NCBI GenBank assembly: GCA_040388415.1
Contig: JAZKBV010000002.1
Location: forward strand, 63,383 to 127,382
Direction: 5' to 3'
Source: Patescibacteria group bacterium
GTDB taxonomy: Bacteria; Patescibacteriota; Minisyncoccia; Phycocordibacterales; PALSA-1337
DNA length: 64,000 bases
Shown: in pieces, positions 1 to 64,000 of the stretch
Layout of the letters: the number at the start of each line of letters is the position of its first letter
Numbering within the stretch: the first letter of the stretch is position 1
Position numbers and translations under genes: made by a program
The notes under the pieces: model-generated
What the model saw: the letters and a program-made list of their open reading frames with translations, nothing else
Told to the model about the DNA's origin: nothing
The model's database searches: none

Positions 1-177
1 GATGAAGTTCCTCACAAACTCTTGTTGAAGTCGCACAAACTGGTCATGCCTCTACTTGTTATTTACATCGATGCCGTCGACCCTGAAAGCGTTCGCGAGA
101 TCCTTCTCAAGTATATTGCCGAGACTGAACATCATGAACCATTTTTGAAGCACGTTCTCGAAGGCCTTGGTTTCTAA
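1..177 (+). CDS. hypothetical protein, C-terminal fragment (5' end outside window)
   Basis: Frame is open from the window edge to TAA at 175-177 (...KHVLEGLGF*). Convergent with truB. No recognisable motif. Confidence 0.3.
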   Translation, partial: DEVPHKLLLKSHKLVMPLLVIYIDAVDPESVREILLKYIAETEHHEPFLKHVLEGLGF

Positions 178-196
178 TATAAATATTATTCACAGA

Positions 197-991
197 CTAT
201 TGGAGAGTAAAATCTCCAATTTTTGTACGCTTGATGCTCCAAGCCAATGCTCGCATACCGAATGATTCGCCAAGCTTTTCTGCAAGCGTTCTCATGTAGG
301 CGCCTGAAGATGCGTGTACTTTTAATTTTATTATTTGAAATTGTCCTCGCGTTTCTACCTCATCTTGAAGTAACTGTTTCCACAAACTAAGTATCTCTTC
401 CTGTCTGAAATCCCCTTTCACTTTTGAAATGCGCCCGATCGCAGTCTCAACTAATTCGTGCTTTGAAATTTCATACATACCGAGAAAGTCGATTGAATAA
501 ATCTCGATTTCTTTTTCTGGCATTTCAATATCATTAAAATTCCCTCCTCCAAGAGCTACTTCACGAGCGTGCATGAATAAAGGTTTACCGTCAACCGGCT
601 TTGAAGAGTACGCGGGATATTTTTCTAGGCGCTTACCGACGAGAAGTTTTAACTTTTCCTGAATGACTTGTTCTGAAAACTGCGAAGGAATTTTATCATT
701 TGATATTAGATCATCATTGACCCGTTTTATTTTTCCAAGCACATCCCCTGTATCACTACTTATCCCCAATAGAACTTCGATTTCGTATTCCTTATCGAGT
801 CCCAAATACTGCTCTTTCTTTTTACATTCGTCACCAACAAGGATGAGGAGAAGGCCTTCCGCCATAGGATCGAGGCGTCCGGCGTATGTCATTGGCACTG
901 ACGCATCTATCCCCTGTTCACGACGAAGTTGCTCGAGAGCTTCGAGGGGTGTGGCACCGAGGGGTTTATTAACGAGAAAATAATGTGGCAT
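197..991 (-). CDS. truB: tRNA pseudouridine(55) synthase TruB
   Basis: 264-aa ORF with the TruB catalytic region (YAGRLDPMAEGLLLILVG) and a PUA-like C-terminus. ATG start at 989-991. Confidence 0.9.
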   Translation of the reverse strand: MPHYFLVNKPLGATPLEALEQLRREQGIDASVPMTYAGRLDPMAEGLLLILVGDECKKKEQYLGLDKEYEIEVLLGISSDTGDVLGKIKRVNDDLISNDKIPSQFSEQVIQEKLKLLVGKRLEKYPAYSSKPVDGKPLFMHAREVALGGGNFNDIEMPEKEIEIYSIDFLGMYEISKHELVETAIGRISKVKGDFRQEEILSLWKQLLQDEVETRGQFQIIKLKVHASSGAYMRTLAEKLGESFGMRALAWSIKRTKIGDFTLQ

Positions 992-1131
992 GAGCTCATT
1001 GTTGCATATTCTCCGGAATCGGTCACAGGTCTCGGCTTGCTATTCGTTTTGTTTTGGTGCCCACAGCTTTTTTTCTGCTGAAAAAGGCCGCGGGCCCACC
1101 TCGCGCCGTCGCGCTCCGGTCGGCACCATTT

Positions 1132-1159
1132 AAAAAAAGCGAAGTGATTCGCTTTTTTT
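1132..1159. terminator. rho-independent terminator hairpin (bidirectional)
   Basis: aaaaaaaGCGAAgtgaTTCGCttttttt: perfect 5-bp GC stem extended by an A7/T7 run. Lies directly 3' of the minus-strand tRNA region. Confidence 0.6.
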
Positions 1160-1162
1160 AAA

Positions 1163-1190
1163 TGGTGCCCCCGGTAGGAATCGAAGCTTA
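1163..1190 (-). other. tRNA-like 3'-terminal fragment (T-arm, acceptor 3' strand and CCA), a duplicate of the 3' end of the adjacent tRNA-Arg
   Basis: A 21-nt identity (gtgcccccggtaggaatcgaa) with the 3' end of the tRNA at 1318-1389, plus an encoded CCA. I could not find a 5' acceptor strand complementary to CGGGGGC nearby, so it does not fold as a complete tRNA. Confidence 0.45.
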
Positions 1191-1317
1191 CAGCTTCAGT
1201 ACAGGTCTCGTATGGTGCTCACTTCGTTCCGCTCCATATACTCGACCTTTTCGATTCCTACACGCAAAGCACGCAGGTGCTTTGCTCGGGTTCAAAAAAC
1301 TCACTTCGTTCGTTTTG

Positions 1318-1389
1318 TGCCCCCGGTAGGAATCGAACCTACATTGCAAGATCCGCAATCTTGCGTCCTATCCATTGAACGACGAGGGC
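1318..1389 (-). tRNA. tRNA-Arg, anticodon GCG by my reading; CCA not encoded
   Basis: Manual cloverleaf: acceptor GCCCTCG/CGGGGGC, T-arm GTAGG-TTCGATT-CCTAC, anticodon stem CAAGA/TCTTG with loop TTGCGGA. Followed by CAA rather than CCA. Confidence 0.75.
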
Positions 1390-1433
1390 AGTTGAAATAC
1401 GATACCACACCTTTACCAAAATACAAAAGAAAA

Positions 1434-1460
1434 ACCGCCTGGTGAGATTCACGAGGCGGT
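1434..1460 (-). terminator. rho-independent terminator of rpsT
   Basis: ACCGCCT ... AGGCGGT 7-bp stem followed on the minus strand by a U-run (A-run on the plus strand at 1427-1433). Confidence 0.6.
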
Positions 1461-1470
1461 TTTCTCGAAG

Positions 1471-1734
1471 CTATGCAATCTTCGCGAGCGCCGCCATCAC
1501 ACGAGACTTGGTACGTGATGAAGCGTTCACTTTGATAAAACCAGTCTTGACTGCCTTATCGAGAGCCTGATAGATGACAGGGACAAGCTTTGCTGCTGCA
1601 ACCTTATCCTTTGCGAGGACGAGCTTACGGAATGCTTTGACGTTCTTTTCAATATCTGACTTGCGGCGGAGATTGAAAACACGCTTCTTTTTTGAAGCAC
1701 GGAGGGCCTTTTTAGCTGAAGATGTAATTGCCAT
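1471..1734 (-). CDS. rpsT: 30S ribosomal protein S20
   Basis: 87 aa, Lys/Ala-rich: MAITSSAKKALRASKKKRVFNLRRKS... Typical S20 N-terminus and length. Confidence 0.9.
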   Translation of the reverse strand: MAITSSAKKALRASKKKRVFNLRRKSDIEKNVKAFRKLVLAKDKVAAAKLVPVIYQALDKAVKTGFIKVNASSRTKSRVMAALAKIA

Positions 1735-1806
1735 ATGATTTAAATGTCCTTGAAAGGTAACATATCACTTAAAAAATGGCAAGAAACTACCGCCAAAAAG
1801 CGTAGA

Positions 1807-1815
1807 TGCTATAAT
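1807..1815 (+). promoter_or_regulatory. extended -10 promoter element (TGcTATAAT) positioned for a leaderless ruvA mRNA
   Basis: TGCTATAAT, then ctaccc, then ATG at 1822. The spacing would put the transcription start at or next to the start codon. No Shine-Dalgarno sequence. Confidence 0.35.
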
Positions 1816-1821
1816 CTACCC

Positions 1822-2400
1822 ATGATCGCTACCCTACGCGGACAAGTCACCGAACTCGGCAATCGCTATGCTGTCGTTGAAATAGCTAATATCGGCTATA
1901 AAGTATTTCTGACTGATGATTCTATTCATTCATTGAAAGTAGGCACTGAGACATTCCTCTCTATATACAATGTCATTCGTGAAGATGCCAATGACCTCTA
2001 CGGATTCGTATCACGAAAAGAACGTGACTTCTTTGAGCTTCTCATCAGTATCTCTGGTATCGGCCCCAAGAGTGCACTCAATATCATGTCCCTCGTTTCG
2101 AGCGACACTCTCGTTTCCGCTATCCGCAGTGGCTCAACTTCGCATCTCGTGAAGGTTTCAGGTATCGGTCGCAAGACAGCTGAAAAGATCGTGCTCGAAC
2201 TCAAAGACAAGCTTGCTCCATTTGCAGTCAGCCATGACAGTGAATACTCCGCTGAGATCTCAAGTGATATGGATGCCGTCGAAGCCCTCATGGCACTTGG
2301 CTTCAGTGCAGATGAAAGTCGCGAGGCACTCAAGAAGATAGATAAGAGCATCTCGGCGACAGGCGCCAAGGTAAAGGCGGCGTTGAAGATGCTTTCTTAA
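1822..2400 (+). CDS. ruvA: Holliday junction DNA helicase subunit RuvA
   Basis: MIATLRGQVTELG... matches the RuvA N-terminus (MIGxLxG). Helix-hairpin-helix region GIGPKSALNI and GIGRKTAEKIV. The tracked ORF starts at 1744; an internal ATG at 1822 is preferred. Confidence 0.85.
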   Translation: MIATLRGQVTELGNRYAVVEIANIGYKVFLTDDSIHSLKVGTETFLSIYNVIREDANDLYGFVSRKERDFFELLISISGIGPKSALNIMSLVSSDTLVSAIRSGSTSHLVKVSGIGRKTAEKIVLELKDKLAPFAVSHDSEYSAEISSDMDAVEALMALGFSADESREALKKIDKSISATGAKVKAALKMLS

Positions 2401-2429
2401 AAACCATCTAAATATGCTAGAGTAGACTC

Positions 2430-3701
2430 ATGCTCGATTCATTCCTCGCCAAAACTCGCAATTGGATCCCTACCTCCATCTTCCGTATCGCTAATCCGCT
2501 CTATCACCGCTCGCTCGCTTTCATCGCTGCCTGCATATACCGCTTCCCTTCTCGCCACATCAAAGTCATCGCTGTCACTGGTACCAAAGGCAAAAGCTCA
2601 ACAGTTGAGATCTTGAATGCGATCCTCGAAGAGGCTGGCTACAAAACTGCATTAACCAATACTATCCGCTTCAAAATCGGTGGTGCCACATCGGACAATC
2701 TCTACAAGATGAGCATGCCTGGACGTTTCTTCATGCAAAAATTTTTGCGCGACGCCGTAAACCATAAATGTGATTATGCCATCCTCGAAATGACCTCTCA
2801 AGGTGCTATCACCTATCGTCATCTCTTCATCGACATGGATGCATTTGTCTTCACCAATATCTCTCCTGAACATATCGAAGCTCACGGCTCATACGAGCAC
2901 TATTTGAATGCAAAAATATCTATCGCACGCCGTCTCGGCCTTTCAGGTAAAAAAAATCGCGTGATGATAGCTAATGGCGACGACAAGGAAGTCGAGAAAT
3001 TCCTTGCCTGCGATGCTGACCAGAAGATGCGCTTCCATATATCAGATGTCAAACCGTATGAGATACAGAAAGAAGGCCTCCGTTTTACTTTGAACGCAAA
3101 AACCGTTTCATCACAGCTCTCTGGACTTTTCAATCTCTATAATATCCTCGCGGCAATAACCGCAGCGCAGAGCCAGGGCATTTCACATGACATCATCGTG
3201 CGCGCTGTCGAACGATTCAATGGCATAAAGGGTCGCGTCGAACTGATCGATGCGGGGCAAGATTTCAAAGTGGTCGTCGACTATGCCCACACCCCAGACT
3301 CACTCGAAAAGGTATATCAAGTCTTCCAATCATCGCGCAATATCTGCATCCTCGGTGGAACAGGAGGTGGACGCGACACATGGAAACGTACAGAGATGGG
3401 ACGTATTGCTGACGAATACTGCGACGAGGTTATCTTGACCGATGAAGACCCGTATGATGAGGATCCAGAAAGCATTGTGCACGATGTCGCCAAAGGCATG
3501 GCACACCCTCCAACTATTATTATGGACCGTCGTCTCGCTATCAGAGAAGGCATCAAGCGCGCGCAGACAGGCGACGTAGTCATCATCACCGGCAAAGGAA
3601 CTGACCCTTATATCATGGGTCCTCAAGGCACAAAAACACCATGGAGTGATTCAAAAATTGCTCGGGAAGAAATAGAGAAAGTACTTGCGGCAACTAACTA
3701 G
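2430..3701 (+). CDS. murE: Mur ligase family protein, MurE-like (UDP-MurNAc-tripeptide synthetase)
   Basis: P-loop VIAVTGTKGKSST, DYAHTPDSLEKV and a C-terminal VILTDEDPYDEDPESI region resembling the MurE DNPR/amino-acid-binding segment. The N-terminal domain appears shortened. Confidence 0.6.
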   Translation: MLDSFLAKTRNWIPTSIFRIANPLYHRSLAFIAACIYRFPSRHIKVIAVTGTKGKSSTVEILNAILEEAGYKTALTNTIRFKIGGATSDNLYKMSMPGRFFMQKFLRDAVNHKCDYAILEMTSQGAITYRHLFIDMDAFVFTNISPEHIEAHGSYEHYLNAKISIARRLGLSGKKNRVMIANGDDKEVEKFLACDADQKMRFHISDVKPYEIQKEGLRFTLNAKTVSSQLSGLFNLYNILAAITAAQSQGISHDIIVRAVERFNGIKGRVELIDAGQDFKVVVDYAHTPDSLEKVYQVFQSSRNICILGGTGGGRDTWKRTEMGRIADEYCDEVILTDEDPYDEDPESIVHDVAKGMAHPPTIIMDRRLAIREGIKRAQTGDVVIITGKGTDPYIMGPQGTKTPWSDSKIAREEIEKVLAATN

Positions 3702-4990
3702 ATCGTACTCACACCGAAATTTGTATTGAGCACTTCAAGCGTCTTTTGTCCCATGATGCTATTTTCACCGGTGATGCCATATTTTTTCTGAAATGACTGG
3801 AGGGCTTGTTGTGTGCAGGGGCCAAGCTTCCCTGTGCGCGGACAATCAGTCAGACCTTTTGTAGCTGGCGGATATTCACCATCAACGAGAAGCGCTGACT
3901 GAAGCGCGAATACATCGACATTCTGTGCATTCTTTTCTGAGACTATTTTTTTCCATGAGTGAGGCAGAGCGACAGTGTCGTAGAGACGACTCACTGACGC
4001 AGTATCATCACTCACGCCGAAGAAATCCTGCAGGCCGAGATATGTTTGAAATGCGAGATCCTTGAGCGCAAGGTCACGCGTCGTCGCATTGAGAAACTGA
4101 GGCTCGTATATATATCCGTACTCTATCAACATGCTTGCCGCATCAGATGTGTCATGCGCGCCAAGTGCAATAAGGTCAGGATCTTCGATGATGCCAGTAG
4201 ACTCTCCTGAGAGATCGCTGACTGGATTGTATTTAATGAGACGCTTAAAGACTGTCTCTGCTATGCCCTTACTCGTCGTACTATTGGCGTACTGATGCTC
4301 AGGAATATATATCGCGAACCCCGTATGGTCACCGGGCGTGCGGCTACCGTGACCTGGCGCATCATTGAAATGTATATGCACCATGATATCTATGTCGTTT
4401 TCATTCGCCCATTTGCTGATGCCGTAGAGACGGTACGCTACATTATCCGGCGCCTTATTATGATAGACCGTAGTTACCGGAACTGTCGCTTGGCCGACAG
4501 AGATACGATGGACCATATCTTCCGCTGAGGCTTTTTGCCAATCGATGATGTCCTGCCAATTATTTTTAAAATAATCAGCAAATGGCTCCGACCATTCATT
4601 TCCATCTCGGGTAACAAATACTTCATAATGAGTATTCGATTTCAGATAAGTCGCTAGATCTTGCGCAAGTTCTCTATTCATATCGCGCTCCTTAAGTGCG
4701 CCATATTCTGCCCCACCATAATTCGGCTCATGGCCTGGAACAATCAATATGCGAACCTTGTCATATATTCGATGAGTACTCACTTCTGCGAGCGGTATGA
4801 TCGGTGGTGAATAACGAGACTTGAGATCCAAGATCGTCTTTGGATTGTGACTCAAGACGACAGCAGCCAACTGGTCGGTGGCGCGCGAAAAAAGTTCGGC
4901 GATATACTCAGTTTCCTTCCCAAAGTGAGAGGCAACGGCCGGAATACCGAAGAGCATCAATGCAAAAATAGTGACAAGGTAGTACTTCAC
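3698..4990 (-). CDS. N-acetylmuramoyl-L-alanine amidase (Amidase_3) with C-terminal peptidoglycan-binding domain; signal peptide
   Basis: ILIVPGHEPNYGGAEY...VFVTRD...IHFNDAPGHGSRTPG is an Amidase_3-like zinc-binding pattern. The C-terminal ...KKYGITGENSIMGQKTLEVL is PG_binding_1-like. GTG start. Confidence 0.8.
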   Translation of the reverse strand: MKYYLVTIFALMLFGIPAVASHFGKETEYIAELFSRATDQLAAVVLSHNPKTILDLKSRYSPPIIPLAEVSTHRIYDKVRILIVPGHEPNYGGAEYGALKERDMNRELAQDLATYLKSNTHYEVFVTRDGNEWSEPFADYFKNNWQDIIDWQKASAEDMVHRISVGQATVPVTTVYHNKAPDNVAYRLYGISKWANENDIDIMVHIHFNDAPGHGSRTPGDHTGFAIYIPEHQYANSTTSKGIAETVFKRLIKYNPVSDLSGESTGIIEDPDLIALGAHDTSDAASMLIEYGYIYEPQFLNATTRDLALKDLAFQTYLGLQDFFGVSDDTASVSRLYDTVALPHSWKKIVSEKNAQNVDVFALQSALLVDGEYPPATKGLTDCPRTGKLGPCTQQALQSFQKKYGITGENSIMGQKTLEVLNTNFGVSTI

Positions 4991-5046
4991 GCAGATATTA
5001 TAACTTATTTTTTACCTGTGCTCTTGCGCCTTGTGCACTTTATACT

Positions 5047-5052
5047 TACTAT
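5047..5052 (+). promoter_or_regulatory. -10 box (TACTAT) 6 nt upstream of the mutM ATG (leaderless pattern)
   Basis: tactat, then gcccat, then ATG at 5059. Confidence 0.3.
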
Positions 5053-5058
5053 GCCCAT

Positions 5059-6018
5059 ATGCCTGAACTACCAGAAGTACAAACGACCGTTACCGGACTG
5101 AACCGAACTATTGCCGGACTGCATATCACGGATGTGTGGACTGACTACAACAGCCCGTATTTTGCCGGATCAAAAACCATCAAGGATCCAGTGTATTTCA
5201 AACAATTTAAAAAGGAGGTGCTTGGTAGAAAGGTCATTTCTGTCACCCGTCGAGCAAAGAATATACTGATCCACTTAGAGTCAAGTCAGAAAAAAGAAGC
5301 GGTGTCGACCATCCTTATCCACATGAAAATGACTGGGCATATCATCATCGGACGATATGTATTTGATGGAAAAAAGAAAAAGGACCCTTGGACGCCCGCG
5401 CCCAATGAACGAAAAGCACTTCATGACCCTTTCAATCGCTTCATTCATTTTGTCATTACTTTTTCTAATAAAAAACAGCTCGTTCTCTCTGATATGAGAA
5501 AATTCGGTAAAGTGGCATTGATCAATGATTCAGAACACCTAAAAGACCTTGGACCAGAGCCACTCGATACGAGCTTCACCTATACCCTTTTCAAAGAGCG
5601 CCTCAACAAAAAAACAGTGGGAAAAATAAAGACGGTGCTTATGGATCAAAGTATAATTTCGGGCGTGGGCAACATATATAGCGACGAAGCGCTCTGGCGC
5701 GCGGGCATCCATCCAGAGGAACGTGTCAAAAATATTTCTGATGAATTATTAAAAAAACTATACACAGCGACGCAAGCAGTACTTGAGAAAGGAATTGATT
5801 TTGGTGGAGACTCAATGTCTGATTATAGGAACATCGACGGCGAACGTGGAAAATTCCAAGAACAACACCAAGCCTATAGAAAAACGGGTAAACCATGCCT
5901 CAAAAAGATTGACGGTAAAATCTGCACGGGGATCATTCAAAGAAAAGTCGTCGGCGGACGAAGTGCTCATTTTTGCACTGTTCATCAGAGATTGCAGACT
6001 GTAAACGCGAAAAACTAA
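5059..6018 (+). CDS. mutM: formamidopyrimidine-DNA glycosylase (Fpg/MutM)
   Basis: The MPELPEVQTTV N-terminus has the catalytic Pro2 and Glu3. C-terminal zinc finger CLKK...CTG...CTVHQ. Confidence 0.9.
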   Translation: MPELPEVQTTVTGLNRTIAGLHITDVWTDYNSPYFAGSKTIKDPVYFKQFKKEVLGRKVISVTRRAKNILIHLESSQKKEAVSTILIHMKMTGHIIIGRYVFDGKKKKDPWTPAPNERKALHDPFNRFIHFVITFSNKKQLVLSDMRKFGKVALINDSEHLKDLGPEPLDTSFTYTLFKERLNKKTVGKIKTVLMDQSIISGVGNIYSDEALWRAGIHPEERVKNISDELLKKLYTATQAVLEKGIDFGGDSMSDYRNIDGERGKFQEQHQAYRKTGKPCLKKIDGKICTGIIQRKVVGGRSAHFCTVHQRLQTVNAKN

Positions 6019-6524
6019 TTTACATCGAGCAGTCGATAAAGGAATATACCTGCGGATACTGACACATTGAGAGATTCTTTTTTACCTTGAAGAGGTATCT
6101 CAGCGATAACGTCTACCAAATCCAACAATGGCTTTGATACTCCTTCAACTTCATTGCCGAGAATGATGACGACTTTATTTTTTGAAGATGATGCGAGGCT
6201 GATCTGCTTATAGTCGAGCGACTGTGGCGACTGCTCGAGCGCGACAATCTTTGCTCCAGCTTTTTTGAGCTTATTCACAAGGGTAACACCGTCATCGATC
6301 AGTTCCCAAGGCACATGCTCTTCTGCGCCCAAAGCGACTTTTGCAAAATCTGGGCGCTTGTTACCGAAACGGTCATGTGGCGTCGGGGTCGTTCCGACAC
6401 AATATATCTTTGAAATACCGAGCGTCTCAGCAGTTCTAAAAATAGAGCCGACATTATGGACACTACGGATATTATCGAGTAACAAATATGCCTCTCGCCT
6501 TTTCTGCTTGTTTTCTGCTATCAT
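6015..6524 (-). CDS. SpoU/TrmH-family RNA 2'-O-methyltransferase
   Basis: SPOUT motifs LLLDNIRSVHNVGSIFRTAE, IILGNEVEGVS and LNVSVSAGIFLYRL. Internal ATG preferred as start. Confidence 0.75.
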   Translation of the reverse strand: MIAENKQKRREAYLLLDNIRSVHNVGSIFRTAETLGISKIYCVGTTPTPHDRFGNKRPDFAKVALGAEEHVPWELIDDGVTLVNKLKKAGAKIVALEQSPQSLDYKQISLASSSKNKVVIILGNEVEGVSKPLLDLVDVIAEIPLQGKKESLNVSVSAGIFLYRLLDVN

Positions 6525-6560
6525 TACTCTACAGTAACGTAACCTAACCATAACATCAAC

Positions 6561-6929
6561 ATGCTTTCCCTCTTCCCTTCACTGCTCGCGTATGAACAAG
6601 TCGGCCCACTCATCATCCGTCTCGTCCTCGGTATCACCCTTCTTTATTTCGGTTATGAAAAATTGATTAAAAAAGGCACAAGCTCCGGCAGTAACGCAAA
6701 AGGATACGGGGCGGTCGAAGTCATCATCGCGCTCTTCCTCATCATTGGTCTCTTCACCCAGCTCGCTGCCCTCCTCAATGCAGTCATCCTCATCATCAAA
6801 CTGAGCTTCAAGGCGCGTGACGGAAAACTACTCAATGATGGCATCAACTACTATGTCCTCCTCTTGGCTATGGCTATCGCCGTCATCTTTATGGGACCAG
6901 GACTTTTTGCATATGATTTGCATATTTAA
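6561..6929 (+). CDS. DoxX-family membrane protein
   Basis: 122 aa with 3-4 TM helices. The N-terminus LIIRLVLGITLLYFGYEKL is DoxX-like. Confidence 0.65.
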   Translation: MLSLFPSLLAYEQVGPLIIRLVLGITLLYFGYEKLIKKGTSSGSNAKGYGAVEVIIALFLIIGLFTQLAALLNAVILIIKLSFKARDGKLLNDGINYYVLLLAMAIAVIFMGPGLFAYDLHI

Positions 6930-7040
6930 GGATTTCTAAGTATAGTTTGCATTGTCTTTGTATTTGAAATTCTGGTCAAAAATTTCTCCTGGCTCCGCCA
7001 TCAGAAATCTTTTGATCCGAATTTTGTAAAATCAAAATTC

Positions 7041-7113
7041 GCGCCCATAGCTCAGTCGGTAGAGCAACTCCCTTTTAAGGAGTGGGTCGTTGGTTCGATT
7101 CCAACTGGGCGCA
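7041..7113 (+). tRNA. tRNA-Lys (anticodon TTT); CCA not encoded
   Basis: Acceptor GCGCCCA/TGGGCGC, anticodon stem ACTCC/GGAGT with loop CTTTTAA, T-arm GTTGG-TTCGATT-CCAAC. Confidence 0.85.
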
Positions 7114-7167
7114 CAGCAAAACAAAATCTGCCCAACCACAAATCCTACCCGGTGCTATACTTAGAGC

Positions 7168-7440
7168 ATGAGAACCTATGTTTTCTTTCTCCTAATGCTT
7201 GCGGGCTGTGTCGCCTTGGCCTACTACCAAGACAAGTGGTTGCCACAGGTGATCGATTTTACTTTTCAAAAAAGCACACCAACAAAAAATGCTGACGATG
7301 CTGATCGCGCCCTCTATGAAAAATACAAATCATTTATCTACACCGAACCATATGAAGAATGCTACGTGCGTTGCGCCCAAGATGGTTTTGAAGCTTTCAA
7401 GTTTTGCGCGGTTTCAAATAAGTGTGCATCCATAAAATAG
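7168..7440 (+). CDS. small Cys-containing secreted/lipoprotein-like hypothetical protein
   Basis: 90 aa with an N-terminal hydrophobic segment and LAGC lipobox-like motif, and 4 Cys. Confidence 0.45.
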   Translation: MRTYVFFLLMLAGCVALAYYQDKWLPQVIDFTFQKSTPTKNADDADRALYEKYKSFIYTEPYEECYVRCAQDGFEAFKFCAVSNKCASIK

Positions 7441-7507
7441 ATACCACTCCAATAAAAAATCCGGATCGCACTGTGGTGCAATCCGGAGGTGAACGAGAGC
7501 TTGAGAG

Positions 7508-8149
7508 CTATTTTGAAGCAAGAGGAGCAGTTGGTTGCTGTTCGGAAACCACATAAGAGACAATCTCTCCAGAACGCGCCGACTCGTGGGTCAGAGCTTG
7601 CTGGGTGTAAATGTCCGACAACCTCTTTGCGATGAGCATCGGAGGGTCAATGGTAATGAGTTTGTCTGTTTGAATGACCTTCTTTCCCACATCCAAACGC
7701 TGAACTGCAATCAACTGATAATTCACCAGCTTATTTTTAGGCAACGTACCAGAGACTATGTTTCTTCCGGACATTTGGTCCGTGTTGGCGTATCCCCTGT
7801 AGATCCAACCCTCGACCGACCCCACATTCACGTAGCTTCCACCGATCAGCTGCCACACATGGGCAGTAAAATACATGCCTCGGTAGCCCCACGGATCGAC
7901 TGAGCAGTCTTCGTTCCTGACTGAAACAAACGTGAGATGCTCAAGCTCATTACTGGTCGGCAATGGATCCTTGAACATTTGATACTGTCCGGTATTATGA
8001 TCATCGAGATATGTTGCTTTGTACGTATCCACGATGCCGTATCGTTTAACGTTTAGGCGAATGTCCGTAAGATATGCGCCCCATGCGACATAAAGTATCA
8101 CTGCGATAACCACAGACCACGCAAAGGTCTTAAAAAGAATTTTTTTCAT
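7508..8149 (-). CDS. hypothetical membrane-anchored protein
   Basis: 213 aa with an N-terminal TM helix (FAWSVVIAVILYVAWGAY). No recognisable catalytic motif. Confidence 0.5.
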   Translation of the reverse strand: MKKILFKTFAWSVVIAVILYVAWGAYLTDIRLNVKRYGIVDTYKATYLDDHNTGQYQMFKDPLPTSNELEHLTFVSVRNEDCSVDPWGYRGMYFTAHVWQLIGGSYVNVGSVEGWIYRGYANTDQMSGRNIVSGTLPKNKLVNYQLIAVQRLDVGKKVIQTDKLITIDPPMLIAKRLSDIYTQQALTHESARSGEIVSYVVSEQQPTAPLASK

Positions 8150-8364
8150 TTGAACTGTCCTTTCTGTTGGTTTGTTGTTTGTTTATATTGTCAAATTCGT
8201 TTTATATAATAGCACTTATTAATATATAAGTCAATGTTCTTCTGAGAAGTTTTTTTGACAATACGTATATACGTGTGCTAGGTTTTGAACGAATGAGCTA
8301 CTGGGTCACAAGCGTTTTGTGCCCTTAAACCATAGCCCCTAGTACAGTCCACTGACAAAACCAT

Positions 8365-9384
8365 ATGAAAAAAACCATACTGCTCGGTATTGTGTTGCTT
8401 GGCGCAACGCTTATCTCACACGCCCAAATGCCGCCTGGTCCCATCGGAACGAATACCTATGTTCCTGAGCCCCCACCAACCCACGGTCTCTACGTCACTG
8501 GCTTTTCAACGCCGGAAGGCAAACTGCCTTGGGGACGCTACATCTTTCCGGGTGGTGATCCAAACATGACCAACTTCATTGGTGCGCCGCAAGGGTTCGT
8601 TCGCAATTGGACCAGCGACACTACGATCACGCCGGGCGACGTCTTTGCCGTCGGCATGCCGTTCTCGTCAACCAACATCAGCACCAATTACATCTGCATG
8701 ATCGCAACCGTTTGGAAGACAGTTACGAATGATCAGACAGGCGTAACCTCGATAATAAGCAGAAGTGCAACCAACCACATGCGGGCCGGTGGCATCATAA
8801 CCGTGTTCAGGGTTGGGGTTACCAATGTTACGGAAATCATCCCCACGGAGTTAGGGATGATTCGTCCACGAAGCCTGATGCTGACGACCAACTATGATGT
8901 CCCCTATTTTGAAGGACCGACAAATTCTGAACAGATACTGGACGACATCGCACGCAGGTCGTTTGAACCTCCACCGTTTCCGTTTCCGCCGGAATTCTAT
9001 CCCCCCGGTTATCCGAAACCGGATCCGGAGTTATACCAACCTACGTTCAATGATGGGCCGATGATCAAGGTTGATCCGGGGCACCCAACTTTTGACCCGC
9101 TCATTGTCCAGAAAAATCGGTTCCACATCCTGTCGGACGAAACGAGTTTGTCTGACCAGTTTGTAACATCCTTTACCTGCACCAACATATTGGGAGAACC
9201 AGGCTGTCTCTACCATCTTCAGATGAGACATACCCTGGATGATTCATCGTCTTGGGCAGATGTGACGAACAGCGCGGTATGGCTCAATGCTGATGGCTGG
9301 GGCCAACTCAGCATAAGCATTACCAACGACTGTGGCGACCAATCTTACTTCAGGCTCAAGAGTCACGCTTCAGAGCCCGAGTAA
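8365..9384 (+). CDS. hypothetical secreted protein (signal peptide, Pro-rich segments)
   Basis: MKKTILLGIVLLGATLISHAQ signal peptide. PPFPFPPEFYPPGYPKPDPE proline-rich stretch. Followed by a strong terminator. Confidence 0.55.
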   Translation: MKKTILLGIVLLGATLISHAQMPPGPIGTNTYVPEPPPTHGLYVTGFSTPEGKLPWGRYIFPGGDPNMTNFIGAPQGFVRNWTSDTTITPGDVFAVGMPFSSTNISTNYICMIATVWKTVTNDQTGVTSIISRSATNHMRAGGIITVFRVGVTNVTEIIPTELGMIRPRSLMLTTNYDVPYFEGPTNSEQILDDIARRSFEPPPFPFPPEFYPPGYPKPDPELYQPTFNDGPMIKVDPGHPTFDPLIVQKNRFHILSDETSLSDQFVTSFTCTNILGEPGCLYHLQMRHTLDDSSSWADVTNSAVWLNADGWGQLSISITNDCGDQSYFRLKSHASEPE

Positions 9385-9404
9385 TTCGGTATTCCAATCT
9401 TCAC

Positions 9405-9436
9405 AACCCTCGACTTCACCGTCGAGGGTTTTTTAT
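9405..9436 (+). terminator. rho-independent terminator
   Basis: AACCCTCGAC-ttcacc-GTCGAGGGTT followed by TTTTTT. Confidence 0.7.
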
Positions 9437-9458
9437 TATTCAATAATCTATCTGCTTT

Positions 9459-10148
9459 TTATTTCTTCAGCCCCAACATCAACCTTTCCGTACCAAGTTC
9501 GGTGTCCACCAACCCCCTATGTCCGTCGTGATATATTTTGATCAAATCACCAGCCAAGCTACCGAGCTCTTCTGTTGAATAGTTACTTGTACTCTTCGCC
9601 ACGATCATCGACTTTATCTTCCAGAAAAGTACGCCGATAATGCTTTCTGCTTCCAATCCGCTATCAACTGCCTGTCTATATATAGTCCATGATTTGAGGG
9701 CATTTCTCGACGCAACCGCATCTGCTAAAGCAAAAATATTGAACTCACTAGCGCCGGCATTTTTCCCTCCGAACTTCTGACTACCAATTCCTAACTCTCC
9801 TGTCTCAACAACCTTCTCCGCATGCTTCTCGACTGCTTTTTTGAGCTCCGCATTCAACTTCGCCTCAAGGAGAATAAAAATATTCGCTGACTCATTCATT
9901 ACTTGGATCAGGTCTGGCAACGATTCTTTTGCCTCCCCTTTTTCGGTGACTCTATTTAAGAAAAGAATATATTTATTTGAGAATAAACCTTGCCCCCCAA
10001 CATTTTCTTCGATAACAGAAGTGCTCCAGTTATCAGCTTCGACTTCAATGTATGTGGCATCAGGTCTTTTTGCGCGCAGAGAGTTCGCGAGGGTACGCGC
10101 TTTTTCGAGAGACTTTGTAATATCTGATCCGTGATAGACGTAGAGCAT
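9459..10148 (-). CDS. holA: DNA polymerase III delta subunit (HolA)-like
   Basis: N-terminus LYVYHGSD...LFSNKYILFL and C-terminal FALADAVASRNALKSWTIYRQAVDSGLEAESIIGVLFWKIKSM resemble HolA domains. Shorter than E. coli HolA. Confidence 0.5.
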   Translation of the reverse strand: MLYVYHGSDITKSLEKARTLANSLRAKRPDATYIEVEADNWSTSVIEENVGGQGLFSNKYILFLNRVTEKGEAKESLPDLIQVMNESANIFILLEAKLNAELKKAVEKHAEKVVETGELGIGSQKFGGKNAGASEFNIFALADAVASRNALKSWTIYRQAVDSGLEAESIIGVLFWKIKSMIVAKSTSNYSTEELGSLAGDLIKIYHDGHRGLVDTELGTERLMLGLKK

Positions 10149-10174
10149 GCTTGTAGTATATGCCAGTCGTGGGT

Positions 10175-10205
10175 AATAAAAAAGCCACCAGATGAATCTG
10201 GTGGC
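10175..10205 (-). terminator. rho-independent terminator (hairpin GCCACCAGA/TCTGGTGGC with adjacent A/T runs)
   Basis: A perfect 9-bp stem. The A-run on the plus side gives a U-tail for the minus-strand gene that ends at 10221. Confidence 0.55.
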
Positions 10206-10220
10206 GCTGAATTTTTTTGA

Positions 10221-10514
10221 TTAAAACCTTTGTAAGGTTCCCCTGATTAAGCTGTGATAATTGTAATTTGAAACATTAATCACGTATTCTCCCGTAGCGA
10301 GGGTGACTACGCCGACCAAGTTATCATCAATCCTGCACTGACAACGATTGACACTGAAATACTCCAGGATGAGAGATTTCACAAATGCTGTGGGAAGCTC
10401 ACACTTGTAATGTCTAATCTCGAAATCAAAACTTTCAGGCGGCATATCCCACTCGCTTAATAGTTTCGTTGACAGCCTGTCGGCGAGAAACTGCCCTAAA
10501 GTTGGGGTTTCCAT
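10221..10514 (-). CDS. hypothetical protein
   Basis: 97-aa ORF flanked by terminators. No motif recognised. Confidence 0.4.
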   Translation of the reverse strand: METPTLGQFLADRLSTKLLSEWDMPPESFDFEIRHYKCELPTAFVKSLILEYFSVNRCQCRIDDNLVGVVTLATGEYVINVSNYNYHSLIRGTLQRF

Positions 10515-10604
10515 GATTATTCCTTTTGTTTGTATGATGTAGATACACCAATTTTTTAGATCTGACTTATCTACATAAAAACATTCTAGGCAAAATTTGT
10601 CAAC

Positions 10605-12980
10605 CTATTTCAACTCCCCCCAACTATCCCCTATCGCCGCCTGCGCAGTGAGCACAACCCCATGCGTCTCCTTCGGATCCATGACTGTTTGCATGATACG
10701 AGTAATCTCTTTTGAGATCTCTTCTGCTTTCTCTTCACGGATCTCACAGACAAGTTCATCGTGCACTTGGAGCAACAGGTAGACATCATTTCCCCAGCCT
10801 TTTTCCTTTATATATGCATCTATCTTGATCATGGCCAGCTTGATAACGTCAGCCTCAGTCCCTTGAATCGGTGCATTGATGGCCATACGCTCAGCAGCTG
10901 CGCGGACAAATGGTATCTTGGACTTTATCCCTTCAAAATAACGGCGACGTCCATAAAATGTTTCAGTGTACCCACGACGAGCGGTTTCAGCTTTGACTGC
11001 ATCGAGATATGAGGCGAGAGTAGAAAACGTAGCGAAGTATTCATTCAAAAATATCTGTGCTTCTTCACGTGTTGAGCCGAGGTTTTGTTTGAGAGCAATG
11101 ACTCCCATGCCATAGATGATACCGAAGTTGATCACCTTCGCCCGGCGTCGCATCTCAGACGTCACGTCTTTTGGATCCACTTTGAAAACTGACGCGGCAA
11201 CGGCTGTGTGAACATCCTCTCCTTTTTTGAAGATATCTATGAGCTTCTGGTCGCCTGACAAAAATGCAGCGATGCGCAATTCCATCTGCGAATAGTCGAA
11301 TGAAACGAGTTTAAACCCTTTTTCAGCAATGAATGCATAACGGATATTTTTACCGAGCTCAGTTTTGATAGGGATATTCTGGAGCCCCGGATCCTGCGAA
11401 GCCATGCGACCAGTCGTAGAACCGGACAATATAAAATGAGTGTGCAGGCGGTCATTATCATCGAGGAGTGGCGGGATAGCATCAATATAGGTACCGAGCA
11501 ATTTTGATATCTCACGATACTCGAAGATGAATGGAATGATCGGATGCATATCGCGCATCTTTTCAAGCTCAGATTCTTTGGTTGAACGCGCGCCACCTTC
11601 GGTTTTCTTGGCATTCTTTGGCTTCAAACCGAGTTTGTCAAAAAGAATTTCTCCTAACTGTTTTGGCGAAGCAATATTGAATTCAACTCCTGCCTCACGC
11701 CAAATATTCTTCTCAAGCTCAGAAAGAGTTGCGTGGTACTTCTTTGAAAGATCTGCAAGCAATTTTCTATTGATGCGCACGCCTTTCTTTTCCATAGCGT
11801 GGACTATAGGAATAAGCGGCAATTCAATGCTCTCATACACCTTACGCAATCCCCTTTTATCCATCTCAGCGAAAATAATATTTGTTGCCTCTTTGAAATT
11901 CTCTACGCGAGCAAAAGCATATATATCCTCGAGCGTTGGGTTGGTGATATTTGAAGTGACTACCCACAACGCCAATGCAGTTTTTTCGAGCTCGAGCTGA
12001 TCAATGACCTCCTTCGGCTTTTCTATTTCATCAAATAACTGACTTGGCTTGCCATTCACTGCTTTTTCCAAACGTGGCAACAATGTTCTGAACTCCAAAT
12101 TTGTCCAAAATTCACCGACCTTTTTTATATCCAAATCTTCTTTAAATGTTTTCTCAGGCACTACGAACTGTATCGGCGCGTCTCGACGGATAGTAGCGAG
12201 CATCTTACTGAACTCGGCCTCCTCCTTATTATCTTTGAGCAGTTGTATCAAGCGTGGCGTCATGCCGGCTTTGGTAAAAGCTTTTTCATTGCCCTTTTCG
12301 AGCTCTTTGTACATATCTTCGATCGTGCCAAAAGCGGTAATAAGTGCAGTACCGCTCTTTTCCCCGATGCCTCTAATACCAGGAATATTATCTGATGGAT
12401 CACCACGAAGTCCTTTGTAATCAGGTATGAGTAGTGGACCAAAACCAAAGCGCTCTTTGACAGCTTCTTCGTCATACATAATGGTGTCTTTGATGCCCTT
12501 CTTCAAGGTATACACCTTCACATCGGTGCCGTCGATGAGTTGCATGGTGTCCATATCGCCGGATGCGATGATAACTTCGAGCTTGCCTTCTCCTTTCTCC
12601 TTTCTCCTTTCTTCATGCTTCACCTGCTCAACAATCGTCCCGATAATGTCATCCGCCTCGAACCCTTCTTTACTGTAAATAGGAATATTAAGCGCCTTGA
12701 ATACATCCTGTGAGCGATTGATCTGTATGATGAGGTCATCATCAGTCTTTTGACGACCGGCTTTGTACTCCTTATATATCTCATGGCGGTATGTCGGGCC
12801 TTTGAGGTCGTAACATGCGACGATATAGTCAGGCTTTAGATCCTCGATGATCTTGATGAGCATGGTCGAGAGACCGTAGAGTGCACCCGTTGGCTCCCCT
12901 TTCGATGTCGCGAAATCAGGTAGCGCATGATATGCACGGTGGAGGATAGCGTGAGAATCGAGAAGAATGAGTCGTTTCAT
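10605..12980 (-). CDS. polA: DNA polymerase I (5'-3' exonuclease + polymerase domains)
   Basis: FEN-like N-terminus and polymerase motifs: RRRAKVINFGIIYGMG (motif B) and LLLQVHDELVCEI (motif C). Confidence 0.9.
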   Translation of the reverse strand: MKRLILLDSHAILHRAYHALPDFATSKGEPTGALYGLSTMLIKIIEDLKPDYIVACYDLKGPTYRHEIYKEYKAGRQKTDDDLIIQINRSQDVFKALNIPIYSKEGFEADDIIGTIVEQVKHEERRKEKGEGKLEVIIASGDMDTMQLIDGTDVKVYTLKKGIKDTIMYDEEAVKERFGFGPLLIPDYKGLRGDPSDNIPGIRGIGEKSGTALITAFGTIEDMYKELEKGNEKAFTKAGMTPRLIQLLKDNKEEAEFSKMLATIRRDAPIQFVVPEKTFKEDLDIKKVGEFWTNLEFRTLLPRLEKAVNGKPSQLFDEIEKPKEVIDQLELEKTALALWVVTSNITNPTLEDIYAFARVENFKEATNIIFAEMDKRGLRKVYESIELPLIPIVHAMEKKGVRINRKLLADLSKKYHATLSELEKNIWREAGVEFNIASPKQLGEILFDKLGLKPKNAKKTEGGARSTKESELEKMRDMHPIIPFIFEYREISKLLGTYIDAIPPLLDDNDRLHTHFILSGSTTGRMASQDPGLQNIPIKTELGKNIRYAFIAEKGFKLVSFDYSQMELRIAAFLSGDQKLIDIFKKGEDVHTAVAASVFKVDPKDVTSEMRRRAKVINFGIIYGMGVIALKQNLGSTREEAQIFLNEYFATFSTLASYLDAVKAETARRGYTETFYGRRRYFEGIKSKIPFVRAAAERMAINAPIQGTEADVIKLAMIKIDAYIKEKGWGNDVYLLLQVHDELVCEIREEKAEEISKEITRIMQTVMDPKETHGVVLTAQAAIGDSWGELK

Positions 12981-13096
12981 GGCTCAATTGTACACTACCC
13001 CGCTTCTTATCAACAGGTTGACTCAATTTATCTATAATATTTGGTATACTTATAGCATATTCGGTTAATATTTTAATTATTTCTAATTATAAACAC

Positions 13097-13801
13097 ATGA
13101 AACTCACTCGCACCTCAGTACTTGCTGCATCGAGCCTCCTTATTGGAGGGTTGATAGGCGCATCTACATTAGTAGCTCTCGCTGGATGGGATGCCCCAAA
13201 AAGTACTCCACCAAACTGTGTCACTGATCCAAACAATGCAAGTTACCAGGATGGATGTGTGACACCTATAAATGTTGGCTCGGCTTCACAGTCAAAAACC
13301 GGCCTCTTTGGTCTTGGACATTTCCAATTTGTTCCACCTGGCATGCCGACTTCAGGTATCACAGGAAAAGTTCTCACTGCTGTCGACGACTACGGAACAG
13401 TTGGTTGGGGATCACCGAGCGCAAGCGGTCCTGTCTTTATCACACCAGTCACCGTAGCAACCGTGCCTTCAAACACCGTTGTTGGTTGGACTACAGTTTC
13501 CCTTTCGGGCCGTGGCATACCATCAACTGCTTCAGCACTGATCCTCCAGGTCAACGGAAACTTCTTCTGTGACGGCGGATGTAGCAACCTTCCAGCAAAG
13601 ATTGAAATGCGCACTGCCACTGGCGGAACCACCTACTCACTCTACTCTCTTGGTGATACTGGAAACTCGACCGCTATCACAGCCATGACAAGTCAGGGTA
13701 TGTATCCATTTTCAGCCGGAAGTATGAGCTTTGACTATCAAGTACCTGTTCAATTCAAAAAGGGTGGTGCGACGATATCTATCGTCGGTTACATGAGATA
13801 A
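13097..13801 (+). CDS. hypothetical secreted protein
   Basis: N-terminal hydrophobic signal (VLAASSLLIGGLIGASTLVALA), then a Gly/Thr/Ser-rich domain with paired Cys. Confidence 0.5.
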   Translation: MKLTRTSVLAASSLLIGGLIGASTLVALAGWDAPKSTPPNCVTDPNNASYQDGCVTPINVGSASQSKTGLFGLGHFQFVPPGMPTSGITGKVLTAVDDYGTVGWGSPSASGPVFITPVTVATVPSNTVVGWTTVSLSGRGIPSTASALILQVNGNFFCDGGCSNLPAKIEMRTATGGTTYSLYSLGDTGNSTAITAMTSQGMYPFSAGSMSFDYQVPVQFKKGGATISIVGYMR

Positions 13802-13808
13802 TCAAACT

Positions 13809-14294
13809 CTATTTTATTGAAATGTGATGGACCCCATCGCTCGCCTCAAAAGCGAGCGATGTGTCTTTATGAAATGATTGTAAGCCGACATTCTCAGGCC
13901 ATTCAATCAAAATCAAATTGTCCCTATCTGCAAGGAGCTTCTCCCATTCGAGCACCTGAAGCTGTTCTGTACCCTCGAGACGATACGCATCAATATGTAT
14001 CAGTTTCCTCCAAGGAACGTCAACGTGTCTGGCTTTTTGATCATTGGTCATTGTTACTTGGTCATTGATTTCATATATTTTCATAATGACGAACGTTGGG
14101 CTCGTAACATGATCGGTGATCCCCAATACTTCAGCGACGCTCTTTGTAAAAGCGGTCTTCCCTGCGCCGAGGTGTCCTGAGAGACCAACAATGAGCGCGC
14201 CGTTATGATTCGCATATGTATTTGAAATAGAGACGAGCCAGTTCTTGGCTATCTGTTTGGTCTCATTGAGAGAATGTGAAGCTAATGTTTTCAT
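13809..14294 (-). CDS. tsaE: tRNA threonylcarbamoyladenosine biosynthesis protein TsaE (YjeE-like P-loop ATPase)
   Basis: GLSGHLGAGKTAFTK Walker A and VTSPTFVIMKIYE, characteristic of TsaE. Confidence 0.8.
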   Translation of the reverse strand: MKTLASHSLNETKQIAKNWLVSISNTYANHNGALIVGLSGHLGAGKTAFTKSVAEVLGITDHVTSPTFVIMKIYEINDQVTMTNDQKARHVDVPWRKLIHIDAYRLEGTEQLQVLEWEKLLADRDNLILIEWPENVGLQSFHKDTSLAFEASDGVHHISIK

Positions 14295-14402
14295 GGGTTC
14301 ATACTAGCAAGGGTGAACCTCGAGGTCTACTTTTCATATAAAAAAACCGGCCACTCCTTTCTTTCGAAAGGGTGACCGGTAGGGTTGGCGGGACTAAATG
14401 TT

Positions 14403-14930
14403 TCAATCAGGCACGTATCCGGGCTGCTTGACGCCATTGGCATCAGGTTGCCACTCAACATGCTCGTTCGCGTGATGTGGGAAGTAAATGACTTTTCCGT
14501 TGGGATCAGTGTAGAGATCCATGTTATTTTCTCGTGCCCACTTGGCAGTGACTTCTGCTTGGGACATTTGAATCGTTTGGACGTTGTCCTGGGCAACGAA
14601 CGGCGGCGAATCGGTTACCACATCGGCATTCACGTTGATGGTGAGAATTTTACTGATGCTTTCGCCAGCAACTTCAGGCCCGAACAGGCACAACTTCTTG
14701 AGCAACGAGAGGCCGCCGGCGTTCACCTTGTGCGTCGTCTCTTTATGTGTCTCAACGATGCCCACCGCTTGCCCATTCGTAGCATTCATGGTCATGCCTG
14801 GAGCGTATACCATGCCGTAGTTCCGCGTCATATCAGCAGTGCTTTGGTTTTCCACCGTAAGCGAGCCGCATCCGACACCAAACAATGCCAGACTCACCAG
14901 AGCCAAGCCAACCAACAATTTAGTTTTCAT
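14403..14930 (-). CDS. hypothetical lipoprotein
   Basis: MKTKLLVGLALVSLALFGVGCGS is a signal peptide plus lipobox. The tracked ORF starts at TTG (14948); the ATG at 14930 is preferred. Confidence 0.5.
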   Translation of the reverse strand: MKTKLLVGLALVSLALFGVGCGSLTVENQSTADMTRNYGMVYAPGMTMNATNGQAVGIVETHKETTHKVNAGGLSLLKKLCLFGPEVAGESISKILTINVNADVVTDSPPFVAQDNVQTIQMSQAEVTAKWARENNMDLYTDPNGKVIYFPHHANEHVEWQPDANGVKQPGYVPD

Positions 14931-15122
14931 AGTTTTTTCAAGCTGCAATTCTGTGAAATCATACTTCTAGCGACAGGCTAGTATACAATCCCACGGGTTT
15001 ACGTTTGGTAGTATTATATCAGATAATAGGATATTGTCAATACCTTTGATTTCCCCTCTTTTGAGGCCTTATCATGGCTGTGAATAGCGGTTTTTCTGCT
15101 ATACTTATTGAAAAGAAAAACA

Positions 15123-16796
15123 ATGACTATTCAATTTGACGAAGACAAGCAGAAACAGCATATAGATAATCTTCACCACCAAGAGGAAGAAGACTTGGTG
15201 CAGATATTGTCTGCAAAGTACGGCGTAGAATATGTAAATCTGGTAAATACGCCCGTAAGCGCTGATGCCTTACGTTTGATCGATGAGAAAATAGCACGCA
15301 TTACTCTTGTAGCAGGCTTTGCTCTCATAAACAAAAAAATCAAGATCGCTGCCCGTAATCCGACTGACCCGCGTCTACAAGATATCATCGCCGACCTCAC
15401 TCAACAGGGATACCAGCCTGAAATCTACATCACCTCTACTCTCGGCCTTGAGAAAGCATGGAAAACATACAAGGACCTTTCTTTTGCCTATGAAAGTCGT
15501 GCTGGATCGCTCGAAATATCGAGCAAAGAAATCACTGAGATCATCAACCAAGCAAAGAGCTTGCCTACCATCATCTCTATCCTGCAAAACACTATGGCAG
15601 CAAAAAAGAGCTACCGCGTTTCGCGCATCTTGGAGACATTGGTTGCCGGTGCGCTCGCCGTCAATGCTTCTGACCTCCACCTCGAACCAGAGGAAGACTA
15701 TGTACTCATCCGCTATCGTCTCGACGGCGTGCTCCAGGAAGTCATTCGTATCGACAATGAGACTTATGGCCTGCTCCTTTCACGCATCAAGCTCATTTCA
15801 GGCATGAAGCTCAATATGAAGAAAGACTCGCAAGACGGACGTTTCAGTATCCGCCTCGAACTAGGTGATATCGAAGTTCGTGTCTCAGTTTTGCCTGGCG
15901 CATACAATGAGTCAGTGGTTATGCGTATCCTCAACCCTACATCTATCCAAGTATCGCTTGAGAGTATGGGTATCAATCCAAAACTGCTTAACATTCTTCT
16001 CGAAGAGATCAATCGTCCTGACGGCATGATACTCACGACGGGTCCGACTGGTTCCGGTAAGACAACGACCCTCTATTCATTCCTCCAAAAAGTCCATAAT
16101 CCAGGCGTGAAAATCATCACTCTCGAAGACCCGATCGAGTATCACCTCCCAGGTATCGTGCAAACTCAAGTGAATGATAAGGGATATACGTTCGCTGAAG
16201 GCCTTCGTGCAGCTGTTCGTCAGGATCCAGACATCATCATGATCGGTGAAATCCGTGATGGCGAGACTGCAAACATCGCCATCAACTCGGCGCTCACTGG
16301 TCACCTCGTGTTCTCAACATTGCATACGAACGACGCTGCAGGCACATTCCCCCGCCTGATTGATCTCGGGGCAAACCCAAGCATCATTCCCTCTGCTATC
16401 CGCGTCTCTATGGCACAGCGTCTCGTTCGTCGACTCTGTCAGGTATGTAAAAAAGAGGCGCTTGTTGAGGGTGCCAATCAAAATGAAATCGAAACAACTG
16501 TTAATGGTATTGAAGACAAATCAGTAATACCAGCTGATCGCTCAAAGATGTGGGCACCAGTCGGTTGTGATAAATGTAACCACACAGGTTATAAAGGACG
16601 TATCGGTATATATGAAGCGATTTTGATGAATAAGGCAGTTGAACTTGCTGTACAGAGAAGCTCGAGCGACCGTGAGATATGGGAAGCAGCAAAAGGCCAG
16701 GGTATTCTGACCATGAAACAGGATGGTGTATTAAAAGTATTAAATGGCACCACTTCCCTCGAAGAGCTCGAACGCGTCATTACATTGACTGACTAG
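15123..16796 (+). CDS. pilB: type IV pilus assembly / type II secretion ATPase, PilB/GspE family
   Basis: Walker A GPTGSGKTTTLYS, His box LTGHLVFSTLHTNDAAG, C-terminal tetracysteine CQVCKK...CDKCNHTGYKGR. T2SSE_N-like N-domain. Tracked TTG start at 15108; the ATG at 15123 is preferred. Confidence 0.85.
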   Translation: MTIQFDEDKQKQHIDNLHHQEEEDLVQILSAKYGVEYVNLVNTPVSADALRLIDEKIARITLVAGFALINKKIKIAARNPTDPRLQDIIADLTQQGYQPEIYITSTLGLEKAWKTYKDLSFAYESRAGSLEISSKEITEIINQAKSLPTIISILQNTMAAKKSYRVSRILETLVAGALAVNASDLHLEPEEDYVLIRYRLDGVLQEVIRIDNETYGLLLSRIKLISGMKLNMKKDSQDGRFSIRLELGDIEVRVSVLPGAYNESVVMRILNPTSIQVSLESMGINPKLLNILLEEINRPDGMILTTGPTGSGKTTTLYSFLQKVHNPGVKIITLEDPIEYHLPGIVQTQVNDKGYTFAEGLRAAVRQDPDIIMIGEIRDGETANIAINSALTGHLVFSTLHTNDAAGTFPRLIDLGANPSIIPSAIRVSMAQRLVRRLCQVCKKEALVEGANQNEIETTVNGIEDKSVIPADRSKMWAPVGCDKCNHTGYKGRIGIYEAILMNKAVELAVQRSSSDREIWEAAKGQGILTMKQDGVLKVLNGTTSLEELERVITLTD

Positions 16797-16907
16797 TTGT
16801 AGGTACGCTTATTTGTTAAAACAGACAAAAATAAGCACTGTCAATTGCTTTTTTCCTGTGTATAGCGCTAGGATTGAAAACAGGTAGATAGACCGATGAA
16901 GTAGTAG

Positions 16908-17083
16908 ATTCTACTCATTCGAACACGTAAATCTCTAAGCAAAATCTTGTCTCGTGATGAGTCAAGCGAGGTAGAGTTCCGAGGATAATTGCAGTACACG
17001 ATACCGAAGTATGTAACCAAAATGTCCTTAGCACTATACCCAAACCTGGGAAGGCCATTGCTTAGAGATTTATGGGCTCGAAT
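16908..17083. other. intergenic element closed by a long-range inverted repeat (candidate structured ncRNA or MITE)
   Basis: A perfect 14-nt inverted repeat aaatctctaagcaa (16923-16936) / ttgcttagagattt (17058-17071). It is extended by ttcga/tcgaa across a 5x5 internal loop and encloses ~120 nt with local hairpins. Confidence 0.3.
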
Positions 17084-17135
17084 ATAAACCTGTGTAAATT
17101 CGACTTCTCCATAACACTAGCATATAACTATTTAA

Positions 17136-18146
17136 ATGTCAAGTACCCCTCACAACTCCCCTGTAGATGACAAAGATGTGGGTTTTTTGGATCAAACCCT
17201 CCGCCCTTCACGATGGGACGAATATATCGGTCAAAAAAACATAAAGGATAACCTCCATATCCTTCTCACAGCCGCAAAAGAGCGCTCTCACCCGCCTGAA
17301 CACATCCTGTTCTACGGTCCTCCAGGATTGGGTAAGACGACTCTCGCGCATCTGATCGCCAAAGAAAGCGGCGCTCAAATGAAAGTGACTTCTGGTCCTG
17401 CAATTTTAAAAGTCGGTGATCTCGCTTCGATACTCACCAACCTGTCTGCAGGAGATATTCTTTTTATTGACGAAATACATAGACTCAACAAAGCTATAGA
17501 AGAGGTCCTATACCCTGCTATGGAGTCCGGGGTATTAGATATTATCATAGGCAAAGGCCCTTCGGCAAGGACCATCCAGCTCGACCTCCCTGCTTTCACT
17601 ATGATAGCCGCAACTACCCGTATCGCTATGATTTCAAGCCCTCTACGTAGCCGTTTCTCAGGAGGTGTTTTCAAGCTCGAATTTTATACAAATGAAGAGA
17701 TCGGCCAGATCATCAAGAGGTCAGCGAAGATTCTCGGTATCACCATCCATGATGATGCGGTTCGGGAGATTGCGGTACGTTCACGATTTACTCCACGTAC
17801 TGCCAACTATCACCTCAAGCGATGTCGTGATTTTGCTCAGATAAATAAAACTGACCTCGATAAAACGTCGGTACAAAAAGCACTCGATATGCTTGGTGTC
17901 GATATTCTCGGACTGACTGCTGCTGACCGAGAGATTCTCAAAGTTATCATTCACAAGTTCAGCGGAGGTCCTGTTGGCTTGAATACTATCGCTGCTGCCC
18001 TTTCAGAGGAGCAGGCAACTATTGAGGAGGTGTATGAGCCGTATCTGATACAACTTGGTTTGCTGGAGCGTACGTCGCGAGGGCGCATTGCGACGGATAA
18101 GGCGTATGTGCACTTAGGGGAGAAAGGGTACGCGAAGTTGATTTAA
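17136..18146 (+). CDS. ruvB: Holliday junction DNA helicase RuvB
   Basis: LRPSRWDEYIGQ..., Walker A GPPGLGKTTLA, and a RuvB winged-helix C-terminus. Confidence 0.92.
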   Translation: MSSTPHNSPVDDKDVGFLDQTLRPSRWDEYIGQKNIKDNLHILLTAAKERSHPPEHILFYGPPGLGKTTLAHLIAKESGAQMKVTSGPAILKVGDLASILTNLSAGDILFIDEIHRLNKAIEEVLYPAMESGVLDIIIGKGPSARTIQLDLPAFTMIAATTRIAMISSPLRSRFSGGVFKLEFYTNEEIGQIIKRSAKILGITIHDDAVREIAVRSRFTPRTANYHLKRCRDFAQINKTDLDKTSVQKALDMLGVDILGLTAADREILKVIIHKFSGGPVGLNTIAAALSEEQATIEEVYEPYLIQLGLLERTSRGRIATDKAYVHLGEKGYAKLI

Positions 18147-18160
18147 TTGAATAAAATTAT

Positions 18161-18334
18161 ATGAAAAAATACTTATTTAGTGGACTATTCCTAATTATAT
18201 TAAGTTTAGTCGTTTATTTTGGTATTAATTGTTATGGGGAATGTTCCAATCTCAACATCGTCAAAGGCACATTGTTTTTATTGGGTATGATTGCAGGAAT
18301 TATCCTCTGTGTACTATCATTATATAAAAGATAA
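18161..18334 (+). CDS. possible small membrane protein (57 aa, two predicted TM helices); below the ORF-track size cutoff
   Basis: ATG...TAA frame MKKYLFSGLFLIILSLVVYFGINCYGECSNLNIVKGTLFLLGMIAGIILCVLSLYKR. Fills the ruvB-yebC gap. AT-rich codon usage like its neighbours. Confidence 0.3.
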   Translation: MKKYLFSGLFLIILSLVVYFGINCYGECSNLNIVKGTLFLLGMIAGIILCVLSLYKR

Positions 18335-18347
18335 AATATAAACTACC

Positions 18348-18878
18348 ATGTCAGGTCACAATAAATACTCAAAGATAAAGCATATCAAAGCTAAAAACGA
18401 CGCTCAAAAGAGCAAGAACTTTGGCAAGCTCGTCCGCCTCATCACGGTAGAAGCAAAGAAGGCTCACGGTATCCTCACCTCCCCTGGCCTTATGGCTGCT
18501 GTCGAAAAAGCACGCGGCGAGAACATGCCGAACGATACGATTGACCGTGCTATCAAGAAGGCAACAACTGACAACAGCGCTGAGATGGAATCGATCATCT
18601 ATGAGACCTATGGTCCTGGTGGCATCGCCATACTCATCGAAGCCCTGACAGACAATAGAAATAAAGCTGCGCAAGAGATCAAACATATCCTTTCATTGAA
18701 TGGTTTCGAGCTCGCCTCCCCCGGTAGCGCTTCATGGGCTTTCAAAAAAGAAGCTGGTAAATGGATCGCGACGACAACTATGCCTCTCGAGGATGCTGAT
18801 ATCGAAGTCCTTACAAAACTTGTAGAAGAACTAGAAAATAATGATGAAGTGCAGGAGGTGTTCACGAATGCGGAATAG
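18348..18878 (+). CDS. yebC: YebC/PmpR-family transcriptional regulator (short form, 176 aa)
   Basis: MSGHNKYSKIKHIKAKNDAQKSK...KLVRLITVEAKKA...ENMPNDTIDRAIKK matches YebC domain 1. The C-terminal ...NDEVQEVFTNAE matches the YebC end. Confidence 0.75.
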   Translation: MSGHNKYSKIKHIKAKNDAQKSKNFGKLVRLITVEAKKAHGILTSPGLMAAVEKARGENMPNDTIDRAIKKATTDNSAEMESIIYETYGPGGIAILIEALTDNRNKAAQEIKHILSLNGFELASPGSASWAFKKEAGKWIATTTMPLEDADIEVLTKLVEELENNDEVQEVFTNAE

Positions 18879-18884
18879 AGGGTT

Positions 18885-18893
18885 TGCTATACT
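18885..18893 (+). promoter_or_regulatory. extended -10 element (TGcTATACT) 6 nt upstream of the ruvC ATG (leaderless pattern)
   Basis: tgctatact, then tacctc, then ATG at 18900. Confidence 0.35.
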
Positions 18894-18899
18894 TACCTC

Positions 18900-19385
18900 A
18901 TGATCATCCTCGGCATCGACCCCGGCTACGACCGTCTCGGCATAGCTATCATAGAAAAACCTGTTAAAGGAAAGGAGGTACTTATTTACTCTAGCTGCTT
19001 CACCACTTCCCCAAAAGACTCCATCTATGATCGTCTAAAAGCTATTGGCGGAGAAATTTCTAAAATCATAGAAACATATAAACCTGACGCACTTGCCATT
19101 GAAACTCTTTTTATTACAAAAAATCAAAAGACTGCCATGCGTGTCTCAGAAGCACGTGGCATCATCATATATGAAGGGTTACAGAAAGATATTCCGATAT
19201 TTGAATATAGTCCAATGGAAATCAAAATGGCTATAACGAGCGACGGCACCAGCGACAAAGAGCGTGTGACGCGCATGGTTCACATGCTCGTAACTGTCCC
19301 GAAAAAGGTTGCTCTTGACGATGAATATGATGCGATTGCTGTTGCTTTGACCCATTCTGCCTGCGCAAAACGCACTGATAAATAA
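18900..19385 (+). CDS. ruvC: crossover junction endodeoxyribonuclease RuvC
   Basis: MIILGIDPGYDRLGIAII with catalytic Asp. 161 aa. Confidence 0.88.
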   Translation: MIILGIDPGYDRLGIAIIEKPVKGKEVLIYSSCFTTSPKDSIYDRLKAIGGEISKIIETYKPDALAIETLFITKNQKTAMRVSEARGIIIYEGLQKDIPIFEYSPMEIKMAITSDGTSDKERVTRMVHMLVTVPKKVALDDEYDAIAVALTHSACAKRTDK

Positions 19386-19508
19386 CCCTACTTTACTTTT
19401 CCACAGGTCATATTATTTGCAAAAATATATCTACTTTGCTACAAATGAGGACACGATGAATTTGGCCCGAAAGAACATGTGTACTTATCAATAAAAATTT
19501 TGAATTGT

Positions 19509-19808
19509 ATGGCGAGTAAAAAAGTAACAAAAGCAGTAAAAAAGAGTGCTACAAAAGCTTCAAAAAAAGAAGTGGCCCCTGTCATACCAGACGTCGAAGA
19601 AAACGACGAGGAAGCTGATGCTGTATCGCTAAAAAGCAAAACTGCAAAACCTCTCGATGTCGACCCGGCTGACATTTTGCCTGAAGTTGATGAAAAGGTA
19701 GTAGATGAAGAGAATCCTCTTCATGTCCTTGAGGACGAAGAATCTGAGGATGCTATCAGTCTAGATTCTGAAGACCTTAATCCTTTTGGTGACAAGTGGG
19801 AGGAATAA
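19509..19808 (+). CDS. hypothetical highly acidic protein with Lys-rich N-terminus
   Basis: MASKKVTKAVKKSATKASKKE, then a D/E-rich tail ending NPFGDKWEE. Sits immediately upstream of PBP1A. Confidence 0.4.
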   Translation: MASKKVTKAVKKSATKASKKEVAPVIPDVEENDEEADAVSLKSKTAKPLDVDPADILPEVDEKVVDEENPLHVLEDEESEDAISLDSEDLNPFGDKWEE

Positions 19809-19883
19809 AATGGTACAATACGTATCGTGACCCATCGCTCTCATATTGGTAAAAAATACAAGAAACATATACGTCATATAAAG

Positions 19884-22373
19884 ATGGCAGTGGTGATCTC
19901 GCTATCTGCTCTTTTTATACTTGTCGGCTGCGCCGCGCTCTGGATGGCGAACTTACATATGCCTGACCTCAACTCTTTTGAGACCAGAAAAGTGATTGAG
20001 TCGACCAAAATATACGATCGTACTGGCACGATCCTTCTATACGACACTGGGGCAAATGCGAAGCGCACTATCGTCTCTCTCGACCAGATAGCGCCGAATA
20101 TTCAGAAAGCGACAATCGCTATCGAGGACTCGAATTTTTACAGCAACATCGGCATAGAACCGACTTCTATCATCCGTGCAGTGTTAGCGAACCTTGCTAC
20201 AGGTAGTTATGGACAAGGGGCATCTACTATCACCCAGCAGGTCGTCAAAAACGCCCTCCTCACTCAAGAGAAGACTATCTCGCGCAAGCTTGAAGAATGG
20301 ATCCTGTCCATAAAGCTCACACGCATCTTGAGCAAGGACAAGATTCTCGAAGCATATCTCAATGAAACGCCTTATGGCGGCACAGTGTACGGGGTCGAAG
20401 AAGCAACTCAGACCTTTTTTGGTAAACAGGCTAAGGATATCACTTTGGCAGAAGCTGCCTATATAGCAGCCATTCCTCAAGCACCGACCTATTTTTCACC
20501 TTATGGTACCCATAGAAAAGAGCTTGATACGCGACAAAAGCTCGTGCTCAGCCGCATGAAGGATCTAGGTATGATCACTGACACTGAATATTCATCGGCA
20601 ATCAAAGAACAAGTTACTTTTTTGAGTAAAAATTCTCAAAGCATCCGTGCTCCTCATTTTGTAATGTCAGTATTGGATTATTTGACTCAAAAATATGGTG
20701 ATGATGCGGTGACGGGGGGTGGCCTCAAAGTCGTAACAACGCTTGATTTTGACATGCAGCAAAAAGCTGAGGACACTATCGGCCGCTTCGCTCCTACATT
20801 GCAGTCAAATTTCAACGCAAGCAATACAGCCTTAGTCGCCATCGACCCAAAGACAGGTGATATTTTGACTATGGTTGGTTCGAGAAATTATTTTGATGCT
20901 TCGATAGATGGAAACTTCAATATCGCTCTTGCAAAGCGACAGCCTGGATCGACATTCAAACCGTTCGTATATGCGACGCTGTTCGAAAAGGGATACACTC
21001 CTGATACGGTTTTGTTCGATACGCCCACCGAATTCTCTTCTGAGTGCACACCTGACAGCAAGCCAAAAAATCCTTCGGCCGATGCAACTAAAACATGCTA
21101 CTCGCCAAAAGAATATGACAATAGTTACCCTGGTCCAATGACCATACGTGAGGCGCTCCCGCATTCTCGCAATATCCCTGCGGTACAGGCGCTCTATCTC
21201 GCAGGATTGAACGATTCGATCAAGACAGCGACTGATATGGGCATCACCAGTCTCAATGAACCTGATCGTTACGGCCTCACACTCGTTCTTGGTGGTGGTG
21301 AAGTTAGTCTCCTCGACCTTACAAGCGCATATGGCGTATTCGCAAACGATGGTGTGCGCAATCAATATCGTTCTATCCTTGAAGTTGATGATGGTAAAGG
21401 TGTTGTGTTAGAGCAAGCAGCTTCAAACCCTTCCCAAGTCATCCCAGCTGAGATAGCACGCGAGATAAATGATGTCCTTTCAAGTACAAAAAATCGTATG
21501 ACGAGTCTTGTGCCTATCACTGATACAGTTGGACGCACCGTTGCCATAAAAACTGGTACCACTAACGACTACCGTGATGTGTGGACGCTTGGTTATACTC
21601 CAAACCTCGTCGTCGGGGCATGGGCTGGTAACAATGATAACCACCCAATGAATGATGCTATATCAGCGCTCATCATCACTCCTGTCTGGGGTGCATTCAT
21701 GTCGCAGGTAGCAAAAGATTTCCCTCCTGAAGAATTCAAAGCGCCCCAACCAGTTCCTACTGATATCAAACCTGTTTTGCGGGGCGTATGGCAAGGTGGC
21801 GTATCGTATTTCGTCGATACTGTTTCTGGAAAAGTAGCGACTCAGTATACTCCTGATGAGACAAAGAAGGAGATCGTATTTCCGAGCGTGCACTCGATAC
21901 TGCAGTGGGTCGATAAAACTAATCCCCTAGGCCCTGTGCCTGCTCACCCTGAACAAGATTCACAGTATGCAAACTGGGAATATGCTACCCGTAAATGGTT
22001 CGACCAATGGAAATTGAGCAACCCAACATTCAAGGAGACCACAAACTACACTATCCCTTCTGACACTGATCCGATTCACACACCAGACAAGCTTCCACAC
22101 GTCTCTGTGAGCTCCCCTGCTCAAGATACCGTCATCGATGCGTCGAAGCTCCTTACGATCAGCCTCCAAGAATCCGGTGCATACCCTATCCAGAAGTCTG
22201 AGGTATATCTCAACGGCAAATATGTCTTGACTAATACAAGTAATCCATTGAATGTAAGCTTCGTCCCAGCTGACGTCGGCGGTCTCTCGACTAACAACAC
22301 GATCACTATCACTCTCTACGATACAGTGTTTAACCAAGCTCAAGCTACTTTTGACTTCACGACAACTCAGTAA
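19884..22373 (+). CDS. mrcA: class A penicillin-binding protein (PBP1A; glycosyltransferase + transpeptidase)
   Basis: GT51 motifs AIEDSNFYSNIG and GASTITQQVVKN. Transpeptidase STFKPF (SxxK), SRN and KTGTT. N-terminal TM anchor. Tracked GTG start at 19827; the ATG at 19884 is preferred. Confidence 0.9.
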   Translation: MAVVISLSALFILVGCAALWMANLHMPDLNSFETRKVIESTKIYDRTGTILLYDTGANAKRTIVSLDQIAPNIQKATIAIEDSNFYSNIGIEPTSIIRAVLANLATGSYGQGASTITQQVVKNALLTQEKTISRKLEEWILSIKLTRILSKDKILEAYLNETPYGGTVYGVEEATQTFFGKQAKDITLAEAAYIAAIPQAPTYFSPYGTHRKELDTRQKLVLSRMKDLGMITDTEYSSAIKEQVTFLSKNSQSIRAPHFVMSVLDYLTQKYGDDAVTGGGLKVVTTLDFDMQQKAEDTIGRFAPTLQSNFNASNTALVAIDPKTGDILTMVGSRNYFDASIDGNFNIALAKRQPGSTFKPFVYATLFEKGYTPDTVLFDTPTEFSSECTPDSKPKNPSADATKTCYSPKEYDNSYPGPMTIREALPHSRNIPAVQALYLAGLNDSIKTATDMGITSLNEPDRYGLTLVLGGGEVSLLDLTSAYGVFANDGVRNQYRSILEVDDGKGVVLEQAASNPSQVIPAEIAREINDVLSSTKNRMTSLVPITDTVGRTVAIKTGTTNDYRDVWTLGYTPNLVVGAWAGNNDNHPMNDAISALIITPVWGAFMSQVAKDFPPEEFKAPQPVPTDIKPVLRGVWQGGVSYFVDTVSGKVATQYTPDETKKEIVFPSVHSILQWVDKTNPLGPVPAHPEQDSQYANWEYATRKWFDQWKLSNPTFKETTNYTIPSDTDPIHTPDKLPHVSVSSPAQDTVIDASKLLTISLQESGAYPIQKSEVYLNGKYVLTNTSNPLNVSFVPADVGGLSTNNTITITLYDTVFNQAQATFDFTTTQ

Positions 22374-22375
22374 AA

Positions 22376-22636
22376 CTACCTGATATCGGTGATTTTTTGC
22401 TCGGTTTGTAAACCATTCGCTTTATCAACGATCTTCTTTTTATGTATGAAAATGGCCGAGCGGGCGCTATGAGAAATACTTTTCAATGTCACGACGCCAG
22501 TCTTTAAACTGATTGACCCTATCGGTATATCTATATCAACAAATTCTTTGATGGCGGACTGCACAGAGGCTCGTAGGCTTATTTCTTTTGCCTGCATACT
22601 ACCGATACGCTTGAAGAATTCGCTGATGTTCTTCAT
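22376..22636 (-). CDS. DUF721/DciA-like small protein
   Basis: 86 aa immediately downstream of dnaN. The pattern ...LRASVQSAIKEFVDI...VVTLKSISHSARSAIFIHKKKIV resembles DUF721 proteins found next to dnaN. Confidence 0.4.
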   Translation of the reverse strand: MKNISEFFKRIGSMQAKEISLRASVQSAIKEFVDIDIPIGSISLKTGVVTLKSISHSARSAIFIHKKKIVDKANGLQTEQKITDIR

Positions 22637-22658
22637 ATATTGATATGGAACTACTGTA

Positions 22659-23765
22659 TTAGCGGTTCATAGGCATCACTAAATACATGAATGTGCCGTC
22701 ACCTGAGGCTGGACGAATAACCATAGGCTTATTGAGACCACCGAGCTGGAAAGAAACACTGTCAGCATCGATGGACTGGAAACAATCAGCGATATATTTG
22801 CCATTAAAATTGATCTCAAGCTTATCACCTGTCATAGAAGCATCGACTTTTGTTGCATTTTCGCCGATATCAGCATTTTTTGTCTGAATCTCGAAACCAG
22901 CACCCTTTGGGTCGAGGATAAATTTTACTTGATTGAATTTATCAGTAAACACATTTGAAACCTTGAGTGCATTAATAACATCTTGTTTGAGAGTGATCGC
23001 TTCGGTGCTATACCCTTTTGGAATAATCTGCTTATAATCAGGAAATGTGCCATCAACTATACGAGATGCGAGATATACCCCTTGAGCTTCAAATGAAATA
23101 AGATTTTTATTTGAATGCATCTCTACGTCACCGCCCACATCTTCTAATATACGAATAATGTCACTGATATTTTTAAAAGGAATGAGAATATCTTGAAAAT
23201 CTATATCTGTGCCGACTTTTACTTTTTTCTCAGCCAAACGGAAAGAGTCTGTTGCTGCAAAAGTGATAAATTCATTGTTCTTATACACATACACACTTGA
23301 AAGCTCTGGTTTTACACTTGAGATCGATGCGCTATACCAGACTGATTTGAGGCCTTTAATGAAGACTTCTGATGAGATAGTCACCTTTTGTCCTTCACTT
23401 ACACGAGGAATTGATGGAAAATCTTCTGCGGGCACGGTTTTTATGGTCACTTTTGAACGAGCTGATGAAATATTAAGATTTCCTGAAACAAGCTCCATTT
23501 TTACCGTTCCATCTTGATCATTTAACTGGGAAACAAAAGATGATATGGTCTGAGCGGGTATAGCAACTGTTCCTGTTGTGTCCGACTTTGCTGGAATAGA
23601 GATTTCAAGACCAACATCAAGATTCGTCGCTTTGATGTGGAGTGTATTTTTTCCTATTTCAAACAATAGACATGAGAGGACAGGAAGTGTTGCGTTCTTA
23701 CGCGCGATCTTCTCTGATAACCCGATCATTCTTTTGAATTGTGATAGATGTAATTCGATTTTCAT
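22659..23765 (-). CDS. dnaN: DNA polymerase III beta subunit (sliding clamp)
   Basis: 368 aa with a three-domain clamp architecture. N-terminus MKIELHLSQFKRMIGLSEKIA...LPVLSCLLFE. Confidence 0.9.
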   Translation of the reverse strand: MKIELHLSQFKRMIGLSEKIARKNATLPVLSCLLFEIGKNTLHIKATNLDVGLEISIPAKSDTTGTVAIPAQTISSFVSQLNDQDGTVKMELVSGNLNISSARSKVTIKTVPAEDFPSIPRVSEGQKVTISSEVFIKGLKSVWYSASISSVKPELSSVYVYKNNEFITFAATDSFRLAEKKVKVGTDIDFQDILIPFKNISDIIRILEDVGGDVEMHSNKNLISFEAQGVYLASRIVDGTFPDYKQIIPKGYSTEAITLKQDVINALKVSNVFTDKFNQVKFILDPKGAGFEIQTKNADIGENATKVDASMTGDKLEINFNGKYIADCFQSIDADSVSFQLGGLNKPMVIRPASGDGTFMYLVMPMNR

Positions 23766-23964
23766 ATAAAACAGTTTATTGCTATTAGTCTTGTGGATAT
23801 GGGGAAAAGTTTTTAGATAGTCTGGTTGAGCTTTATTTTTTAATTTCTATTTTTTATTTCTGTGGGTATCCTTGTGCAACTTCTAACTCCAAACCTTTAA
23901 CTCCAAACTTCTTCCCAACTTCTCCCTACCCTATTCCTACTTTATCCGATACTTATCAACAGGT
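23766..23964. promoter_or_regulatory. candidate oriC segment (dnaA-dnaN intergenic; degenerate DnaA boxes plus AT-rich DUE)
   Basis: TGTGGATAT (23791), TGTGGGTAT (23862), TTATCCGAT (23942) and TTATCAACA (23952), plus the AT-rich tract ctttattttttaatttctattttttatttc. Confidence 0.45.
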
Positions 23965-25311
23965 TTATAACATAGTTCTTAGCTGAGAAATTTCTTGTGC
24001 CAATAACGGGTTGCCTTTCACATCCTCCTTTATCTTTTCGTATGAGTGAATAACGGTAGTATGGTCTCGACCACCCATTTTATCCCCAATCGAAGGAAAT
24101 GAGATATTAAAATCTTCACGGAGGATATACATAGCTACTTGGCGTGGCTTAACCACCTCCTTTCTGCGAGTTTTGTTGTATATACTCTCTTCTTCGATGT
24201 TATAGAAATCAGATACGATCTTTACCACCTCCTTCACAGAAATATTTTTCTTTGGCTTAGCATTATTCTTGAGGAGATACTTGATCTCATTCAAATTCAA
24301 ATCTCTATTCTTGAGTTGTATCTGACAAGCGATGACATTGATGATACCTTCGATCTCGCGAATATTGTCCTCAATTTCTGATGCAAGAAACTCCACGATC
24401 TCATCAGATAGGTTGATGTTATGTATACGAGACTTGGCACGTACGATCGCGGTGCGTGACTCATGGTCAGGTTCAGGTATATCAACAGTCATACCTACCC
24501 CAAATCTACCTCTAATACGATCCTCGAGTCCTGGAATAACGTTTGGATGGCGATCTGAGGAGAATACAAGCTGGCGGCCAGTGTCATGGAAGGTATTAAA
24601 GAGGTGAAAGAGTTCCTCCTGAAACTTTTCTTTACCTGAGAAGAACTGTACATCATCCATAATGACCACATCATACTTGCGGTACTTTTCTTTGAACTGC
24701 TGAGTCTTGTTTTCTTGGAATGAATTCAATAAATCAGACCCAAATTTCTCTGAAGTAAGGTAGAATACTTTTTTATTTGGGTGGAGGCGCTTAATCTGGT
24801 TCCCTATCGCTTGGATGAGGTGTGTTTTTCCACGACCAGGTGATCCATAAATGAAGAGTGGGTTGTATGTCTGCCCAGGATTCTTGATGACTGTCTGCGA
24901 GGCTGCGTGAGCGAGCTCATTGAACGGTCCAATGACGAAGTTTTCGAAGGTATAGCGCGGATTGAGGTTATCCTCTTTGTTGATATAGAAGTCTTGAAGA
25001 GGCATAGCCATCGTTGGAGATGAGATAGGCTTCTTTTGAGCCGCTTCCTTGCTACGATCACCGTCCTTGATGATGACATAATCAAGCGCGCGGACGTTTT
25101 CGTTGATTTGACGAAGTATTTTAAGGATAGAATTGTGACATTTCTTTGAAAGCCACTCACGCGTGAACTCATTTGGCACTCCAAGGAAGACAACACCCTC
25201 ATTTTCCTTCACTATCTTGGTTGTTGAGAGCCATGTCGTGTAGTTTGCAGCAGAAACAATACCCTTTATCTCTATGAGAGCAGTTTGCCAGATTTGAGAA
25301 TAGTCATTCAT
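23965..25311 (-). CDS. dnaA: chromosomal replication initiator protein DnaA
   Basis: AAA+ Walker A GSPGRGKTHLIQAIGN, Walker B VVIMDDVQF, sensor region, and the C-terminal DNA-binding helix KPRQVAMYILRE...IGDKMGGRDHTTVIHSYEKI. Confidence 0.93.
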   Translation of the reverse strand: MNDYSQIWQTALIEIKGIVSAANYTTWLSTTKIVKENEGVVFLGVPNEFTREWLSKKCHNSILKILRQINENVRALDYVIIKDGDRSKEAAQKKPISSPTMAMPLQDFYINKEDNLNPRYTFENFVIGPFNELAHAASQTVIKNPGQTYNPLFIYGSPGRGKTHLIQAIGNQIKRLHPNKKVFYLTSEKFGSDLLNSFQENKTQQFKEKYRKYDVVIMDDVQFFSGKEKFQEELFHLFNTFHDTGRQLVFSSDRHPNVIPGLEDRIRGRFGVGMTVDIPEPDHESRTAIVRAKSRIHNINLSDEIVEFLASEIEDNIREIEGIINVIACQIQLKNRDLNLNEIKYLLKNNAKPKKNISVKEVVKIVSDFYNIEEESIYNKTRRKEVVKPRQVAMYILREDFNISFPSIGDKMGGRDHTTVIHSYEKIKEDVKGNPLLAQEISQLRTML

Positions 25312-25477
25312 AGGTGTATATAGGTAATGAGTAATAGAGGTTTAAGTAGCTATAAGTATATACTTGTTTATAAGTTTGCAAACTTGTGGAGAGCTTATAA
25401 ATATGTTGATAAGTTGGGGACAGTAAATAAGAACACAGATTATGTGTTTCAGGCTTGCGAAATAGTAGATTTTCATC

Positions 25478-25483
25478 TATAGT
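25478..25483 (+). promoter_or_regulatory. -10 box (TATAGT) 7 nt upstream of the rpmH ATG (leaderless pattern)
   Basis: tatagt, then gttacct, then ATG at 25491. Confidence 0.3.
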
Positions 25484-25490
25484 GTTACCT

Positions 25491-25640
25491 ATGTCATTTA
25501 CATATCAACCAAACAAGCGCAAGCGCGCAAAGGCACACGGTTTTCGTATGCGCATGAAAACTCCTACAGGACGAAAAGTTCTCGCTAAACGTCGTGCAAA
25601 AGGACGTGCGAAGCTCACTGTTAGCAAGAAACGCGTTTAG
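25491..25640 (+). CDS. rpmH: 50S ribosomal protein L34
   Basis: [44 protein letters not shown] is the L34 consensus. The tracked ORF starts upstream at 25455. Confidence 0.88.
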
Positions 25641-25654
25641 TTTATATTTTCAAT

Positions 25655-26017
25655 ATGCTTAAAAGCATTCATAGGCTCTCCACAAAGCAGTTTATGGAAG
25701 TCATGGAAAAAGGGAAAATCGCAACCTCTCCCCTTTTTGTTGTGCGTATATTGGAAAGGAAGTTGGGAGTTGGAAGTTTGAAGCAAGGGGAAGGCTCACA
25801 AATCTCTGCAGTAGCACCAAAAAAAGTTGCATCGACGGCGGTGTTGAGAAATAGGGTGCGTCGGCAGATTTATGAGGCTGTAAGACCGCTCAGAGCCACC
25901 CTTCTGCCTGCGACAGCAATCATCATCTTTGCAAAAAATGAAGCCTTGAAAACAAATCTAAGGTCTATGACCTCAGATCTCAAGCAACTTTTCGTTAAAG
26001 CGAAAATTAGTGTATAG
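25655..26017 (+). CDS. rnpA: ribonuclease P protein component
   Basis: 120 aa basic protein directly downstream of rpmH. Contains the RNR-like motif AVLRNRVRRQIYEA. Confidence 0.8.
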   Translation: MLKSIHRLSTKQFMEVMEKGKIATSPLFVVRILERKLGVGSLKQGEGSQISAVAPKKVASTAVLRNRVRRQIYEAVRPLRATLLPATAIIIFAKNEALKTNLRSMTSDLKQLFVKAKISV

Positions 26018-26018
26018 T
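26011..26018 (+). promoter_or_regulatory. extended -10 element (TGtATAGT) 7 nt upstream of the yidC ATG (leaderless pattern)
   Basis: tgtatagt, then tagccgt, then ATG at 26026. Confidence 0.3.
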
Positions 26019-26025
26019 TAGCCGT

Positions 26026-26781
26026 ATGTACAATACATTTATATTTAAACCCCTTTATAACGGGCTCGTTGCTATCATGGATCTGTTGCCATGGATCGAT
26101 GTGGGCATTGCGGTCATCCTCTTTACTATTATTGTCCGCCTCATCATCTTTCCTCTCTCAAAGAACGCCCTGTTGACTCAGGTAAAAATGAAAGAAGTGG
26201 AGCCCGAAGTGAACAAAGTAAAGGCAGAATATGCCAATGATCGCCAGGCACAAGGCCTCAAGGTTATGGAACTATACAAATCAAAAGGCATCAAGCCCTT
26301 TTCTGGCGTTCTGCTCCTCATAGTTCAGCTCCCTATCCTTCTTGCGCTCATCTCTGTTTTCTATAAGATCATACCAACGATTGACCCGAACCTTCTTTAT
26401 AGTTTTGTTCATGTTCCTGTGATTAAACCGTTTCTACTTGGGCTAGATTTGACCAAGCCAAACATAATTCTTTCTCTGGTTACAGGCATCATCCAGTTTT
26501 TTCAGATGCATTATTCTATCGCTTCACGCCAACACCGAGAAATGGTGGCAAAAAATGACGGTAAACTTCCCACAGCAACAGATTTTTCATCGAATATGGC
26601 AAATACCATGAATACACAGATGAAATTCCTTCTTCCTATTATTGCCTTTGCTTCAACATACTGGCTCATTCCAGTAAAATTCCCTCAGGCAGCATCGATC
26701 ATTGCCATTTATTGGTCTATTAGCTCCCTCTTTACTCTTGGTCAGGAGTTATACATCAGAAAAAAGCATCTGACCAAATAA
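26026..26781 (+). CDS. yidC: membrane protein insertase YidC (short, Gram-positive-type)
   Basis: 251 aa in the rpmH-rnpA-yidC arrangement. FIFKPLYNGLVAIMDLL...ILFTIIVRLIIFPL and multiple TM helices typical of YidC/Oxa1. Confidence 0.85.
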   Translation: MYNTFIFKPLYNGLVAIMDLLPWIDVGIAVILFTIIVRLIIFPLSKNALLTQVKMKEVEPEVNKVKAEYANDRQAQGLKVMELYKSKGIKPFSGVLLLIVQLPILLALISVFYKIIPTIDPNLLYSFVHVPVIKPFLLGLDLTKPNIILSLVTGIIQFFQMHYSIASRQHREMVAKNDGKLPTATDFSSNMANTMNTQMKFLLPIIAFASTYWLIPVKFPQAASIIAIYWSISSLFTLGQELYIRKKHLTK

Positions 26782-26802
26782 GGCAAAATGGTGTAAACAA
26801 AA

Positions 26803-26838
26803 AACCGCACATCCCCTAAGTGTAGATGCGGTTTTTTG
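26803..26838. terminator. bidirectional rho-independent terminator between yidC and the convergent cluster
   Basis: ACCGCA(C)ATC ... GATGCGGT hairpin with an A-run upstream and a T-run downstream. Confidence 0.55.
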
Positions 26839-26839
26839 T

Positions 26840-28105
26840 TTACTTTGTTCCGGCAACAAGATCGTACGACCAGAACGAAAGATTTCTTTTATTCATGAAA
26901 TACAGGAAGTTATCTTTGTCATCCAAGCCAAGGTTAAAGGCGTCTATACTTGTTTTTGCTTCTTCAAATACTGATGATATGAGATGGACTTCGCCGGTCG
27001 AAGCATTTACTTCCCATATCTTATCGATTGTTGAAAGCGTTCCTTTATACCAATCGTCAGGATATGTACCAGGAACAGGCTGATATGGTACGGCACAATA
27101 GACTATGTTTTTGTAGAAGTTGCCCCAGACACATTTGTCAGCGAGCGTATGAATGACCGCATCGTTCCCTGTAGATGAAGCGATCGTGTAGATGCTAGTG
27201 AGGACATCGTTGCCATTTCCAGCTACTGAAAGGATGGCGTATTTTGCATCGTGGCTGATACGAGCAGAAAGGCCAGGTAATGGTCCAATAATTTTTTTCC
27301 ATGTGCCAGTTTTTGGATTAACAAAATAGAGGTAGCCGTTTTGAGCTGCTGAGCCTTTTGTTGTGATAGCGATTGTATTTTCTTCTGGCCACTCAACATT
27401 CACTTCGGTTATAGGGGTTGTGAAGATTTGTGTCGCTGATCCACCGCCGAGAGGAGCAGTGTAACCGACACCTCGGCCATCTTTAATGATAAAGAAGAAT
27501 ACCTTATCTTTCTTCGGTGACGCTGCGAACGTAGTGATGCCTTCAGGGAGGCCTTTGCCACGAAGCTCATATGGCGTAGCTGATGTGGTGGTTGTAGCAT
27601 GTGGTATAAGCGTCGCAAAGACCGTCGAGATCGTGTCATTATCATCTCCGAGAATGGAACCTATGAAGCCAGATATGTTTTTATTCCATGCACTTTCGTA
27701 TGTGCGTGGAAGGAGCGTGTTTGAAAGCGTGCTAATGGTCAAAGTGTCACCTTGGGCTTCGAGAACATTACCTCTGCCACGGTCAACCCAATGAACGAGC
27801 GTAGTGCTCGCAGTCGTCGATGCGCCGTAACCACCGATAGGTGTCGCACTCAAGAGGCGCAATGTAGGTATTTTGACTTCAACAGGATTGTTGTTTGAAG
27901 GTGTTGTGTCAGTGTTGTCAGTACTGCCCTGCTGTGTGTTTCCAGGTCTTCCAAAAGGATTAAAACCCGAGTTTGATGAATCGGTACCATTGTTCTGGTT
28001 TGTTGTTGGCTTGTTGATGAAGAAATACCAAAAGGCAGCCAAAGCGACGATGACAAGAAGGATGAGGGTGATTATGAGGCCGAGGTGAGATTTACGTTGT
28101 TCCAT
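26840..28105 (-). CDS. hypothetical membrane-anchored secreted protein, beta-propeller-like repeats (last gene of the T4SS-like cluster)
   Basis: N-terminal TM segment, S/T/N-rich linker, then repeated DG..G/W motifs (DGRGVGYT, AKYAILSVAGNGND, FLYFMNK..LSFWSYD) reminiscent of PD40/WD40 blades. Confidence 0.45.
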   Translation of the reverse strand: MEQRKSHLGLIITLILLVIVALAAFWYFFINKPTTNQNNGTDSSNSGFNPFGRPGNTQQGSTDNTDTTPSNNNPVEVKIPTLRLLSATPIGGYGASTTASTTLVHWVDRGRGNVLEAQGDTLTISTLSNTLLPRTYESAWNKNISGFIGSILGDDNDTISTVFATLIPHATTTTSATPYELRGKGLPEGITTFAASPKKDKVFFFIIKDGRGVGYTAPLGGGSATQIFTTPITEVNVEWPEENTIAITTKGSAAQNGYLYFVNPKTGTWKKIIGPLPGLSARISHDAKYAILSVAGNGNDVLTSIYTIASSTGNDAVIHTLADKCVWGNFYKNIVYCAVPYQPVPGTYPDDWYKGTLSTIDKIWEVNASTGEVHLISSVFEEAKTSIDAFNLGLDDKDNFLYFMNKRNLSFWSYDLVAGTK

Positions 28106-28106
28106 G

Positions 28107-29426
28107 TTATTTGTCGCCGAGTTGGTTGATAATCGATTGAGATTGTTTCTGGAGAATAGTATTTATGTCAGAATTCTGTATCTTTGCGCTCGAAACCAGA
28201 TCTTGTATATTGGATATAACTTTTTTTACCTGTGCGGAGTTCTGCGCATTAAGCTCGTTTGTCATTGTTTGGTTTAGTCCTTGAGCTACAACCAATCCAC
28301 CAACCGCTCCTCCAACTGCACCCTTTGCACCTCCATTTGTACCACCAACAATGGCGCCAGCCGCCGTGAAAAAATCAGTATTAAATGTGGTAATTGTATT
28401 GACCAGCTCGCTGAAATAAGGACTTGTATTGAGAGTGGCAAGCTCGTTATTTATAGCTACCATTGTACCTGCATATCTGCTGTAGTCGATGACTCTGTTT
28501 GCGGCGTCAGGCTGACCAAGGTCTTTTAGCTGGGCAATGGCTGTTTTCATCTGTTCATTTATTGCTCCCTGGCTTATAGAAGTACAATCATCGCTTGTTT
28601 TCTGGCTTACTGCTCCTGTATTGAGGCATTTTTCAATCTGAACAGTCATGAGTCCTACTGCCTGTTTTGCTACAATTTCACCCTTGGTAGAGTTTTCTTT
28701 ATCGAGTATTGAAAGAAGCTTGTTACAAAGTTCTTCGTTGCTTACGCTTAAATAGTCGCCATCCTCACATCTAAGCTCTGCCTGGTCTGGACTTATAGCG
28801 TCGGAAGAAAGATTTAGTTGATTGTATATGCTTTGTTTCTCCTGTTCATAATCAGCTAGAGCCTTTTTGTCAGCCGCAATCTCATCGAGGATGCTATTCA
28901 CTTGAGCTTTATAAATTGAACCTTGCTGCGCAGATAATAATGAAAGCTGTATGTCATTGAGCCACGTATTAATATTGTTCGTCGGATGGATATTCAATGG
29001 CGCTACCAATGTCGAAGGTATATTCACAAAGCGTGGATCAATCGTTCTCAAGATAAGATATGAAGATAAGATAAGTAGCAGGCCGTATATAGCATTTTTA
29101 ATCTTGTCCAAACCTTCTGACTTGCTATTCACTGCATCAGCGGTCATGTACTGGAATCCGCCAAATGTGATCATGAAAACTGCAGCAACTGCACCCATGG
29201 CAATCAAAAGGTTAAAGGCGTATTTGATATACGAGTCGAAATTGACGTTTGTTGCGAGCTGGAGGTTGCTCGAGGTGACATCAGGGAGTGGTGCCAAAGG
29301 AGTGTATGAATCCTGAACAGAAGTAAAAACATTGCCCGCAGCTGTTGCAACGATAGGGGCTACGCCCATTGCTGAAACAAGAAATATAAATGCAATAGTC
29401 GTGTATTTTAAGTGCTGTAATTTCAT
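28107..29426 (-). CDS. hypothetical protein with signal peptide, two N-terminal hydrophobic helices (pilin/VirB2-like topology) and a long extracellular domain
   Basis: MKLQHLKYTTIAFIFLVSAMGVAPIVATAAG, then TM helices YAFNLLIAMGAVAAVFMITFGG and IYGLLLILSSYLIL. The C-terminus is Gly-rich. 1-nt spacing to flanking genes. Confidence 0.45.
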   Translation of the reverse strand: MKLQHLKYTTIAFIFLVSAMGVAPIVATAAGNVFTSVQDSYTPLAPLPDVTSSNLQLATNVNFDSYIKYAFNLLIAMGAVAAVFMITFGGFQYMTADAVNSKSEGLDKIKNAIYGLLLILSSYLILRTIDPRFVNIPSTLVAPLNIHPTNNINTWLNDIQLSLLSAQQGSIYKAQVNSILDEIAADKKALADYEQEKQSIYNQLNLSSDAISPDQAELRCEDGDYLSVSNEELCNKLLSILDKENSTKGEIVAKQAVGLMTVQIEKCLNTGAVSQKTSDDCTSISQGAINEQMKTAIAQLKDLGQPDAANRVIDYSRYAGTMVAINNELATLNTSPYFSELVNTITTFNTDFFTAAGAIVGGTNGGAKGAVGGAVGGLVVAQGLNQTMTNELNAQNSAQVKKVISNIQDLVSSAKIQNSDINTILQKQSQSIINQLGDK

Positions 29427-29430
29427 AATA

Positions 29431-30492
29431 TTATAAAGTTATTGGTGTTGATGGCGAAGTATCAGAGTCAGCTGCATCAAAGGATACGTTGAAGCTGTTG
29501 TCGGCGCTCTGGAGGATATTGTTCACTCCCCTCACCCCGAGCTCGATATGCGATGTGCCCGATGTGCCATCAGGAGTGCGAAGAACAATCGACCTGCTTG
29601 AAGCGAGTTCATCGTGTTCGAGGCCGTTGATCATCCAGTCTATGGTGAGATCATTACTGATATTGCTTGAGAAGTTAAAGCCGAAAAGCGAAGCAAATGC
29701 TTGGACCTCTTTTTGACTGCCTATCTTCACAGAGTTGCTGATTGCGGTATTGAAGAATGGTCCATAAACAGGGTCATTTTTGTAGAACGTGATCAAGGGC
29801 GATGTTGCACTGATGGCAATCAAGCTCTGCGCTTGGGCAGAACCATCGCGCGTGCTTGCGGTGACGATCAGATAATACGGTCGTGGCACGAGCTTCCCTT
29901 GCAACAGTATCGATTGTTTTCCAAATCCCGACTGGTCTTGAAGGGCTGTGCCGTCATCTTTTTTCCATTGGTATACCAGAGTTGCTGGGTCGTACTCTAC
30001 TCCAGCTGAGTTTGCCAAATGTGGCACGGCGATAACTCTGACGGTATTTTGAAATACGAGAGGAACTTTACCTTTGAAAAAGGGTGGAGTGTAGCCATCA
30101 GTTTCGATTATCAGATCCATAGATCCAGATCCAATCGTGATGGTATTGTTATAACGAATACCATTTGCAGTCACTGCGGTGATAGCAACAGTAATTTTTT
30201 TACCGAGATTTGGCGCTTTCACGTCAAGCGAGATTGCCCCGATACCCTTCTGAACTTGTTTACCATCGACAGTCCAGACGATAGTTGCTGAATTGATATC
30301 AAATGTGTAGCTCTGAGCTTTTATGGTCATAGTTTGACCAGGAACTGGGTTGTCAGTTGAAGGTGTGAGCACGATAGCCGTCGCGTTTTCAGGCAGGCCC
30401 TGAGCCTGTGTAACTGAAGAAATACCCAAAGACAGACAAGCAAGAAGCACTACAATACCATATCTATAATTTACAAAACGAGAAAATTTCAT
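29431..30492 (-). CDS. hypothetical secreted protein with three tandem Ig-like/beta-sandwich repeats
   Basis: Signal peptide, then a repeated motif (IVWTVDGKQVQKG / LVYQWKKDDGTALQ / LTIDWMINGLEHDE) every ~100 aa. Tracked GTG start at 30519; the ATG at 30492 is preferred. Confidence 0.45.
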   Translation of the reverse strand: MKFSRFVNYRYGIVVLLACLSLGISSVTQAQGLPENATAIVLTPSTDNPVPGQTMTIKAQSYTFDINSATIVWTVDGKQVQKGIGAISLDVKAPNLGKKITVAITAVTANGIRYNNTITIGSGSMDLIIETDGYTPPFFKGKVPLVFQNTVRVIAVPHLANSAGVEYDPATLVYQWKKDDGTALQDQSGFGKQSILLQGKLVPRPYYLIVTASTRDGSAQAQSLIAISATSPLITFYKNDPVYGPFFNTAISNSVKIGSQKEVQAFASLFGFNFSSNISNDLTIDWMINGLEHDELASSRSIVLRTPDGTSGTSHIELGVRGVNNILQSADNSFNVSFDAADSDTSPSTPITL

Positions 30493-30534
30493 TACGTATA
30501 TTGTATCAATATTGCGCACTGATTGCGATGGGGG

Positions 30535-31278
30535 TTATTCACGCCTATTAAGTACTTCCATCTCAATATCCCTCACATGATCTCTTCCGGGTATAACTTC
30601 CTCCGGATCGATGGATTCAACCCGTCTTTGTGCGTCCGCAATATACCTATTTTCTGCCTCTACAGCAATTGTTCTTCTCACACCATCTTCATCCATTGGA
30701 TGAGATGCATACTTACGCCCCATAGCCTCAGCAATCTCCATGTCGTTCATTTGATTTGTTTTTGTCTGATTTTTTCCTATACCTACTGCCACACGGACAC
30801 CATTTGTATTTAATGGGCCAGCATTATAGTTTATTACCCTACCCTTGCCCCCAGATGAGCCAGTTCCTGAAGTCGTATTGGGAATGTATGAGTTTCCGGT
30901 TTGAGTTTCAGGTAAGCGTACACGGTTATTATTCACTGGTGAGTTCGTACCCCTCCCTTTCAAAGGTATCTTGAAGCCCGTTTTGTCCTCTATACGTGAC
31001 ATAACGACTATAGCAATTGCAGCAGCAAGTATAGTTGGAAATTCTTGTATACCTGGTATCAATTCTGCGATAAATGAAATCAATTCAACGCCAAGACGTC
31101 TTGCATTTATGAGCCCCAGACCTTTTTTCCAAAGATAAAGGCTTGCACAAAGCCAAAAAACTGGGCTAACAAAGTCACCAGTTATTGGAATGAAAGTAAT
31201 TAAATCAGCAAAACCTGCTACGGCTAAAAACTTAAATATGGCACCATTATCTAAATGATACTGCGGTTTTTCCTTCAT
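30535..31278 (-). CDS. hypothetical membrane protein (2-3 TM helices, soluble C-terminal domain)
   Basis: FLAVAGFADLITFIPITGDFVSPVFWLCASLYLW and ILAAAIAIVVM hydrophobic helices. Directly downstream of the VirB4-like gene. Confidence 0.45.
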   Translation of the reverse strand: MKEKPQYHLDNGAIFKFLAVAGFADLITFIPITGDFVSPVFWLCASLYLWKKGLGLINARRLGVELISFIAELIPGIQEFPTILAAAIAIVVMSRIEDKTGFKIPLKGRGTNSPVNNNRVRLPETQTGNSYIPNTTSGTGSSGGKGRVINYNAGPLNTNGVRVAVGIGKNQTKTNQMNDMEIAEAMGRKYASHPMDEDGVRRTIAVEAENRYIADAQRRVESIDPEEVIPGRDHVRDIEMEVLNRRE

Positions 31279-31299
31279 GTAGCTATTATATCACTCCTA

Positions 31300-33114
31300 T
31301 TACTGCCCTGTCTGTTCAAGCTGTCTCTTTGATTCTTTTATGTTTAATACTTGTTGAGGATTTGTGGTGATGATTTGATCCTCTGTATATGAGCCGATGA
31401 CCTTGATGGCGACGTGCTTGAGGCCGACAAAGAAGATACCCTCCCCCACATCTGATTCGAGCAAGAGATATTTTTCTTCATCAGTGAGATTGAACACTTT
31501 TTGAACGTGATCAATAACCGTTGGCGATTGCTTGAGGAGCATTTGGATAGATGAGTTCGTCACAATTGGCATACCATAGGGCGAGTTCAAGAAATCGTCC
31601 ACGTCCTGAGTGATCGTTGAAAGACCGAGGAAATATTTACGTCCACGTTTTGCCAAACCGAATAGGAATGAAGCCGTATCTTCTGATTTCATCATCCACC
31701 ATGCCTCATCGATCACGAGCAGGCGCTTTTTGAGCTCTTTGCGGACAGCATTCCAGATATAGTGAGTGACGAGATACATAGCCACTGGTTTGAGTTCATC
31801 TTCCATATCACGGAGCGAGAAGACGATGAATTTTTTATTGATATCGACGTTCGATGGGCGGTTGATGAATCCTGACCAGGTTCCTTTTGTATATTTTGAG
31901 AGGCGTTGCACGAGTGAGTCCGCCCCATCCATACCTGCAAGCACAAGCTCAAAGTCTGACAAGAGCGGTGCCTCTACATTTCTAAAATCAGAATCAGGCG
32001 TGATATCTTTGAGCGCGTATGTCTCAGTGATAGCACGATCGATGATCGCGTCTTCTTCTTGTGAGAGCCCGCCCAACATGATGCGGAAGAGGCCGACAAG
32101 GTTAATGATGTTTGAACGAAGAACATCTGATGCAGATTCGTCTTCGCGAGGGATAGGAAGATCGAATGGGTTGATATGGTGCTCAGAGTTGAGCGAGATA
32201 TTGAAGTACTTCCCTCCAGTGGCCTCGGCCATATACTCGTATTCTTTTTCTGGGTCGATGACGATGACATCGACATCGAACATGAGCGTACGGAGGATTT
32301 CGAGCTTGGTCGTGTATGATTTTCCTGCACCGGCAGTGGCAAATGTTACCGAGTTATAGTTTTCTAATGAAAAACGGTCAAAAAGAACGAGTGAAGAGTT
32401 GTGTCTATTGATGCCATACAAAATTCCCTTGTTAGATGTGAGGTCAAAAGAAACAAATGGAAAAAGGCTTGAAAGCGGCGATGAATTGAGCTTTGAATGA
32501 ACACCAAGCTGGTCATCAGCTATAGGAATAACGCTCTTGAAACCTTGTTCTTGCTGGAAAAGAGCAGGCTTAAGGTATACAAGCTTTGCTTCAAGGATGG
32601 ATTTGATCTCAGATTCGAGCTTATCAAGCTCATTTTCATTATCAGCGAATATGGTGATGTATACGCCTACATCAAAAAGGTGTTCCTGTGCCTGCATAAG
32701 TTGATCACGAAGCTGTTCGAGGTCTTGGTAGGCTGTATCGAGCGCTGGGTCACGAACAAGCCCTTTGTCCTCCCTTCTTGAGATCTGACTTTGTACTTCA
32801 GCAACCTTCTTTTGGAAGTGACGGAGTATCTTTGCAGTATCAACAGGATGAATGAAGATGGAAATATCAAAAACCTTGTCCAAGTTGATGATCGGTGCGA
32901 ACCAACTTTCCTCGAGGAAGCGCGGATAAGAGATGACAAAAAGCGTACGACCAACTTTTTCACCAAGGTTAAGTTCTTTCGGGCTGATCTTGAGCGCAGA
33001 AGGAGCGATGACGTCTTTGAGTTCGAGCACACCTGCTTGATAGATCTCTTCGGGGAGGATAGAGACGATCGGAGCTTCTTGTTTTTTACCGAATAAATTT
33101 GAAAATATAGACAT
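31300..33114 (-). CDS. VirB4/TraC/CagE-family type IV secretion ATPase (C-terminal ATPase portion)
   Basis: Walker A TFATAGAGKSYTTK, Walker B with the VirB4-typical DEAW (LLVIDEAWWMMK), and the upstream segment VGRTLFVISYPRFLEESWFAPII, which is VirB4-like. Confidence 0.75.
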   Translation of the reverse strand: MSIFSNLFGKKQEAPIVSILPEEIYQAGVLELKDVIAPSALKISPKELNLGEKVGRTLFVISYPRFLEESWFAPIINLDKVFDISIFIHPVDTAKILRHFQKKVAEVQSQISRREDKGLVRDPALDTAYQDLEQLRDQLMQAQEHLFDVGVYITIFADNENELDKLESEIKSILEAKLVYLKPALFQQEQGFKSVIPIADDQLGVHSKLNSSPLSSLFPFVSFDLTSNKGILYGINRHNSSLVLFDRFSLENYNSVTFATAGAGKSYTTKLEILRTLMFDVDVIVIDPEKEYEYMAEATGGKYFNISLNSEHHINPFDLPIPREDESASDVLRSNIINLVGLFRIMLGGLSQEEDAIIDRAITETYALKDITPDSDFRNVEAPLLSDFELVLAGMDGADSLVQRLSKYTKGTWSGFINRPSNVDINKKFIVFSLRDMEDELKPVAMYLVTHYIWNAVRKELKKRLLVIDEAWWMMKSEDTASFLFGLAKRGRKYFLGLSTITQDVDDFLNSPYGMPIVTNSSIQMLLKQSPTVIDHVQKVFNLTDEEKYLLLESDVGEGIFFVGLKHVAIKVIGSYTEDQIITTNPQQVLNIKESKRQLEQTGQ

Positions 33115-33118
33115 AAGA

Positions 33119-33763
33119 TTATGTTATCTGAATCGGCTTCTCCGTTTCCCCTGGATTAAAGATCTTGTAGAACAATTCTACCACTTCTTCGGTGCCAAGT
33201 TCTGCCGCGCGGATGCCACAGCGAACGAGCCCCTGTTCTACTACAGCGACACGCTGCTCCAACTGGCTTCTGTACTCTGTAAACTGTGCGTCTGACGAGG
33301 CAGTTTTCTGTTCAGCAGTCTTATTTTTGCCCGGCATCATGTTGCTGATAGGGTTTTTGCTTGCGGTGAGAATAGGTGGATCATAAGGTACGACCACAAA
33401 GAAGCTCTTTGACATGATATTGGTGCTTTCGACGAATGATCGTACGAATTCGATATACTCACGAACCTGTATTTTCATAAGGTCAGTGGTCTGTTCTTTG
33501 TAGCGATCTTCAAGGAGAGCAATATATGGCCGTATATCGAGTTTTTTCGACTGTGCGAATATTTGTATTGAGAAATCGAGCGAGTTCAAAAAGTTTTGGA
33601 ATTCGGAAAGAATCGCATTTTGTTCGTCGCCAGATTTCAAGGCAAAGTTAAGAGAAGTGGCCAGTACTACCGACCTCATTGCCCCGCTTCTGAGTATGAC
33701 GATACCGTCTCGGATTTCCTGAATCGGTATGAATTCCTGAGTTGTTGATTGTTTAGCAGCCAT
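33119..33763 (-). CDS. probable VirB4 N-terminal domain encoded as a separate ORF
   Basis: 214 aa, ending 4 nt before the ATG of the ATPase ORF. 214 + 604 aa is about the length of Gram-positive VirB4 homologues (~800 aa). FIPIQEIRDGIVILRSGAMRSVVLATSLNFALKSGDEQNAILSEFQNFL resembles VirB4 N-termini, recalled from memory. Confidence 0.4.
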   Translation of the reverse strand: MAAKQSTTQEFIPIQEIRDGIVILRSGAMRSVVLATSLNFALKSGDEQNAILSEFQNFLNSLDFSIQIFAQSKKLDIRPYIALLEDRYKEQTTDLMKIQVREYIEFVRSFVESTNIMSKSFFVVVPYDPPILTASKNPISNMMPGKNKTAEQKTASSDAQFTEYRSQLEQRVAVVEQGLVRCGIRAAELGTEEVVELFYKIFNPGETEKPIQIT

Positions 33764-34197
33764 TATTTTTGTCTCTTATTGGAATAAATGCTTTCTTTGA
33801 TATCCAAACTCCAGGCCAAGTCTTTGAGCTTACTGTCTGCTATCTTCGGTACCATGACCGATGCATAGTTTTTTGCTTCACGAACAGCCTCGGCAGTATC
33901 TTTTGGTCGAGGCTTCTCTTCTTTTTTCCAAATATACAGTTTATCGGTAAAGTAATATTTAAATGCTGACTCGACTACATTGATGAATGGCCTGTTGTTT
34001 ATCCTGTAGAAAGCAAAAGCTGTAGATATGGCCATGATAGCGACGATAGGTATAAGAGAGAAGATGAGATTGTTTATGAATATATACACTACAAAGGATA
34101 AACCAGCGCCGCCGGCCATAAAGATGAACTGCTTCAAGGTGAGTGGCCCGAAGATCTTATCCTCAACCTCGATGAATTGGGGAACTTGAAAACGCAT
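33763..34197 (-). CDS. PrgI-family (VirB3-like) small membrane protein
   Basis: 144 aa. MRFQVPQFIEVEDKIFGPLTLKQFIFMAGGAGLSFVVYIFI plus a second TM helix matches the PrgI/VirB3 pattern (VP..., then FGgLTlrQ, then two TM). Stop overlaps the next start (TAATG). Confidence 0.55.
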   Translation of the reverse strand: MRFQVPQFIEVEDKIFGPLTLKQFIFMAGGAGLSFVVYIFINNLIFSLIPIVAIMAISTAFAFYRINNRPFINVVESAFKYYFTDKLYIWKKEEKPRPKDTAEAVREAKNYASVMVPKIADSKLKDLAWSLDIKESIYSNKRQK

Positions 34198-34247
34198 TAC
34201 TCCTATTATACATTAGATTTACCGTACAATGGCTGTAGATATCTCGC

Positions 34248-34865
34248 TTACGCAACAGGTTCACGGTACAGATCTGGCCCTCTTGGTTTCTTTGGCATGA
34301 TAGGCGGCGCTTTCTGGGGACTTGTCGTTTTTTGCTCACTCTTCTTTTCAATTGAAACCATAGGTCCAGCCAAGAGATGATCAACCATTGTCACAGGATT
34401 CTCTATACCAGCAATGAGCTCATCGTGACTTTCGATAGGCTGTGCGGTCTGGTCAATGCCATTGCTTCCCTGCTCTGGTTCTACCGTAAAATCACCCGCG
34501 TGTTCAAGGTCAGAGACAGAGCTAGCGTTTGACGCTTTCTCAATATTTTCTTGAGTCGAACGCATAAGCGTTTTTATTTTACTGAAGATATCTTTATTGA
34601 TGTCGTCAGCTAGGGCCGTGGCAGTTTTGACTGGTACTCCTGCGCTATTTGCAAAATTACCCACAAAGCTACTTGAAGGAGATAGTCCGAGCATGATGAG
34701 ACCCACTTGATCGACAAGCTCACCTTCCTGGTCGAGCATTAGGTTATATTTCTTTGAGATTGCAATGAGACCGTCATGAACATCAGTAGACGTGATAGCA
34801 TCCTGCACTCCTTTTGGCAGTTGTTCAAATTTTGCTTGTATTTCTTCTGAAGTGAATTGACGCAT
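34248..34865 (-). CDS. hypothetical soluble protein of the T4SS-like cluster
   Basis: 205 aa, acidic, no TM helices. In-operon position between the VirB6-like and PrgI-like genes. Confidence 0.4.
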   Translation of the reverse strand: MRQFTSEEIQAKFEQLPKGVQDAITSTDVHDGLIAISKKYNLMLDQEGELVDQVGLIMLGLSPSSSFVGNFANSAGVPVKTATALADDINKDIFSKIKTLMRSTQENIEKASNASSVSDLEHAGDFTVEPEQGSNGIDQTAQPIESHDELIAGIENPVTMVDHLLAGPMVSIEKKSEQKTTSPQKAPPIMPKKPRGPDLYREPVA

Positions 34866-34870
34866 AATGA

Positions 34871-37096
34871 TTATTTTTTAGCTCCTCCTTCTGGTTTTGG
34901 TGAACCACCTTTACTTTCTCCACCACCTTGTGCTTTGAGACCTTCAACAGAATTTTTTAGATCATCAAACTCCTCTTTTTCAACTTGTGCCTTAGCTGCG
35001 TCTATATCCATCTGCGCCTGCGCCTTAGCTTTTTCATTAGCAGTCATTTTATTGCTTATCGCCGCTATAGCATCCGTTCTTTCTTTTTCAATAGCTTCTT
35101 TTTGTACCTTGATCCCATTCAACTTTTCTTGAGCTGCTGATAGGGATTGGGTAAGTGGAACAGTCGATGTGCGGTTAGCGGGCATTTTTGCGGCATTCGC
35201 AACTTCAGTAGACTTTATTTGCTCATTGATCTTGCTAATTTCAAGCTCGATATTCTTCTCCTCCTTCTCTACATCACTTAGTTGTTTATTTGCTTTCTCA
35301 GTTGCGTCTTCACGTTCTTTTTTGAAAGCAATCTCATTAGTGACGTATGTACTCATATTTGTTTTTGCAGTTTCCCCAGTTTTTTTCTTTGTTTTCGCCT
35401 CTGCAACATCATCCGCCTTCTTTGTCATAGCAAAACCAGCTTGCTGTGACCCACGTGATCTCATCAATTTTGCTAGGATGCTTACATCTGAAGTAGTGAG
35501 TGCATCGCGATGAGTCTTTTGTAGTTGTTCCGCTGCGGATACAGCTGACTTGTACGCTGCCGCATCTTTTTCTTTAGCAGCATCTAGGACTGCTCTATAT
35601 GAGGCGTCCGAGTAAGATGCGCGATTTCGTGCTACTGTATCAGCATTACGAGTAAAGTCCTCACGGCTGACAGTGCCAATAGCCTTATTCCTCTTCTCCG
35701 TATCTTCTTTTTCAGTTTTGGTGTAACTGTCGTATTGCTTAGCAACTTTACCAATATTTTTGGTTACTAAACGCCCAATAGTTGGATTCGTTGCTTCAAA
35801 TTTGCGCATCGTACTGCTGTTATTGGCACGAGATGCTCCCCAACTAAGCGTATTTCTCTTGGTAAAGTTGCCAACTCCCTTCCATAGGCCTTTCGCACCA
35901 AACTTATCCGCATTGATCCAGTCTGAAGCAACGCCACCCATCGACATGGCTGTCACAAGTGGAATGTTGAGCAAGAAGATGATGAAGAAATCATTGATAG
36001 CAAGAACGATATAGTTCATCGGTATGAATGAGAGAGACGTCCCTGATCCTGAGAATGCGTTACCGCTCGGGTTAGTAAATACCGTGCTTGCGGTCAGTAT
36101 GCGGAGCGCCGCATATAAGAGGAGCAGATATACCGGCATAAATATAAGCTGAGCATTGAGCTGAGTGGTGAATGTCTTTGCCTTGTCTTGCAGTTGCGGT
36201 ATGACCCATGAGGCGAACCAAATAGGAGAAAATGCCAAGAGGAGTACCAAAACTATAAAACGGACGATAAAAGCAAGCGCGGCAATGAGGAAAGAAAGGC
36301 CGATCGTAAACATGATGATTGTGCCTACAACGCCCTGGATGAGGATCTCCAGCGGTTTTGCATCTGCCGGAGCATTCGCATCTGTAGGTCCGCCTGAGTT
36401 ATATATGCTTTGTGGGCTGAGATAGGTCAGGAATATGTCAGATATGCCACCTACGTTTCCTTTGAACATCTGTGAGGTGATGACACAGGTGTTCACTCTG
36501 CCGATGCTCTGGCCATCCTTCGGCTGACAGTCTTTTGCAGTCTGCGCGTCTATCACTGCGGGCGTAGAAGAAGAGTTCACGACGATACCTCGATACAATG
36601 TCAAAGAAACGATATTCGACGCGTCGATGAGAAGGCTGGTGATGAAGAAACTGAAGTTGATGAGGATGCCGACAATAACAACGTTCTTTATGAGGTTACC
36701 AGGACTACCAAGCGTTTTTGAGCTTTGTCCGAGAATCATCAAAAATGACGCATACAAGAGCATGAATATGATGAACATGCCCGATATGTCGCGTATCGTT
36801 TGCCATACTATATATACGCCCTGAGTGCTATCGACGAAATCTTTGATCTGGAGTGTGAGCGTAATGGACACATTCAGAAGCGCACCGGTGAGGGTAACCC
36901 ACAATGACATGAGCATCAATGCAGTATTGGATATCCATGCCGCTACTTCAGCCAGAATTGAGTTCAAGCTCAAGCCGAAGAGCGAGACGATATCGCCTGC
37001 CCCAACATCAGCGCGCGCCACAGACAAGGAAATAACCCATCCAGTGACCGGAAGTACAAAGAATCGTGTGAAGTTGGATAGGTAGCGTTTGATCAT
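34871..37096 (-). CDS. large polytopic membrane protein (VirB6/TrbL-like) with ~300-aa K/E/A-rich coiled-coil C-terminal tail
   Basis: 741 aa with at least 8 hydrophobic helices in the first 450 aa, then a low-complexity charged tail (KKADDVAEAKTKKK...EKEEKNIELEISKINEQIK...). Topology and cluster position are consistent with a VirB6 analogue. Confidence 0.45.
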   Translation of the reverse strand: MIKRYLSNFTRFFVLPVTGWVISLSVARADVGAGDIVSLFGLSLNSILAEVAAWISNTALMLMSLWVTLTGALLNVSITLTLQIKDFVDSTQGVYIVWQTIRDISGMFIIFMLLYASFLMILGQSSKTLGSPGNLIKNVVIVGILINFSFFITSLLIDASNIVSLTLYRGIVVNSSSTPAVIDAQTAKDCQPKDGQSIGRVNTCVITSQMFKGNVGGISDIFLTYLSPQSIYNSGGPTDANAPADAKPLEILIQGVVGTIIMFTIGLSFLIAALAFIVRFIVLVLLLAFSPIWFASWVIPQLQDKAKTFTTQLNAQLIFMPVYLLLLYAALRILTASTVFTNPSGNAFSGSGTSLSFIPMNYIVLAINDFFIIFLLNIPLVTAMSMGGVASDWINADKFGAKGLWKGVGNFTKRNTLSWGASRANNSSTMRKFEATNPTIGRLVTKNIGKVAKQYDSYTKTEKEDTEKRNKAIGTVSREDFTRNADTVARNRASYSDASYRAVLDAAKEKDAAAYKSAVSAAEQLQKTHRDALTTSDVSILAKLMRSRGSQQAGFAMTKKADDVAEAKTKKKTGETAKTNMSTYVTNEIAFKKEREDATEKANKQLSDVEKEEKNIELEISKINEQIKSTEVANAAKMPANRTSTVPLTQSLSAAQEKLNGIKVQKEAIEKERTDAIAAISNKMTANEKAKAQAQMDIDAAKAQVEKEEFDDLKNSVEGLKAQGGGESKGGSPKPEGGAKK

Positions 37097-37105
37097 GAAG
37101 TATTA

Positions 37106-38830
37106 CTATTCCCCACCGAGCGCGTAACACTGGTTCAAAAGAGCTTTTGCGCTCGTTTCATAAGGACCGGCGACGCCTTGCGCATTCTGTACCTCGTTCT
37201 TAAGTTCAGTCTTATTGATTACTGGTGAGTTATTTGAGAGTGTCTGTTGAAGAGCTACACTAGCTGCTTGGAGATCTTCTGGACTACTTAATTCAGTCAT
37301 GCTATCTGCATCAGAATTGATTGAGTCAAGAGCGCTTTGTGCTGCGCTAAGCTTGTCAGCATAAGGCTTTTTGGCCAACTGGAGGCTTGTATCCGTATGT
37401 GCAATCGATGTGAGGAGAGCTGCAAGCGCATCACCGTTTGCCACTGAATCATAATGTATAGCATCGGCGCATCTTTTTGCCTCGGCAAGATCGTTTGTTG
37501 CTGTGGTGAATGCATCAACCGCCTGCTGGTGATAACTGATTTCTTCCTGAGCATTTTTTTGATATGTTGCAAGCGCCGCCTGAACGTTTTGCGCATCATT
37601 TGCGTATGTGCTCGTAGCATTCGCTTTATCTGAAACCGCCTGAATGAATGATTGTGTCTGTCCTGAAGGTCGTGAGCTGACAGTTGCAAGGCCTGTTTGA
37701 AGGACTTGATTGACAAGTTGACCGATCAAAGCGTCTACGATTTCGTTGATAGAGTCAGCCAAATTGAGCTGATCAACTCCTGAACCAAGAACTTTTTCGA
37801 GCTGACCGTTGATGACTGATCCCGGGGTTTTTGTTTCGCATGATTTGTATGCTCCAGCCGAGGTTGGACTTTGAGATATCGATCCTTGTCCTGAGTTTTG
37901 GTAGGCCATGACTGCCTGTGGTGAGGCTTTTCCTGTATTGAGACCCGTCTGACTTGCCAAACTGGTATTATCAGTCAAAAATCCAGTACCGCTATATATT
38001 TGTCCGGGGCTCTGGTTAGCAAAAGAGCTTTTTGTGCCGGCGATATTGTTGACCTGTGCAGATGCCTCTGCAACACTTTGCACTTGTGCCGCACTTACTT
38101 CTTTACATTCTTGCCATGACAAGAAACCGCTTCCTTGAACAAGTTCCTGCTGCTTCGCGGATTGTTTTTGTCCAGTGCGTTGCAACAAATCGCTATGAGC
38201 TTTCAGGTATGCACCAGAGATATTGTTTGTTGGTCTGCTGACTTCTATGAATGCGGGCCAGCCACCTTGTTTGAAGTCGCCCTTCATGAAGCCTCCGATA
38301 GATGCTCCGTCCACAGTTGAGTGTTTTACATTATTGATAACTGAGCTGAGTGTGCAGGTATATTTTTCAACTTGACCATACCCTGCTTGTCCCAAGGCGA
38401 GCGAAAGTCTGACATCGATATTGAACGGCGAACAAAGCCCTGAAAGGATGCCTGTGTTGGCGATGAAATCACCAGTGATCTGGTCACCTAAATCGGAGAA
38501 GAAACCGGCCGGATTTGTCAGGAACGAGGGGCTACCGCTGAAGCCGGAGTTGATCCACTGAACGACGCTTGCGGTGATGCGCTGAACGATCATTTTTGCG
38601 ATATGCCATGCGAGGCCGTCGAGGACCCAGTTTTTAATTCTCTCCAACCAATTATTGGCAGTGTTTTGTAGCTCTGTCGGGCTCACGTTTCCTTCAATAG
38701 TGATAAGACCATTTAAAACCACAACAGGAATAGCGTGAGCTTGCTTTGGTTGAATATTAATTCCACCAAAAATAATGCTAATCATTACTAGTCCAAGTAC
38801 TATTTTTCTTTTTGATGAAAATATATTCAT
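37106..38830 (-). CDS. hypothetical secreted protein (signal peptide, Ala/Gln/Ser-rich)
   Basis: MNIFSSKRKIVLGLVMISIIFGGINIQPKQAHA signal peptide, then 540 aa with low-complexity A/Q/S-rich segments. Second gene of the cluster. Confidence 0.45.
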   Translation of the reverse strand: MNIFSSKRKIVLGLVMISIIFGGINIQPKQAHAIPVVVLNGLITIEGNVSPTELQNTANNWLERIKNWVLDGLAWHIAKMIVQRITASVVQWINSGFSGSPSFLTNPAGFFSDLGDQITGDFIANTGILSGLCSPFNIDVRLSLALGQAGYGQVEKYTCTLSSVINNVKHSTVDGASIGGFMKGDFKQGGWPAFIEVSRPTNNISGAYLKAHSDLLQRTGQKQSAKQQELVQGSGFLSWQECKEVSAAQVQSVAEASAQVNNIAGTKSSFANQSPGQIYSGTGFLTDNTSLASQTGLNTGKASPQAVMAYQNSGQGSISQSPTSAGAYKSCETKTPGSVINGQLEKVLGSGVDQLNLADSINEIVDALIGQLVNQVLQTGLATVSSRPSGQTQSFIQAVSDKANATSTYANDAQNVQAALATYQKNAQEEISYHQQAVDAFTTATNDLAEAKRCADAIHYDSVANGDALAALLTSIAHTDTSLQLAKKPYADKLSAAQSALDSINSDADSMTELSSPEDLQAASVALQQTLSNNSPVINKTELKNEVQNAQGVAGPYETSAKALLNQCYALGGE

Positions 38831-38834
38831 ACTA

Positions 38835-39767
38835 TTATTGAGGTTTTATTAATGAGAAAAATGAGCCGGGCTCAGTTTGGGTAAAAGTTACGCCGTTTGT
38901 ACTGAAATAACTATTCATGCTCATAAACGTCGACAAAATACTGCTTTGCGTCGTTCCATAGTTGCTCAGTGATACTATCGACTGCATCGGGTCGCCTTCT
39001 ATGTTTCGGAGCGCTTGAGATATTGATGCCATTTTATTTATTGAGTTAATGAGATCTATGTGATTCTGAACAAGCGGTTGAGGCACTTGTGTCGATATGA
39101 GCAACTGCGCTACTTTTTTGTACGCTGCAGTAACGGCGTCTATCTGACTGAGCAGCGTCAGATCATTTTTATCAAAAGCATTATATGCCAAATCAGCCGC
39201 GTTCTTCTTTGGGCCATAGGTGATAATGATGCTCCCGACCGTATTGCCATATATATGGAGCGTATTAGCATCAGTTGTGCCTAGTACAGAAATATCTTTT
39301 GCAGTATATATTTTTACTGCAGATGATTCGACCTGCGCGTTCGCGAGCGTTTGGTCAATCACTCCCTGGACAAGCTGTTTGTTGCCATCGAGATTATTTT
39401 GTTTGAGTTCGATGTAGCGTGCAAAGAAATCACGGCCAACTTTGTCAGTGAGCGTGAGAGGTGTATCCGATGCTGTTGAACCATTTGAAGCTTTGCCTAT
39501 AGAAGTATTTGAGCCATTTACATCAAAAAACTGCTTTTTCCAGTCGGTACTGCTTGATATGATCAAGTTTTGGTTAGTGTCATCTGCTTGAACCGCAATA
39601 TCTGCGCGAGGCTGAGGAGCGGGTTGCCAGTAGGTATATGCAGTTGTCGCACCCACGGCCAATATGCACACAATGGCAATAGTGAGAGTCTGTTTGTGCG
39701 GGTAGTATTTTGCCATGCTACGTTTAATTATAGCAGAGAAAACCTTAATATTCTGTGGATAAACCAC
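38835..39767 (-). CDS. hypothetical membrane-anchored protein (first gene of the T4SS-like cluster; GTG start)
   Basis: 310 aa with TM helix TLTIAIVCILAVGATTAYTYW. Starts 6 nt after the rsmA stop. The start codon region overlaps a perfect TTATCCACA 9-mer. Confidence 0.4.
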   Translation of the reverse strand: MVYPQNIKVFSAIIKRSMAKYYPHKQTLTIAIVCILAVGATTAYTYWQPAPQPRADIAVQADDTNQNLIISSSTDWKKQFFDVNGSNTSIGKASNGSTASDTPLTLTDKVGRDFFARYIELKQNNLDGNKQLVQGVIDQTLANAQVESSAVKIYTAKDISVLGTTDANTLHIYGNTVGSIIITYGPKKNAADLAYNAFDKNDLTLLSQIDAVTAAYKKVAQLLISTQVPQPLVQNHIDLINSINKMASISQALRNIEGDPMQSIVSLSNYGTTQSSILSTFMSMNSYFSTNGVTFTQTEPGSFFSLIKPQ

Positions 39768-39773
39768 GATACT

Positions 39774-40628
39774 CTATGAATGTATCTGACGCTCGATGTC
39801 TAACCAATTTTGTGGAGTGAGATCCTCTGCGCGAACCTTGTCATCAAGTCCAATTTGTTTCCAAATACGATCAATGTCCTCTTTTGCGAGCACAACCTCG
39901 AGGTTTCTTTTTAAGACTTTTCTTTTGTGTGCAAAACCTGCTTTTACTATCGTAAAAAACTGAGTGATAGCTAGTGGGTTAATATTTAATGCTTCTTTGA
40001 ATGCGTCGGCAGAGATATTTTCAATAGAAAGGATGGCTGAGTCGACCGTTGGAGGTGGGGTGAACGCTCCTGGAGGTACCTTGGCAATCATTTTTGGCGT
40101 GCCAAACACTTTGACTGATATAGAAAGGATGCTTTCCTTGCTCTTCCCTGTTGATTGTTCAGGTCGAGCGATGATTCTGTCCGCGACTTCTTTTTGAACA
40201 AGCAAAACCATTTTTTGTGGACGCGGTTCGTGCTCGAGGAATTTTTCGAGGATTGCGCCAGTAATGTAGTACGGAATATTGGCGATGAGGGAGTAAGAAG
40301 AAGGGGGCAAGAAGAAAGAAGAAAGAAGTGAAGAGTCAAAAGTCAAAAGATTTTCATCCAAGATATCGCCATGAATGAGTTTGAGGTGGCCCGACGAGAT
40401 CTCAGCAGCAAATTTTTCTTTGAGCAAACTGATGGCACGGTCATCTTTTTCTACTGCAATCACTAGTGCTCCGGACTTAAGGAGTTCAGTTGTCAAAATA
40501 CCTGTTCCAGGGCCTATCTCAAGGATATTTTGGCCAGCGACAATGTTTCCAGCAGCAATGATTTGATCCAACACATGTTTAGAGTTGAGGAAATGCTGGC
40601 CAAGGGATTTTTTCGCAAATAGTCTCAT
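39774..40628 (-). CDS. rsmA: 16S rRNA (adenine1518/1519-N6)-dimethyltransferase RsmA/KsgA
   Basis: LGQHFLNSKHVLDQII...ILEIGPGTGILTTELL SAM-binding motif, and NIPYYITGAI. Confidence 0.88.
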   Translation of the reverse strand: MRLFAKKSLGQHFLNSKHVLDQIIAAGNIVAGQNILEIGPGTGILTTELLKSGALVIAVEKDDRAISLLKEKFAAEISSGHLKLIHGDILDENLLTFDSSLLSSFFLPPSSYSLIANIPYYITGAILEKFLEHEPRPQKMVLLVQKEVADRIIARPEQSTGKSKESILSISVKVFGTPKMIAKVPPGAFTPPPTVDSAILSIENISADAFKEALNINPLAITQFFTIVKAGFAHKRKVLKRNLEVVLAKEDIDRIWKQIGLDDKVRAEDLTPQNWLDIERQIHS

Positions 40629-40662
40629 GAGCCAATACTAGCATGCAGGTTTACCTAGTGCA

Positions 40663-42624
40663 TCAGAAATCTATGAATAATGCTTTTGCGCCACTCGGTT
40701 TTTCTGGAGGCGCTTGGTCTTCGATCAGATCCTTCTTGATGTCGTCGATAAATTCCGAAGGCAGACTGACTCGTTGGGTGCCGTATATCGTGCGAAGCAT
40801 GGTGTAGCTAAAGTACACTTTTTTTCTCGCGCGCGTGATCGCTACATAGAATAATCTCCTCTCCTCTTCTTCCCCTGCTTTATCTATGTCAGCTTCATCC
40901 ATGCGCTTGAAAGGAAAAAGATCTTGTTCGAGTCCCGCGATGCATACATGGTCAAACTCCAAGCCCTTTGAAGCGTGCACAGTCATGAGTCGCACGGCGT
41001 CACGATCTTCCGTGAGTTCATCTTGATCGCTTGCGAGAGCTGCATTGCTCAAAAAGTCCTCGATGCCTACTGTGTCATATTGCGCAGCTACCGAAACAAG
41101 TTCACGGATGTTCAAGAGGCGTTCCTCATCCTCTGCGTCACCTTGTCTAAGCGCTTGTTCCATACCAGTTTCTTGGATTATGAACTTAATAGCTTCAGAA
41201 GGCTTCTTTTCCTCTATTTCTTTTTTGATATCGTCGAGCAGTTTCCAAAATTGTGAAACTTTTATGCGCGTTCCTGCGGGCAACTCGTTTTCTTTACCTG
41301 AAACTACTTTTGCCACGGTGACTTTACCGATGCCACGCACAGGTACATTGATGATGCGCGCAATATCGCCGGCACTATCGCGATTGAGGGCTGCTTTGAC
41401 GTATGAGAGGACATCCTTTACCTCTTTTCGTTCAAAGAATCGCACGCCGACGAGCTGGTACGGGATATTCTTTTTTATAAAAGCTTCTTCGAGCGCGCGT
41501 GACTGAAAATTGGCTCTGTAGAGCACCGCTATCTCTTTTGGCGATGTTCCCTTGGCTATGAGTTCGCGAGCTACATCAGCGATGGCACGTGCCTCTTCGT
41601 TCTCAGTATATGAAACGATGAGCGTAATTTTTTCACCATGATCATTGTCAGTATAGAGCGTCTTTTTCTTGCGCATAACGTTCTTTTCAATGACATTGTT
41701 TGCCGCTGCAAGGATTGTTTTGGTCGAACGGTAGTTCTTTTCAAGCGTGATGACCGCTGCCATCGGGTAATCCTTCTCAAAATTGAGGATATTTTCTATC
41801 GTTGCACCACGCCAGCTATAGATATTTTGATCCGCATCACCCACAACACAAATATTGTTCACTGGAGTTACATCCCCTGTTGCCGGATCAATAATACTCG
41901 CATCAGCAAGATATTTTGCGATGCGGTACTGCACTTTGTTTGTATCTTGGTATTCATCTATGTGCACATATTTCCACACATGCTGATAATGTTTGCGTAT
42001 AGCAGGATATTTTTCGAGAAGCTGTGCAGTTTTTGCGAGAAGGTCATCGAAGTCGAGAGATTTTTCTTTAGCAAGAATCGCGTCATATTTTTCCCAGACA
42101 TTTGCGACTGTTTCTTGCATAAAATCTTTTGCTGCATCGAGATATTCGAGCCGAGTGAAGCCATCACCTTTGGCACGAGATATCATGTTGAGCACGGTGC
42201 CAGGGTCAACCTTTTTTGGATCGATCGAGCACTGTGTCATAGCATCTTTTATCGCGCGACGAGAGTCGCTTCGGTCGTAGATAGTAAAATGTCTGGTCAA
42301 ACCGAGCACGGAAGCATTTTCACGGATGATATGCACGCCAAGCGAGTGGAATGTACTCATAAACGGTCGTTCATTCATCGATATCGGTCTGTTGATGCTA
42401 TTTTCTTGGGCTATGAGAGCATTTACACGTTCACGCATCTCTTTTGCAGCTTTATTGGTGAAGGTGATAGCAAGAATGCTGTGTGGAGGTACTCCTCTTT
42501 TAATCAAATTGAGAATACGATGGGTGATGACACCTGTTTTTCCTGCTCCTGCACCCGCAATAATGAGCACGGGACCTTCAGTCGTGTTCACTGCGCGCTG
42601 TTGTTCTGAGTTGAGAGTGGTCAT
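40663..42624 (-). CDS. pcrA: ATP-dependent DNA helicase, UvrD/PcrA/Rep family
   Basis: LNSEQQRAVNTTEGPVLIIAGAGAGKTGVITHRI (motifs I/Ia), DEYQDTN (motif II), and VGDADQNIYSWRGA (motif III). Confidence 0.88.
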   Translation of the reverse strand: MTTLNSEQQRAVNTTEGPVLIIAGAGAGKTGVITHRILNLIKRGVPPHSILAITFTNKAAKEMRERVNALIAQENSINRPISMNERPFMSTFHSLGVHIIRENASVLGLTRHFTIYDRSDSRRAIKDAMTQCSIDPKKVDPGTVLNMISRAKGDGFTRLEYLDAAKDFMQETVANVWEKYDAILAKEKSLDFDDLLAKTAQLLEKYPAIRKHYQHVWKYVHIDEYQDTNKVQYRIAKYLADASIIDPATGDVTPVNNICVVGDADQNIYSWRGATIENILNFEKDYPMAAVITLEKNYRSTKTILAAANNVIEKNVMRKKKTLYTDNDHGEKITLIVSYTENEEARAIADVARELIAKGTSPKEIAVLYRANFQSRALEEAFIKKNIPYQLVGVRFFERKEVKDVLSYVKAALNRDSAGDIARIINVPVRGIGKVTVAKVVSGKENELPAGTRIKVSQFWKLLDDIKKEIEEKKPSEAIKFIIQETGMEQALRQGDAEDEERLLNIRELVSVAAQYDTVGIEDFLSNAALASDQDELTEDRDAVRLMTVHASKGLEFDHVCIAGLEQDLFPFKRMDEADIDKAGEEEERRLFYVAITRARKKVYFSYTMLRTIYGTQRVSLPSEFIDDIKKDLIEDQAPPEKPSGAKALFIDF

Positions 42625-42839
42625 GAGAGGTACATAGTAACACGAGGTTGGAGCTAAGAGCTAAGAAAGAAAAATTTCTAATAATGCAAGACATATTTAT
42701 TGACTCATTGGCAAATAGAATGTCTGTGTATATGTTTGATTGACATTAGTTCCCTGCCTGCTACTCTAGGTAGGTGCTCCTCGAGGCATATCGTTATATC
42801 TGGCTCTATTGAGCCATTTATTATCTACTGAAGTTTGGG

Positions 42840-44039
42840 ATGAGCTCAAAAAATAGAATACGGATATATTGCCTAAATTCTATTTTTATTATGAAATTTT
42901 TTCTTAAAAATAAAAATCAAAAATCAAGTCTCACAAAGGATATCACTATGTCATTGGTGATATTTGTTGCCATTATTGTGACACCTCTCGCTTACTCAGA
43001 GACTGCTCAAGCCAGTCTATTTTCTTTTGTTGCCCACATGATCGGTACAGGAGAAGTTTCTGCCGATACGCAGTCTCTCTCTGACTCATCTTCGACCAAC
43101 TCACAGAATATGCCCTTGCTTCAAGCAGCAGCGAACCCGAACCCAAATTCTGCTGTGTGCAATGAAACTATGCCGGTGAACGGTAGTATTTTGGATCCAA
43201 ATATAGTTGGTACCTGTGATACGGTAAACACGCAAATCAGTACATATATCGTTAACCCGGGCGACACAATATCGACGGTTGCACAGATGTTCCATGTTTC
43301 AACTAACACTATCCTTTGGGCAAACAATCTGACCAGCAGAAGCGTCCTCAAATCAGGGCAGACCCTCGTCATTCTTCCCATAACCGGTATTACGTATACA
43401 GTTAAAAAAGGAGATACGCTTCAAGGTATCGCAAAGAAATATGGCGGCGATCACCCAGTCGATACTCTTGCTGATATCCTCGATTACAACGACATAACCC
43501 AGACTACTGCTCTTTTGGCAGGACAGAGTATCATTATTCCTTCAGCAGAAATATCTGCAAATGATGTTGCGCAGACAGTTCCTCGCCGAGGATCAGTATC
43601 AGTTGGCGCTGAGCCGTTGCTAGATAATATAAAGAACCTACCAACATATTTAAGTTGCAGTGCGCCAACCGCAGGATGCGTATTTCTACGACCTATACAA
43701 GGAGGCCATATTAGTCAGGGATTGCATGGTCATAATGGTGTCGATCTCGCTGCTCCGGTCGGTACGCCAATCGTCGCCTCAGCAGGAGGAACTGTCATCA
43801 TCAGTCGCATCAATGGTGGGTGGAACGGTGGCTACGGAAATTTTGTCGTTATCTCGCATAGTAATGGCACACAGACGCTCTATTCACATATGCAATCGAA
43901 AACTGTTGTTACGGCTGGTCAGCACGTGAACCAAGGCGACCTTGTTGGATATATCGGCATGACCGGTCATACTACCGGTCCGCATGTCCACTTTGAGATT
44001 CGTGGAGCAAAAAATCTTTTTTGGGATCCGGCCATATAA
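42840..44039 (+). CDS. LysM-domain M23 family metallopeptidase (peptidoglycan hydrolase)
   Basis: Two LysM repeats (TYIVNPGDTISTVAQMF..., TYTVKKGDTLQGIAKKYG...). M23 motifs HNGVDLAAPVGTPIVA and GYIGMTGHTTGPHVHFEI. The signal/anchor helix starts near 42948. Confidence 0.85.
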   Translation: MSSKNRIRIYCLNSIFIMKFFLKNKNQKSSLTKDITMSLVIFVAIIVTPLAYSETAQASLFSFVAHMIGTGEVSADTQSLSDSSSTNSQNMPLLQAAANPNPNSAVCNETMPVNGSILDPNIVGTCDTVNTQISTYIVNPGDTISTVAQMFHVSTNTILWANNLTSRSVLKSGQTLVILPITGITYTVKKGDTLQGIAKKYGGDHPVDTLADILDYNDITQTTALLAGQSIIIPSAEISANDVAQTVPRRGSVSVGAEPLLDNIKNLPTYLSCSAPTAGCVFLRPIQGGHISQGLHGHNGVDLAAPVGTPIVASAGGTVIISRINGGWNGGYGNFVVISHSNGTQTLYSHMQSKTVVTAGQHVNQGDLVGYIGMTGHTTGPHVHFEIRGAKNLFWDPAI

Positions 44040-44041
44040 CT

Positions 44042-45598
44042 TTAATACATTTTTTGTCTGTATTGGATAGCTTCGAGCACATGCTTCTTTTGAATATGAG
44101 TTGATTTATCTAAATCAGCTATTGTGCGAGCGACTTTGATGACCGAATGAAATGCTCGACCAGATAGCTCCATTTTTTCAGCTGTCATTGTCAGTATATC
44201 TTTTACATCAAGTGCAATAAGAGCATATTTCTCTATATCCCCTGCGCCCATCTCACTATTAAAATATTTCATATTTTTTTCAGGAAGAGCCTCAAATCGA
44301 CCGGCTTGAATTTTCCGAGCAGCGATGATCCTTTGTTGTATGTCTACGCTTTTTTCTGACTCATTTTGCATTAAGGATAGTTTTTCATAGTCGATTTTAT
44401 GCACATGTATCCATATATCGATACGATCAAGGATCGGTCCAGATATTTTTTTCTGGTATTGCTGAATGCTTTTGAGCGAACAGGTGCAGCCATTGTCTCT
44501 CCCTCTGCCACATCTGCATGGATTCATCGAGGCGATGAGGATGGATTGTGCAGGAAAAGTCGCTGATCCGCGTGCTCGAGCTACTGTAGCAACTCGATCC
44601 TCGAGCGGTTGTCTCAGGCCCTCGATGACACGCTGCTCAAATTCAGGAAATTCATCCAAAAATAGTATGCCTCTATGGGCCAATGTTATCTCTCCTGGAT
44701 GAGGTATGGTGCCACCACCTAGGATCGATACTACTGAAGATGTATGATGCGGAGATCTAAAGGGAGGCTCTGTGATGAGGCCTTTGTTCAATAACTTAGC
44801 AAGAGAATAAATGCTTGTGACCTCGATTGCTTGATCATAGGTGAGCGGCGGTATGATAGATACAGCGCTTTGTGCGAGCATCGTTTTCCCTGTTCCTGGT
44901 GGTCCGTAGAGCACTATGTTGTGGCAACCAGCGATAGCGATTTCGAGCGCTCGTTTGGCGGTCTCATTTCCTTTGATAAATGCCATGTCGCGCAAGTGGA
45001 GCACGTCTCTATTTGAAGCTAATCCTACGGACACCGCCGAGCATAAAACTGTCTGTGGTTCGACAGAATCTATCTTTTTTGTTCGACTGAGATGGTCGAG
45101 CACTGCTTTTAATGTTGAGGCAGGATATATGATGATGTTCTGGGCCAAGCGAGCCTCGTCACTATTTTCCTGTGGAATAAATGCCGTAGTGAAACCATGC
45201 TTTTGTGCTTCAATAAGGAGCGGAAGTAGTCCATGGACAGGACGGATGCCTCCCTCAAGCGTCAACTCGCCCAGAAACAATATGTCTTCATATTCAAAAT
45301 CGATATCACCTGAAGCTTTGAGATACGCGAGCGCCATAGCCAAGTCAAAAGACGTTCCCTCTTTTCGTATATCAGCGGGCGCCAGTGAAATAACCACTTT
45401 TTGATTTTTTTGTTTTGGTGAGACATAGCCGGTATTCTTTATCGCTGCAGATATGCGGTCTTTAGCCTCAGCAACTGAACGGTCACCGAGTCCGACAATT
45501 GAAAAAGAATGGAGGCCGTTAGATATGTCGACCTCAACAGTGATAACTTCCATTTGTAGACCGGAAATATGGCCACTACGTGTTTTTGCAATGCTCAT
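44042..45598 (-). CDS. comM: Mg-chelatase-like AAA+ ATPase ComM/YifB family
   Basis: N-terminal Lon-protease-like S5 domain, Walker A VLYGPPGTGKTML, and a ChlI/MCM-type box. Internal ATG (MSIAKTRSG) preferred. Confidence 0.85.
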   Translation of the reverse strand: MSIAKTRSGHISGLQMEVITVEVDISNGLHSFSIVGLGDRSVAEAKDRISAAIKNTGYVSPKQKNQKVVISLAPADIRKEGTSFDLAMALAYLKASGDIDFEYEDILFLGELTLEGGIRPVHGLLPLLIEAQKHGFTTAFIPQENSDEARLAQNIIIYPASTLKAVLDHLSRTKKIDSVEPQTVLCSAVSVGLASNRDVLHLRDMAFIKGNETAKRALEIAIAGCHNIVLYGPPGTGKTMLAQSAVSIIPPLTYDQAIEVTSIYSLAKLLNKGLITEPPFRSPHHTSSVVSILGGGTIPHPGEITLAHRGILFLDEFPEFEQRVIEGLRQPLEDRVATVARARGSATFPAQSILIASMNPCRCGRGRDNGCTCSLKSIQQYQKKISGPILDRIDIWIHVHKIDYEKLSLMQNESEKSVDIQQRIIAARKIQAGRFEALPEKNMKYFNSEMGAGDIEKYALIALDVKDILTMTAEKMELSGRAFHSVIKVARTIADLDKSTHIQKKHVLEAIQYRQKMY

Positions 45599-45644
45599 GA
45601 ACACGATTATATACAATCGTGTTCAAAAACTAATCAAAAAAGTC

Positions 45645-45684
45645 TCAAAAAATGATAAAGAAAATCGCCCCCGATGAGCGATTT
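45645..45684 (-). terminator. rho-independent terminator downstream of dksA-like gene
   Basis: On the minus strand: AAAATCGC-tcatcggggg-GCGATTTT followed by CTTTATCATTTTTT. Confidence 0.5.
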
Positions 45685-45696
45685 TCTAGAGTCTTC

Positions 45697-46059
45697 TTAG
45701 TGTTTATGTTTTATAGATATACGTGCGCTTGGGTTTGCTTCGAGGCGTTCAATCTCGATAGGTTTTCCGCATGTTTCGCATGTACCGTATGTTCCTTTTT
45801 CAATGCGTTCGAGAGCAGACTTTACCTCACTGAGCTGACCTTCAAGTTTGTTGGCAATGCCAGCATTGTCTTCGAGTTCCTCAAATTTATCAGCCATTTC
45901 ATTGTCATCGGCAGTATCAACTTTCATGTCACCAGTCGTCACTTCCCAACCACCTGGGGCACTTGGGCTCTTTTGACCAATACCGTTCAGTTCTTCCTCA
46001 AGCTGATTGAATTCGGCCTGGAGAAGCTTCTTAAATTTTTCGGTGTCTCTTTTATTCAT
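45697..46059 (-). CDS. DksA/TraR-family C4-type zinc-finger protein
   Basis: C-terminal GTYGTCETCGKPIEIERLEANPSARISIKHK. N-terminal coiled-coil region. Confidence 0.7.
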   Translation of the reverse strand: MNKRDTEKFKKLLQAEFNQLEEELNGIGQKSPSAPGGWEVTTGDMKVDTADDNEMADKFEELEDNAGIANKLEGQLSEVKSALERIEKGTYGTCETCGKPIEIERLEANPSARISIKHKH

Positions 46060-46071
46060 GATGGCTCAATA

Positions 46072-47076
46072 CTACCGCACAAAGGCCTTTTGTTCAAGGC
46101 GGTCCAAAACGGCGCCAAGGGTCGATTCTGAGCCAGTTATAATGAGCTTTGAATTGTCGATAAATGAGTATAGGAAGAGAACTGTATCGTTTGTTATGAA
46201 TTCGCGGACGTCCTTGTTGCGTAGGATACGATCAGTGAATGAGCCGTGGACTACAGTATATAGTGAAGCGTCTTTATAGAAATATTGCTTCAAGTCATCT
46301 GCCATGACATTTTCCCACTGAAGCATGCCTGAAAATGCATTTTGGAAATAGTCGACTGTTGCGATGATGAATACGTCTTTATTGCCCTGTTTATCAGCAT
46401 AAACGCCGAGCATCCAGTTGTTCGCAAGTGCCCTCAACAGTACGTCTGGGGCAGTGATATCCATTGTAGATGCTATTGTAGGTCCGCTTACACGGAATCG
46501 TTGTCCATCCGTGCTTTTAACGAGGATTATTTCTTTTATCGTATCATCTGCTTGTGGCTTTGCGATCTCGTCTCTAATCGCATTTATGATTGCAGTCGGA
46601 CTCATTGAATCAGTTGAAATGGTGATTCGAGAATCAACTGGTACGATCGACGTGGGCACAGGTGCTTGAACCTGCGTTTTTGTGCCACTGGTCGCGAGAG
46701 GGCTGATGCTGTAGAAATAATACGCGCCTCCGATTCCTCCACCTATCAAAATAATGCCAGCGAGAGCAATAAGAGTTTTTTTGACCGTTTGTGTATGGTC
46801 AGCTTTATATTCTATTGATTCTGCTGACTCCCCAAGGTTATTTTGACCCGTGCTTTTCTTTTGTTCAGCAAGAGCAATGGTGGCCGTTGATATTTTCTTG
46901 TGTGCAAGAACGTCCGCCACATCGCTTTCGTATGTGCGTAGAGCCTTTTGAGGGGTTTCTGTGACGTGTGGAGGATGCGCAGGTTCAGGCGAATTTGAAG
47001 TTGGCCCAATATCTTGGCCTGTTTGTACAGGAAAATCCTGTGGTGCTAAAGAAGGATTTTGATTCTCTTCGTTCAT
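46072..47076 (-). CDS. hypothetical bitopic membrane protein
   Basis: Pro/Gln-rich cytoplasmic N-terminus, one TM helix (LIALAGIILIGGGIGGAYYFY), and a ~200-aa extracytoplasmic domain. Confidence 0.45.
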   Translation of the reverse strand: MNEENQNPSLAPQDFPVQTGQDIGPTSNSPEPAHPPHVTETPQKALRTYESDVADVLAHKKISTATIALAEQKKSTGQNNLGESAESIEYKADHTQTVKKTLIALAGIILIGGGIGGAYYFYSISPLATSGTKTQVQAPVPTSIVPVDSRITISTDSMSPTAIINAIRDEIAKPQADDTIKEIILVKSTDGQRFRVSGPTIASTMDITAPDVLLRALANNWMLGVYADKQGNKDVFIIATVDYFQNAFSGMLQWENVMADDLKQYFYKDASLYTVVHGSFTDRILRNKDVREFITNDTVLFLYSFIDNSKLIITGSESTLGAVLDRLEQKAFVR

Positions 47077-47094
47077 GTTAGCTCTATTATAGCC

Positions 47095-49293
47095 TTAAAA
47101 TCTTTTTTTGTATTCAGGCTTTGGTGGTCGTGGCATCTCTTCTCTCTTGGTGAATTTGTTTGGGTCTGCCTGCTTGATGGAAAGGTTGATTCTACCCTTT
47201 TCGTCAACTTCTTTGACGACAACAGGTACTTTATCGCCTTCTTTTATATATGTTTCGACACGTTCGACACGGAATGGAGCTATCTCTGAGACGTGGACGA
47301 GGCCTTCTGAGTTCGGTCCTATCTTTACGAATGCGCCAAAGTCCATGAGTCGTGTCACTTCCCCATCAAAACGCTCGCCTGGCTTATATTCACGCGTCAT
47401 ACCGTAAATAATATCCTTGGCCTTTTGTGCTGTTTCATTTTTTCCTGTGATAAATATAGAGCCGTCATCTTCTATAGTTATATCTTCTACCTGAGTTGAA
47501 TCTTTGATCTCATTGATTGTCTTTCCGCCAGAACCGATAACAAGACCTATTTGATCGGGCTTGATCTTCATAACGATTATTTCAGGCGCATTTGGATTGA
47601 TCTTCGCTCTCGGTACAGCAATAGCCTTTTCGATAACATCAAGGATTGTGAAACGTGCATTTTTTGCTTTTTCAAAAGCTTCAGCGAGTATTTTCAAAGG
47701 GATACCGCCAACTTTCACATCCATTTGTACGGCGGTGATACCGGCGCGCGTGCCTGCCACCTTGAAATCCATATCGCCATGATGATCTTCTGGCCCCTGA
47801 ATGTCAGTGAGCACTTTGTACTCATAGTTCTTGGCGCCGAAAAGTTTACCGATGACTCCTGGCTTTGCTTCACGCATCATGAGACCGCTTGCAATACCAG
47901 CGACTGGAGCTTTGATGGGAACTCCTGCATCCATAAGCGCAAGAGTTGAGCCACAGACTGAACCCATTGAGGTTGAGCCATTTGAAGCCATCGCTTCTGA
48001 AACGATACGGATAGTATATGGAAATATATCTTTTGCAGGAATTACCGGTACCAAAGCTTTTTCAGCGAGAGCGCCGTGACCGATCATGCGACGGTTCGTA
48101 CTGCCGACACGACCTGTTTCACCAGTTGAGAATGGTGGAAAGTTGTAATGGTGCATGAAACGCTTGTTTGCCTCTGCTGCCATACCGTCTATGACGAGTG
48201 CATCGCCAGGACTACCTAATGTAAGGGCAGAAAGGATATGTGTGCCTCCGCGATAAAATATTCCAGAACCGTGCAACATAGGTGAAATACCACCCGCTTG
48301 TGCAAAGAGGGGGCGAACTTGGTCAACGGTGCGTCCATCAGCACGTTTTCCGTTATCAATCGCCTCCGCATGCAACAGTTCATTAACCGCTTCTTCAAAA
48401 ACTTCTTGAGCCATAGCTTTATTGCCTTTATGTTTCACATCTTCGCTACAAAATTTCTCCGCAAAGAGTGCTGACCAGATAGCATTGATCTCATTGATAC
48501 GATTGTGGCCAGGAGTACCGCTCATGATGTATTCAGCAAGCTTCGGTTTTATTTCGGTATCAAAAAGCTCAACTGTGCCAGGAGTTGGTTCAGGCAATTT
48601 GACTTCAGTTTTTGGTTTGCCAATCTCTGCGATGATCTGCTTTTGCCATGTTTGAATCTTTTCAATCTCTGCACTTGCTCGTTCCAAAGCTTCGTTGAGT
48701 AGATCCTCACCGACTTCATGACTCGCCACTTCTATCATATTGATCATGCCGTCTTTACCACATGCCACAAGCTCGAGGTCTATTTTTGCTTCATCGCGCG
48801 CTGCATAATCTGGGTTGATAAACCAGTGGTGATCTTTTGCTATACGAACAGCCGAAGCGGGTCCATTCCATGGGATACGTGAAACACTGAGGGCTAGTGA
48901 AGCAGCGATGACTGAGAGTACATCTGGATCATCTTGATCGATAGAGAGTGTAGTGACGATGACTTGGACCTCGTTGCGGATTTTCTGATTGAACAGAGGG
49001 CGGATAGTACGGTCAACGATACGACCAGAGAGGATGGCTTCAGTTGAAGGCTTTCCTTCTCGACGGACGAAGCGTGAGCCAAGGATGCGGCCAGTGGCGT
49101 AAAAACGTTCCTCAAAATCAACGGTGAGTGGAAAAAAGTCACCATCTCTCATGTCCCCCATGACTGCTGTGGCGAGGACTGCGGTATTTCCGTAACGGAC
49201 GATGACCGAACCGTCTGCCTGGTCCGCGAGGTCGTTGAATTCTGCTGATAATATCTTGCCGCCGATCTCGAGAGAGTATTGTTTTGAAATCAT
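47095..49293 (-). CDS. pnp: polyribonucleotide nucleotidyltransferase (PNPase)
   Basis: 732 aa with two RNase PH-like domains, then KH and S1 domains (…ERFDGEVTRLMDFGAFVKIGPNSEGLVHVSEI…). Confidence 0.93.
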   Translation of the reverse strand: MISKQYSLEIGGKILSAEFNDLADQADGSVIVRYGNTAVLATAVMGDMRDGDFFPLTVDFEERFYATGRILGSRFVRREGKPSTEAILSGRIVDRTIRPLFNQKIRNEVQVIVTTLSIDQDDPDVLSVIAASLALSVSRIPWNGPASAVRIAKDHHWFINPDYAARDEAKIDLELVACGKDGMINMIEVASHEVGEDLLNEALERASAEIEKIQTWQKQIIAEIGKPKTEVKLPEPTPGTVELFDTEIKPKLAEYIMSGTPGHNRINEINAIWSALFAEKFCSEDVKHKGNKAMAQEVFEEAVNELLHAEAIDNGKRADGRTVDQVRPLFAQAGGISPMLHGSGIFYRGGTHILSALTLGSPGDALVIDGMAAEANKRFMHHYNFPPFSTGETGRVGSTNRRMIGHGALAEKALVPVIPAKDIFPYTIRIVSEAMASNGSTSMGSVCGSTLALMDAGVPIKAPVAGIASGLMMREAKPGVIGKLFGAKNYEYKVLTDIQGPEDHHGDMDFKVAGTRAGITAVQMDVKVGGIPLKILAEAFEKAKNARFTILDVIEKAIAVPRAKINPNAPEIIVMKIKPDQIGLVIGSGGKTINEIKDSTQVEDITIEDDGSIFITGKNETAQKAKDIIYGMTREYKPGERFDGEVTRLMDFGAFVKIGPNSEGLVHVSEIAPFRVERVETYIKEGDKVPVVVKEVDEKGRINLSIKQADPNKFTKREEMPRPPKPEYKKRF

Positions 49294-49356
49294 AGTAATT
49301 ATAATGTAGCAAGAAAAGAGGTGTAGCGCATCTATAGATGTGATAGCATATTCATT

Positions 49357-49854
49357 ATGAATACAAAGAAAGTGCTCGGAGTTGATATTGGCAACGTTAT
49401 TATAAATAACCGTCTCAATGATCCTGAAGTCAATGAAGTTGATGAGGCTGTTTACGCCGCTTTTCCTCCGTCGGAGGGCGTATTTGAGGCATTGAAGATT
49501 TTAAATGATTATTTTGATGGCGAGGTTTATCTGATCTCAAAATGTACTGAGTGGGCACAAATACAAATTTTGGCATGGCTCGCTACGCATGATTTTTATA
49601 ATAAAACAGGCATTAAACCAGAACATGTTAATTTTGTGAGAAAACGCAACGAAAAAGATGCCGTCTGTATAAAATTAGGGGTTACGCATTTTGTCGATGA
49701 TCGTCTGGAAGTCTTGGGTTATATGGTCGAATCAACACCAAACCTCATTTTGTTTCAACCAGATCAAGTGGAGATGGAGGAATTTAAACAGTTTTTGCCC
49801 CACGTCACTGTCACCAATAACTGGAACGAGGTTGTGAAACAGATTATTAAATAA
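49357..49854 (+). CDS. hypothetical protein; weak resemblance to NT5C-type HAD-like nucleotidases or RNase-H-fold (YqgF-like) proteins
   Basis: N-terminal VLGVDIGNVII (hhGxDxG-like), VYLISKCTEW, and HFVDDRLEVL. The HAD motif I is degenerate (DIG instead of DxD). Assignment uncertain. Confidence 0.35.
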   Translation: MNTKKVLGVDIGNVIINNRLNDPEVNEVDEAVYAAFPPSEGVFEALKILNDYFDGEVYLISKCTEWAQIQILAWLATHDFYNKTGIKPEHVNFVRKRNEKDAVCIKLGVTHFVDDRLEVLGYMVESTPNLILFQPDQVEMEEFKQFLPHVTVTNNWNEVVKQIIK

Positions 49855-49864
49855 TTTTGAGACA

Positions 49865-50773
49865 ATGAAAGCAGAATCACAGCCAGTGTATGACGTGCTC
49901 CCCCAAGAAAATAACTTGGTGGAAAAATATCACCCAAAATTTCTTGCTTGTGGCGGGGATCATTTGGTTTATGAAATTCCTGAGCACCCTGATGTTGTCG
50001 TCAAAGCATCAACATTCAGGATTAAAGATATTTTGGTGGATAATGCCGAGCATGGTGTTCCGCTCGACTCACTTTCAGATGGTATGAGAGAGTTTGTCGG
50101 TACTGAATTGAAAGAAAAAGACGAACAGTCGAGAAATTTGAGAAATTATTTTGGTAATGAACATACGCTGGCAGAGCGACGTTTTCTTATGAAAGTTCCT
50201 GTAACAGGAGAAATAGTAGCTGACATTTTCAAAGATGACTGGAAAGGGCGAGTGCCACCAGAAGATTCTTTAAATATGAATGAAGCCTGGTCATCTGTTA
50301 CTGTTCAACAGCGTGCAGAGGCCATCAATGATCCAAAGCATCTAAGTCTCAATTTCGAAGGGTTTCTCGAGGAAGATAAATATGATGATACGGCTATACA
50401 GCATATTCTTACTTTGTCTGAAAACAACCCTGCTCTCAGGGACTCTCTAAAAGAATTTGTTAGTAAGGCAGTTTCATATGCCAATGAAACAGGAAATATT
50501 CTTGCTATGGCCGGAAAGGATAACATTATCTTCTATAAGGATCCTGAAAATGGTGAGAAATGGAATTATTTGCTCGTTGACGCACTTTCTATCCACAATG
50601 AACCCGTCTTCAAGGTCGCGCAGGAAATCTCATTGAAGATAATAAATGGTGAGAAAATAACTCCGCATGAGCAGACACTTTTGATGAAAGCCCTAAATTT
50701 CACGAGGACAATAAATAATATTGCGTCTGCACTCGGTATGAGTGAGCATTTGGGTTTACAGACAGAGTTGTAA
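49865..50773 (+). CDS. hypothetical protein with protein-kinase-like fold features
   Basis: Gly-rich loop plus Lys (FLACGGDHLVYEIPEHPDVVVKAS). Putative catalytic segment ILAMAGKDNIIFYK. Putative metal-binding WNYLLVDALS. Atypical order of catalytic residues. Confidence 0.35.
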   Translation: MKAESQPVYDVLPQENNLVEKYHPKFLACGGDHLVYEIPEHPDVVVKASTFRIKDILVDNAEHGVPLDSLSDGMREFVGTELKEKDEQSRNLRNYFGNEHTLAERRFLMKVPVTGEIVADIFKDDWKGRVPPEDSLNMNEAWSSVTVQQRAEAINDPKHLSLNFEGFLEEDKYDDTAIQHILTLSENNPALRDSLKEFVSKAVSYANETGNILAMAGKDNIIFYKDPENGEKWNYLLVDALSIHNEPVFKVAQEISLKIINGEKITPHEQTLLMKALNFTRTINNIASALGMSEHLGLQTEL

Positions 50774-50779
50774 TTTTAC

Positions 50780-51304
50780 TTACAAAGAGAACCCAATCTT
50801 CTCTTTAGGCTTCTTCTCCTCAACGGTCAGATGTTTCAGTACGTTGAATATCTCATAAATGTGCTTATCGTACTTTCTTTCCATTTGTTCAACTTTTTCT
50901 GCAAGTTTCTTATTTTCAGCCAGTATTTCACGAAGTTTTGTGAAGGTACGAATGATCTGGATATTGACTTGGATCGCGTGCGGGCTTTTGAGAACGCTCG
51001 AAAGCATAGCGACACCTTGTTCAGTGAAAACGGTAGGTGAATACTTGATATTCTCACCTCTTTTCAAGGTCACAATTTGTGACCTTGGACGTTGCTGATA
51101 GTAAAGAATAGTTTCTTGTGGAGATAATTTAAACATAAAATCTCCAGGGAATCTTTCAAGATTTCTTTTGACTGCTTGATTTAAGACTTTCGTTTCTACC
51201 CCATATAGCTCAGCAAGGTCTCTATCAATTAGTACTTTTTTACCCCGGATAAAAAATATCTTACTAAGCACAGTCTCATTTGGAATCGTTACTAATATAT
51301 TCAT
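50780..51304 (-). CDS. ORF6N (KilA-N-related) DNA-binding domain protein
   Basis: The N-terminal ...KVLIDRDLAELYGVETKVLNQAVKRNLERFPGDFMFKLS matches the ORF6N domain commonly found in phage anti-repressor-like proteins. C-terminal coiled coil. Confidence 0.6.
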   Translation of the reverse strand: MNILVTIPNETVLSKIFFIRGKKVLIDRDLAELYGVETKVLNQAVKRNLERFPGDFMFKLSPQETILYYQQRPRSQIVTLKRGENIKYSPTVFTEQGVAMLSSVLKSPHAIQVNIQIIRTFTKLREILAENKKLAEKVEQMERKYDKHIYEIFNVLKHLTVEEKKPKEKIGFSL

Positions 51305-51587
51305 TATTTTTTTGTGTATTATTCGGTAATGATTTTTTACCTTTTATTTTAATAGCTCCAGTTTTTATTCTTGTCCTCTTATTTACTTTTATCGCACTTT
51401 CGTTCTCTGGTGGTGTTACATCAATAAACTTCGCACCCATCGATTCAAATTGCTTGACAAAGAACCAGTGTATCGGAGGTATGACCTCATTACATGATCT
51501 GCAGATGTATGTAGATTCGTCTACAACTATTGGATTCTTACAATCATGCCAACAACCAGACTTGTTGGTCTTTGTATTTTTACCCAT
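51276..51587 (-). CDS. hypothetical small Cys4 zinc-ribbon protein
   Basis: CWHDC...CRSC motif, with a Lys-rich C-terminus. Overlaps the ORF6N gene start by 29 nt. An antisense ORF 51280-51591 (+) is considered spurious. Confidence 0.35.
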   Translation of the reverse strand: MGKNTKTNKSGCWHDCKNPIVVDESTYICRSCNEVIPPIHWFFVKQFESMGAKFIDVTPPENESAIKVNKRTRIKTGAIKIKGKKSLPNNTQKNNEYISNDSK

Positions 51588-51783
51588 ATAAATTTTTAGT
51601 TAACTAACAATTAATAAATCATCCCGATTTCCCTCTTCCTGCAAAATAGATCGCCATACGGCTTATCCGTACCATTGCGTAATGTAATAATTGTACCAAA
51701 CAAAAAAATCTCGAGAACTTCCGTTCTGAGATTTTCTGTTTTCTAGTAGCGTAATTTTTAGAAATTAGACAGTAAGAAATTCT

Positions 51784-52317
51784 CTATTGATTCCCTCTCC
51801 TGTTCCCTCCTGACCTGAGCAAATATTTTGCTGGTTCCTCGTCGAGATCCATGAAATGGTCTGCGACTTCAATGAGTTTTGATGATGTAGATTTGCCGAA
51901 TGAAACGACTTCTACCTGACACCCTTGGTTCATCTGGAGATATTCGACGAGCGGACAGAAGTCCCCGTCTCCGGTGAGGAGAATGACTGAGTCGAGCTTT
52001 GGAGCGAGTTTGACGGCGTCGATAGCGAGACCGACGTCCCAATCAGCCTTCTTTGCGCCAGAACTGAAGATCTGTAGGTCTTTGACCTTTGTCTCGATAC
52101 CTACTTTGGTGAGAGCGTCAAAGAAACCGGTTTCATCACCTGATTCTGTTGATATAACGTACGCGACTGCGCGAACGAGTTTGCGGCCGTCGAGAGCATC
52201 TTTGACGATGGCCCCGAAATTGACCTTTGAGTGGTAAAGATTTTTACCGCTGTGATAGAGATTTTGTGCATCGATATAGATACCGACGCGTTGTTCTTTG
52301 TGTTTGATTATAGACAT
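51784..52317 (-). CDS. NYN-domain (LabA-like, PIN-like) protein
   Basis: VGIYIDAQNLYHS..., AVAYV, and VILLTGDGDFCPLVEYLQ match the NYN/LabA fold with acidic residues. Confidence 0.75.
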   Translation of the reverse strand: MSIIKHKEQRVGIYIDAQNLYHSGKNLYHSKVNFGAIVKDALDGRKLVRAVAYVISTESGDETGFFDALTKVGIETKVKDLQIFSSGAKKADWDVGLAIDAVKLAPKLDSVILLTGDGDFCPLVEYLQMNQGCQVEVVSFGKSTSSKLIEVADHFMDLDEEPAKYLLRSGGNRRGNQ

Positions 52318-52390
52318 AAAAAATGTGAGTTAACTAAATTTGTATTAAAAAGGTTATTGATTTGTAAATGACCTTACTACGCTAAGTATA

Positions 52391-52416
52391 AACGAAAATT
52401 GGCTTGTCGCCAATTT
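52391..52416 (-). terminator. putative terminator downstream of rpsO
   Basis: AATTGGC-ttgtc-GCCAATT perfect 7-bp hairpin with a short U-run on the minus strand. Confidence 0.4.
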
Positions 52417-52422
52417 GTCAGA

Positions 52423-52689
52423 CTATTTCTTGAGATCCAACTTCTTGATGATAGTTGCGTAACGCTTTGGGTTACTTTTCTTCAAATAGACGAGGTGAGA
52501 CTGGCGATCAGCAACCATACCGAGGAGACCACGGCGTGAGTGGTTGTCTTTCTTGTGCTTACGGAGGTGTGAAGTAAGCTCATCAATGCGCTTGGTCAAA
52601 ATAGCGACCTGAACTTCAGGAGAACCTGTGTCCTTGTCGTGAATTGCTGTTTCTTTGATGATTTTGGTCTTTTGACGTGTGCTTAACAT
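52423..52689 (-). CDS. rpsO: 30S ribosomal protein S15
   Basis: 88 aa: ...GSPEVQVAILTKRIDELTSHLRKHKKDNHSRRGLLGMVADRQSHLVYLKK..., the S15 consensus. Confidence 0.9.
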   Translation of the reverse strand: MLSTRQKTKIIKETAIHDKDTGSPEVQVAILTKRIDELTSHLRKHKKDNHSRRGLLGMVADRQSHLVYLKKSNPKRYATIIKKLDLKK

Positions 52690-52828
52690 AGTTGAAACAT
52701 CATAGCATGAACCGTGGAGAGGTGCAAGTTTCTTATTAAAATATGGTTTAAGTCGTTTTTGAATATAGTAAAACCCGATTCACACTTATTACAACCACTC
52801 AGTGCGTTGTTCGTGTGAATCGGGTTAC

Positions 52829-53110
52829 AAGGGCTGGCCGCCGGCGGTTAATGCGGAATATGATTGCCGGTGATGGGCGCGCCGTTGTTGGGGCCGGAAT
52901 TTTTCTCGGAGTGCGTGTTGAGGTTAACAGGCGGGTCGTGGGTCTTCATGGCTTATAGCCCTTTCTTTGGATGTGACGCAAGCAAGGCCTGCGAGCGTCG
53001 TCGTTTACCGCATGCTTTTTACAGCATGGAATAATCCTGATGGTCAGACCTGTCCCTAGCATGGACGAGAGGTTCCTCAAAGATCATTCGCTGTGTATCA
53101 TAGCACACCC
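52829..53110. other. GC-rich (~55-60%) non-coding segment with long-range complementarity; candidate structured RNA or foreign DNA remnant
   Basis: Composition contrasts sharply with the ~40% GC flanks. AAGGGCT (52829-35) pairs with AGCCCTT (52957-63). Local hairpins (catgctttttacagcatg; palindromes gccggc and ggcgcgcc). A flanking 14-bp perfect hairpin at 52763-52827. No ORF of 60 aa or more on either strand. Confidence 0.3.
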
Positions 53111-53168
53111 ACAATATTTGTCAAGTATTCTAAAATATGTCTTGATTTTGTAGCTTAAAATCCGTGCA

Positions 53169-53177
53169 TGCTACAAT
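53169..53177 (+). promoter_or_regulatory. extended -10 element (TGcTACAAT) 6 nt upstream of the xerD ATG (leaderless pattern)
   Basis: tgctacaat, then ataccc, then ATG at 53184. Nearly identical in architecture to the ruvA promoter (tgctataat ctaccc ATG). Confidence 0.35.
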
Positions 53178-53183
53178 ATACCC

Positions 53184-54107
53184 ATGTCGCACAATCTCAG
53201 AGACCTGAAACAGCAATTCCTCGAATATATTGAGATAGAACGCGGTCGCTCCGTCAAAACCGTTGAGAACTATGATCGTTACCTCACTCGCTTCCTCAAC
53301 TATTCAAAGGCAAAGTCACCAAGCGATATCACTGAAAATGTTATTCGCGAGTTCCGTCTGTGGCTCAATCGTCAGCCAGCCAGTGAAAATAGCAGATCGA
53401 CCGCTACGCTCAAGAAGAAAACGCAGAACTACTACCTCATTTCCTTGCGTGCCTTCCTCAAGTATCTTGCAAAGCGTGGAGTTAAGGCTGTTTCACCCGA
53501 ATATATTGAGCTCGCCAAAGTTGGCGATCGTCATCTCGACCTCATAACCAAAGAAGAGCTCTCTCGCCTGCTCAAGTCGACTGACGGTGATGATTTGAGG
53601 TCTATGCGTGACAAAGCTATCCTCGAAACACTCTTTTCTACTGGTCTGCGTGTATCTGAGCTCTGTTCCCTCTCTCGTGATATCGACCTGTCGAGTGATG
53701 AACTCTCTGTTCGTGGTAAAGGTGAAAAGATCCGCGTGGTTTTCATGTCAGATGAAGCAAAACGCTCCATCAAGCGCTATTTGGATAAGCGTCCTGATAT
53801 TGACGGTGCCCTTTTTGTGAAGATCTCTGGTGAAGAACGAAAAATGAAAGAAGAGGATCTCGGGCTCTCAACGCGTCAGATAGAGAGAATCATCAAGCAT
53901 TACGCTATCAAAGCGGGTATTTCAAAAAAAGTGACACCCCACGTCATTCGCCATATGTTTGCCACTGACCTTCTGGGTAATGGTGCTGACCTCCGTTCAG
54001 TACAGATGTTGCTTGGTCACTCCAATATTTCAACGACACAGATTTATACGCACGTGACGGATAGTGAGCTGAAACGAGTACATAAGCAGTTTCATAATAA
54101 GAAGTAA
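53184..54107 (+). CDS. xerD: tyrosine recombinase XerC/XerD family
   Basis: Phage-integrase N-terminal SAM-like domain (FLEYIEIERGRSVKTVENYDRYL), catalytic R...HxxR...Y: ...HVIRHMFATDLL...LLGHSNISTTQIYTHV. Confidence 0.85.
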   Translation: MSHNLRDLKQQFLEYIEIERGRSVKTVENYDRYLTRFLNYSKAKSPSDITENVIREFRLWLNRQPASENSRSTATLKKKTQNYYLISLRAFLKYLAKRGVKAVSPEYIELAKVGDRHLDLITKEELSRLLKSTDGDDLRSMRDKAILETLFSTGLRVSELCSLSRDIDLSSDELSVRGKGEKIRVVFMSDEAKRSIKRYLDKRPDIDGALFVKISGEERKMKEEDLGLSTRQIERIIKHYAIKAGISKKVTPHVIRHMFATDLLGNGADLRSVQMLLGHSNISTTQIYTHVTDSELKRVHKQFHNKK

Positions 54108-54132
54108 TTTAGTTATTGACAATAGCATATCT

Positions 54133-54351
54133 TTGTGCTATCATTATATGTGGATGAAAGCATATGTTCGACCCCGAAACGGTTCCGATATTACATCGGA
54201 AATAACATTAGAACCTATTGATCCAAGAAGTGTTCGTTGGGATCAGTGGTTTCAGGATCTGTCACCGTCGCAGAGACAATATGTGCACGAGGAGCACGAT
54301 ATCTGCTATGGGCCCGATGCTGACGATCATGAAATCCCGGAATTGGCTTAA
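54133..54351 (+). CDS. hypothetical small protein
   Basis: 72-aa ORF between xerD and xth with a terminator downstream. No motif recognised. Confidence 0.3.
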   Translation: MCYHYMWMKAYVRPRNGSDITSEITLEPIDPRSVRWDQWFQDLSPSQRQYVHEEHDICYGPDADDHEIPELA

Positions 54352-54403
54352 TGGATAAACTCTTAACAAGAAAGGAAAATAAATATATGAAAGTCTCTGT
54401 TTA

Positions 54404-54436
54404 AACCGCGCCAACTCTGGTGCGGTTTCTTTTTTA
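54404..54436 (+). terminator. rho-independent terminator
   Basis: AACCGCGCCA-actc-TGGTGCGGTT followed by TCTTTTTT. Confidence 0.6.
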
Positions 54437-54477
54437 TGTAATTTCCCTTATTTCCCAATTCCCTCTATACTATCCCC

Positions 54478-55272
54478 ATGCGCATCATCTCATGGAATGT
54501 GAACGGACTCCGTGCCAATGTCAAAAAAGGTGGTTTTGACTGGCTTATGAACGAGTCAGCGGACATTTTCTGTGTCCAAGAGACAAAGTCACGTCCTGAC
54601 CAGCTCGATGCGGGAGTCACTGCCCCAGCCGGCTATCACGCCTATTTTGATCATTCAAAAGGACGTCAGGGCTACAGTGGTGTCGCTATTTGGACCAAGG
54701 TAAAGCCAGAAAAGGTTGATTATGGTCTCGGCAATCACGAATTGGATCAAGAAGGACGATTTTTAGCCCTCTATTTCCCTGCCGATGCCTTCAAGGAGAT
54801 TTCTCGTAAATTTGTCTTTATCAACATCTACTTCCCTAACGGTGGCGGTGGTCCAGAGCGTTTGGCCTACAAACTACGCTTCTACGATGAGTTTTTGAAA
54901 TACATCAAAGCGGCAAAGAAACGCGGATACGAAGTCATCTTCTGTGGCGACGTAAATACTGCCCATACTGCTATCGATCTTGCCCGCCCAAAAGAGAATG
55001 AAAAGAACACCGGCTTCCTCCCTATCGAGCGTGCCTGGATCGACCAAGTTATTGACGAAGGTTTTATAGACGTGTTCCGATATCTGAACCCAGATGCACG
55101 TGAAAAGTATAGCTATTGGGATCAAAAAACCTTTGCCCGAGAGCGTAATGTAGGCTGGCGTATCGACTACTTTTTTGCCACTCCGGGGGCTACCCGACTC
55201 GTGACAAAAGCACGAATTCTTGATCAAATAATGGGCTCAGACCATTGTCCACTAGATATTGTTATTGGATAA
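54478..55272 (+). CDS. xth: exodeoxyribonuclease III (Xth; AP endonuclease)
   Basis: MRIISWNVNGLRA...FCVQETK is the EEP family N-terminus. Matching C-terminal catalytic His and Asp (SDHCPL). Confidence 0.88.
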   Translation: MRIISWNVNGLRANVKKGGFDWLMNESADIFCVQETKSRPDQLDAGVTAPAGYHAYFDHSKGRQGYSGVAIWTKVKPEKVDYGLGNHELDQEGRFLALYFPADAFKEISRKFVFINIYFPNGGGGPERLAYKLRFYDEFLKYIKAAKKRGYEVIFCGDVNTAHTAIDLARPKENEKNTGFLPIERAWIDQVIDEGFIDVFRYLNPDAREKYSYWDQKTFARERNVGWRIDYFFATPGATRLVTKARILDQIMGSDHCPLDIVIG

Positions 55273-55863
55273 TTTTATCTATATATTAAAAGCTAGAAAG
55301 TAAAATTTTAATAAAATTGCCCTCAAAATGATGGCTTTTTAATGTGTGGTACAGCAATGTTTGGCCTATTGATTACTTACCCTGCCAGGTTCAATCGACA
55401 GGATTTTTAGGTATAAGAAAAGCGCATCATGCGCCTCGAAAAAGAGATGAAGCGATGTGCGCTTTTAAAGTTGAAGAATGCGATTTTTCGGGTCCACAGA
55501 CCAGAAGTGTTTCGGAGATCCTCCAAAACGATGAGACGTTGTCCAAACTGTTCCTAATGCCCATGAGAGCATTTTAATAGGTAACGGTGTGCAAGTTTTG
55601 CTTGAAAGTTTAGGTGCCCCCAATAAATGGAAGCTAATGTTTTTTGTTGAAACAAAATGCACCGTCATTCTGTCCTAAGCAACAGAAGGATACGCAATGT
55701 ATAGCATTCTTCAAAAGAGTTTTTTTGTAGCCTACCCAGCCACTATGATTTGAAAGAACAGATTCTTTTGTCTTAATACCTCGGATGACAAAATTTAATC
55801 TGGGATAATTATATTCGCATAAAGGACAAGTGTAAAGGACATACTGGGGATAACTCCACTATT

Positions 55864-57342
55864 TTAGGACACATGGTGTTTTCTCCTTATTTCTTCTATG
55901 TCTTTTTTATCTTCCTCTTCTTTCTTTTCCTTCCCAATCTCGCCAATTTCTTTTAATTTTTCATCAGAAAGCTGTGAAAGTTCTATCGCTTTCTTTTCTA
56001 AATATTCTACGGTGTTTAGTTTTGGATCTTCGATAACTTCATTGAAGAGGGCATGGAGAACGTGACCAATCTTTGCACTTGGTGGAATGTTACACACTTC
56101 CATGACTCTTTTACCATCAATCTTGAGCATGGCGAGTGAAATAGGGTCACGGAGGGCCTCTTCTATCATGGCGTGGTACTTACGCAGGCGATAGGGGTCT
56201 TCTTTTGGTCTACCGGTGCCTATACGGTCACAGATGCGTAGATTCATGAGCTCCCAGATGTTTTCACGTCCCACATTGACGATCATGCGCCTGACAGCAG
56301 ATAGGGTTATTTGCTCAGTATCAGAGAAAAACATGTGCCAACGTATGAGTTTAGTCACTTTTTCAATTGTTTTCACGGGAAACTTTAAACGAGTGAGTAT
56401 CTTACGTGTTTCACGTGAACCAATTACCTCATGACCATAGAAGGTGATTATGCCTGTTTCACGTGAAAGACCCTTTGTTTTAGGCTTAGAAATGTCATGA
56501 AATAGGGCAGAAAGGCGTATATCGAGGTCCCAACCCTTGTCTGCGGCATGTTGAAGACTACGCAAAAGGTGCTCCCAGACATCGAATGCATGTGCCTGAT
56601 TCTGTCCAACACCTATTGCAACCTGAAGTTCAGGGGCAATGTGATCCAAAAGCTTTGTTTCATTAAGTATCTCAATCCCTTTCTTTGGCTGGGGTGACAT
56701 AATAAGCTTGGCGAATTCATCACGGATACGCTCAGTCGATATGTCTTTGAGGTTCTTATTAAGGCTCTGTATAGCCTTGAAAGTCTCAGGTTCAATAGTA
56801 AAGTCGAGTTCTACAGACAAACGGACAGCGCGCATCATACGCAGAGCGTCCTCACCAAATCTAGCGCTAGGATCACCGACTGTTCTTATGATTTTGTCCT
56901 TTATATCGGACAATCCACCAAATAGGTCAACCATGTCTTTTATGGCACCACCTGAAAGGGAAAGGGCAATGGCGTTAATGGTGAAGTCACGTCTTTGAAG
57001 GTCGTCCTCAAGCTTATCACTGAACTTTACATGATCAGGGTGACGATGATCAGTGTAGTCTGACTCGAGGCGATATGGTGTAACTTCGACATTGCGGAGG
57101 GTAGGATCCTCAGTTGTTTCGTTTATGACGGCCACCGTGCCGTATATGTTTTCATAGACAGTTTTAGGGAAGAGGGCTTGTATCTGCTCTGGAGTGGCAT
57201 TTGTCGTGATATCCCAGTCTTTTGGGGCTCTACCGAGGAAAATATCACGCGCACAGCCACCCACGAGATAGGCTTGAAAGCCTGTTTTCTCAAGAGTTTC
57301 AACAACCGAGATTATTTCTACAGGAATAGGGGAGTTCTTCAT
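55864..57342 (-). CDS. cca: CCA-adding tRNA nucleotidyltransferase with HD domain
   Basis: LVGGCARDIFLGRAPKDWDITT is the pol-beta-like head domain. HD-domain residues follow (HDISKP). Confidence 0.85.
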   Translation of the reverse strand: MKNSPIPVEIISVVETLEKTGFQAYLVGGCARDIFLGRAPKDWDITTNATPEQIQALFPKTVYENIYGTVAVINETTEDPTLRNVEVTPYRLESDYTDHRHPDHVKFSDKLEDDLQRRDFTINAIALSLSGGAIKDMVDLFGGLSDIKDKIIRTVGDPSARFGEDALRMMRAVRLSVELDFTIEPETFKAIQSLNKNLKDISTERIRDEFAKLIMSPQPKKGIEILNETKLLDHIAPELQVAIGVGQNQAHAFDVWEHLLRSLQHAADKGWDLDIRLSALFHDISKPKTKGLSRETGIITFYGHEVIGSRETRKILTRLKFPVKTIEKVTKLIRWHMFFSDTEQITLSAVRRMIVNVGRENIWELMNLRICDRIGTGRPKEDPYRLRKYHAMIEEALRDPISLAMLKIDGKRVMEVCNIPPSAKIGHVLHALFNEVIEDPKLNTVEYLEKKAIELSQLSDEKLKEIGEIGKEKKEEEDKKDIEEIRRKHHVS

Positions 57343-57435
57343 GGTTTAAGTGATTTACTTGCTTGTCTGGTCGAAAATTTCTTTAGGCTACGCCAAAAGA
57401 AATCTTTCGATCCAAATTTTGCAGTGCAAAATTTG

Positions 57436-57507
57436 TGCACCCGGAGGGACTCGAACCCCCAAAGACAGTTCCGAAGACTGTTGTGATATCCATTTCACCA
57501 CGGGTGC
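57436..57507 (-). tRNA. tRNA-Arg (anticodon TCG); CCA not encoded
   Basis: Acceptor GCACCCG/CGGGTGC, anticodon stem ACAGT/ACTGT with loop CTTCGGA, T-arm GGGGG-TTCGAGT-CCCTC. Confidence 0.8.
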
Positions 57508-57585
57508 GCTGGTAATAACGTGATAGTAGCACAGAAGTTTTGATTTTAATAATGAATCATGTATACTGGTTTTGTTCGATTTTCT

Positions 57586-57656
57586 GCGGGTATAGTTTAA
57601 TGGTAGGACGCGTCCTTGCCAAGGACGAGTTGGGAGTTCGATTCTCCCTACCCGCA
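57586..57656 (+). tRNA. tRNA-Gly (anticodon GCC); CCA not encoded
   Basis: Acceptor GCGGGTA/TACCCGC, anticodon stem CGTCC/GGACG with loop TTGCCAA, T-arm GGGAG-TTCGATT-CTCCC. A short D-loop gives 71 nt. Confidence 0.8.
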
Positions 57657-57692
57657 CTACGAATACGAGGTTATTACAAAAGTTTAGAGGGA

Positions 57693-57718
57693 AACGAGTC
57701 ACATGTGTGACTCGTTTG
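57693..57718 (+). terminator. possible terminator hairpin after tRNA-Gly
   Basis: AAACGAGTCACA-tg-TGTGACTCGTTT perfect palindrome followed by TTT. Confidence 0.35.
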
Positions 57719-57827
57719 GGAGAATCGAAAAGGCTGAGTATATCGCACGGAGCGAAGCGAGTACGATACGAAGCCTGTACTGCGCTCGTAGAGCGAGATT
57801 CTCCGTTATTAGCCAGCCCTCTTGTCC

Positions 57828-57961
57828 TTATCCACGAGTCCTTTTATTTAATGGCTCAAAATATGGAGTTTCACGTGAAAACTGTGGATAACTATGGGGA
57901 ATGTGTTCATAAAAGACAGATAAAACGGCTTAAAATCGTAAATTTCACCCATTTATCCACG
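57828..57961. promoter_or_regulatory. cluster of three near-consensus DnaA boxes in an AT-rich intergenic region
   Basis: TTATCCACG (57828-36), TGTGGATAA (57883-91; a perfect consensus box on the minus strand), and TTATCCACG (57953-61), all within 134 bp. Surrounding AT-rich tracts. Lies upstream of yraN. Confidence 0.45.
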
Positions 57962-58063
57962 TCTTTGATTCGGCACAGCCTTGTTAAGCCATTTATAAAT
58001 ATCACTCATTTAAAAGTCAGTTGAAACGTGTGATAACTTATTAAGTTCTTGCTTTTGCGCCAC

Positions 58064-58438
58064 ATGATCAATAAAAAAGAAAAAGGGAATACGGGTGAAG
58101 AAATTGCCTGCCAGTTTTTGAGAAAAAACGGCTTCATTATTGTTGATAGAAATTATTATAAAAAATGGGGCGAGTTGGATATTGTTGCCAAGAAGGGGAA
58201 TGCATTGCATTTTTTTGAAGTAAAAAGCGTCACAAGAAGTTTTGTCTCAGAGTCTTTTAGACCGGAAGAAAATGTGACGCCATTCAAAGTAAAGCAATTG
58301 CGCAAAATCATACAAACCTATCTCACCGATAAAGGTTCAGGGCTAGATGCTGAGTTCAGTTTTCATATCCTCTGTGTGTTTATGGATGAAAAAACGCGTT
58401 TGGCCCGCGTTCAATGGATAAAGAATGTTATTTTATAA
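58064..58438 (+). CDS. yraN: YraN-family (UPF0102) predicted endonuclease
   Basis: GNTGEEIACQFLRKNGFIIVDRNYYKKWGELDIVAKKGNALHFFEVKS is the YraN consensus (GxxGE..A...L...G..I..RN.R...GEIDIVA). Tracked TTG start at 58049. Confidence 0.7.
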   Translation: MINKKEKGNTGEEIACQFLRKNGFIIVDRNYYKKWGELDIVAKKGNALHFFEVKSVTRSFVSESFRPEENVTPFKVKQLRKIIQTYLTDKGSGLDAEFSFHILCVFMDEKTRLARVQWIKNVIL

Positions 58439-58494
58439 AGATATATGCTAGGATATTTGGACGCTAGCAGGCAGTAAATTGAATTTGTACATAA

Positions 58495-58567
58495 CGGAGC
58501 GTGGTGTAACGGCTAACATCCCTCTTTTGGGAAGAGGTGACTCCGGGTTCGAATCCCGGCGCTCCGA
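58495..58567 (+). tRNA. tRNA-Pro (anticodon TGG); CCA not encoded
   Basis: C1-G72 acceptor CGGAGCG/CGCTCCG, typical of tRNA-Pro. Anticodon stem CCTCT/AGAGG with loop TTTGGGA. T-arm CCGGG-TTCGAAT-CCCGG. Confidence 0.8.
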
Positions 58568-58578
58568 CACTTAATATT

Positions 58579-59034
58579 ATGAACCAAGATAAACCGGGTT
58601 TCATTAAAAAAACAATAGTATTCTTCGATAAGCTCGAGGATAAGGTCCGCGGACATTTGAGTCGCTATCCTATCCTCTATACTCTTATCGGAGGTGTAGC
58701 GATCGTTCTTTTCTGGCGTGGAGTATGGCACACGGCTGATATTCTTCAGGGTCAGGGAGGTTTGCTCGGCTTTATTTTCTATGAGCCGGTCAATCTCGTT
58801 ATAACGGCGGTAATTTTGCTCATGACTGGTTTGTTCGTATCATACTTTATTGGTGACACTATCCTCATCAGCGGTATTCGTCGTCAGAAAAAGGTAACAG
58901 ATAAAACTGAGAAGGATGTCAAAGAAGAAGAGGAGGAATTGAACAAGATTCGCTCAACGATCAGTGAGATGAAAAAAGAAGTCGATGAGATAAAGGATAT
59001 CGTTGTTGAGGAACACAAGGCGCATCATCAGTAA
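58579..59034 (+). CDS. hypothetical membrane protein (two TM helices, Glu/Lys-rich coiled-coil C-terminus)
   Basis: ATG 12 nt after tRNA-Pro. ILYTLIGGVAIVLFWRGVW and LVITAVILLMTGLFVSYFIG helices. The tracked ORF starts at GTG inside the tRNA. Confidence 0.5.
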   Translation: MNQDKPGFIKKTIVFFDKLEDKVRGHLSRYPILYTLIGGVAIVLFWRGVWHTADILQGQGGLLGFIFYEPVNLVITAVILLMTGLFVSYFIGDTILISGIRRQKKVTDKTEKDVKEEEEELNKIRSTISEMKKEVDEIKDIVVEEHKAHHQ

Positions 59035-59088
59035 GATGTACGTGTGTCAATTTTCAAATTGATGATAATCTGCTAGGATAGGACAACT

Positions 59089-59162
59089 GCGGGACTAGTT
59101 AAGTGGTATAACAACAGTTTTCCAAACTGTGGTTGGGAGTTCGATTCTCCCGTCCCGCACCA
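59089..59162 (+). tRNA. tRNA-Gly (anticodon TCC) with encoded CCA
   Basis: Acceptor GCGGGAC/GTCCCGC, anticodon stem ACAGT/ACTGT with loop TTTCCAA, T-arm GGGAG-TTCGATT-CTCCC. Ends ...GCACCA immediately followed by ATG. Confidence 0.8.
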
Positions 59163-60737
59163 ATGAAAATATTTTACGGCATTGTGTCGTTTTTGGCTGG
59201 ATTCTCTATCATGACGGTTGAGCTCATCTCATCCAGAATCGTTGCCCCTTTGATCGGTAACTCGGTGTTCACGTGGACATCAGTGATCGGCGTCACACTC
59301 CTCGGTCTTTCAGTAGGGAGCTGGTTCGGCGGTAAGTTGGCTGATATTGCAGAAGAAAAAAAATGGCACCATGCTCTGCCCACCGTATTTATTGTCTCCG
59401 CATTTTTCGTATCAGTCATCCCTGGTCTCGCACATGGATTTGCACATGTTCTTGATTCGTCCGTATCAATAGAGTGGTTGAATGTCATTCTTGCCATGGG
59501 ATTGTTTTTTCTTCCAGCAACAGCGATTGGTATGATCCAGCCAATGATATTAAAGAAATTTGCGATTGATTTCACGAAAATAGGGAAGGAGTACGGTTCA
59601 CTCTCAGCCTTGTGGTCACTAGGTAGTATCATTGGTGTTTTCTTAACTGGTTTCGTATTCATTTCAACTATCGGTAGCAGTGAGACTATATATACTGTTG
59701 CGGGTCTTTTGTTGCTCGTAGGGTTGGTGTTGATCGTAATCGTATATCGCAGTGAACGAAAGGATTTTTCCAGTAAAAAGATAATCGGCCTTGTCCTATT
59801 TCTTGGAGTGCTGAGCGTATCATCTGTGTACGCAGAAAATCATACAAAATCAATCTCAGTTGCTCTGTATGATAAAGAGACTGACTATTTCCATGTTCGC
59901 GTATTAGATAAGTATCTCAATGGCTTTGGCGATTCAAGGCTGTTATTTCTTGATTTTGATTCTCATAGCATTGATTCAAAGCAGATCAGTGCCATTTTTT
60001 ATCCTGAAATGTACCCCGTCTTCAAATTTCTCAAAAAAGATCTTTCAAGCACGGTCTTCATAGGAGCAGGAGCGTATACGATGCCGAAGTCATTCAAAAA
60101 AGCCTATGCAAGCAGCACAGTATCAGTCATTGAGCTTGATCCTGCGGTTGAGCAGATCGGAAAAGATTATTTCAATCTCGGTGACTACGATATAAAAACA
60201 ATTGCCGGTGATGCGCGTCTGACCATCAGTCGTTCCACAAAAAAATACGATCTTATTTTCAATGATGCATTCAATTCGTTCATATCAGTTCCTTGGTATT
60301 TGATAACAAAGGAGTGGGACCTGCAGGCCAAGAGCAAACTGAACCCAGGAGGCATATACGCAGTTAACTTCATCGGTTCACTGAAAGGCGATAAATCTCT
60401 CTTCACTCAAAGCGTCACATCTACATTCGCTGAAGTGTTTCCTAATTACTACATTTTTACTTTCGGCACTGATCCAACAGGAATACAAAACATAGTTCTT
60501 GTCGGCATCAATGGTGATGCGCCGGTGGCAGAAGAAAAGCTTAAAGATCTTCTTGTGAAAGATAAGACAGCCCCAGGCCACGTATTTTTGGCAGATCGAT
60601 TATTTGTCGGTGATAAGTCATTTTTGCAAAGCAGTGATGTCTTGACCGATGATTTTGCGCCAACTGAAAAGCTCATGAAGCCGATCGTAGAATCATATTT
60701 CCCTGAATACCTAGAATGGGTCAAGACGACATGGTAG
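59163..60737 (+). CDS. fused polytopic membrane domain + spermidine synthase-like (class I SAM methyltransferase fold) protein
   Basis: N-terminal ~200 aa with 6 or more TM helices. C-terminal VFIGAGAYTMPKSF...VIELDPAV...GDARL...YDLIFNDAFNSFISVPWYLITKEW...GGIYAVNF matches spermidine synthase/aminopropyltransferase motifs. The start codon abuts the tRNA-Gly CCA. Confidence 0.7.
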   Translation: MKIFYGIVSFLAGFSIMTVELISSRIVAPLIGNSVFTWTSVIGVTLLGLSVGSWFGGKLADIAEEKKWHHALPTVFIVSAFFVSVIPGLAHGFAHVLDSSVSIEWLNVILAMGLFFLPATAIGMIQPMILKKFAIDFTKIGKEYGSLSALWSLGSIIGVFLTGFVFISTIGSSETIYTVAGLLLLVGLVLIVIVYRSERKDFSSKKIIGLVLFLGVLSVSSVYAENHTKSISVALYDKETDYFHVRVLDKYLNGFGDSRLLFLDFDSHSIDSKQISAIFYPEMYPVFKFLKKDLSSTVFIGAGAYTMPKSFKKAYASSTVSVIELDPAVEQIGKDYFNLGDYDIKTIAGDARLTISRSTKKYDLIFNDAFNSFISVPWYLITKEWDLQAKSKLNPGGIYAVNFIGSLKGDKSLFTQSVTSTFAEVFPNYYIFTFGTDPTGIQNIVLVGINGDAPVAEEKLKDLLVKDKTAPGHVFLADRLFVGDKSFLQSSDVLTDDFAPTEKLMKPIVESYFPEYLEWVKTTW

Positions 60738-60780
60738 TATGAAACTAAGATTTAGTTTTACTAAGTAATCACGCATAATT

Positions 60781-61350
60781 ATGAAAAGACTTTTTATCGT
60801 TCATGGATGGGATGGAAGTTCAAAAGAACCTATGATTGCATGGGTAGGGAAAGTCGGCAGTGAGCTAGGTTTTGAAACAACAGTTCTCGATATGCCGAAC
60901 ACTGGCGTGCCGACAATAGATGCGTGGACAAAACATTTGGAGGACAATGTGTATTATGTTGATCAAGATACCTATTTTGTCGGTCATAGTCTCGGTTGCC
61001 AAGCCATCCTGCGCTATTTGGAGATGAATAAGGGGTCAACCTTGGGTGGAGTTGTGTTGATTGCGCCAGCATTTGTTATTGCTGATTTGGAGACTCAAGA
61101 AGATAAGGATATTGCTCGCCCATGGGTTGATAGGCCTATCGATTTCACTAGTATTCGAAATATGAACGGAAAGTTTGTGACGATATTTTCTGATAATGAT
61201 GCGTCGGTACCACTTGAAGCCAATAAAGAAATAATCGAAAAGGGTTTGGCGGGAAAGATTGTTGTTGAGCAAGGTAAAGGGCATTTTACACAAGAAGATG
61301 GAGTGACTGAATTACTTGTTGTGAAAGAGGTTTTGGAGGGGTGGAAGTAA
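60781..61350 (+). CDS. alpha/beta hydrolase, YdeN/RBBP9-like serine hydrolase family
   Basis: 189 aa. LFIVHGWDGS, a GHSLG nucleophile elbow, and C-terminal Asp/His candidates (FSDNDASVP, GKGHF). Confidence 0.65.
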   Translation: MKRLFIVHGWDGSSKEPMIAWVGKVGSELGFETTVLDMPNTGVPTIDAWTKHLEDNVYYVDQDTYFVGHSLGCQAILRYLEMNKGSTLGGVVLIAPAFVIADLETQEDKDIARPWVDRPIDFTSIRNMNGKFVTIFSDNDASVPLEANKEIIEKGLAGKIVVEQGKGHFTQEDGVTELLVVKEVLEGWK

Positions 61351-61383
61351 TATTCACTTAGAACTTTTAATCATATAAAACAA

Positions 61384-61408
61384 AAACCACCTATTAAGGT
61401 GGTTTTTG
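61384..61408. terminator. bidirectional rho-independent terminator
   Basis: AAACCACCT-atta-AGGTGGTTT with a flanking A-run and T-run. Lies between the convergent hydrolase and hup genes. Confidence 0.65.
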
Positions 61409-61470
61409 AATCTCTGTACAAGGGCCGATATTCCTTATAGTGGAGAAAGGGGAGTTAAATGGCCAGAAGC

Positions 61471-61743
61471 TTATTTAACTGCGTCCTTGAGAGCCTTTGC
61501 TGCGCGGAACTTTGGAACCTTCATAGCAGGGACCTTGATAGCCTCACCTGTACGAGGGTTACGAGCCTCACGAGCTGCACGCTGCTTGACTGAGAAGATG
61601 CCAAGACCTGCGATTGAGACCTCATCGCCCTTCTTGAGAGAGTCGATGATACTGTTAATCATAGTCTCAACAGCTTGCTCTGCCTGAACTTTCGTTCCGC
61701 CGAGGATACCGTGGACTGCCTCTACAATACTTGCTTTGTTCAT
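61471..61743 (-). CDS. hup: DNA-binding protein HU
   Basis: MNKASIVEAVHG...VSIAGLGIFSVKQRAAREARNPRTGEAIKVPAMKVPKFRAAKALKDAV is the HU/IHF family signature (GFGxF...RNPxTGE). Confidence 0.9.
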   Translation of the reverse strand: MNKASIVEAVHGILGGTKVQAEQAVETMINSIIDSLKKGDEVSIAGLGIFSVKQRAAREARNPRTGEAIKVPAMKVPKFRAAKALKDAVK

Positions 61744-61986
61744 ATTTATTGAATTTAGCTAATAATCTGGTCTCAACCCACCCGCTTAACGAGCGGATCG
61801 AGTCTAGGGCCATGGGTACATTATATAGTAAGCCATATTTTGGGCAATAGGGTAGGCAATATTGAAAATACTCGCAACTTATGGTTTAATTATGATTGTA
61901 TTCACGATGCGGACATAAAAAGGTGAGGCTAGACCTTCTTTTGTTACATTTTTTCTCATTAACAATTTAGTTATTTTTTCAAAAAA

Positions 61987-62436
61987 ATGAAAAAAATCCT
62001 AGTTATCTTGTTACCTGTGCTTTTTATTGCTTCGAGTGTGCATGCTTCTGTCACCATATCACCATTGGTTATATCGCAACCAAGTGATGTTATAACATTC
62101 ACTAATACTGATCCTGGTGTTGAGGCTTGGACGGGCTATAGTTCTGGCGTTTATTTTGACAGCAGTACAAATGCCGTTTTTAAGTTAGCGGTTTCATGTG
62201 CTGATGATGAAGGAACTATCCCAGCCGGTGCAGACCAATGTCTTTACAGTAATTCAACTGCTGCAGACGATATGCAGGGCATCAACCTTAACTTTTATGA
62301 TGTACCAGATTTTGATATATATGCAGATATCTGTTCTGGCGGAGAAAGCTCAGGAAGTGGCTGTACAGACGTGATTCGAAACGTATACGGCGATGAAGTC
62401 GTTTTTCTACCAATGGTAACCTACTCTGCTGAGTAG
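61987..62436 (+). CDS. hypothetical secreted protein
   Basis: MKKILVILLPVLFIASSVHA signal peptide. 149 aa, acidic, Cys-containing. Confidence 0.5.
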   Translation: MKKILVILLPVLFIASSVHASVTISPLVISQPSDVITFTNTDPGVEAWTGYSSGVYFDSSTNAVFKLAVSCADDEGTIPAGADQCLYSNSTAADDMQGINLNFYDVPDFDIYADICSGGESSGSGCTDVIRNVYGDEVVFLPMVTYSAE

Positions 62437-62507
62437 TATATGTGAGCGATGTGACAAACAACCGCCCTATCGGGTGGTTGTTTTATTTTTTATTGTATAC
62501 TTACTGC

Positions 62508-63086
62508 ATGAAATCAAAAATAACCCTATTTATCACTGGTGCGTCAGTCATGATTTTACAAATTATTGGTGTACGTATTCTGGCAACACAACTCGGCACA
62601 ACGGTTGCTGTATGGTCATGTATGATTGCGGTGACCATTACTGCGCTTGCCGTAGGGTATTATCTTGGTGGCTTCTACGCCGACAAAGGCGCACATCAAA
62701 AGACGAGAGCGTTATTTGTTGCTGGAGCGGGTATAGCTGTCTTGCTCATTATTCCATTGAAAGAGGTGGTTTTTATGATCGGTTCATCATGGCCGTATGG
62801 GGTACGCGCAACTATCGTTTCATTTTTGCTTTTTGTTGTCCCAACTGTTCTCCTTGCCATGACAACAACTTATACGACTCGTATGGAGCTCGACGTTGTT
62901 TCAAAGGCAGGTTCGAATAGTGGCACACTGTATGCTATATCAACGCTCGGCAGTATCGTTGGCGTCTTCGGTACGAGCTTTCTCCTCATTCCTTCTTTTG
63001 GTGTAGTGAGCATTCTGTGCGCTGTGGCCGGCACGCTTATTGTCACAGCGGTAGCTGGTTATCTTACATCGTCGGTATATCGATAA
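62508..63086 (+). CDS. polytopic membrane protein paralogous to the N-terminal domain of the fused spermidine-synthase-like gene
   Basis: ITLFITGASVMILQIIGVRILATQLGTTVAVWSCMIAVTITALAVGYYLGGFYADKGAHQK aligns with IVSFLAGFSIMTVELISSRIVAPLIGNSVFTWTSVIGVTLLGLSVGSWFGGKLADIAEEKK of 59163-60737. The tracked ORF starts at 62442. Confidence 0.5.
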   Translation: MKSKITLFITGASVMILQIIGVRILATQLGTTVAVWSCMIAVTITALAVGYYLGGFYADKGAHQKTRALFVAGAGIAVLLIIPLKEVVFMIGSSWPYGVRATIVSFLLFVVPTVLLAMTTTYTTRMELDVVSKAGSNSGTLYAISTLGSIVGVFGTSFLLIPSFGVVSILCAVAGTLIVTAVAGYLTSSVYR

Positions 63087-64000
63087 GTTTGTTGATGAAA
63101 TAATCAACAGGGGCAAAATCGTCAGTCAGGATAGGTGTTCCGGGCTCAAGGTGAGGTGTCCATTCATGCTTGAGCTGATCATTTATCTCTGGGTTGTCAT
63201 TTGGGAACGTACGAGGCGAATCAGTCGACTTGAAAGCGACGATAATGATGCTTTGGACTATCGTTTCATTTTTCGGGTCAGTCACACCATAGGCCTTTAA
63301 ATGAGGAAATACTTGAGAGAGTGTCTTGTACTCGGCTTGGAATGACTTTCCCATGGTTCCGCCAAGAGCAGAAGGGATATTGAATACGACAACGCCATTT
63401 GGATTCAAAATATCGTATAGTTTTTGTGCGGACTCCTTTGTGGAAAGCTGGAATGGCACTGAGTAGAAGCTTCTAAATGCATCCACATAAATGATGTCAT
63501 ATTTATTTTTGGTGTCATTGATATAGGTGCGTCCATCTTCGTGGTAAATATGCAGACGCGGATCGTCGACGATAAGGCCAAAGTATTTCTTTGCGAGCTC
63601 TGTTGTCATCGGATCAATCTCTACAACGTCGAGCTTCTGCATATTTTCATACCCATCAGTCTCAATAGGATCAAAACGATGATTGCAGTTGTCGCGATGA
63701 AGCATGACGTACACGGTTTCGCCGTTCTTTGGTGCGCGATCGAGCTTTACTTCGACGTCTTTGTTCGATCCAGCTATCTCGTCGCTATGTCCGATGATGC
63801 CACGAGGCTCATGTAGATAGTAGTTGCTGCTAATGACTTCTCCGGGTTTTCCATCCTCTTTTGTTTCGTGTACATGCACATATCCAGTTTCACAAGGCAT
63901 GCCAGTCTCATTGATCTCCGCTTTGTCTACAAGAACTTCTGCGTTAGGGACTTGGTTCTGGGCGTCGATAAAATTTTTAGTTCCTTCGATCTCAGCGCCG
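63064..64000 (-). CDS. spermidine synthase-like protein (5' end beyond window; frame open upstream of the first ATG)
   Basis: YDIIYVDAFRSFYSVPFQLSTKESAQKLYDILNPNGVVVFNI is paralogous to the C-terminal domain of 59163-60737. The reading frame stays open from 63901 to 64000, so the N-terminus likely lies outside the window. Confidence 0.6.
   Translation of the reverse strand, partial: GAEIEGTKNFIDAQNQVPNAEVLVDKAEINETGMPCETGYVHVHETKEDGKPGEVISSNYYLHEPRGIIGHSDEIAGSNKDVEVKLDRAPKNGETVYVMLHRDNCNHRFDPIETDGYENMQKLDVVEIDPMTTELAKKYFGLIVDDPRLHIYHEDGRTYINDTKNKYDIIYVDAFRSFYSVPFQLSTKESAQKLYDILNPNGVVVFNIPSALGGTMGKSFQAEYKTLSQVFPHLKAYGVTDPKNETIVQSIIIVAFKSTDSPRTFPNDNPEINDQLKHEWTPHLEPGTPILTDDFAPVDYFINKLIDIPTM

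Follow-up and report, generated by a model that had tools for sequence, protein, structure and literature searches.

A probable non-conjugative type IV secretion cluster of the Paceibacteria type beside the replication origin of a Patescibacteria genome

The chromosomal type IV secretion cluster adjoining the replication origin of this Patescibacteria/Paceibacteria MAG comprises 11 open reading frames (ORFs, O1-O11), and is very probably a chromosomally fixed, non-conjugative Patescibacteria type IV secretion system (T4SS) of the Paceibacteria type. By identity and architecture, it almost certainly belongs to the known Patescibacteria-clade T4SS in the arrangement typical of Paceibacteria. This system, its absent conjugation genes and its dnaA-side position are already known from papers of 2023-2025, and its VirB4 proteins form a clade inside the MPF_FATA conjugation machinery of monoderms. 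Quiñonero-Coronel et al. 2025 (PMC12102498) described the Patescibacteria VirB4 clade with its TrsD/PrgI/VirB6/pilin set, noting that a relaxase is missing and that in Paceibacteria the genes lie close to dnaA/dnaN/rnpA/ksgA, while Wang et al. 2023 (PMC10633639) found the T4SS of the Saccharibacterium Southlakia epibionticum (SEML1_0006-0019) to be essential by Tn-seq. A preliminary description of the DNA had regarded the cluster as a housekeeping rather than a mobile T4SS, which agrees with what is reported for the phylum (PMC12102498, PMC10633639, PMC12857230), and neither the family profiles, nor the searches for mobility genes and repeats, nor the comparison with relatives went against that interpretation. 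As the source is a Patescibacteria/Paceibacteria MAG, the accompanying view of a reduced-genome, probably episymbiotic organism is reasonable.

The 11 ORFs run on the minus strand from position 39767 down to 26840 of the window, i.e., the whole 64-kb stretch of DNA analysed, exactly as first described (Table 1). Counted on the longest ORFs, the junctions from O1 to O11 measure 4, 9, 5, 50, -1, 4, 21, 15, 4 and 1 nt, and O1 lies 6 nt from the upstream rsmA. The spacing of 0-6 nt given earlier understated the gaps and is roughly right at best. With the true starts indicated by homologues (M18 in O1 and M16 in O2), two gaps widen to ~57 and ~49 nt. The one TAATG overlap noted before was located at the O5/O6 junction (position 33763), where the start of O6 sits on the stop codon of O5. 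From spacing alone, we infer that the 11 ORFs form a single operon; promoter and terminator scans gave a signal no higher than chance.

Table 1 Features of the cluster and a candidate accessory hydrolase gene, with positions in the window.
ORF	Feature	Position	Strand	Basis or remark
O1	Bitopic membrane protein	38835..39767	-	Probable true start M18 at position 39716
O2	Exported or N-terminally anchored protein	37106..38830	-	Probable true start M16 at position 38785
O3	Extended VirB6-like polytopic membrane protein	34871..37096	-	Fold and orthologue TrbL matches
O4	Soluble, probably cytoplasmic 205-aa protein	34248..34865	-	No TM segment
O5	PrgI-family VirB3 analogue, two TM helices	33763..34197	-	PF12666
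O6	TrsD-like, detached VirB4 N-terminal domain (by model matches)	33119..33763	-	N-terminal positions of VirB4 models
O7	VirB4 ATPase, C-terminal motor part, MPF_FATA/CD1110 type	31300..33114	-	NF045971, PF19044, 4AG5
O8	Small membrane protein, at least two N-terminal TM helices	30535..31278	-	TM aa 14-32, 74-92
O9	Secreted or anchored protein, N-terminal hydrophobic segment	29431..30519	-	Tentative Ig-like repeats
O10	VirB2-like T4SS pilin domain with C-terminal extension of ~310 aa	28107..29426	-	PF18895
O11	N-terminally anchored extracytoplasmic protein	26840..28105	-	TM helix aa 8-26
	LysM and peptidase M23 cell-wall hydrolase	42840..44039	+	Pfam M23 E=1e-29, LysM E=6e-22

According to the model matches, the VirB4 motor is split in two proteins, the TrsD-like O6 and O7. 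O7 scored 372.9 bits against the NCBIfam CD1110 VirB4 model (cut-off 325; model positions 178-732) and matched the Pfam P-loop_TraG family (E=4e-25), the solved VirB4 structure (E=3e-39) and TrwK (2e-4). With Walker A GAGKS at residue 262 and Walker B DEAW at residue 469, the VirB4-family ATPase proposed in the preliminary description is borne out. O6 had been left there as an anonymous hypothetical protein, a label that gives way to a VirB4 N-terminal part, as it matches positions 100-233 of Mbov_0397 (E=9e-11), positions 1-114 of the CD1110 model and TrsD (NF041427, E=1e-6). Its median identity across loci is 63%.

The predicted membrane partners of the motor likewise agree with what had been proposed for them. 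O5 matches its PrgI family at E=4.1e-11 (43.7 bits, cut-off 27), carries TM helices at residues 23-41 and 44-62, and has a median identity of 55% across loci. O3 consists of a helical transmembrane domain (residues 1-460) and, behind it, a hydrophilic tail of 281 aa rich in Ala, Lys and Glu; it has no direct Pfam match to VirB6/TrbL itself, and its reading as an extended VirB6 is supported by sub-threshold TrbL sequence matches in its orthologues and a structure model at pLDDT 76. In O10, a signal peptide and two hydrophobic helices (residues 65-127) make up the pilin domain, in which pilin-like twin helices had been recognised; the T4SS_pilin family is matched above its cut-off (28.1 bits vs 26.6), and the Mbov_0395 pilin-like model is matched at E=6e-6. 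Orthologues of O10 range from 106 to 628 aa, and with its long C-terminal extension the protein may not fit into a canonical VirB2 filament.

The remaining proteins (O1, O2, O4, O8, O9 and O11) are exported, anchored or soluble, and none could be assigned to an established family. O1 has one N-terminal TM helix (residues 27-45) and an extracytoplasmic domain of ~260 aa; its family counts 2170 representative clusters with alignments starting from residue 18, and it is syntenic in 33 of 36 loci at a median identity of 27%, with no match in Pfam, NCBIfam or PDB. O2, to which P0241 (559 aa) is 100% identical, combines a strongly conserved Cys/Trp/Gly-rich N-terminal domain with a C-terminal helical bundle modelled by AF2 at pLDDT >90. 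Its 39 invariant columns include four cysteines (C118, C144, C227 and C316), and searches by fold, PDB and Pfam gave no match. O4, found in 22 of 36 loci and without a match in Pfam, NCBIfam or PDB, ends in a conserved D-x-Y-R-E motif with invariant D198, Y200 and E202 and a nearly invariant R201. O8 has a hydrophilic, poorly conserved C-terminal extension and no family match in Pfam or NCBIfam; the slot between VirB4 and O9 holds a multi-TM ORF of 110-340 aa in most loci and is empty in some (L031, L034-36, L040, L064, L071 and L075). In O9, three invariant tryptophans (W82, W185 and W295) lie ~100 aa apart in a repeating W-x-x-x-G context, which fits the three Ig-like repeats of ~100 aa suggested earlier; the match to the phage Hoc Ig-like protein is weak (E=0.003), as are NCBIfam matches to ZirU and choice-of-anchor proteins, so the repeats are a tentative assignment. 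Similarly, the TM helix of O11, a protein present in 36 of 36 loci, fits the anchor proposed for it, but the beta-propeller is unproven (TolB propeller, E=0.1-0.8, no match in Pfam or NCBIfam), and O11 is only possibly of this fold. Inside the cluster, nothing resembling VirB8 or VirB1 was recognised. Upstream of pcrA, a divergently transcribed M23/LysM gene keeps its relative position in 8 of the 8 loci whose flank reaches there, and it may encode a VirB1 analogue and candidate accessory of the system; VirB1-like proteins with M23/LysM are associated with virB4 in Paceibacteria (PMC12102498).

The cluster is embedded among core genes near the origin, as previously noted, with rsmA-pcrA on one side and yidC-rnpA-dnaA-dnaN on the other. 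The order pcrA-rsmA-O1..O11-yidC-rnpA-dnaA-dnaN is identical in 36-41 other full-length Paceibacteria loci, and, when absence from close relatives was checked, the cluster was present in every relative examined, with gene order and core flanks unchanged. Relatives of O7, which matches more than 8000 clusters, are encoded in no fewer than 577 species genomes of Patescibacteria, and in the best 80 of these they are 77-98% identical. Across 861 genome pairs, median identity is 81.0% for VirB4, 60.6% for DnaA and 50.0% for DnaN, with VirB4 exceeding DnaA in 99.8% of the pairs; the surface components show 26-33%. Profile and repeat searches agree with the earlier statement that conjugation genes are missing: no relaxase, VirD4/T4CP or integrase was found in the cluster or the scanned ORFs of the window, and flanking direct (att-like) repeats amounted to short chance matches at most. 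Since VirD4 homologues lie far from virB4 in many genomes (PMC12102498), the missing T4CP is a local result, and a gene outside the window is possible. The GC content of the cluster (0.43-0.47) is the same as that of its flanks, without compositional anomaly. Judged from sequence comparison, the locus is fixed at one chromosomal site, vertically inherited and not mobile. Elsewhere in the window, the sole tyrosine recombinase is XerC/D-like (53184-54107, 13 kb from the cluster), a PilB-type ATPase (15108-16796) marks a separate type IV pilus system, and a ComM-like Mg-chelatase gene (44042-45616) and the pcrA helicase adjoin the cluster.

In composition, the cluster shares with the T4SS of Southlakia and the Patescibacteria clade the split TrsD-like and VirB4 proteins, PrgI/VirB3, a long-tailed extended VirB6 and a PF18895 VirB2-like pilin. 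Both the Southlakia system and the present one are chromosomal, lack a relaxase and show the local order VirB6 ... PrgI-TrsD-VirB4, and the position beside dnaA, dnaN, rnpA and ksgA is that reported for Paceibacteria (PMC12102498). They differ in that Southlakia has an array of six short pilins where one long pilin-domain protein is found here, in that no NTF2-like (VirB8-like) protein or lysozyme/peptidase is recognised inside the present cluster, and in the accessory proteins O1, O2, O9 and O11, which are specific to the Paceibacteria type. Essentiality has been established in one Saccharibacterium. Compared with the MPF_FATA systems pGO1 Trs, pCF10 Prg/Pcf, pIP501 Tra and C. difficile CTn2 (CD1110), the cluster has the same CD1110-model VirB4, TrsD, PrgI and Mbov_0395-type pilin-like families and likewise no outer-membrane core complex. 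The best plasmid VirB4 matches to O7 come from Firmicutes and Actinobacteria (Gram-positive hosts) and do not exceed 35.5% identity, and O1, O2, O3, O9 and O11 have no homologue among 72,556 plasmids. Unlike MPF_FATA elements, the present locus is non-mobile, with a single chromosomal site and vertical inheritance, and lacks a relaxase, coupling protein, VirB1-type hydrolase, VirB8-like protein and PrgB-type adhesin within the cluster. From the MPF_T systems R388 Trw and Agrobacterium VirB, which serve as structural reference, it differs in being a monoderm system with VirB4 as two proteins, without a VirB7, VirB9 or VirB10 core and without VirB11, VirB5 or VirD4 in the cluster.

Regarding function, we tentatively propose translocation or a pilus role at the host contact rather than DNA import, a reading to which we give slightly less than an even chance. 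A DNA or nucleotide importer drawing host or environmental DNA, or other macromolecules, into a cell unable to make nucleotides is doubtful, even though Helicobacter pylori ComB and the crenarchaeal (Sulfolobales) Ced system, both T4SS-derived, relaxase-free and importing, offer a plausible functional analogy (PMC11665869, PMC12102498). The same two papers lean towards import, since Southlakia can do without ComEC but not without the T4SS. Within the locus, the absence of a relaxase and T4CP makes export of the cell's own DNA unlikely, the adjoining ComM-like and pcrA genes fit uptake, and O7 partially matches the Ced models. Yet, these matches are far below cut-off (CedB, 34.9 bits vs 700 and in the P-loop region only; CedD, 16.7 vs 600), ComB is a diderm VirB2-B10 set unlike the present cluster, the cluster encodes neither a DNA-binding nor a ComEC-like channel component, and the pilin and large fast-evolving surface proteins are equally compatible with contact or adhesion.

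It is less probable still that the cluster makes a surface filament or adhesin only, with VirB4 powering pilin extraction and the growth of a pilus that attaches to the host, while no substrate is translocated. The VirB2-like pilin, the coupling protein missing from the cluster and the abundance of quickly diverging surface proteins would suit this reading, and a FEMS review credits such systems with the potential to elaborate a pilus; however, the extended VirB6 channel component is kept and conserved, the 310-aa pilin extension speaks against a simple polymer, and adhesion and motility have a separate type IV pilus, with roles documented in the literature. That the cluster is an integrated conjugative element or its decaying remnant, near the origin by chance, is barely credible: its VirB4, TrsD, PrgI and pilin families all derive from monoderm conjugative elements, but the mobility genes and att repeats were not found in the cluster and scanned ORFs, cluster and flanks do not differ in base composition, the 36-41 species examined share an identical insertion context and gene order, and a VirB4 more conserved than DnaA is the opposite of what decay would predict.

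For the host-contact role, the proposed mechanism is that VirB4 hexamers dock onto a VirB3/VirB6 membrane platform, where they would draw on ATP to extract pilin and build a short pilus or a conduit across the cell wall, formed or decorated by the fast-evolving surface proteins O1, O2, O9 and O11. The machine would act at the contact with the host cell and move macromolecules needed by the epibiont. Its cargo would most likely be proteins or effectors passing outward, or host-derived material passing inward, while the cell's own DNA would not be transferred.

The eleven consecutive minus-strand ORFs between 26840 and 39767 (O1-O11 in transcription order, 144-741 aa) make up a cluster that, judged by sequence and with its clade placed by similarity, is a typical member of the already described Patescibacteria type IV secretion systems (T4SS), because the defining features that were tested are present and those of conjugative elements that were looked for in the window are absent. 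With the longest ORFs taken as genes, successive junctions from O1 to O11 have gaps of 4, 9, 5, 50, -1, 4, 21, 15, 4, and 1 nt, and 6 nt separate O1 from the end of rsmA upstream. The sole overlap is the TAATG noted in the preliminary description, which was found at 33763 at the O5/O6 junction. Database homologues place the start of O1 at the 18th codon and that of O2 at the 16th codon, and since these starts shift, two of the gaps are nearer 50 nt. Thus, the tight packing described earlier holds, while the spacing of 0-6 nt was understated. The GC content of the cluster (0.43-0.47) is no different from that of the remaining window. Promoter and terminator scans of 25.3-43 kb gave site numbers not above those of shuffled sequence and were therefore uninformative on operon structure.

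The motor of the system is VirB4, which is split into two proteins according to its family matches, as O7 is without the N-terminal part that O6 supplies. The VirB4 ATPase O7 (604 aa) has the Walker A motif GAGKS and the Walker B motif DEAW, and its proposed family membership passed a curated cut-off, scoring 372.9 bits against NCBIfam NF045971 (CD1110 family; cut-off 325). It also matches P-loop_TraG (PF19044, E=4e-25), the solved Thermoanaerobacter VirB4 (4AG5, E=3e-39), and TrwK of R388, yet it covers only positions 178-732 of the NF045971 model. O6 (214 aa), located 4 nt upstream of O7, aligns with the N-terminal positions of two VirB4 models (1-114 in one, 100-233 in the other) and matches the TrsD family (NF041427, E=1e-6); this split, with O6 as the N-terminal or TrsD-like part, had been missed in the reading of the sequence alone. 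Using VirB4 as the query, relatives were found in at least 577 species-representative Patescibacteria genomes, and O7 is 77-98% identical to the best 80 of these, labeled Paceibacterota, Parcubacteria, Taylorbacteria, Zambryskibacteria, and Nomurabacteria. The best of 2798 VirB4 matches on plasmids shares at most 35.5% identity with O7. Similarity, as distinct from a tree, strongly suggests that O7 belongs to the Patescibacteria VirB4 clade.

Next to the motor, O5 is the PrgI-family VirB3 analogue that had been recognized by eye, scoring 43.7 bits against PF12666 (cut-off 27), and O3 is a VirB6 homologue near virB4. Ala, Lys, and Glu are abundant in the tail of O3, and, with this tail, the protein fits the extended type of VirB6 described in PMC12857230. 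A CNTF match in the tail was treated as spurious, and PF19590, found in precomputed annotations of some O3 homologues, was not reproduced with the current Pfam copy. O10 contains a signal-like segment, a VirB2-like pilin domain (aa 65-127), and, unusually, a C-terminal extension of ~310 aa, the pilin domain being matched by T4SS_pilin (PF18895, 28.1 bits, cut-off 26.6) and by the Mbov_0395 pilin-like model (E=6e-6). Unlike the pilins published for Saccharibacteria, which are short and occur in arrays, the pilin domain here is part of one long protein. Within the extension, aa 352-381 form a hydrophobic, Gly-rich stretch, and the orthologues of O10 vary in length from 106 to 628 aa.

For the remaining components, O1, O2, O4, O8, O9, and O11, searches of Pfam, NCBIfam, and PDB profiles yielded nothing significant. 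In PDB profile searches, O1, O2, O3, O4, and O11 returned only coiled-coil or otherwise insignificant matches, and the profiles of O1, O2, O4, and O11 gave no match to VirB8, TraM, PrgL, or a hydrolase. O1 is a bitopic protein of a large family (2170 representative clusters), and Pfam scans of 52 family members revealed no recurrent domain. The N-terminal domain of O2 is Cys/Trp-rich and strongly conserved, with 39 invariant columns including four Cys and with the motifs WINSGF.GSP and TPGSVI, and has no PDB or Pfam relative. Structures were predicted for O2 and O3; the AlphaFold2 model of O2 (63 sequences) is confident in a C-terminal helical bundle and poor in the conserved N-terminal domain, and its Foldseek matches were to generic helical proteins and allowed no fold assignment. 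A Helicase_IV_N match in O2 (22.9 bits, below cut-off) was treated as spurious. This N-terminal domain might represent a new fold or an enzyme belonging to the envelope module of the T4SS. O4 is a small soluble protein with a mean column identity of 21% and an almost invariant D-x-Y-R-E motif at its C-terminus (D198, Y200, R201, E202), which may act as a peptide that docks onto the ATPase or membrane platform. The O8 slot is filled by a small multi-TM protein in most, but not all, relatives. As for the three Ig-like repeats proposed for O9, three repeats of ~100 aa marked by invariant tryptophans are indeed present, and their Ig-like character is suggested by a weak PDB-profile match to Hoc, while the beta-propeller proposed for O11 is hinted at solely by weak TolB matches (E=0.1-0.8). 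Finally, tblastn of O1, O2, O3 (N-terminal membrane domain), O9, and O11 against 72,556 plasmids gave no match, leaving five conserved components free of plasmid homologues, four of which (O1, O2, O9, and O11) are also without a family or fold match.

The cluster is found among core genes as originally described, with yidC, rnpA, dnaA, and dnaN on the left and rsmA and pcrA on the right, followed beyond pcrA by a divergent LysM/M23 peptidase (3 kb upstream of the cluster, opposite strand) and a ComM-like ATPase. The order pcrA-rsmA-O1...O11-yidC-rnpA-dnaA-dnaN is kept in all 36-41 loci long enough to judge, so that close relatives of this Patescibacteria MAG carry the cluster at the same site. 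Pfam and NCBIfam scans took in nearly all larger ORFs of the 64-kb window (at least about 85 aa), and neither a relaxase family nor a coupling protein (VirD4 or TcpA) was found among them. The only tyrosine recombinase of the window is XerC/D-like and lies 13 kb from the cluster, and no att-like direct repeats bracketing the cluster were found, in agreement with the preliminary description. The locus thus differs from a conjugative T4SS or an integrative conjugative element (ICE) in lacking a relaxase and a coupling protein within the window and an integrase with att repeats, and from an ICE also in its constant presence among relatives and its flank-like GC content. An ICE or ICE remnant is effectively excluded by synteny, composition, and the absence of mobility genes from the window ORFs scanned, which in turn support the housekeeping, non-mobile interpretation proposed at the outset.

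Median identities over 861 genome pairs were used to rank the conservation of the components (see the table below). VirB4 identity exceeds DnaA identity in 99.8% of these pairs, a within-genome comparison that is valid even though the loci were picked by VirB4 similarity. It lends indirect support to the possibility that the system is needed for epibiotic growth, as has been demonstrated for Southlakia. Synteny together with the pattern of high VirB4 and low surface-protein identity indicates a vertically inherited core locus, with strong purifying selection on the motor and fast divergence of the envelope and surface parts.

Conservation of cluster components and reference genes (median identity over 861 genome pairs) and positions of features in the low-GC stretch of the window
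Feature	Coordinates	Median identity
VirB4		81.0%
TrsD-like O6		63.1%
DnaA		60.6%
PrgI		53.5%
DnaN		50.0%
O1, O2, O3, O9, O11		26-33%
ORF6N/KilA-N-type protein	50780-51304	
NYN-domain protein	51784-52317	
rpsO	52423-52689	
XerC/D-like recombinase	53184-54107	
Exo/endonuclease-phosphatase	54478-55272	

A survey of 3,035 Patescibacteria genomes described a monophyletic Patescibacteria VirB4 clade inside MPF_FATA, with TrsD, PrgI/VirB3, VirB6, and PF18895 VirB2-like proteins widespread near virB4, relaxases almost entirely absent, and, in many genomes, VirD4 homologues encoded a long way from virB4 (Quiñonero-Coronel et al. 2025, PMC12102498). Specifically in Paceibacteria, dnaA, dnaN, rnpA, ksgA, and rpmH were close by, and VirB1-like proteins with M23/LysM were associated with virB4. 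The present locus displays an MPF_FATA-type VirB4, an adjacent separate TrsD-like gene, PrgI/VirB3, VirB6, and a PF18895 pilin, and it is chromosomal, near dnaA, dnaN, rnpA, and ksgA, in a window whose scanned ORFs include no relaxase. Its local order, VirB6 ... PrgI-TrsD-VirB4, is identical to that of the Southlakia cluster SEML1_0006-0019, which has no recognizable relaxase or coupling protein and is essential by Tn-seq (Wang et al. 2023, PMC10633639).

Cumulative GC skew has a shallow minimum at 22-24 kb, beside dnaA and dnaN, consistent with an origin-proximal position of the cluster. The 16-kb minus-strand block pcrA-rsmA-O1..O11 (26840-42624) has the same orientation in all 36-41 related loci. 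Should oriC be located in the spacer between dnaA and rnpA (about 25.3-25.6 kb), transcription of the block would run head-on to the rightward replication fork, an unusual orientation for a highly conserved and presumably well-expressed locus. A PilB/T2SSE-type type IV pilus ATPase is encoded at 15108-16796, 10 kb beyond dnaA/dnaN on the other side; the two envelope machines that are reportedly essential in Southlakia thus both lie near the origin here. Elsewhere in the window, three DnaA-box-like sites (TTATCCACA; one perfect, two with one mismatch) are found within 134 bp at 57828-57961, inside a 105-aa ORF (57707-58024) without a family match and flanked by tRNA genes; 32 kb away from dnaA, they could form an element that titrates DnaA or is related to an origin. 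The GC skew is clearly positive from about 56 kb. The low-GC stretch at 49300-55300 (0.38 at 50-52 kb) also includes two ORFs without credible family assignment and is probably not one island, as rpsO sits mid-stretch. A fused MFS/spermidine-synthase protein is encoded at 59133-60737 (285 bits), and a second, apparently split copy is seen at 62442-63900, consisting of an MFS-like part of 214 aa and, convergent to it on the opposite strand, an ORF with a spermine-synthase domain.

The cluster thus comprises a split VirB4 motor, VirB3 and VirB6 partners, a VirB2-type pilin, and several exported proteins, with no DNA-processing genes. By analogy with established T4SS biology, VirB4 hexamers would dock on VirB3 and VirB6 and energize both the extraction of pilin and the building of a conduit across the wall, to be completed by lineage-specific surface proteins. 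Reviews list effector delivery, a pilus conduit, and import of DNA or other molecules as candidate functions (PMC12857230, PMC11665869). Host-contact translocation or a pilus is the tentative choice here, at somewhat under even chances. Import of DNA or other macromolecules is rather unlikely; among known import families, matches to the Ced proteins CedB (34.9 bits, cut-off 700) and CedD (16.7 bits, cut-off 600) cover the P-loop only, and no other Ced or ComB family match was seen. Slightly more doubtful is a combined proposal, in which the Paceibacteria T4SS would form a distinct architectural subclass, its extracytoplasmic part (O1, O2, O9, O11, and the pilin-fusion O10) consisting of folds particular to the lineage in place of VirB1, VirB8, and the adhesins, and would act not in secretion but as an essential origin-proximal conduit importing macromolecules of the host, for example DNA, nucleotides, or lipids. 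A filament-only role is improbable.

Patescibacteria, which live attached to other microbes, account for much of the diversity of bacteria. The system is of a kind already described, to which the locus adds no new kind; it is a clean, complete example of the Paceibacteria arrangement. The analysis offers small additions that could be used to guide experiments, namely a VirB4 conserved above DnaA, a 16-kb block with flanks in one gene order in all 36-41 genomes examined, and a list of Paceibacteria-specific accessory families without plasmid homologue or family/fold match. If the proposal of a distinct subclass devoted to import were true, the extremely conserved motor and the very fast-evolving surface parts would reflect adaptation to host range.

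Follow-up and report, generated by a model that had tools for sequence, protein, structure and literature searches.

On the minus strand of the window (the whole 64,000-nt stretch of Patescibacteria DNA that was analysed), what appears to be one VirB4 homologue is carried by two consecutive open reading frames (ORFs), of 214 aa (ORF1) and 604 aa (ORF2). The question raised by this locus is whether a single gene has been broken, by mutation or by an error in the assembly, or whether two genes are the normal form of VirB4 in this organism. A first-pass annotation had left these options side by side. The layout that it described was confirmed when re-read on the minus strand: ORF1 ends with a TAA at 33121-33119, and the ATG of ORF2 (33114-33112) lies 4 nt downstream in a different frame, +1 relative to ORF1. 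No Shine-Dalgarno-like motif was seen near the start of the ATPase gene. ORF1 opens with MAAKQSTTQEFIPIQEIRDG and has the C-terminus ...GETEKPIQIT, and the peptides quoted for the two proteins were found at residues 11-20 of ORF1 (FIPIQEIRDG) and residues 54-66 of ORF2 (VGRTLFVISYPRF). The string ttttcaaatttattcggtaaaaaacaag, which had been taken for a homopolymer-rich junction, sits instead within ORF2, at about codons 3-12 (IFSNLFGKKQ), and a similar N-terminal peptide is kept in relatives (e.g. MSIFSKLFG).

Table 1. Features of the T4SS locus, in window coordinates.
Feature	Position	Strand	Evidence
T4SS pilin (VirB2-like) domain protein, 439 aa, same operon	28107..29426	-	PF18895 T4SS_pilin, E 2.2e-6, 28.1 bits (cut-off 26.6)
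VirB4-family ATPase (ORF2, 604 aa) that lacks the beginning of the N domain	31300..33114	-	NCBIfam, Pfam and PDB matches
Walker B region VIDEAWW, ATPase residues 467-473	31696..31716	-	read from the translation
Walker A GAGKSYT, ATPase residues 262-268	32311..32331	-	read from the translation
Spacer TCTT, 4 nt, between TAA and ATG	33115..33118	-	
TrsD-like protein (ORF1, 214 aa), the beginning of the VirB4 N-terminal domain as a separate protein	33119..33763	-	
PrgI family (VirB3-like) small membrane protein, 144 aa	33763..34197	-	PF12666, E 4.1e-11, 43.7 bits (cut-off 27)
Polytopic membrane protein, 741 aa, VirB6/TrbL-like gene position	34871..37096	-	syntenic gene of nearest relative

The two genes belong to a tightly packed operon, whose genes in the window are -1 to +9 nt apart, in a chromosomal T4SS locus that adjoins dnaA and dnaN, with KsgA and an M23/LysM peptidase close by (Table 1). 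The stop of the PrgI gene overlaps the start of the TrsD-like gene by 1 nt, and the PrgI gene holds the same position in relatives and in a locus of the fused clade described below (L090). The 741-aa protein of the window had no Pfam match; PF19590 (TrbL_3) is found on its 758-aa counterpart in the nearest relative (L004/L005). ORF2 thus stands in a T4SS cluster with VirB3-like, VirB6-like and pilin genes.

ORF2 scored 372.9 bits against the NCBIfam model NF045971 (conju_CD1110), above the cut-off of 325, with only positions 178-732 of 752 matched, and it covered positions 293-885 of the mycoplasma VirB4 model VirB4_plasma (894 positions). Pfam matches were to P-loop_TraG (4.4e-25), AAA_10 and DUF87, and the structure of a VirB4 C-terminal domain (PDB 4ag5) matched residues 227-583 (E 3.4e-39). 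The protein carries a P-loop NTPase domain of the VirB4/TraC type, with Walker A and Walker B, at about residues 227-583, preceded at about residues 30-230 by the remainder of the N domain. A complete N-terminal domain was not found in ORF2, in which positions 1 to ~177 of the CD1110 model and 1 to ~292 of VirB4_plasma are absent.

ORF1, which aligned to the first part of the VirB4 profiles when checked against them, was placed at positions 1-114 of the CD1110-type model and positions 100-233 of VirB4_plasma, within the stretch missing from ORF2. No family was found by a Pfam scan of ORF1 at E <= 0.1 (noise only at E <= 10), and a PDB sequence search gave no match even at E <= 10; fold comparison was used instead, and the predicted fold of the protein is that of the TrwK/VirB4 N-terminus. 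PF26593 (TraC-like domain) is precomputed for all 120 homologues listed and for the syntenic genes; a local hmmscan at E <= 10 returned it neither for the window protein nor for the homologue P0062, the local library probably being without the model. Against the TrsD/TraD model NF041427, ORF1 reached 28.6 bits (E 1.1e-6), compared with a cut-off of 200 bits. Like TrsD/TraD, it stands alone as a protein of about 200 aa with homology to the N-terminal portion of VirB4, and its gene lies between a VirB3-like gene and a shortened virB4. Judged by sequence similarity, it is a remote relative of TrsD, outside the staphylococcal subfamily in NCBI's definition. An internal duplication, which would make ORF1 a paralogue of the N-terminal part of ORF2, was rejected, as no similarity was found between the two ORFs (best E 0.53). 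Many TrsD-like representatives (260-443 aa) bear C-terminal extensions that show no relation to the ATPase, a hint that the TrsD-like piece may have additional functions of its own.

Single-chain relatives show how the two proteins relate to each other. In the fused relative P0172 (797 aa), residues 1-209 of ORF1 align to residues 1-214 (42% identity) and residues 27-596 of ORF2 to residues 225-795 (56% identity). The fused clade to which such proteins belong comprises chains of 775-807 aa (about 790 aa), many of them labelled Candidatus Colwellbacteria. An 858-aa protein of the Myxococcus plasmid pYRE aligned in the same way, to ORF1 at residues 8-206 and to ORF2 at residues 234-750. The break between the two genes falls where the single-chain relatives are variable. 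A structure model of a fused relative was of moderate quality (pLDDT 67.5, pTM 0.53). Complementary NCBIfam coverage and the colinearity of fused relatives with both ORFs bear out the proposal that an N-terminal piece and an ATPase piece together represent one VirB4 homologue. The division that had been drawn between N domain and ATPase needs amendment: there are two pieces, but the break falls inside the N-terminal region, the second half of which stays with ORF2. Alignment shows that the short VirB4 and the TrsD-like protein complement each other as colinear pieces of a single-chain VirB4. Within the fused clade, two proteins of 600-601 aa (P0289 and P0385) resembled recent fissions; this reading was rejected for P0289 (600 aa), in which a stretch of N in the scaffold interrupts a fused gene, a real artefact.

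The orthologous loci of related genomes were compared, and the same split was found. In a scan of species-representative Patescibacteria genomes (78 scorable; 79 loci with the window included), made with the closer alignment A2 and with the ATPase start taken as the codon aligned to Met1 of ORF2, the stop codon after ...PIQIT was kept in all 78 scorable genomes. An ATG was aligned to the first residue of ORF2 in 77 of the 78 (78/79 loci with the window); in L010 the alignment begins at residue 4. Protein identity across these genomes was 68-93%, and the closest homologues were from Candidatus Paceibacterota MAGs (93% and 98% identity). The spacer ranged from -4 to +194 nt, with -4 nt in 14 loci, +1 in 14, +4 in 10 (window included) and others up to +194; it was 13 nt or less in 55/79 loci and 14-194 nt in about 30% of relatives. 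All three relative frames of the two ORFs were used (36/26/17, window included). The ends that face each other are themselves conserved, GETEKPIQIT at the C-terminus of ORF1 and MS[IF]F... at the N-terminus of ORF2. The pairing of the TrsD-like and ATPase genes is far beyond chance; they adjoin each other in every related genome examined. Compared with the nearest relative, dN/dS was 0.048/1.53 (about 0.03) for the TrsD-like gene and 0.017/1.38 (about 0.01) for the ATPase gene, with dS saturated in both. The split is old and has been maintained, and both genes are under strong purifying selection.

These observations bear directly on the alternatives. A recent frameshift or pseudogenisation of a single-chain virB4 in this genome would agree with the position of the ORFs, 4 nt apart in different frames, and with the ~790-aa single-chain relatives in another Patescibacteria clade, but is hardly credible given a stop and a separate start in 78/78 genomes across variable spacers and three frames, the conserved termini, and low dN/dS with dS > 1. 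The A-rich and T-rich runs just downstream of the ATG might suggest that sequencing or assembly introduced an indel near the junction, at a homopolymer. However, these runs lie within ORF2 and encode a peptide found in relatives too, the same split occurs in independent assemblies from many projects (NCBI, JGI, ENA, Logan), and the spacer of the nearest relative, also of 4 nt, reads TATT and not TCTT; the chance of such an error is negligible. The conserved split and the low dN/dS therefore led to the rejection of frameshift, pseudogenisation and assembly error as they had been put forward in the first-pass annotation, and its remaining option, a natural split, was upheld together with the wording of translational coupling.

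Two further readings accept both ORFs as genuine. Programmed +1 ribosomal frameshifting, or stop read-through, would yield a single-chain VirB4, and the 4-nt distance and +1 offset in the window speak for it; yet the offset is unconserved among relatives, spacers extend to 194 nt, the initiator ATG of ORF2 is retained in 78/79 loci, and no conserved slippery motif was evident by eye in the junction sequences, so that this is very improbable. The 214-aa protein could also be an independent T4SS accessory subunit (e.g. a chaperone-like adaptor) that descends from a VirB4 N-terminus and is not part of the ATPase protomer, which we regard as unlikely.

The preferred reading, with a probability of about 0.85, is that the pair represents the normal two-gene VirB4 motor ATPase of a chromosomal, origin-proximal T4SS in Paceibacteria-type Patescibacteria. 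The TrsD-like protein carries the opening portion of the N-terminal domain of VirB4, and the 604-aa protein the rest of that domain plus the P-loop ATPase domain. The two polypeptides are predicted to associate non-covalently, rebuilding a complete VirB4 protomer. By analogy with the TrwK/VirB4-VirB3 complex of R388, the TrsD-like protein would attach the hexameric ATPase to the PrgI/VirB3-like membrane protein, whose gene lies just upstream. Because the prgI, trsD-like and virB4 genes are packed (1-nt overlap, 4-nt gap) and the genome hardly uses Shine-Dalgarno sites, the ATPase is probably translated by termination-reinitiation coupled to the TrsD-like gene; the subunits would then be made in nearly equimolar amounts. 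Tight coupling of translation is frequent but not required, since about 30% of relatives have the longer spacers. A leaderless promoter for ORF2 was considered and rejected: the CATAAT lies only 3 nt upstream of the ATG, too close when set against the 5-9 nt at other genes, and relatives have different junction sequences at this point.

A similar arrangement is found in the staphylococcal conjugative plasmids pSK41 and pGO1 (MPF_FATA class, pGO1 subclass). In pSK41 of S. aureus, the gene order is that of the proteins of 144, 214 and 604 aa in the window: a small VirB3-like protein of 135 aa comes first, then TrsD with 227 aa, then a DUF87 ATPase of 672 aa. The pSK41 ATPase, annotated only as 'DUF87 domain-containing protein' and presumably the TrsE/TraE of the nomenclature, matched ORF2 with E 8e-38, the alignment starting from about residue 10 of both. 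The similarity of pSK41 TrsD to the ORF1 family was detected by hhalign (E 5.9e-5, 174 columns) at a very low identity of 18%. Unlike the staphylococcal plasmids, the window locus is chromosomal and includes genes for a VirB2-like pilin and a VirB6-like protein. The order of PrgI, a protein of 318 or 337 aa and an ATPase of 636 or 661 aa recurs on Geobacillus pGspE55-1 and a Miltoncostaea plasmid. Compared with single-chain VirB4 proteins (R388 TrwK, PDB 7O41/7O42; the CD1110 family of Firmicutes ICEs; Thermoanaerobacter, PDB 4AG5), the chain is here broken after about 210 residues.

In Patescibacteria, according to Quinonero-Coronel et al. 2025 (PMC12102498), the most abundant T4SS component is TrsD, which is remotely homologous to the N-terminal portion of VirB4 and has 'no function assigned'. 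With the TrsD profile of CONJScan/MacSyFinder, 2,272 homologues were detected there, 1,664 of them next to VirB4. The same paper places the T4SS near dnaA, with TrsD usually adjoining virB4, and reports Gracilibacteria TrsD homologues that have no virB4 linkage. The window T4SS is probably not a conjugation system, because most such clusters are without a relaxase according to that paper. In one member tested by Tn-seq, the Patescibacteria T4SS was essential for epibiotic growth (Wang et al. 2023, PMC10633639). The systems in these two papers are matched here in VirB4, TrsD, PrgI/VirB3, the VirB6-like protein, the VirB2-like pilin and the dnaA/dnaN/KsgA/M23-LysM context, with no material difference, and the window is one further instance of them. 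The passages of PMC12102498 that were searched do not mention that the Patescibacteria VirB4 is without the segment supplied by TrsD, nor a fused Colwellbacteria-type sister clade. TrsD is absent from the main text of Guglielmini et al. 2014 (PMC4027160), which PMC12102498 cites for the TrsD-VirB4 homology.

The two-gene layout of TrsD and VirB4 is therefore natural and not peculiar to this genome, and had already been described for Patescibacteria in PMC12102498. In annotation, the two ORFs should be neither merged nor flagged as a frameshifted pseudogene, but named as TrsD-like and VirB4 subunits. Among Patescibacteria, one large lineage has the split form (Paceibacteria/Taylorbacteria-type, as in the window) and another is consistently fused (Colwellbacteria-type, ~790 aa). 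It is doubtful that the split is more than neutral gene fission, with a free TrsD-like subunit that might do what the fused chain cannot; if this were true, variable stoichiometry or exchange of the membrane-docking N-terminal piece might regulate T4SS assembly or gating. The small addition made here is the explicit complementarity and colinearity of the TrsD-like protein and the short VirB4, with a sister clade that keeps, or has regained, the fused form. TrsD would thereby gain a concrete role that can be tested, supplying as a separate protein the stretch with which the N-terminal domain of VirB4 begins.

The first-pass annotation had described the VirB4 homologue as two consecutive ORFs 4 nt apart in different frames, and this layout was confirmed: a 214-aa TrsD-like protein (ORF1) precedes a 604-aa protein (ORF2), and both peptides it quoted were found in these ORFs. 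The string it had taken for a homopolymer-rich junction does not lie there, and encodes IFSNLFGKKQ, residues of ORF2; a similar N-terminal peptide is kept in relatives. Judged by its sequence, ORF2 is a VirB4-family ATPase, with 372.9 bits against the CD1110-type VirB4 equivalog (curated cut-off 325), Pfam matches to P-loop_TraG, AAA_10 and DUF87, both Walker motifs, and similarity of residues 227-583 to the crystallised C-terminal domain of Thermoanaerobacter VirB4 (PDB 4AG5, E 3.4e-39). The match covered only positions 178-732 of the 752 in the equivalog profile, and positions 293-885 of 894 in the mycoplasma VirB4 model.

Features of the split virB4 locus and its surroundings (P and L handles denote homologous proteins and loci in relatives' genomes)
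Feature	Position	Strand	Remark
ORF1, 214 aa	33763 to 33119	minus	TAA stop at 33121-33119
Spacer TCTT, 4 bases	between ORF1 stop and ORF2 start	minus	
ORF2, 604 aa	ATG at 33114, end at 31300	minus	one base out of frame relative to ORF1
Walker A, GAGKSYT	ORF2 residues 262-268		
Walker B, VIDEAWW	ORF2 residues 467-473		
T4SS operon	about 26840-38830	minus	beside dnaN, dnaA, yidC
Six further operon genes	34248-34865, 30535-31278, 29431-30519, 37106-38830, 38835-39767, 26840-28105		
dnaN	22659-23765		
dnaA	23965-25311		
yidC	26026-26781		
KsgA	39774-40628		other end of operon
UvrD-type helicase	40663-42624		other end of operon
M23/LysM peptidase	42840-44039		other end of operon
TANNNT examples	upstream of 33763-34197, 30535-31278, 46072-47076, 53184-54107		
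Palindrome-enlarged spacers	L017:4140-4188, L035:4140-4239, L042:4146-4260, L066:4143-4183		
P0289 artefact	L089:1546-1646		N run in scaffold; gene caller restarted downstream

Both ORFs were colinear with single-chain VirB4. In the 797-aa homologue P0172, positions 1-214 aligned with ORF1 residues 1-209 and positions 225-795 with ORF2 residues 27-596. Used as a query, P0172 retrieved a whole clade of fused proteins (775-807 aa, many labelled Candidatus Colwellbacteria), each of which joins the TraC-like domain (PF26593) to the P-loop domain in a single chain; their gene lies downstream of prgI, the gene for a PrgI/VirB3-like small membrane protein, and near dnaA (locus L090). An 858-aa 'ATP-binding protein' of the Myxococcus plasmid pYRE was also colinear with ORF1 plus ORF2. 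The break falls where the fused alignment is variable (consensus ...YNPxTVEKxxxxIxxxxxxxxxxEDxIAP...), and residues 212-215 of the fused-relative model had pLDDT <50. These alignments showed ORF1 and ORF2 to be complementary pieces, and modelling showed ORF1 as the predicted carrier of the VirB4 N-terminal fold.

At least 8000 ORF1 homologues were found, the best 120 of which were all 210-227 aa long, with 76-94% identity, from Patescibacteria MAGs of many projects. Among the best 150 ORF1-type representatives (50% cluster level), all but one were free-standing. About 40 of these 150 (P0150-P0269) were 260-443 aa long; in most of the 40 the TrsD-like match begins near the N-terminus, and in none did the extra sequence match the ATPase ORF.

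A frameshift or pseudogene, or an assembly error, had also been offered as explanations of the split. From 80 species-representative genomes fetched, the 78 with both genes were scored for the first gene's stop and for the codon aligned to ORF2 Met1. A stop after ...PIQIT was present in 78/78, and an ATG aligned to the first ORF2 residue in 77/78 (78/79 loci with the window included). Across the 79 loci, the spacer was -4 nt (ATGA overlap, n=14), +1 (n=14), +4 (n=10) or otherwise up to +194 nt, and all three relative frames occurred (36/26/17), a pattern that neither one frameshift passed on by descent nor a repeated sequencing error could have produced. Relative to the nearest relative, synonymous sites were already saturated (dS 1.4-1.5) and dN was 0.048 (ORF1 gene) and 0.017 (ATPase gene), indicating strong purifying selection on both. 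Frameshift, pseudogenisation and assembly error were therefore rejected in view of the genome comparison and the selection on both genes. Programmed frameshifting was likewise rejected, since the initiator ATG is conserved and neither the spacer nor the offset between the frames is. An artefact among these genes has the appearance of P0289, a 600-aa 'short VirB4' of the fused Colwellbacteria-type clade, which was rejected as a true split because a run of N breaks a fused gene. The natural split, probably with translational coupling, which was the main interpretation of the first-pass annotation, was supported; the genes keep a fixed order, and selection acts on both. In several relatives the spacer is enlarged by short GC-rich palindromes with a GAAA/GAAG-type loop (e.g. 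GTCATTCCCGCGAAAGCGGGAA, TTGTCACCCCTGCGAAGGCAGGGGT), which look like small REP/MITE-like repeats inserted without disrupting either gene.

The prgI and trsD-like genes share 1 nt, and expression of prgI, the trsD-like gene and virB4 is probably coupled. The 4-nt gap before virB4 is no different from those between unrelated neighbours in the same operon (1, 4, 4, 5, 6 and 9 nt). Nor is coupling universal: spacers measure at least 14 nt in about 30% of relatives. No Shine-Dalgarno-like motif was found near the virB4 start, and such motifs were almost absent at the usual distance across the window. A -10-like TANNNT hexamer ended 5-9 nt before the start codon in 23 of 49 long ORFs, compared with 7.5% of random positions. 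Leaderless mRNAs appear to be widely used by this genome, seemingly with leaderless starts for first genes and tight packing within operons. The six further operon genes had no significant Pfam family assignment and are conserved in position in relatives; each is a candidate to encode one of the T4SS components still missing, such as a VirB8-like protein or a pilin.

The TrsD-like protein probably binds the short VirB4 non-covalently, restoring a complete N-terminal domain. In the R388 structure, this domain reportedly touches VirB3 and holds the ATPase to the membrane; by analogy, the free piece would tether the ATPase hexamer to the PrgI/VirB3-like protein, whose gene lies directly upstream.

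The same gene order is found in the staphylococcal plasmid pSK41 (a 135-aa protein, the 227-aa TrsD and a 672-aa DUF87 ATPase). ORF2 aligned with this ATPase from about residue 10 of each (E 8e-38), and an hhalign comparison of the ORF1 family with TrsD gave E 5.9e-5 (probability 65%) over 174 columns. The triad also occurs on complete plasmids of two cultured bacteria, Geobacillus subterraneus and Miltoncostaea oceani, as PrgI, a protein of 318 or 337 aa and an ATPase of 636 or 661 aa. According to a 2025 survey (Quinonero-Coronel et al., PMC12102498), TrsD is a remote homologue of the VirB4 N-terminus; no other T4SS component is as abundant in Patescibacteria, where TrsD has 2,272 homologues, 1,664 of them VirB4-associated, and it is reported essential in Southlakia epibionticum. 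The Paceibacteria virB4 neighbourhood given there (dnaA, dnaN, KsgA, M23/LysM peptidases) corresponds to the origin-proximal T4SS placement in the window. Given these counterparts and the survey, the arrangement is an instance of the already known TrsD plus VirB4 of Patescibacteria/MPF_FATA T4SS. No mention of a fused sister clade within Patescibacteria was found in the passages of the survey searched (PMC12102498). The additions made here are modest: the complementarity and colinearity of the TrsD-like protein and the short VirB4 are demonstrated explicitly, and Patescibacteria are shown to include a sister clade with the fused form.

Follow-up and report, generated by a model that had tools for sequence, protein, structure and literature searches.

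The DNA between rpsO and pnp in this Patescibacteria group bacterium is probably best explained as a hotspot for variable cargo, holding three independent modules, beside a core rpsO–NYN unit. The true islet is about 2.4 kb long (49357–51780) and holds four genes, between the NYN terminator and the start of pnp. These four genes are a strain-specific accessory patchwork, an ordinary kind of genome variation. The NYN gene, originally predicted to be one of five inserted genes, is by its distribution a lineage-wide core gene outside the insertion.

Locus organization

The window is the whole stretch of 64,000 nucleotides that was analysed. Five genuine ORFs, on both strands as originally predicted, were found between rpsO and pnp (49357–52317), and all have homologues elsewhere (more than 327 proteins for orfA, 595 cluster representatives for orfB and more than 8000 for NYN). 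The genes rpsO (52423–52689; ribosomal protein S15, Pfam Ribosomal_S15, E = 5.5e-32), NYN, Znr (the Zn-ribbon gene), ORF6N and pnp (47095–49293; polynucleotide phosphorylase, Pfam RNase_PH, KH_1 and S1) are all on the minus strand; orfA and orfB alone run the other way.

Two sets of loci were compared: 80 genome loci picked via PNPase (tblastn) and 80 metagenome loci picked via NYN. The relatives (L numbers below) are MAG or metagenome contigs throughout, many with generic taxon labels. The analysis demonstrates what the genes are, how they fold and how far they are conserved, together with their polymorphic presence in relatives, the mosaic make-up of the locus and its composition.

The rpsO–NYN unit

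The premise that rpsO is followed directly by pnp is inapplicable in this lineage. The order rpsO–NYN–pnp was found in 70 of the 80 genome loci, with a gap of 12–558 bp (median 118) from rpsO to NYN; in the remaining 10, no rpsO adjoined pnp in the DNA examined. Among the metagenome loci, rpsO lay directly upstream of NYN in all 72 with room. Where there was full room, pnp was within 7 kb of NYN in 28 of 42 loci and absent within 7 kb in 14, so any functional link of NYN to PNPase would be weaker than that to S15. On this distribution, rpsO→NYN is the ancestral, invariant two-gene unit of a Paceibacteria-type Patescibacteria lineage, usually then followed by pnp.

NYN (51784–52317) encodes a LabA-like (COG1432-type) predicted ribonuclease (Pfam NYN, E = 1.9e-34; 119.7 bits vs a cut-off of 24.2; profile positions 1–145 of 145). 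Its mean identity to relatives was 67%, vs 63% for S15 and 58% for PNPase, and its GC content (47.6%) and GC3 were in line with core genes. The protein matched PDB 2qip (E = 2e-27; 35% identical in the multiple alignment), and residues D16, D92, D94, D100, D117 and D119 were invariant in 20 sequences (19 lineage members and 2qip). Lineage-wide gene order combined with housekeeping-like conservation, the pattern that the original prediction itself had set against insertion, excludes NYN from the islet. This PIN-fold protein, whose acidic active site is intact, would process rRNA or mRNA as a housekeeping endoribonuclease beside S15 and PNPase.

In common with LabA-like NYN proteins (PF01936, COG1432; 2qip is VPA0982), this NYN is a single-domain protein of ∼175 aa with every conserved acidic residue of the PIN-like metal site. 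Unlike such proteins generally, its gene is fixed beside rpsO, and usually pnp, across a class-level lineage, and is better conserved than its neighbours. The family has been tied to tRNA/rRNA processing via gene neighbourhood, and according to a 2017 review of the PIN superfamily no member of this NYN family had been assayed for nuclease activity (PMC5499597). The fixed rpsO–NYN context of LabA-like proteins was not found in the literature searched.

The E. coli-type rpsO–pnp operon has a terminator hairpin after rpsO, an RNase III-processed pnp leader and autoregulation of pnp. As in that operon, rpsO and pnp are here co-oriented and usually linked, a hairpin follows rpsO, a structured element lies just 5′ of pnp, and pnp appears reachable both by its own upstream signals and by read-through. 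In contrast, an NYN gene separates rpsO from pnp throughout this lineage, the strong terminator follows NYN rather than rpsO, and the NYN–pnp spacer is variable, with pnp unlinked in about one-third of loci. Neither an RNase III site nor a long pnp leader was evident at this locus.

Boundaries and intergenic signals

The terminator hairpin predicted for rpsO does exist (52396–52416, minus strand; an 8-bp A/U-rich stem), and its sequence is kept in L082, but it is weak (−10.6 kcal/mol, z = −2.1) and has a poor U-tract. It would seem to be a leaky terminator or a processing hairpin rather than a strong terminator. A strong intrinsic terminator was found instead 3′ of NYN (51702–51734, minus strand; stem and U7, −20.1 kcal/mol, z = −4.7). 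A homologous hairpin with U7 occurs in the occupied relatives L082, L175 and L060, while relatives with an empty site have a different, equally strong hairpin with U7 after NYN. By this comparison, the NYN terminator is the NYN-side boundary of the variable segment.

On the pnp side, the divergent pnp/orfA intergenic region (49294–49356) contains the −10-like motif TGCTACATT (complement of 49303–49311), 9 nt upstream of the pnp ATG, and TGTGATAGCAT (49339–49349), 7 nt upstream of the orfA ATG. Both may be promoter elements, or may point to leaderless transcripts. The pnp-proximal motif TTG(C/T)TACATTA is conserved in both empty and occupied relatives, and the junction would therefore lie just upstream of it.

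Between the NYN terminator and Znr is a leader common to occupied loci (51588–51701, minus strand), with an extended −10-like element, TGGTACAAT, at 51690–51698, a small hairpin (51657–51671) and, ahead of Znr, an SD-like GAGGG. Its identity is 84% over 95 nt to L175 and 72% over 132 nt to L082, despite different cargo; both arms of the hairpin are altered in these two relatives. A promoter role for this leader is plausible.

The variable spacer between NYN and pnp

Comparison of rpsO–pnp spacing in relatives, a check proposed with the original prediction, gave an invariant rpsO–NYN arrangement and a variable NYN–pnp gap, of −7 to 4179 bp (>600 bp in 25 of 70 genome loci). Four relatives (L174, L176, L177 and L178), whose NYN is 97–100% identical and which are among the closest found, have an empty spacer of 52–61 bp, and L175 and ERZ1426819 have different cargo at this site. 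The 66 ORFs in gaps longer than 600 bp fell into 60 singleton families of miscellaneous function, mostly non-defence, including PRPP synthetase and NUDIX genes. The anticipated compositional deviation was also borne out: the four-gene segment (GC 37.5% vs 43.9%) has lower GC (z = −3.2) and more deviant tetranucleotides (z = +3.1) than any other 2.4-kb stretch of the window. The claim of an inserted islet thus stands for orfA, orfB, ORF6N and Znr, which are strain-variable, deviant and missing from the four empty sites, and fails for NYN. The segment does not have the form of a self-mobile element; no integrase, transposase, structural or replication genes were identified among its four genes (Pfam, PHROG), and no att-like direct repeats were found flanking 49300–51780.

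The spacer between the NYN terminator and the pnp start is probably a safe-harbour hotspot for accessory genes, where insertions disrupt neither flanking unit. Cargo would be gained, lost and swapped, probably as the conserved flanks recombine. Whether the site has gained or lost genes we infer from composition and distribution. The locus shares with known chromosomal integration hotspots its conserved flanks, its empty, occupied and differently occupied states in close relatives, and its low-GC mosaic cargo. It differs from them in the very small size of the islet (0–5 kb), in having no tRNA, integrase or repeats, and in carrying mostly miscellaneous metabolic and regulatory genes, not defence systems.

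Independent modules within the islet

Co-occurrence in relatives divides the islet into three modules that assort independently: Znr, ORF6N and the orfA–orfB pair. This mosaic runs against the idea of one five-gene module. In L081/ERZ1426600, orfA–orfB occurs with TrmB, methyltransferase and Gcw_chp genes, and in L082 with a 61-aa ORF and ORF6N. In L175, Znr is followed by DUF3800 in place of ORF6N, and L192 and L195 have ORF6N with other cargo.

The first module, Znr (51276–51587, minus strand; 103 aa), is a small Cys4 protein (C12/C16/C29/C32; CxxxC...CxxC) that would be driven from the leader common to occupied loci. L175 has an 82-aa ORF that matches it with 81% identity over aa 1–73 and keeps all four cysteines. 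Its C-terminal 30 aa are unique, and the gene overlaps that of ORF6N by 29 nt. No Znr relatives were found in IMG/VR, and PADLOC/PHROG matches were marginal only (E about 0.007–0.009).

The second module (50780–51304, minus strand) encodes a 174-aa protein with a C-terminal coiled-coil-like tail and a complete ORF6N domain (PF10543; E = 9e-31; 106.4 bits vs a cut-off of 27.8; profile positions 1–86 of 86), probably a DNA-binding protein of a type common in the lysogeny modules of temperate elements. The predicted mobile-element association was supported by IMG/VR, where 92 full-length relatives, 40–56% identical, were found; tyrosine integrases adjoined them in 36 of 80 loci, and their neighbours typically include Cro/CI-type HTH regulators, Bro-N and ArdA. 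The protein also matched a PHROG anti-repressor (E = 1.3e-24). Like the ORF6N/KilA-N-type anti-repressor-like proteins of temperate phages, whose viral-contig members share its size and C-terminal helical tail, it is of a phage-associated type; unlike them, it occurs in a chromosomal hotspot with no integrase, Cro/CI regulator or other phage genes. L082, L192 and L195 also carry ORF6N at this site, the L195 protein being 79% identical. In these three relatives and in the window it is directly 3′ of NYN, and it could therefore be an older clade resident, not a recent arrival.

The ORF6N protein is a full-length match to three models of the PADLOC defence candidate PDC-S05 (for PDLC04856, E = 7.5e-58, residues 2–171 to profile positions 2–174 of 177). 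A PDC-S05 representative reduced T7 and T5 plating ∼1000-fold in E. coli (bioRxiv 10.1101/2024.09.26.614923). That experimentally protective member is RhuM-type, whereas this protein is ORF6N-type, and the ORF6N-type PDC-S05 models are a sequence group distinct from the RhuM-type. No similarity was detected by BLASTP between the RhuM-type protein of L084 and this ORF6N protein. A defence role may be proposed only tentatively: that ORF6N, alone or with Znr, is a single-gene defence or regulatory element is possible, though doubtful.

The third module is the orfA–orfB pair (3a and 3b), which would form a two-gene phospho-transfer unit divergent from pnp. The fold assignments in the original prediction, HAD/NT5C-like for orfA and kinase-like for orfB, were backed by structure searches. 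orfA (49357–49854, plus strand; 165 aa) has a HAD fold (AlphaFold model, pLDDT 94). Its top Foldseek match is the deoxyribonucleotidase-like 3bwv (E = 1.4e-6, TM 0.68), with further matches to ThrH, human dNT-1/dNT-2 and GmhB. It had no Pfam match at E ≤ 0.1, and its family profile had no match among PDB sequences at E ≤ 10. D10, G12, S61, K100, D114 and D115 were invariant, G12 in 50 sequences. Motif I is D10-I-G12, DxG rather than DxD, so that the nucleophile Asp is present and the second Asp is replaced by the invariant G12; S61 (motif II) ends strand 57–62, and D114 and D115 (motif IV) end strand 111–114. Compared with the NT5C-family 5′(3′)-deoxyribonucleotidases (3bwv, human dNT-1/dNT-2), orfA thus retains the nucleophile Asp, the motif II Ser and the motif IV Asp-Asp, within a Rossmannoid HAD core with a minimal cap. 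It departs from them in the invariant Gly at the general acid/base Asp position, in having no NT5C or HAD Pfam match, and in its low identity (12–14%) to solved structures.

orfB (49865–50773, plus strand; 302 aa) has a predicted bilobal kinase fold (Foldseek NleH1, probability 0.97). Its closest folds belong to the protein or atypical kinases Bud32, RIO, OspG and NleH. Searches of Pfam and NCBIfam gave no kinase match for orfB, 10 distant family members gave none in Pfam, and the family profile had no match to PDB sequences. The catalytic loop, G217-x-D219-N220, is invariant, has no His, and places Asn adjacent to Asp; it is not the canonical HxDxxxxN. K47, on strand 41–49, and D239, after strand 232–237, are also invariant, and by position they may be the ATP-binding Lys of strand β3 and the metal-binding, DFG-like Asp. 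orfB resembles the Bud32/KEOPS, RIO and OspG/NleH/HopBF1 kinases in its bilobal fold and compact size and in a Gly-rich loop that is conserved, not invariant; the Lys and Asp may be further points of likeness. In contrast to these kinases, it has a GxDN catalytic loop, a long helical insertion (residues 72–96) and a dedicated phosphatase partner, HAD-type or His_Phos_1.

orfA is paired with orfB in L081, L082 and L084; L084 has the two the other way round, with a 4-nt overlap. In L083, L179 and L180, which represent other lineages, a His_Phos_1 gene replaces orfA, 7–22 nt upstream of orfB. The HAD/NT5C-fold phosphatase-type protein and the Bud32/RIO/OspG-like atypical kinase would most likely remove and add phosphate on one common substrate. 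Given the Gly in motif I of orfA and the GxDN loop of orfB, either protein could be non-catalytic or perform unusual chemistry.

Alternative explanations

One reading of the five genes, or of the four inserted ones, is a single anti-phage defence or addiction module of nuclease, DNA-binding, kinase and phosphatase proteins. The full-length PDC-S05 match of ORF6N and the protection against T7 and T5 by a PDC-S05 representative favour it, as do a domain-level match of NYN to a PADLOC NYN model (E = 2.7e-14) and the orfB–orfA pair of L084, which adjoins a RhuM-type PDC-S05 gene and transposases. However, NYN belongs to the core genes and lies beside rpsO in single copy lineage-wide, neither orfA nor orfB matched PADLOC or PHROG models and Znr did so marginally, the modules are found apart in relatives, and same-site cargo in other genomes is mostly non-defence. 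The protective PDC-S05 member is also RhuM-type, and a RhuM-type protein of L084 has no BLASTP similarity to this ORF6N. In the PADLOC check for a defence system, only ORF6N matched a defence-candidate model, and such a module is improbable. That the islet is what remains of a prophage or integrative element, inserted at one time between NYN and pnp and since decayed, is unlikely too, if marginally less so. The viral relatives of ORF6N and their typical neighbours, the anti-repressor label of its PHROG family, the low GC of the segment, and a XerC-like tyrosine recombinase 0.5 kb upstream of rpsO are consistent with a remnant. Yet the islet has neither recombinase, structural or replication genes nor flanking repeats, orfB and Znr have no viral-contig relatives and orfA only seven distant ones, and nearly all relatives have the XerC-like gene, with or without cargo at the site. 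A single integration also accounts less well than piecemeal recombination for cargo that differs gene by gene in close relatives. An assembly or binning artefact, in which a chimeric contig placed unrelated DNA between NYN and pnp, is suggested by the metagenome-assembled source and by the difference in composition from the flanks, but is extremely improbable. Identical orfA, orfB and NYN proteins are on record from a 204,862-bp contig, orfA and orfB from two sources; the layout pnp, orfA orfB ... NYN rpsO recurs in L081, L082 and ERZ1426600, independent assemblies of other samples, with proteins 72–88% identical; and relatives have homologous sequence at the flanking junctions.

The suggestion of a nucleotide-salvage pair fared better: it is possible, if speculative, that orfA–orfB, placed beside pnp, acts in nucleotide/nucleoside salvage, with RNA phosphorolysis products feeding salvage in a scavenging organism. 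This reading is a more specific version of the two-gene phospho-transfer unit and is compatible with the variable-cargo hotspot. Among the proteins closest to orfA in structure are 5′(3′)-deoxyribonucleotidase-type HAD proteins; the orfB homologue of L083 lies among genes for dCMP deaminase, HIT, two NUDIX proteins and SAM synthetase; in L175 a gene for a PNP_UDP_1 nucleoside phosphorylase, preceded by a similar motif, takes the slot divergent from pnp; and other gap cargo includes PRPP synthetase and NUDIX genes. Against this, orfB is closest in fold to protein or atypical kinases rather than nucleoside kinases, and orfA is without the general acid/base Asp of NT5C enzymes. In some loci the phosphatase beside orfB is His_Phos_1, with no special tie to nucleotides, and the contexts in L084, L179 and L180 have no nucleotide-metabolism neighbours.

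The variable-cargo hotspot beside a core rpsO–NYN unit is mostly an ordinary result; the conserved rpsO–NYN unit and the unclassified kinase family of orfB are modestly new.

A core rpsO-NYN unit precedes a variable spacer

Analysis of the gene coordinates confirmed that five open reading frames (ORFs) separate rpsO from pnp in the window. Both rpsO (52423-52689, Pfam S15 confirmed) and pnp (47095-49293, Pfam PNPase confirmed) lie on the minus strand, together with genes for a LabA-like predicted nuclease (NYN, 51784-52317; Pfam NYN, E 1.9e-34), a 103-aa Cys4 zinc-ribbon protein (Znr, 51276-51587) and an ORF6N-domain protein (ORF6N, 50780-51304; Pfam ORF6N, E 9e-31). On the opposite strand, and divergent from pnp, are orfA (49357-49854), for a HAD-fold phosphatase-like protein, and orfB (49865-50773), for a protein of atypical kinase fold. 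The Pfam search assigned no family to orfA, orfB or Znr.

The locus, itself from a Patescibacteria MAG, was compared with MAG and metagenome contigs, on which every comparison rests. Eighty genome loci were fetched via PNPase and the window proteins placed on them by tblastn, gap sizes being taken from the tblastn coordinates. The nearest PNPase loci with informative names were Parcubacteria/Paceibacteria (for example Taylorbacteria, Nomurabacteria and Kaiserbacteria), many other labels being generic. The order rpsO-NYN-pnp was found in 70/80 loci, and in five of the remaining ten pnp was too near the contig end to judge. The gap from rpsO to NYN was short throughout (12-558 bp, median 118), and mean identity to relatives was 67% for NYN, 63% for S15 and 58% for PNPase. 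In a second, independent sample of 80 metagenome loci picked through NYN itself, rpsO was directly upstream of NYN in all 72 loci having room. The composition of NYN (GC 47.6%, GC3 51.7%) was like that of rpsO and other core genes.

NYN is thus a core gene and not cargo, and the baseline gene order in this lineage is rpsO-NYN-(variable)-pnp. The original prediction had counted NYN within an inserted islet and had named lineage-wide gene order with housekeeping-like conservation as the pattern that would speak against it; for NYN, therefore, that very pattern was found. A variable insertion remains, of four genes, so the proposed scope was wrong by one gene and the original interpretation is supported in part. 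In the comparison of rpsO-pnp spacing among relatives that had been suggested as a check, the NYN-pnp gap was variable and the rpsO-NYN gap always short.

A word-indexed search returned at least 8000 NYN relatives at E <= 1e-10, and the best 120 clusters among the matches listed were all at least 84% identical. The alignment of NYN with the LabA-like structure 2qip was full length (E 2e-27), and D16, D92, D94, D100, D117 and D119 were invariant across the lineage and in 2qip. From gene neighbourhood, LabA-like NYN proteins have been tied to the processing of rRNA and tRNA; a 2017 review of the PIN superfamily (PMC5499597) stated that no nuclease assay had been done on any of them. Among the papers searched, none described an rpsO-NYN-pnp or rpsO-NYN operon. 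As an observation the rpsO-NYN(-pnp) unit therefore appears new, and it agrees with the older neighbourhood-based prediction. Compared with the classical rpsO-pnp operon, orientation is the same and hairpins likewise occur at the junctions; the differences are the fixed NYN gene and the variable spacer.

Cargo of the NYN-pnp spacer

The distance from NYN to pnp ranged from -7 to 4179 bp in the genome loci, exceeding 600 bp in 25/70, and from 21 to 5309 bp in the metagenome loci, where pnp was not within 7 kb of NYN in 14 of the 42 with full room. The 66 ORFs in large gaps gave 60 singleton families. Their Pfam content was mixed (DUF475/TerC, TrmB, PIF1 helicase, PRPP synthetase, LexA, NUDIX, SET domain and others), and a search for defence-gene enrichment in the gap cargo of other genomes gave scattered candidate matches only.

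Empty and occupied sites were found among close relatives. In four loci with NYN 97-100% identical (L174, L176, L177, L178), the spacer was empty, its 52-61 bp containing nothing but a strong terminator and, ahead of the pnp ATG, GTTACATTACAyAA. At 97% NYN identity, L175 carried a homologue of Znr, DUF3800 and, divergent from pnp, a PNP_UDP_1 gene; ERZ1426819, with the same NYN protein as L175, carried four small ORFs and TrmB; and L082 carried orfA, orfB, a 61-aa ORF and ORF6N. With NYN at 89% (L081 / ERZ1426600), the cargo was orfA, orfB, TrmB, a methyltransferase and Gcw_chp, and at 87-88% (L192, L195) ORF6N stood directly after NYN, followed by other genes.

In the window, the four-gene islet (49357-51780) had a GC content of 37.5% against a mean of 43.9%, the lowest among all 2.4-kb windows (z -3.2). 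Its tetranucleotide composition was the most deviant (z +3.1) and was equalled by no other 2.4-kb segment, bearing out the compositional deviation that had been proposed as a check. On the NYN side, the islet is bounded by a strong intrinsic terminator (51702-51734, -20.1 kcal/mol, z -4.7, U7); towards pnp it stops immediately short of the conserved TTGCTACATTA motif, which precedes the pnp ATG by 9 nt. The two flanking units thus seem undamaged, as would be expected of a neutral "safe harbour".

The flanking repeats sought as a further check did not materialize: no direct or inverted repeat pair brackets the islet, and Pfam identified no recombinase among its genes. Cargo is probably turned over by recombination between the conserved flanks. 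The sequence TTG(C/T)TACATTA, found near both edges, was considered as a target-site duplication and rejected, since it occurs upstream of pnp in empty sites too and resembles a -10 region. A gene for a XerC/XerD-like tyrosine recombinase (53184-54107, plus strand) is divergently adjacent to rpsO in most relatives. It was present in nearly all of them, with the site empty or occupied alike, and the order xth - xerC | rpsO - NYN is conserved; the gene is part of the core synteny, not an integrase of the islet.

Two further features of the layout were noted. At 50773-50780, orfB and ORF6N converge; their stop codons lie 6 bp apart with no terminator in between, and the transcripts of the two modules must therefore overlap or collide. 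Downstream of pnp, a gene for a 334-aa protein without Pfam match (46072-47076, minus strand) was syntenic with pnp in most relatives at 22-40% identity, and in close relatives genes for a DksA/TraR zinc finger and a Mg-chelatase/ComM-like protein come after it. This protein is a conserved unknown partner downstream of pnp.

orfA and orfB as a putative kinase-phosphatase pair

Neither orfA nor orfB had a meaningful match in PADLOC, PHROGs or NCBIfam, and a TruD match for orfB was disregarded (22 bits, cut-off 654). Family profiles of both gave no match to PDB sequences at E <= 10, so that fold comparison alone was informative. The orfA family has more than 327 members. The orfA model (pLDDT 94) has a HAD fold, with the deoxyribonucleotidase-like 3bwv as best PDB match and human dNT-1 and dNT-2 among later ones. 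The nucleophile D10, S61 of motif II and D114 and D115 of motif IV are invariant; the label "degenerate", applied to this protein originally, is apt for the second Asp of motif I only, which is replaced by an invariant Gly. For orfB, an exhaustive profile search gave 595 cluster representatives (about 600 clusters at 50% identity), and ten sampled members had no Pfam kinase domain. K47, D219, N220 and D239 show no variation, at least 90% of sequences keep G30/G31, and the catalytic loop reads GxDN as against HxDxxxxN. Among ten long family members scanned, the only domain fusion was in P0301, a distant 705-aa member fused to a ChaN/Tiki-superfamily (Cofac_haem_bdg) domain.

The partner genes give the best clue to function. 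In locus L084 orfB precedes orfA and the two overlap by 4 nt, and in L083, L179 and L180 a His_Phos_1 phosphatase gene lies 7-22 nt upstream of orfB, replacing orfA. A phosphatase partner is thus kept though its fold changes, and orfA-orfB is best read, from these gene arrangements, as a kinase-phosphatase pair acting on one shared substrate. That this substrate belongs to nucleotide or nucleoside salvage, as the original prediction allowed, would fit the NT5C-like fold of orfA, the nucleotide-metabolism neighbours of the orfB homologue in L083 and the nucleoside phosphorylase in the equivalent position in L175. We nevertheless consider this candidate less likely than not: by structure, orfB is closest to protein or atypical kinases, and its other genomic contexts were uninformative. 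Tentatively, orfB proteins may constitute a new clade of atypical kinases, invariably accompanied by an exchangeable phosphatase, the two genes together making up a phospho-switch.

Znr and ORF6N

The homologue of Znr in L175 (an 82-aa ORF) was 81% identical over residues 1-73, with all four Cys kept, and the upstream leaders were 84% identical over 95 nt. The Znr ORF is real. Past residue 73 the two diverge: in the window the tail overlaps ORF6N by 29 nt, and in L175 the sequence continues into DUF3800. The divergence point looks like a recombination junction. A role for Znr as a small nucleic-acid-binding regulator is a guess.

ORF6N matched three PADLOC PDC-S05 models full length (best E 7.5e-58) and anti-repressor families in PHROGs. 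It had 92 relatives in IMG/VR; one tyrosine-integrase family neighboured these in 36/80 fetched loci, and other recurrent neighbours were Cro/CI-type HTH, Bro-N and ArdA. These neighbours represent the lysogeny/early-regulation corner of temperate elements. A phage origin was rejected for the other three genes, as the viral contigs contained no relatives of orfB or Znr and seven distant matches to orfA.

More than 40 models of mixed kind make up PDC-S05. One representative, of RhuM type, gave E. coli about 1000-fold protection from T7 and T5 (bioRxiv 10.1101/2024.09.26.614923). A 176-aa RhuM-type PDC-S05 protein is encoded in L084 (2649-7565), beside rpsT, where orfB->orfA also adjoins two rve-family transposase genes; the kinase-phosphatase pair therefore also occurs in a mobile-element-rich region. 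Treatment of ORF6N and this RhuM-type protein as one family was rejected, there being no BLASTP similarity between them, and a recurrent three-gene module with orfB-orfA is therefore not supported. Since the protective protein is RhuM-type, and the RhuM-type protein of L084 is dissimilar to ORF6N, we put a defence role for the window's ORF6N no higher than possible.

Putative regulatory motifs and a second cassette

A 30-nt repeat, D1, brackets NYN rather than the islet; it matches similar regions that precede the start codons of NYN and of Znr. The palindromic core of D1, TTAGTTAACT (D1/I1), occurs at 51596-51607 and 52326-52337, in each case 13 nt upstream of the start codon, and degenerate versions were found at matching places in L175. 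In the window as a whole the motif was not overrepresented, with 5 occurrences against 3.6 expected, and it may serve the two genes as a common regulatory or initiation element.

Extended -10-like motifs (TGnTAnnnT) were found 6-9 nt upstream of the ATGs of pnp, orfA and the L175 PNP_UDP_1 gene (49294-49356, 51690-51698 and equivalent sites in L174-L178, L175 and L060), and no Shine-Dalgarno sequence was evident at these ATGs. This suggests leaderless or very short-leader mRNAs in the lineage. At the gathering threshold, Rfam identified tRNAs only in the whole window, and no match at E <= 1 in 51550-53250; the intergenic regions are without a known RNA family.

Between rpsO and the XerC-like gene lies a self-contained cassette (52765-53124, minus strand). 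It has a predicted near-consensus promoter (TTGACA-16-TATGAT with TG, 53124-53097), a conserved leader of ~140 nt, a 33-aa ORF (MKTHDPPVNLNTHSEKNSGPNNGAPITGNHIPH) and, at its end, a perfect 14-bp hairpin with T-run (52772-52826). Its MFE z-score was -2.6, and it had no Rfam match at E <= 1. L174 has the cassette, with its ORF conserved and 76% identity over 464 nt; L176, L177 and L082 lack it. With it, the rpsO-NYN unit has a second presence/absence element on its flank.

Implications

For the most part, the locus is an ordinary hotspot for accessory genes; small islets of variable content lodged between core genes are already well known. None of these results supports a new defence system. 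The modestly novel by-products are the invariant rpsO-NYN unit and the unclassified atypical-kinase family. The latter, with interchangeable HAD or His_Phos_1 partners and no Pfam model, is a candidate for a new kinase-phosphatase module and worth biochemical study. The NYN-pnp spacer is a compact natural terminator-to-promoter safe harbour, seen in empty, occupied and swapped states among near-identical genomes, and lends itself to studies of how genes come and go in uncultivated Patescibacteria. Scans that report an interrupted rpsO-pnp linkage would give a hit in every genome of the lineage and need recalibration.

Genomes are reduced in Patescibacteria of this kind, and little work has been done on their RNA-processing enzymes. 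The invariant rpsO-NYN pairing offers a clean comparative-genomic handle on LabA-like NYN nucleases. Tentatively, the pairing may be obligate in Paceibacteria-type Patescibacteria because NYN is their housekeeping endoribonuclease, partnering S15 and PNPase. Such an enzyme might, for example, act in 16S rRNA maturation or make the initiating cuts for PNPase degradation, which could include cuts in its own operon transcript. If this were true, the large, function-less COG1432/LabA-like NYN family would gain its first physiological role in bacteria.
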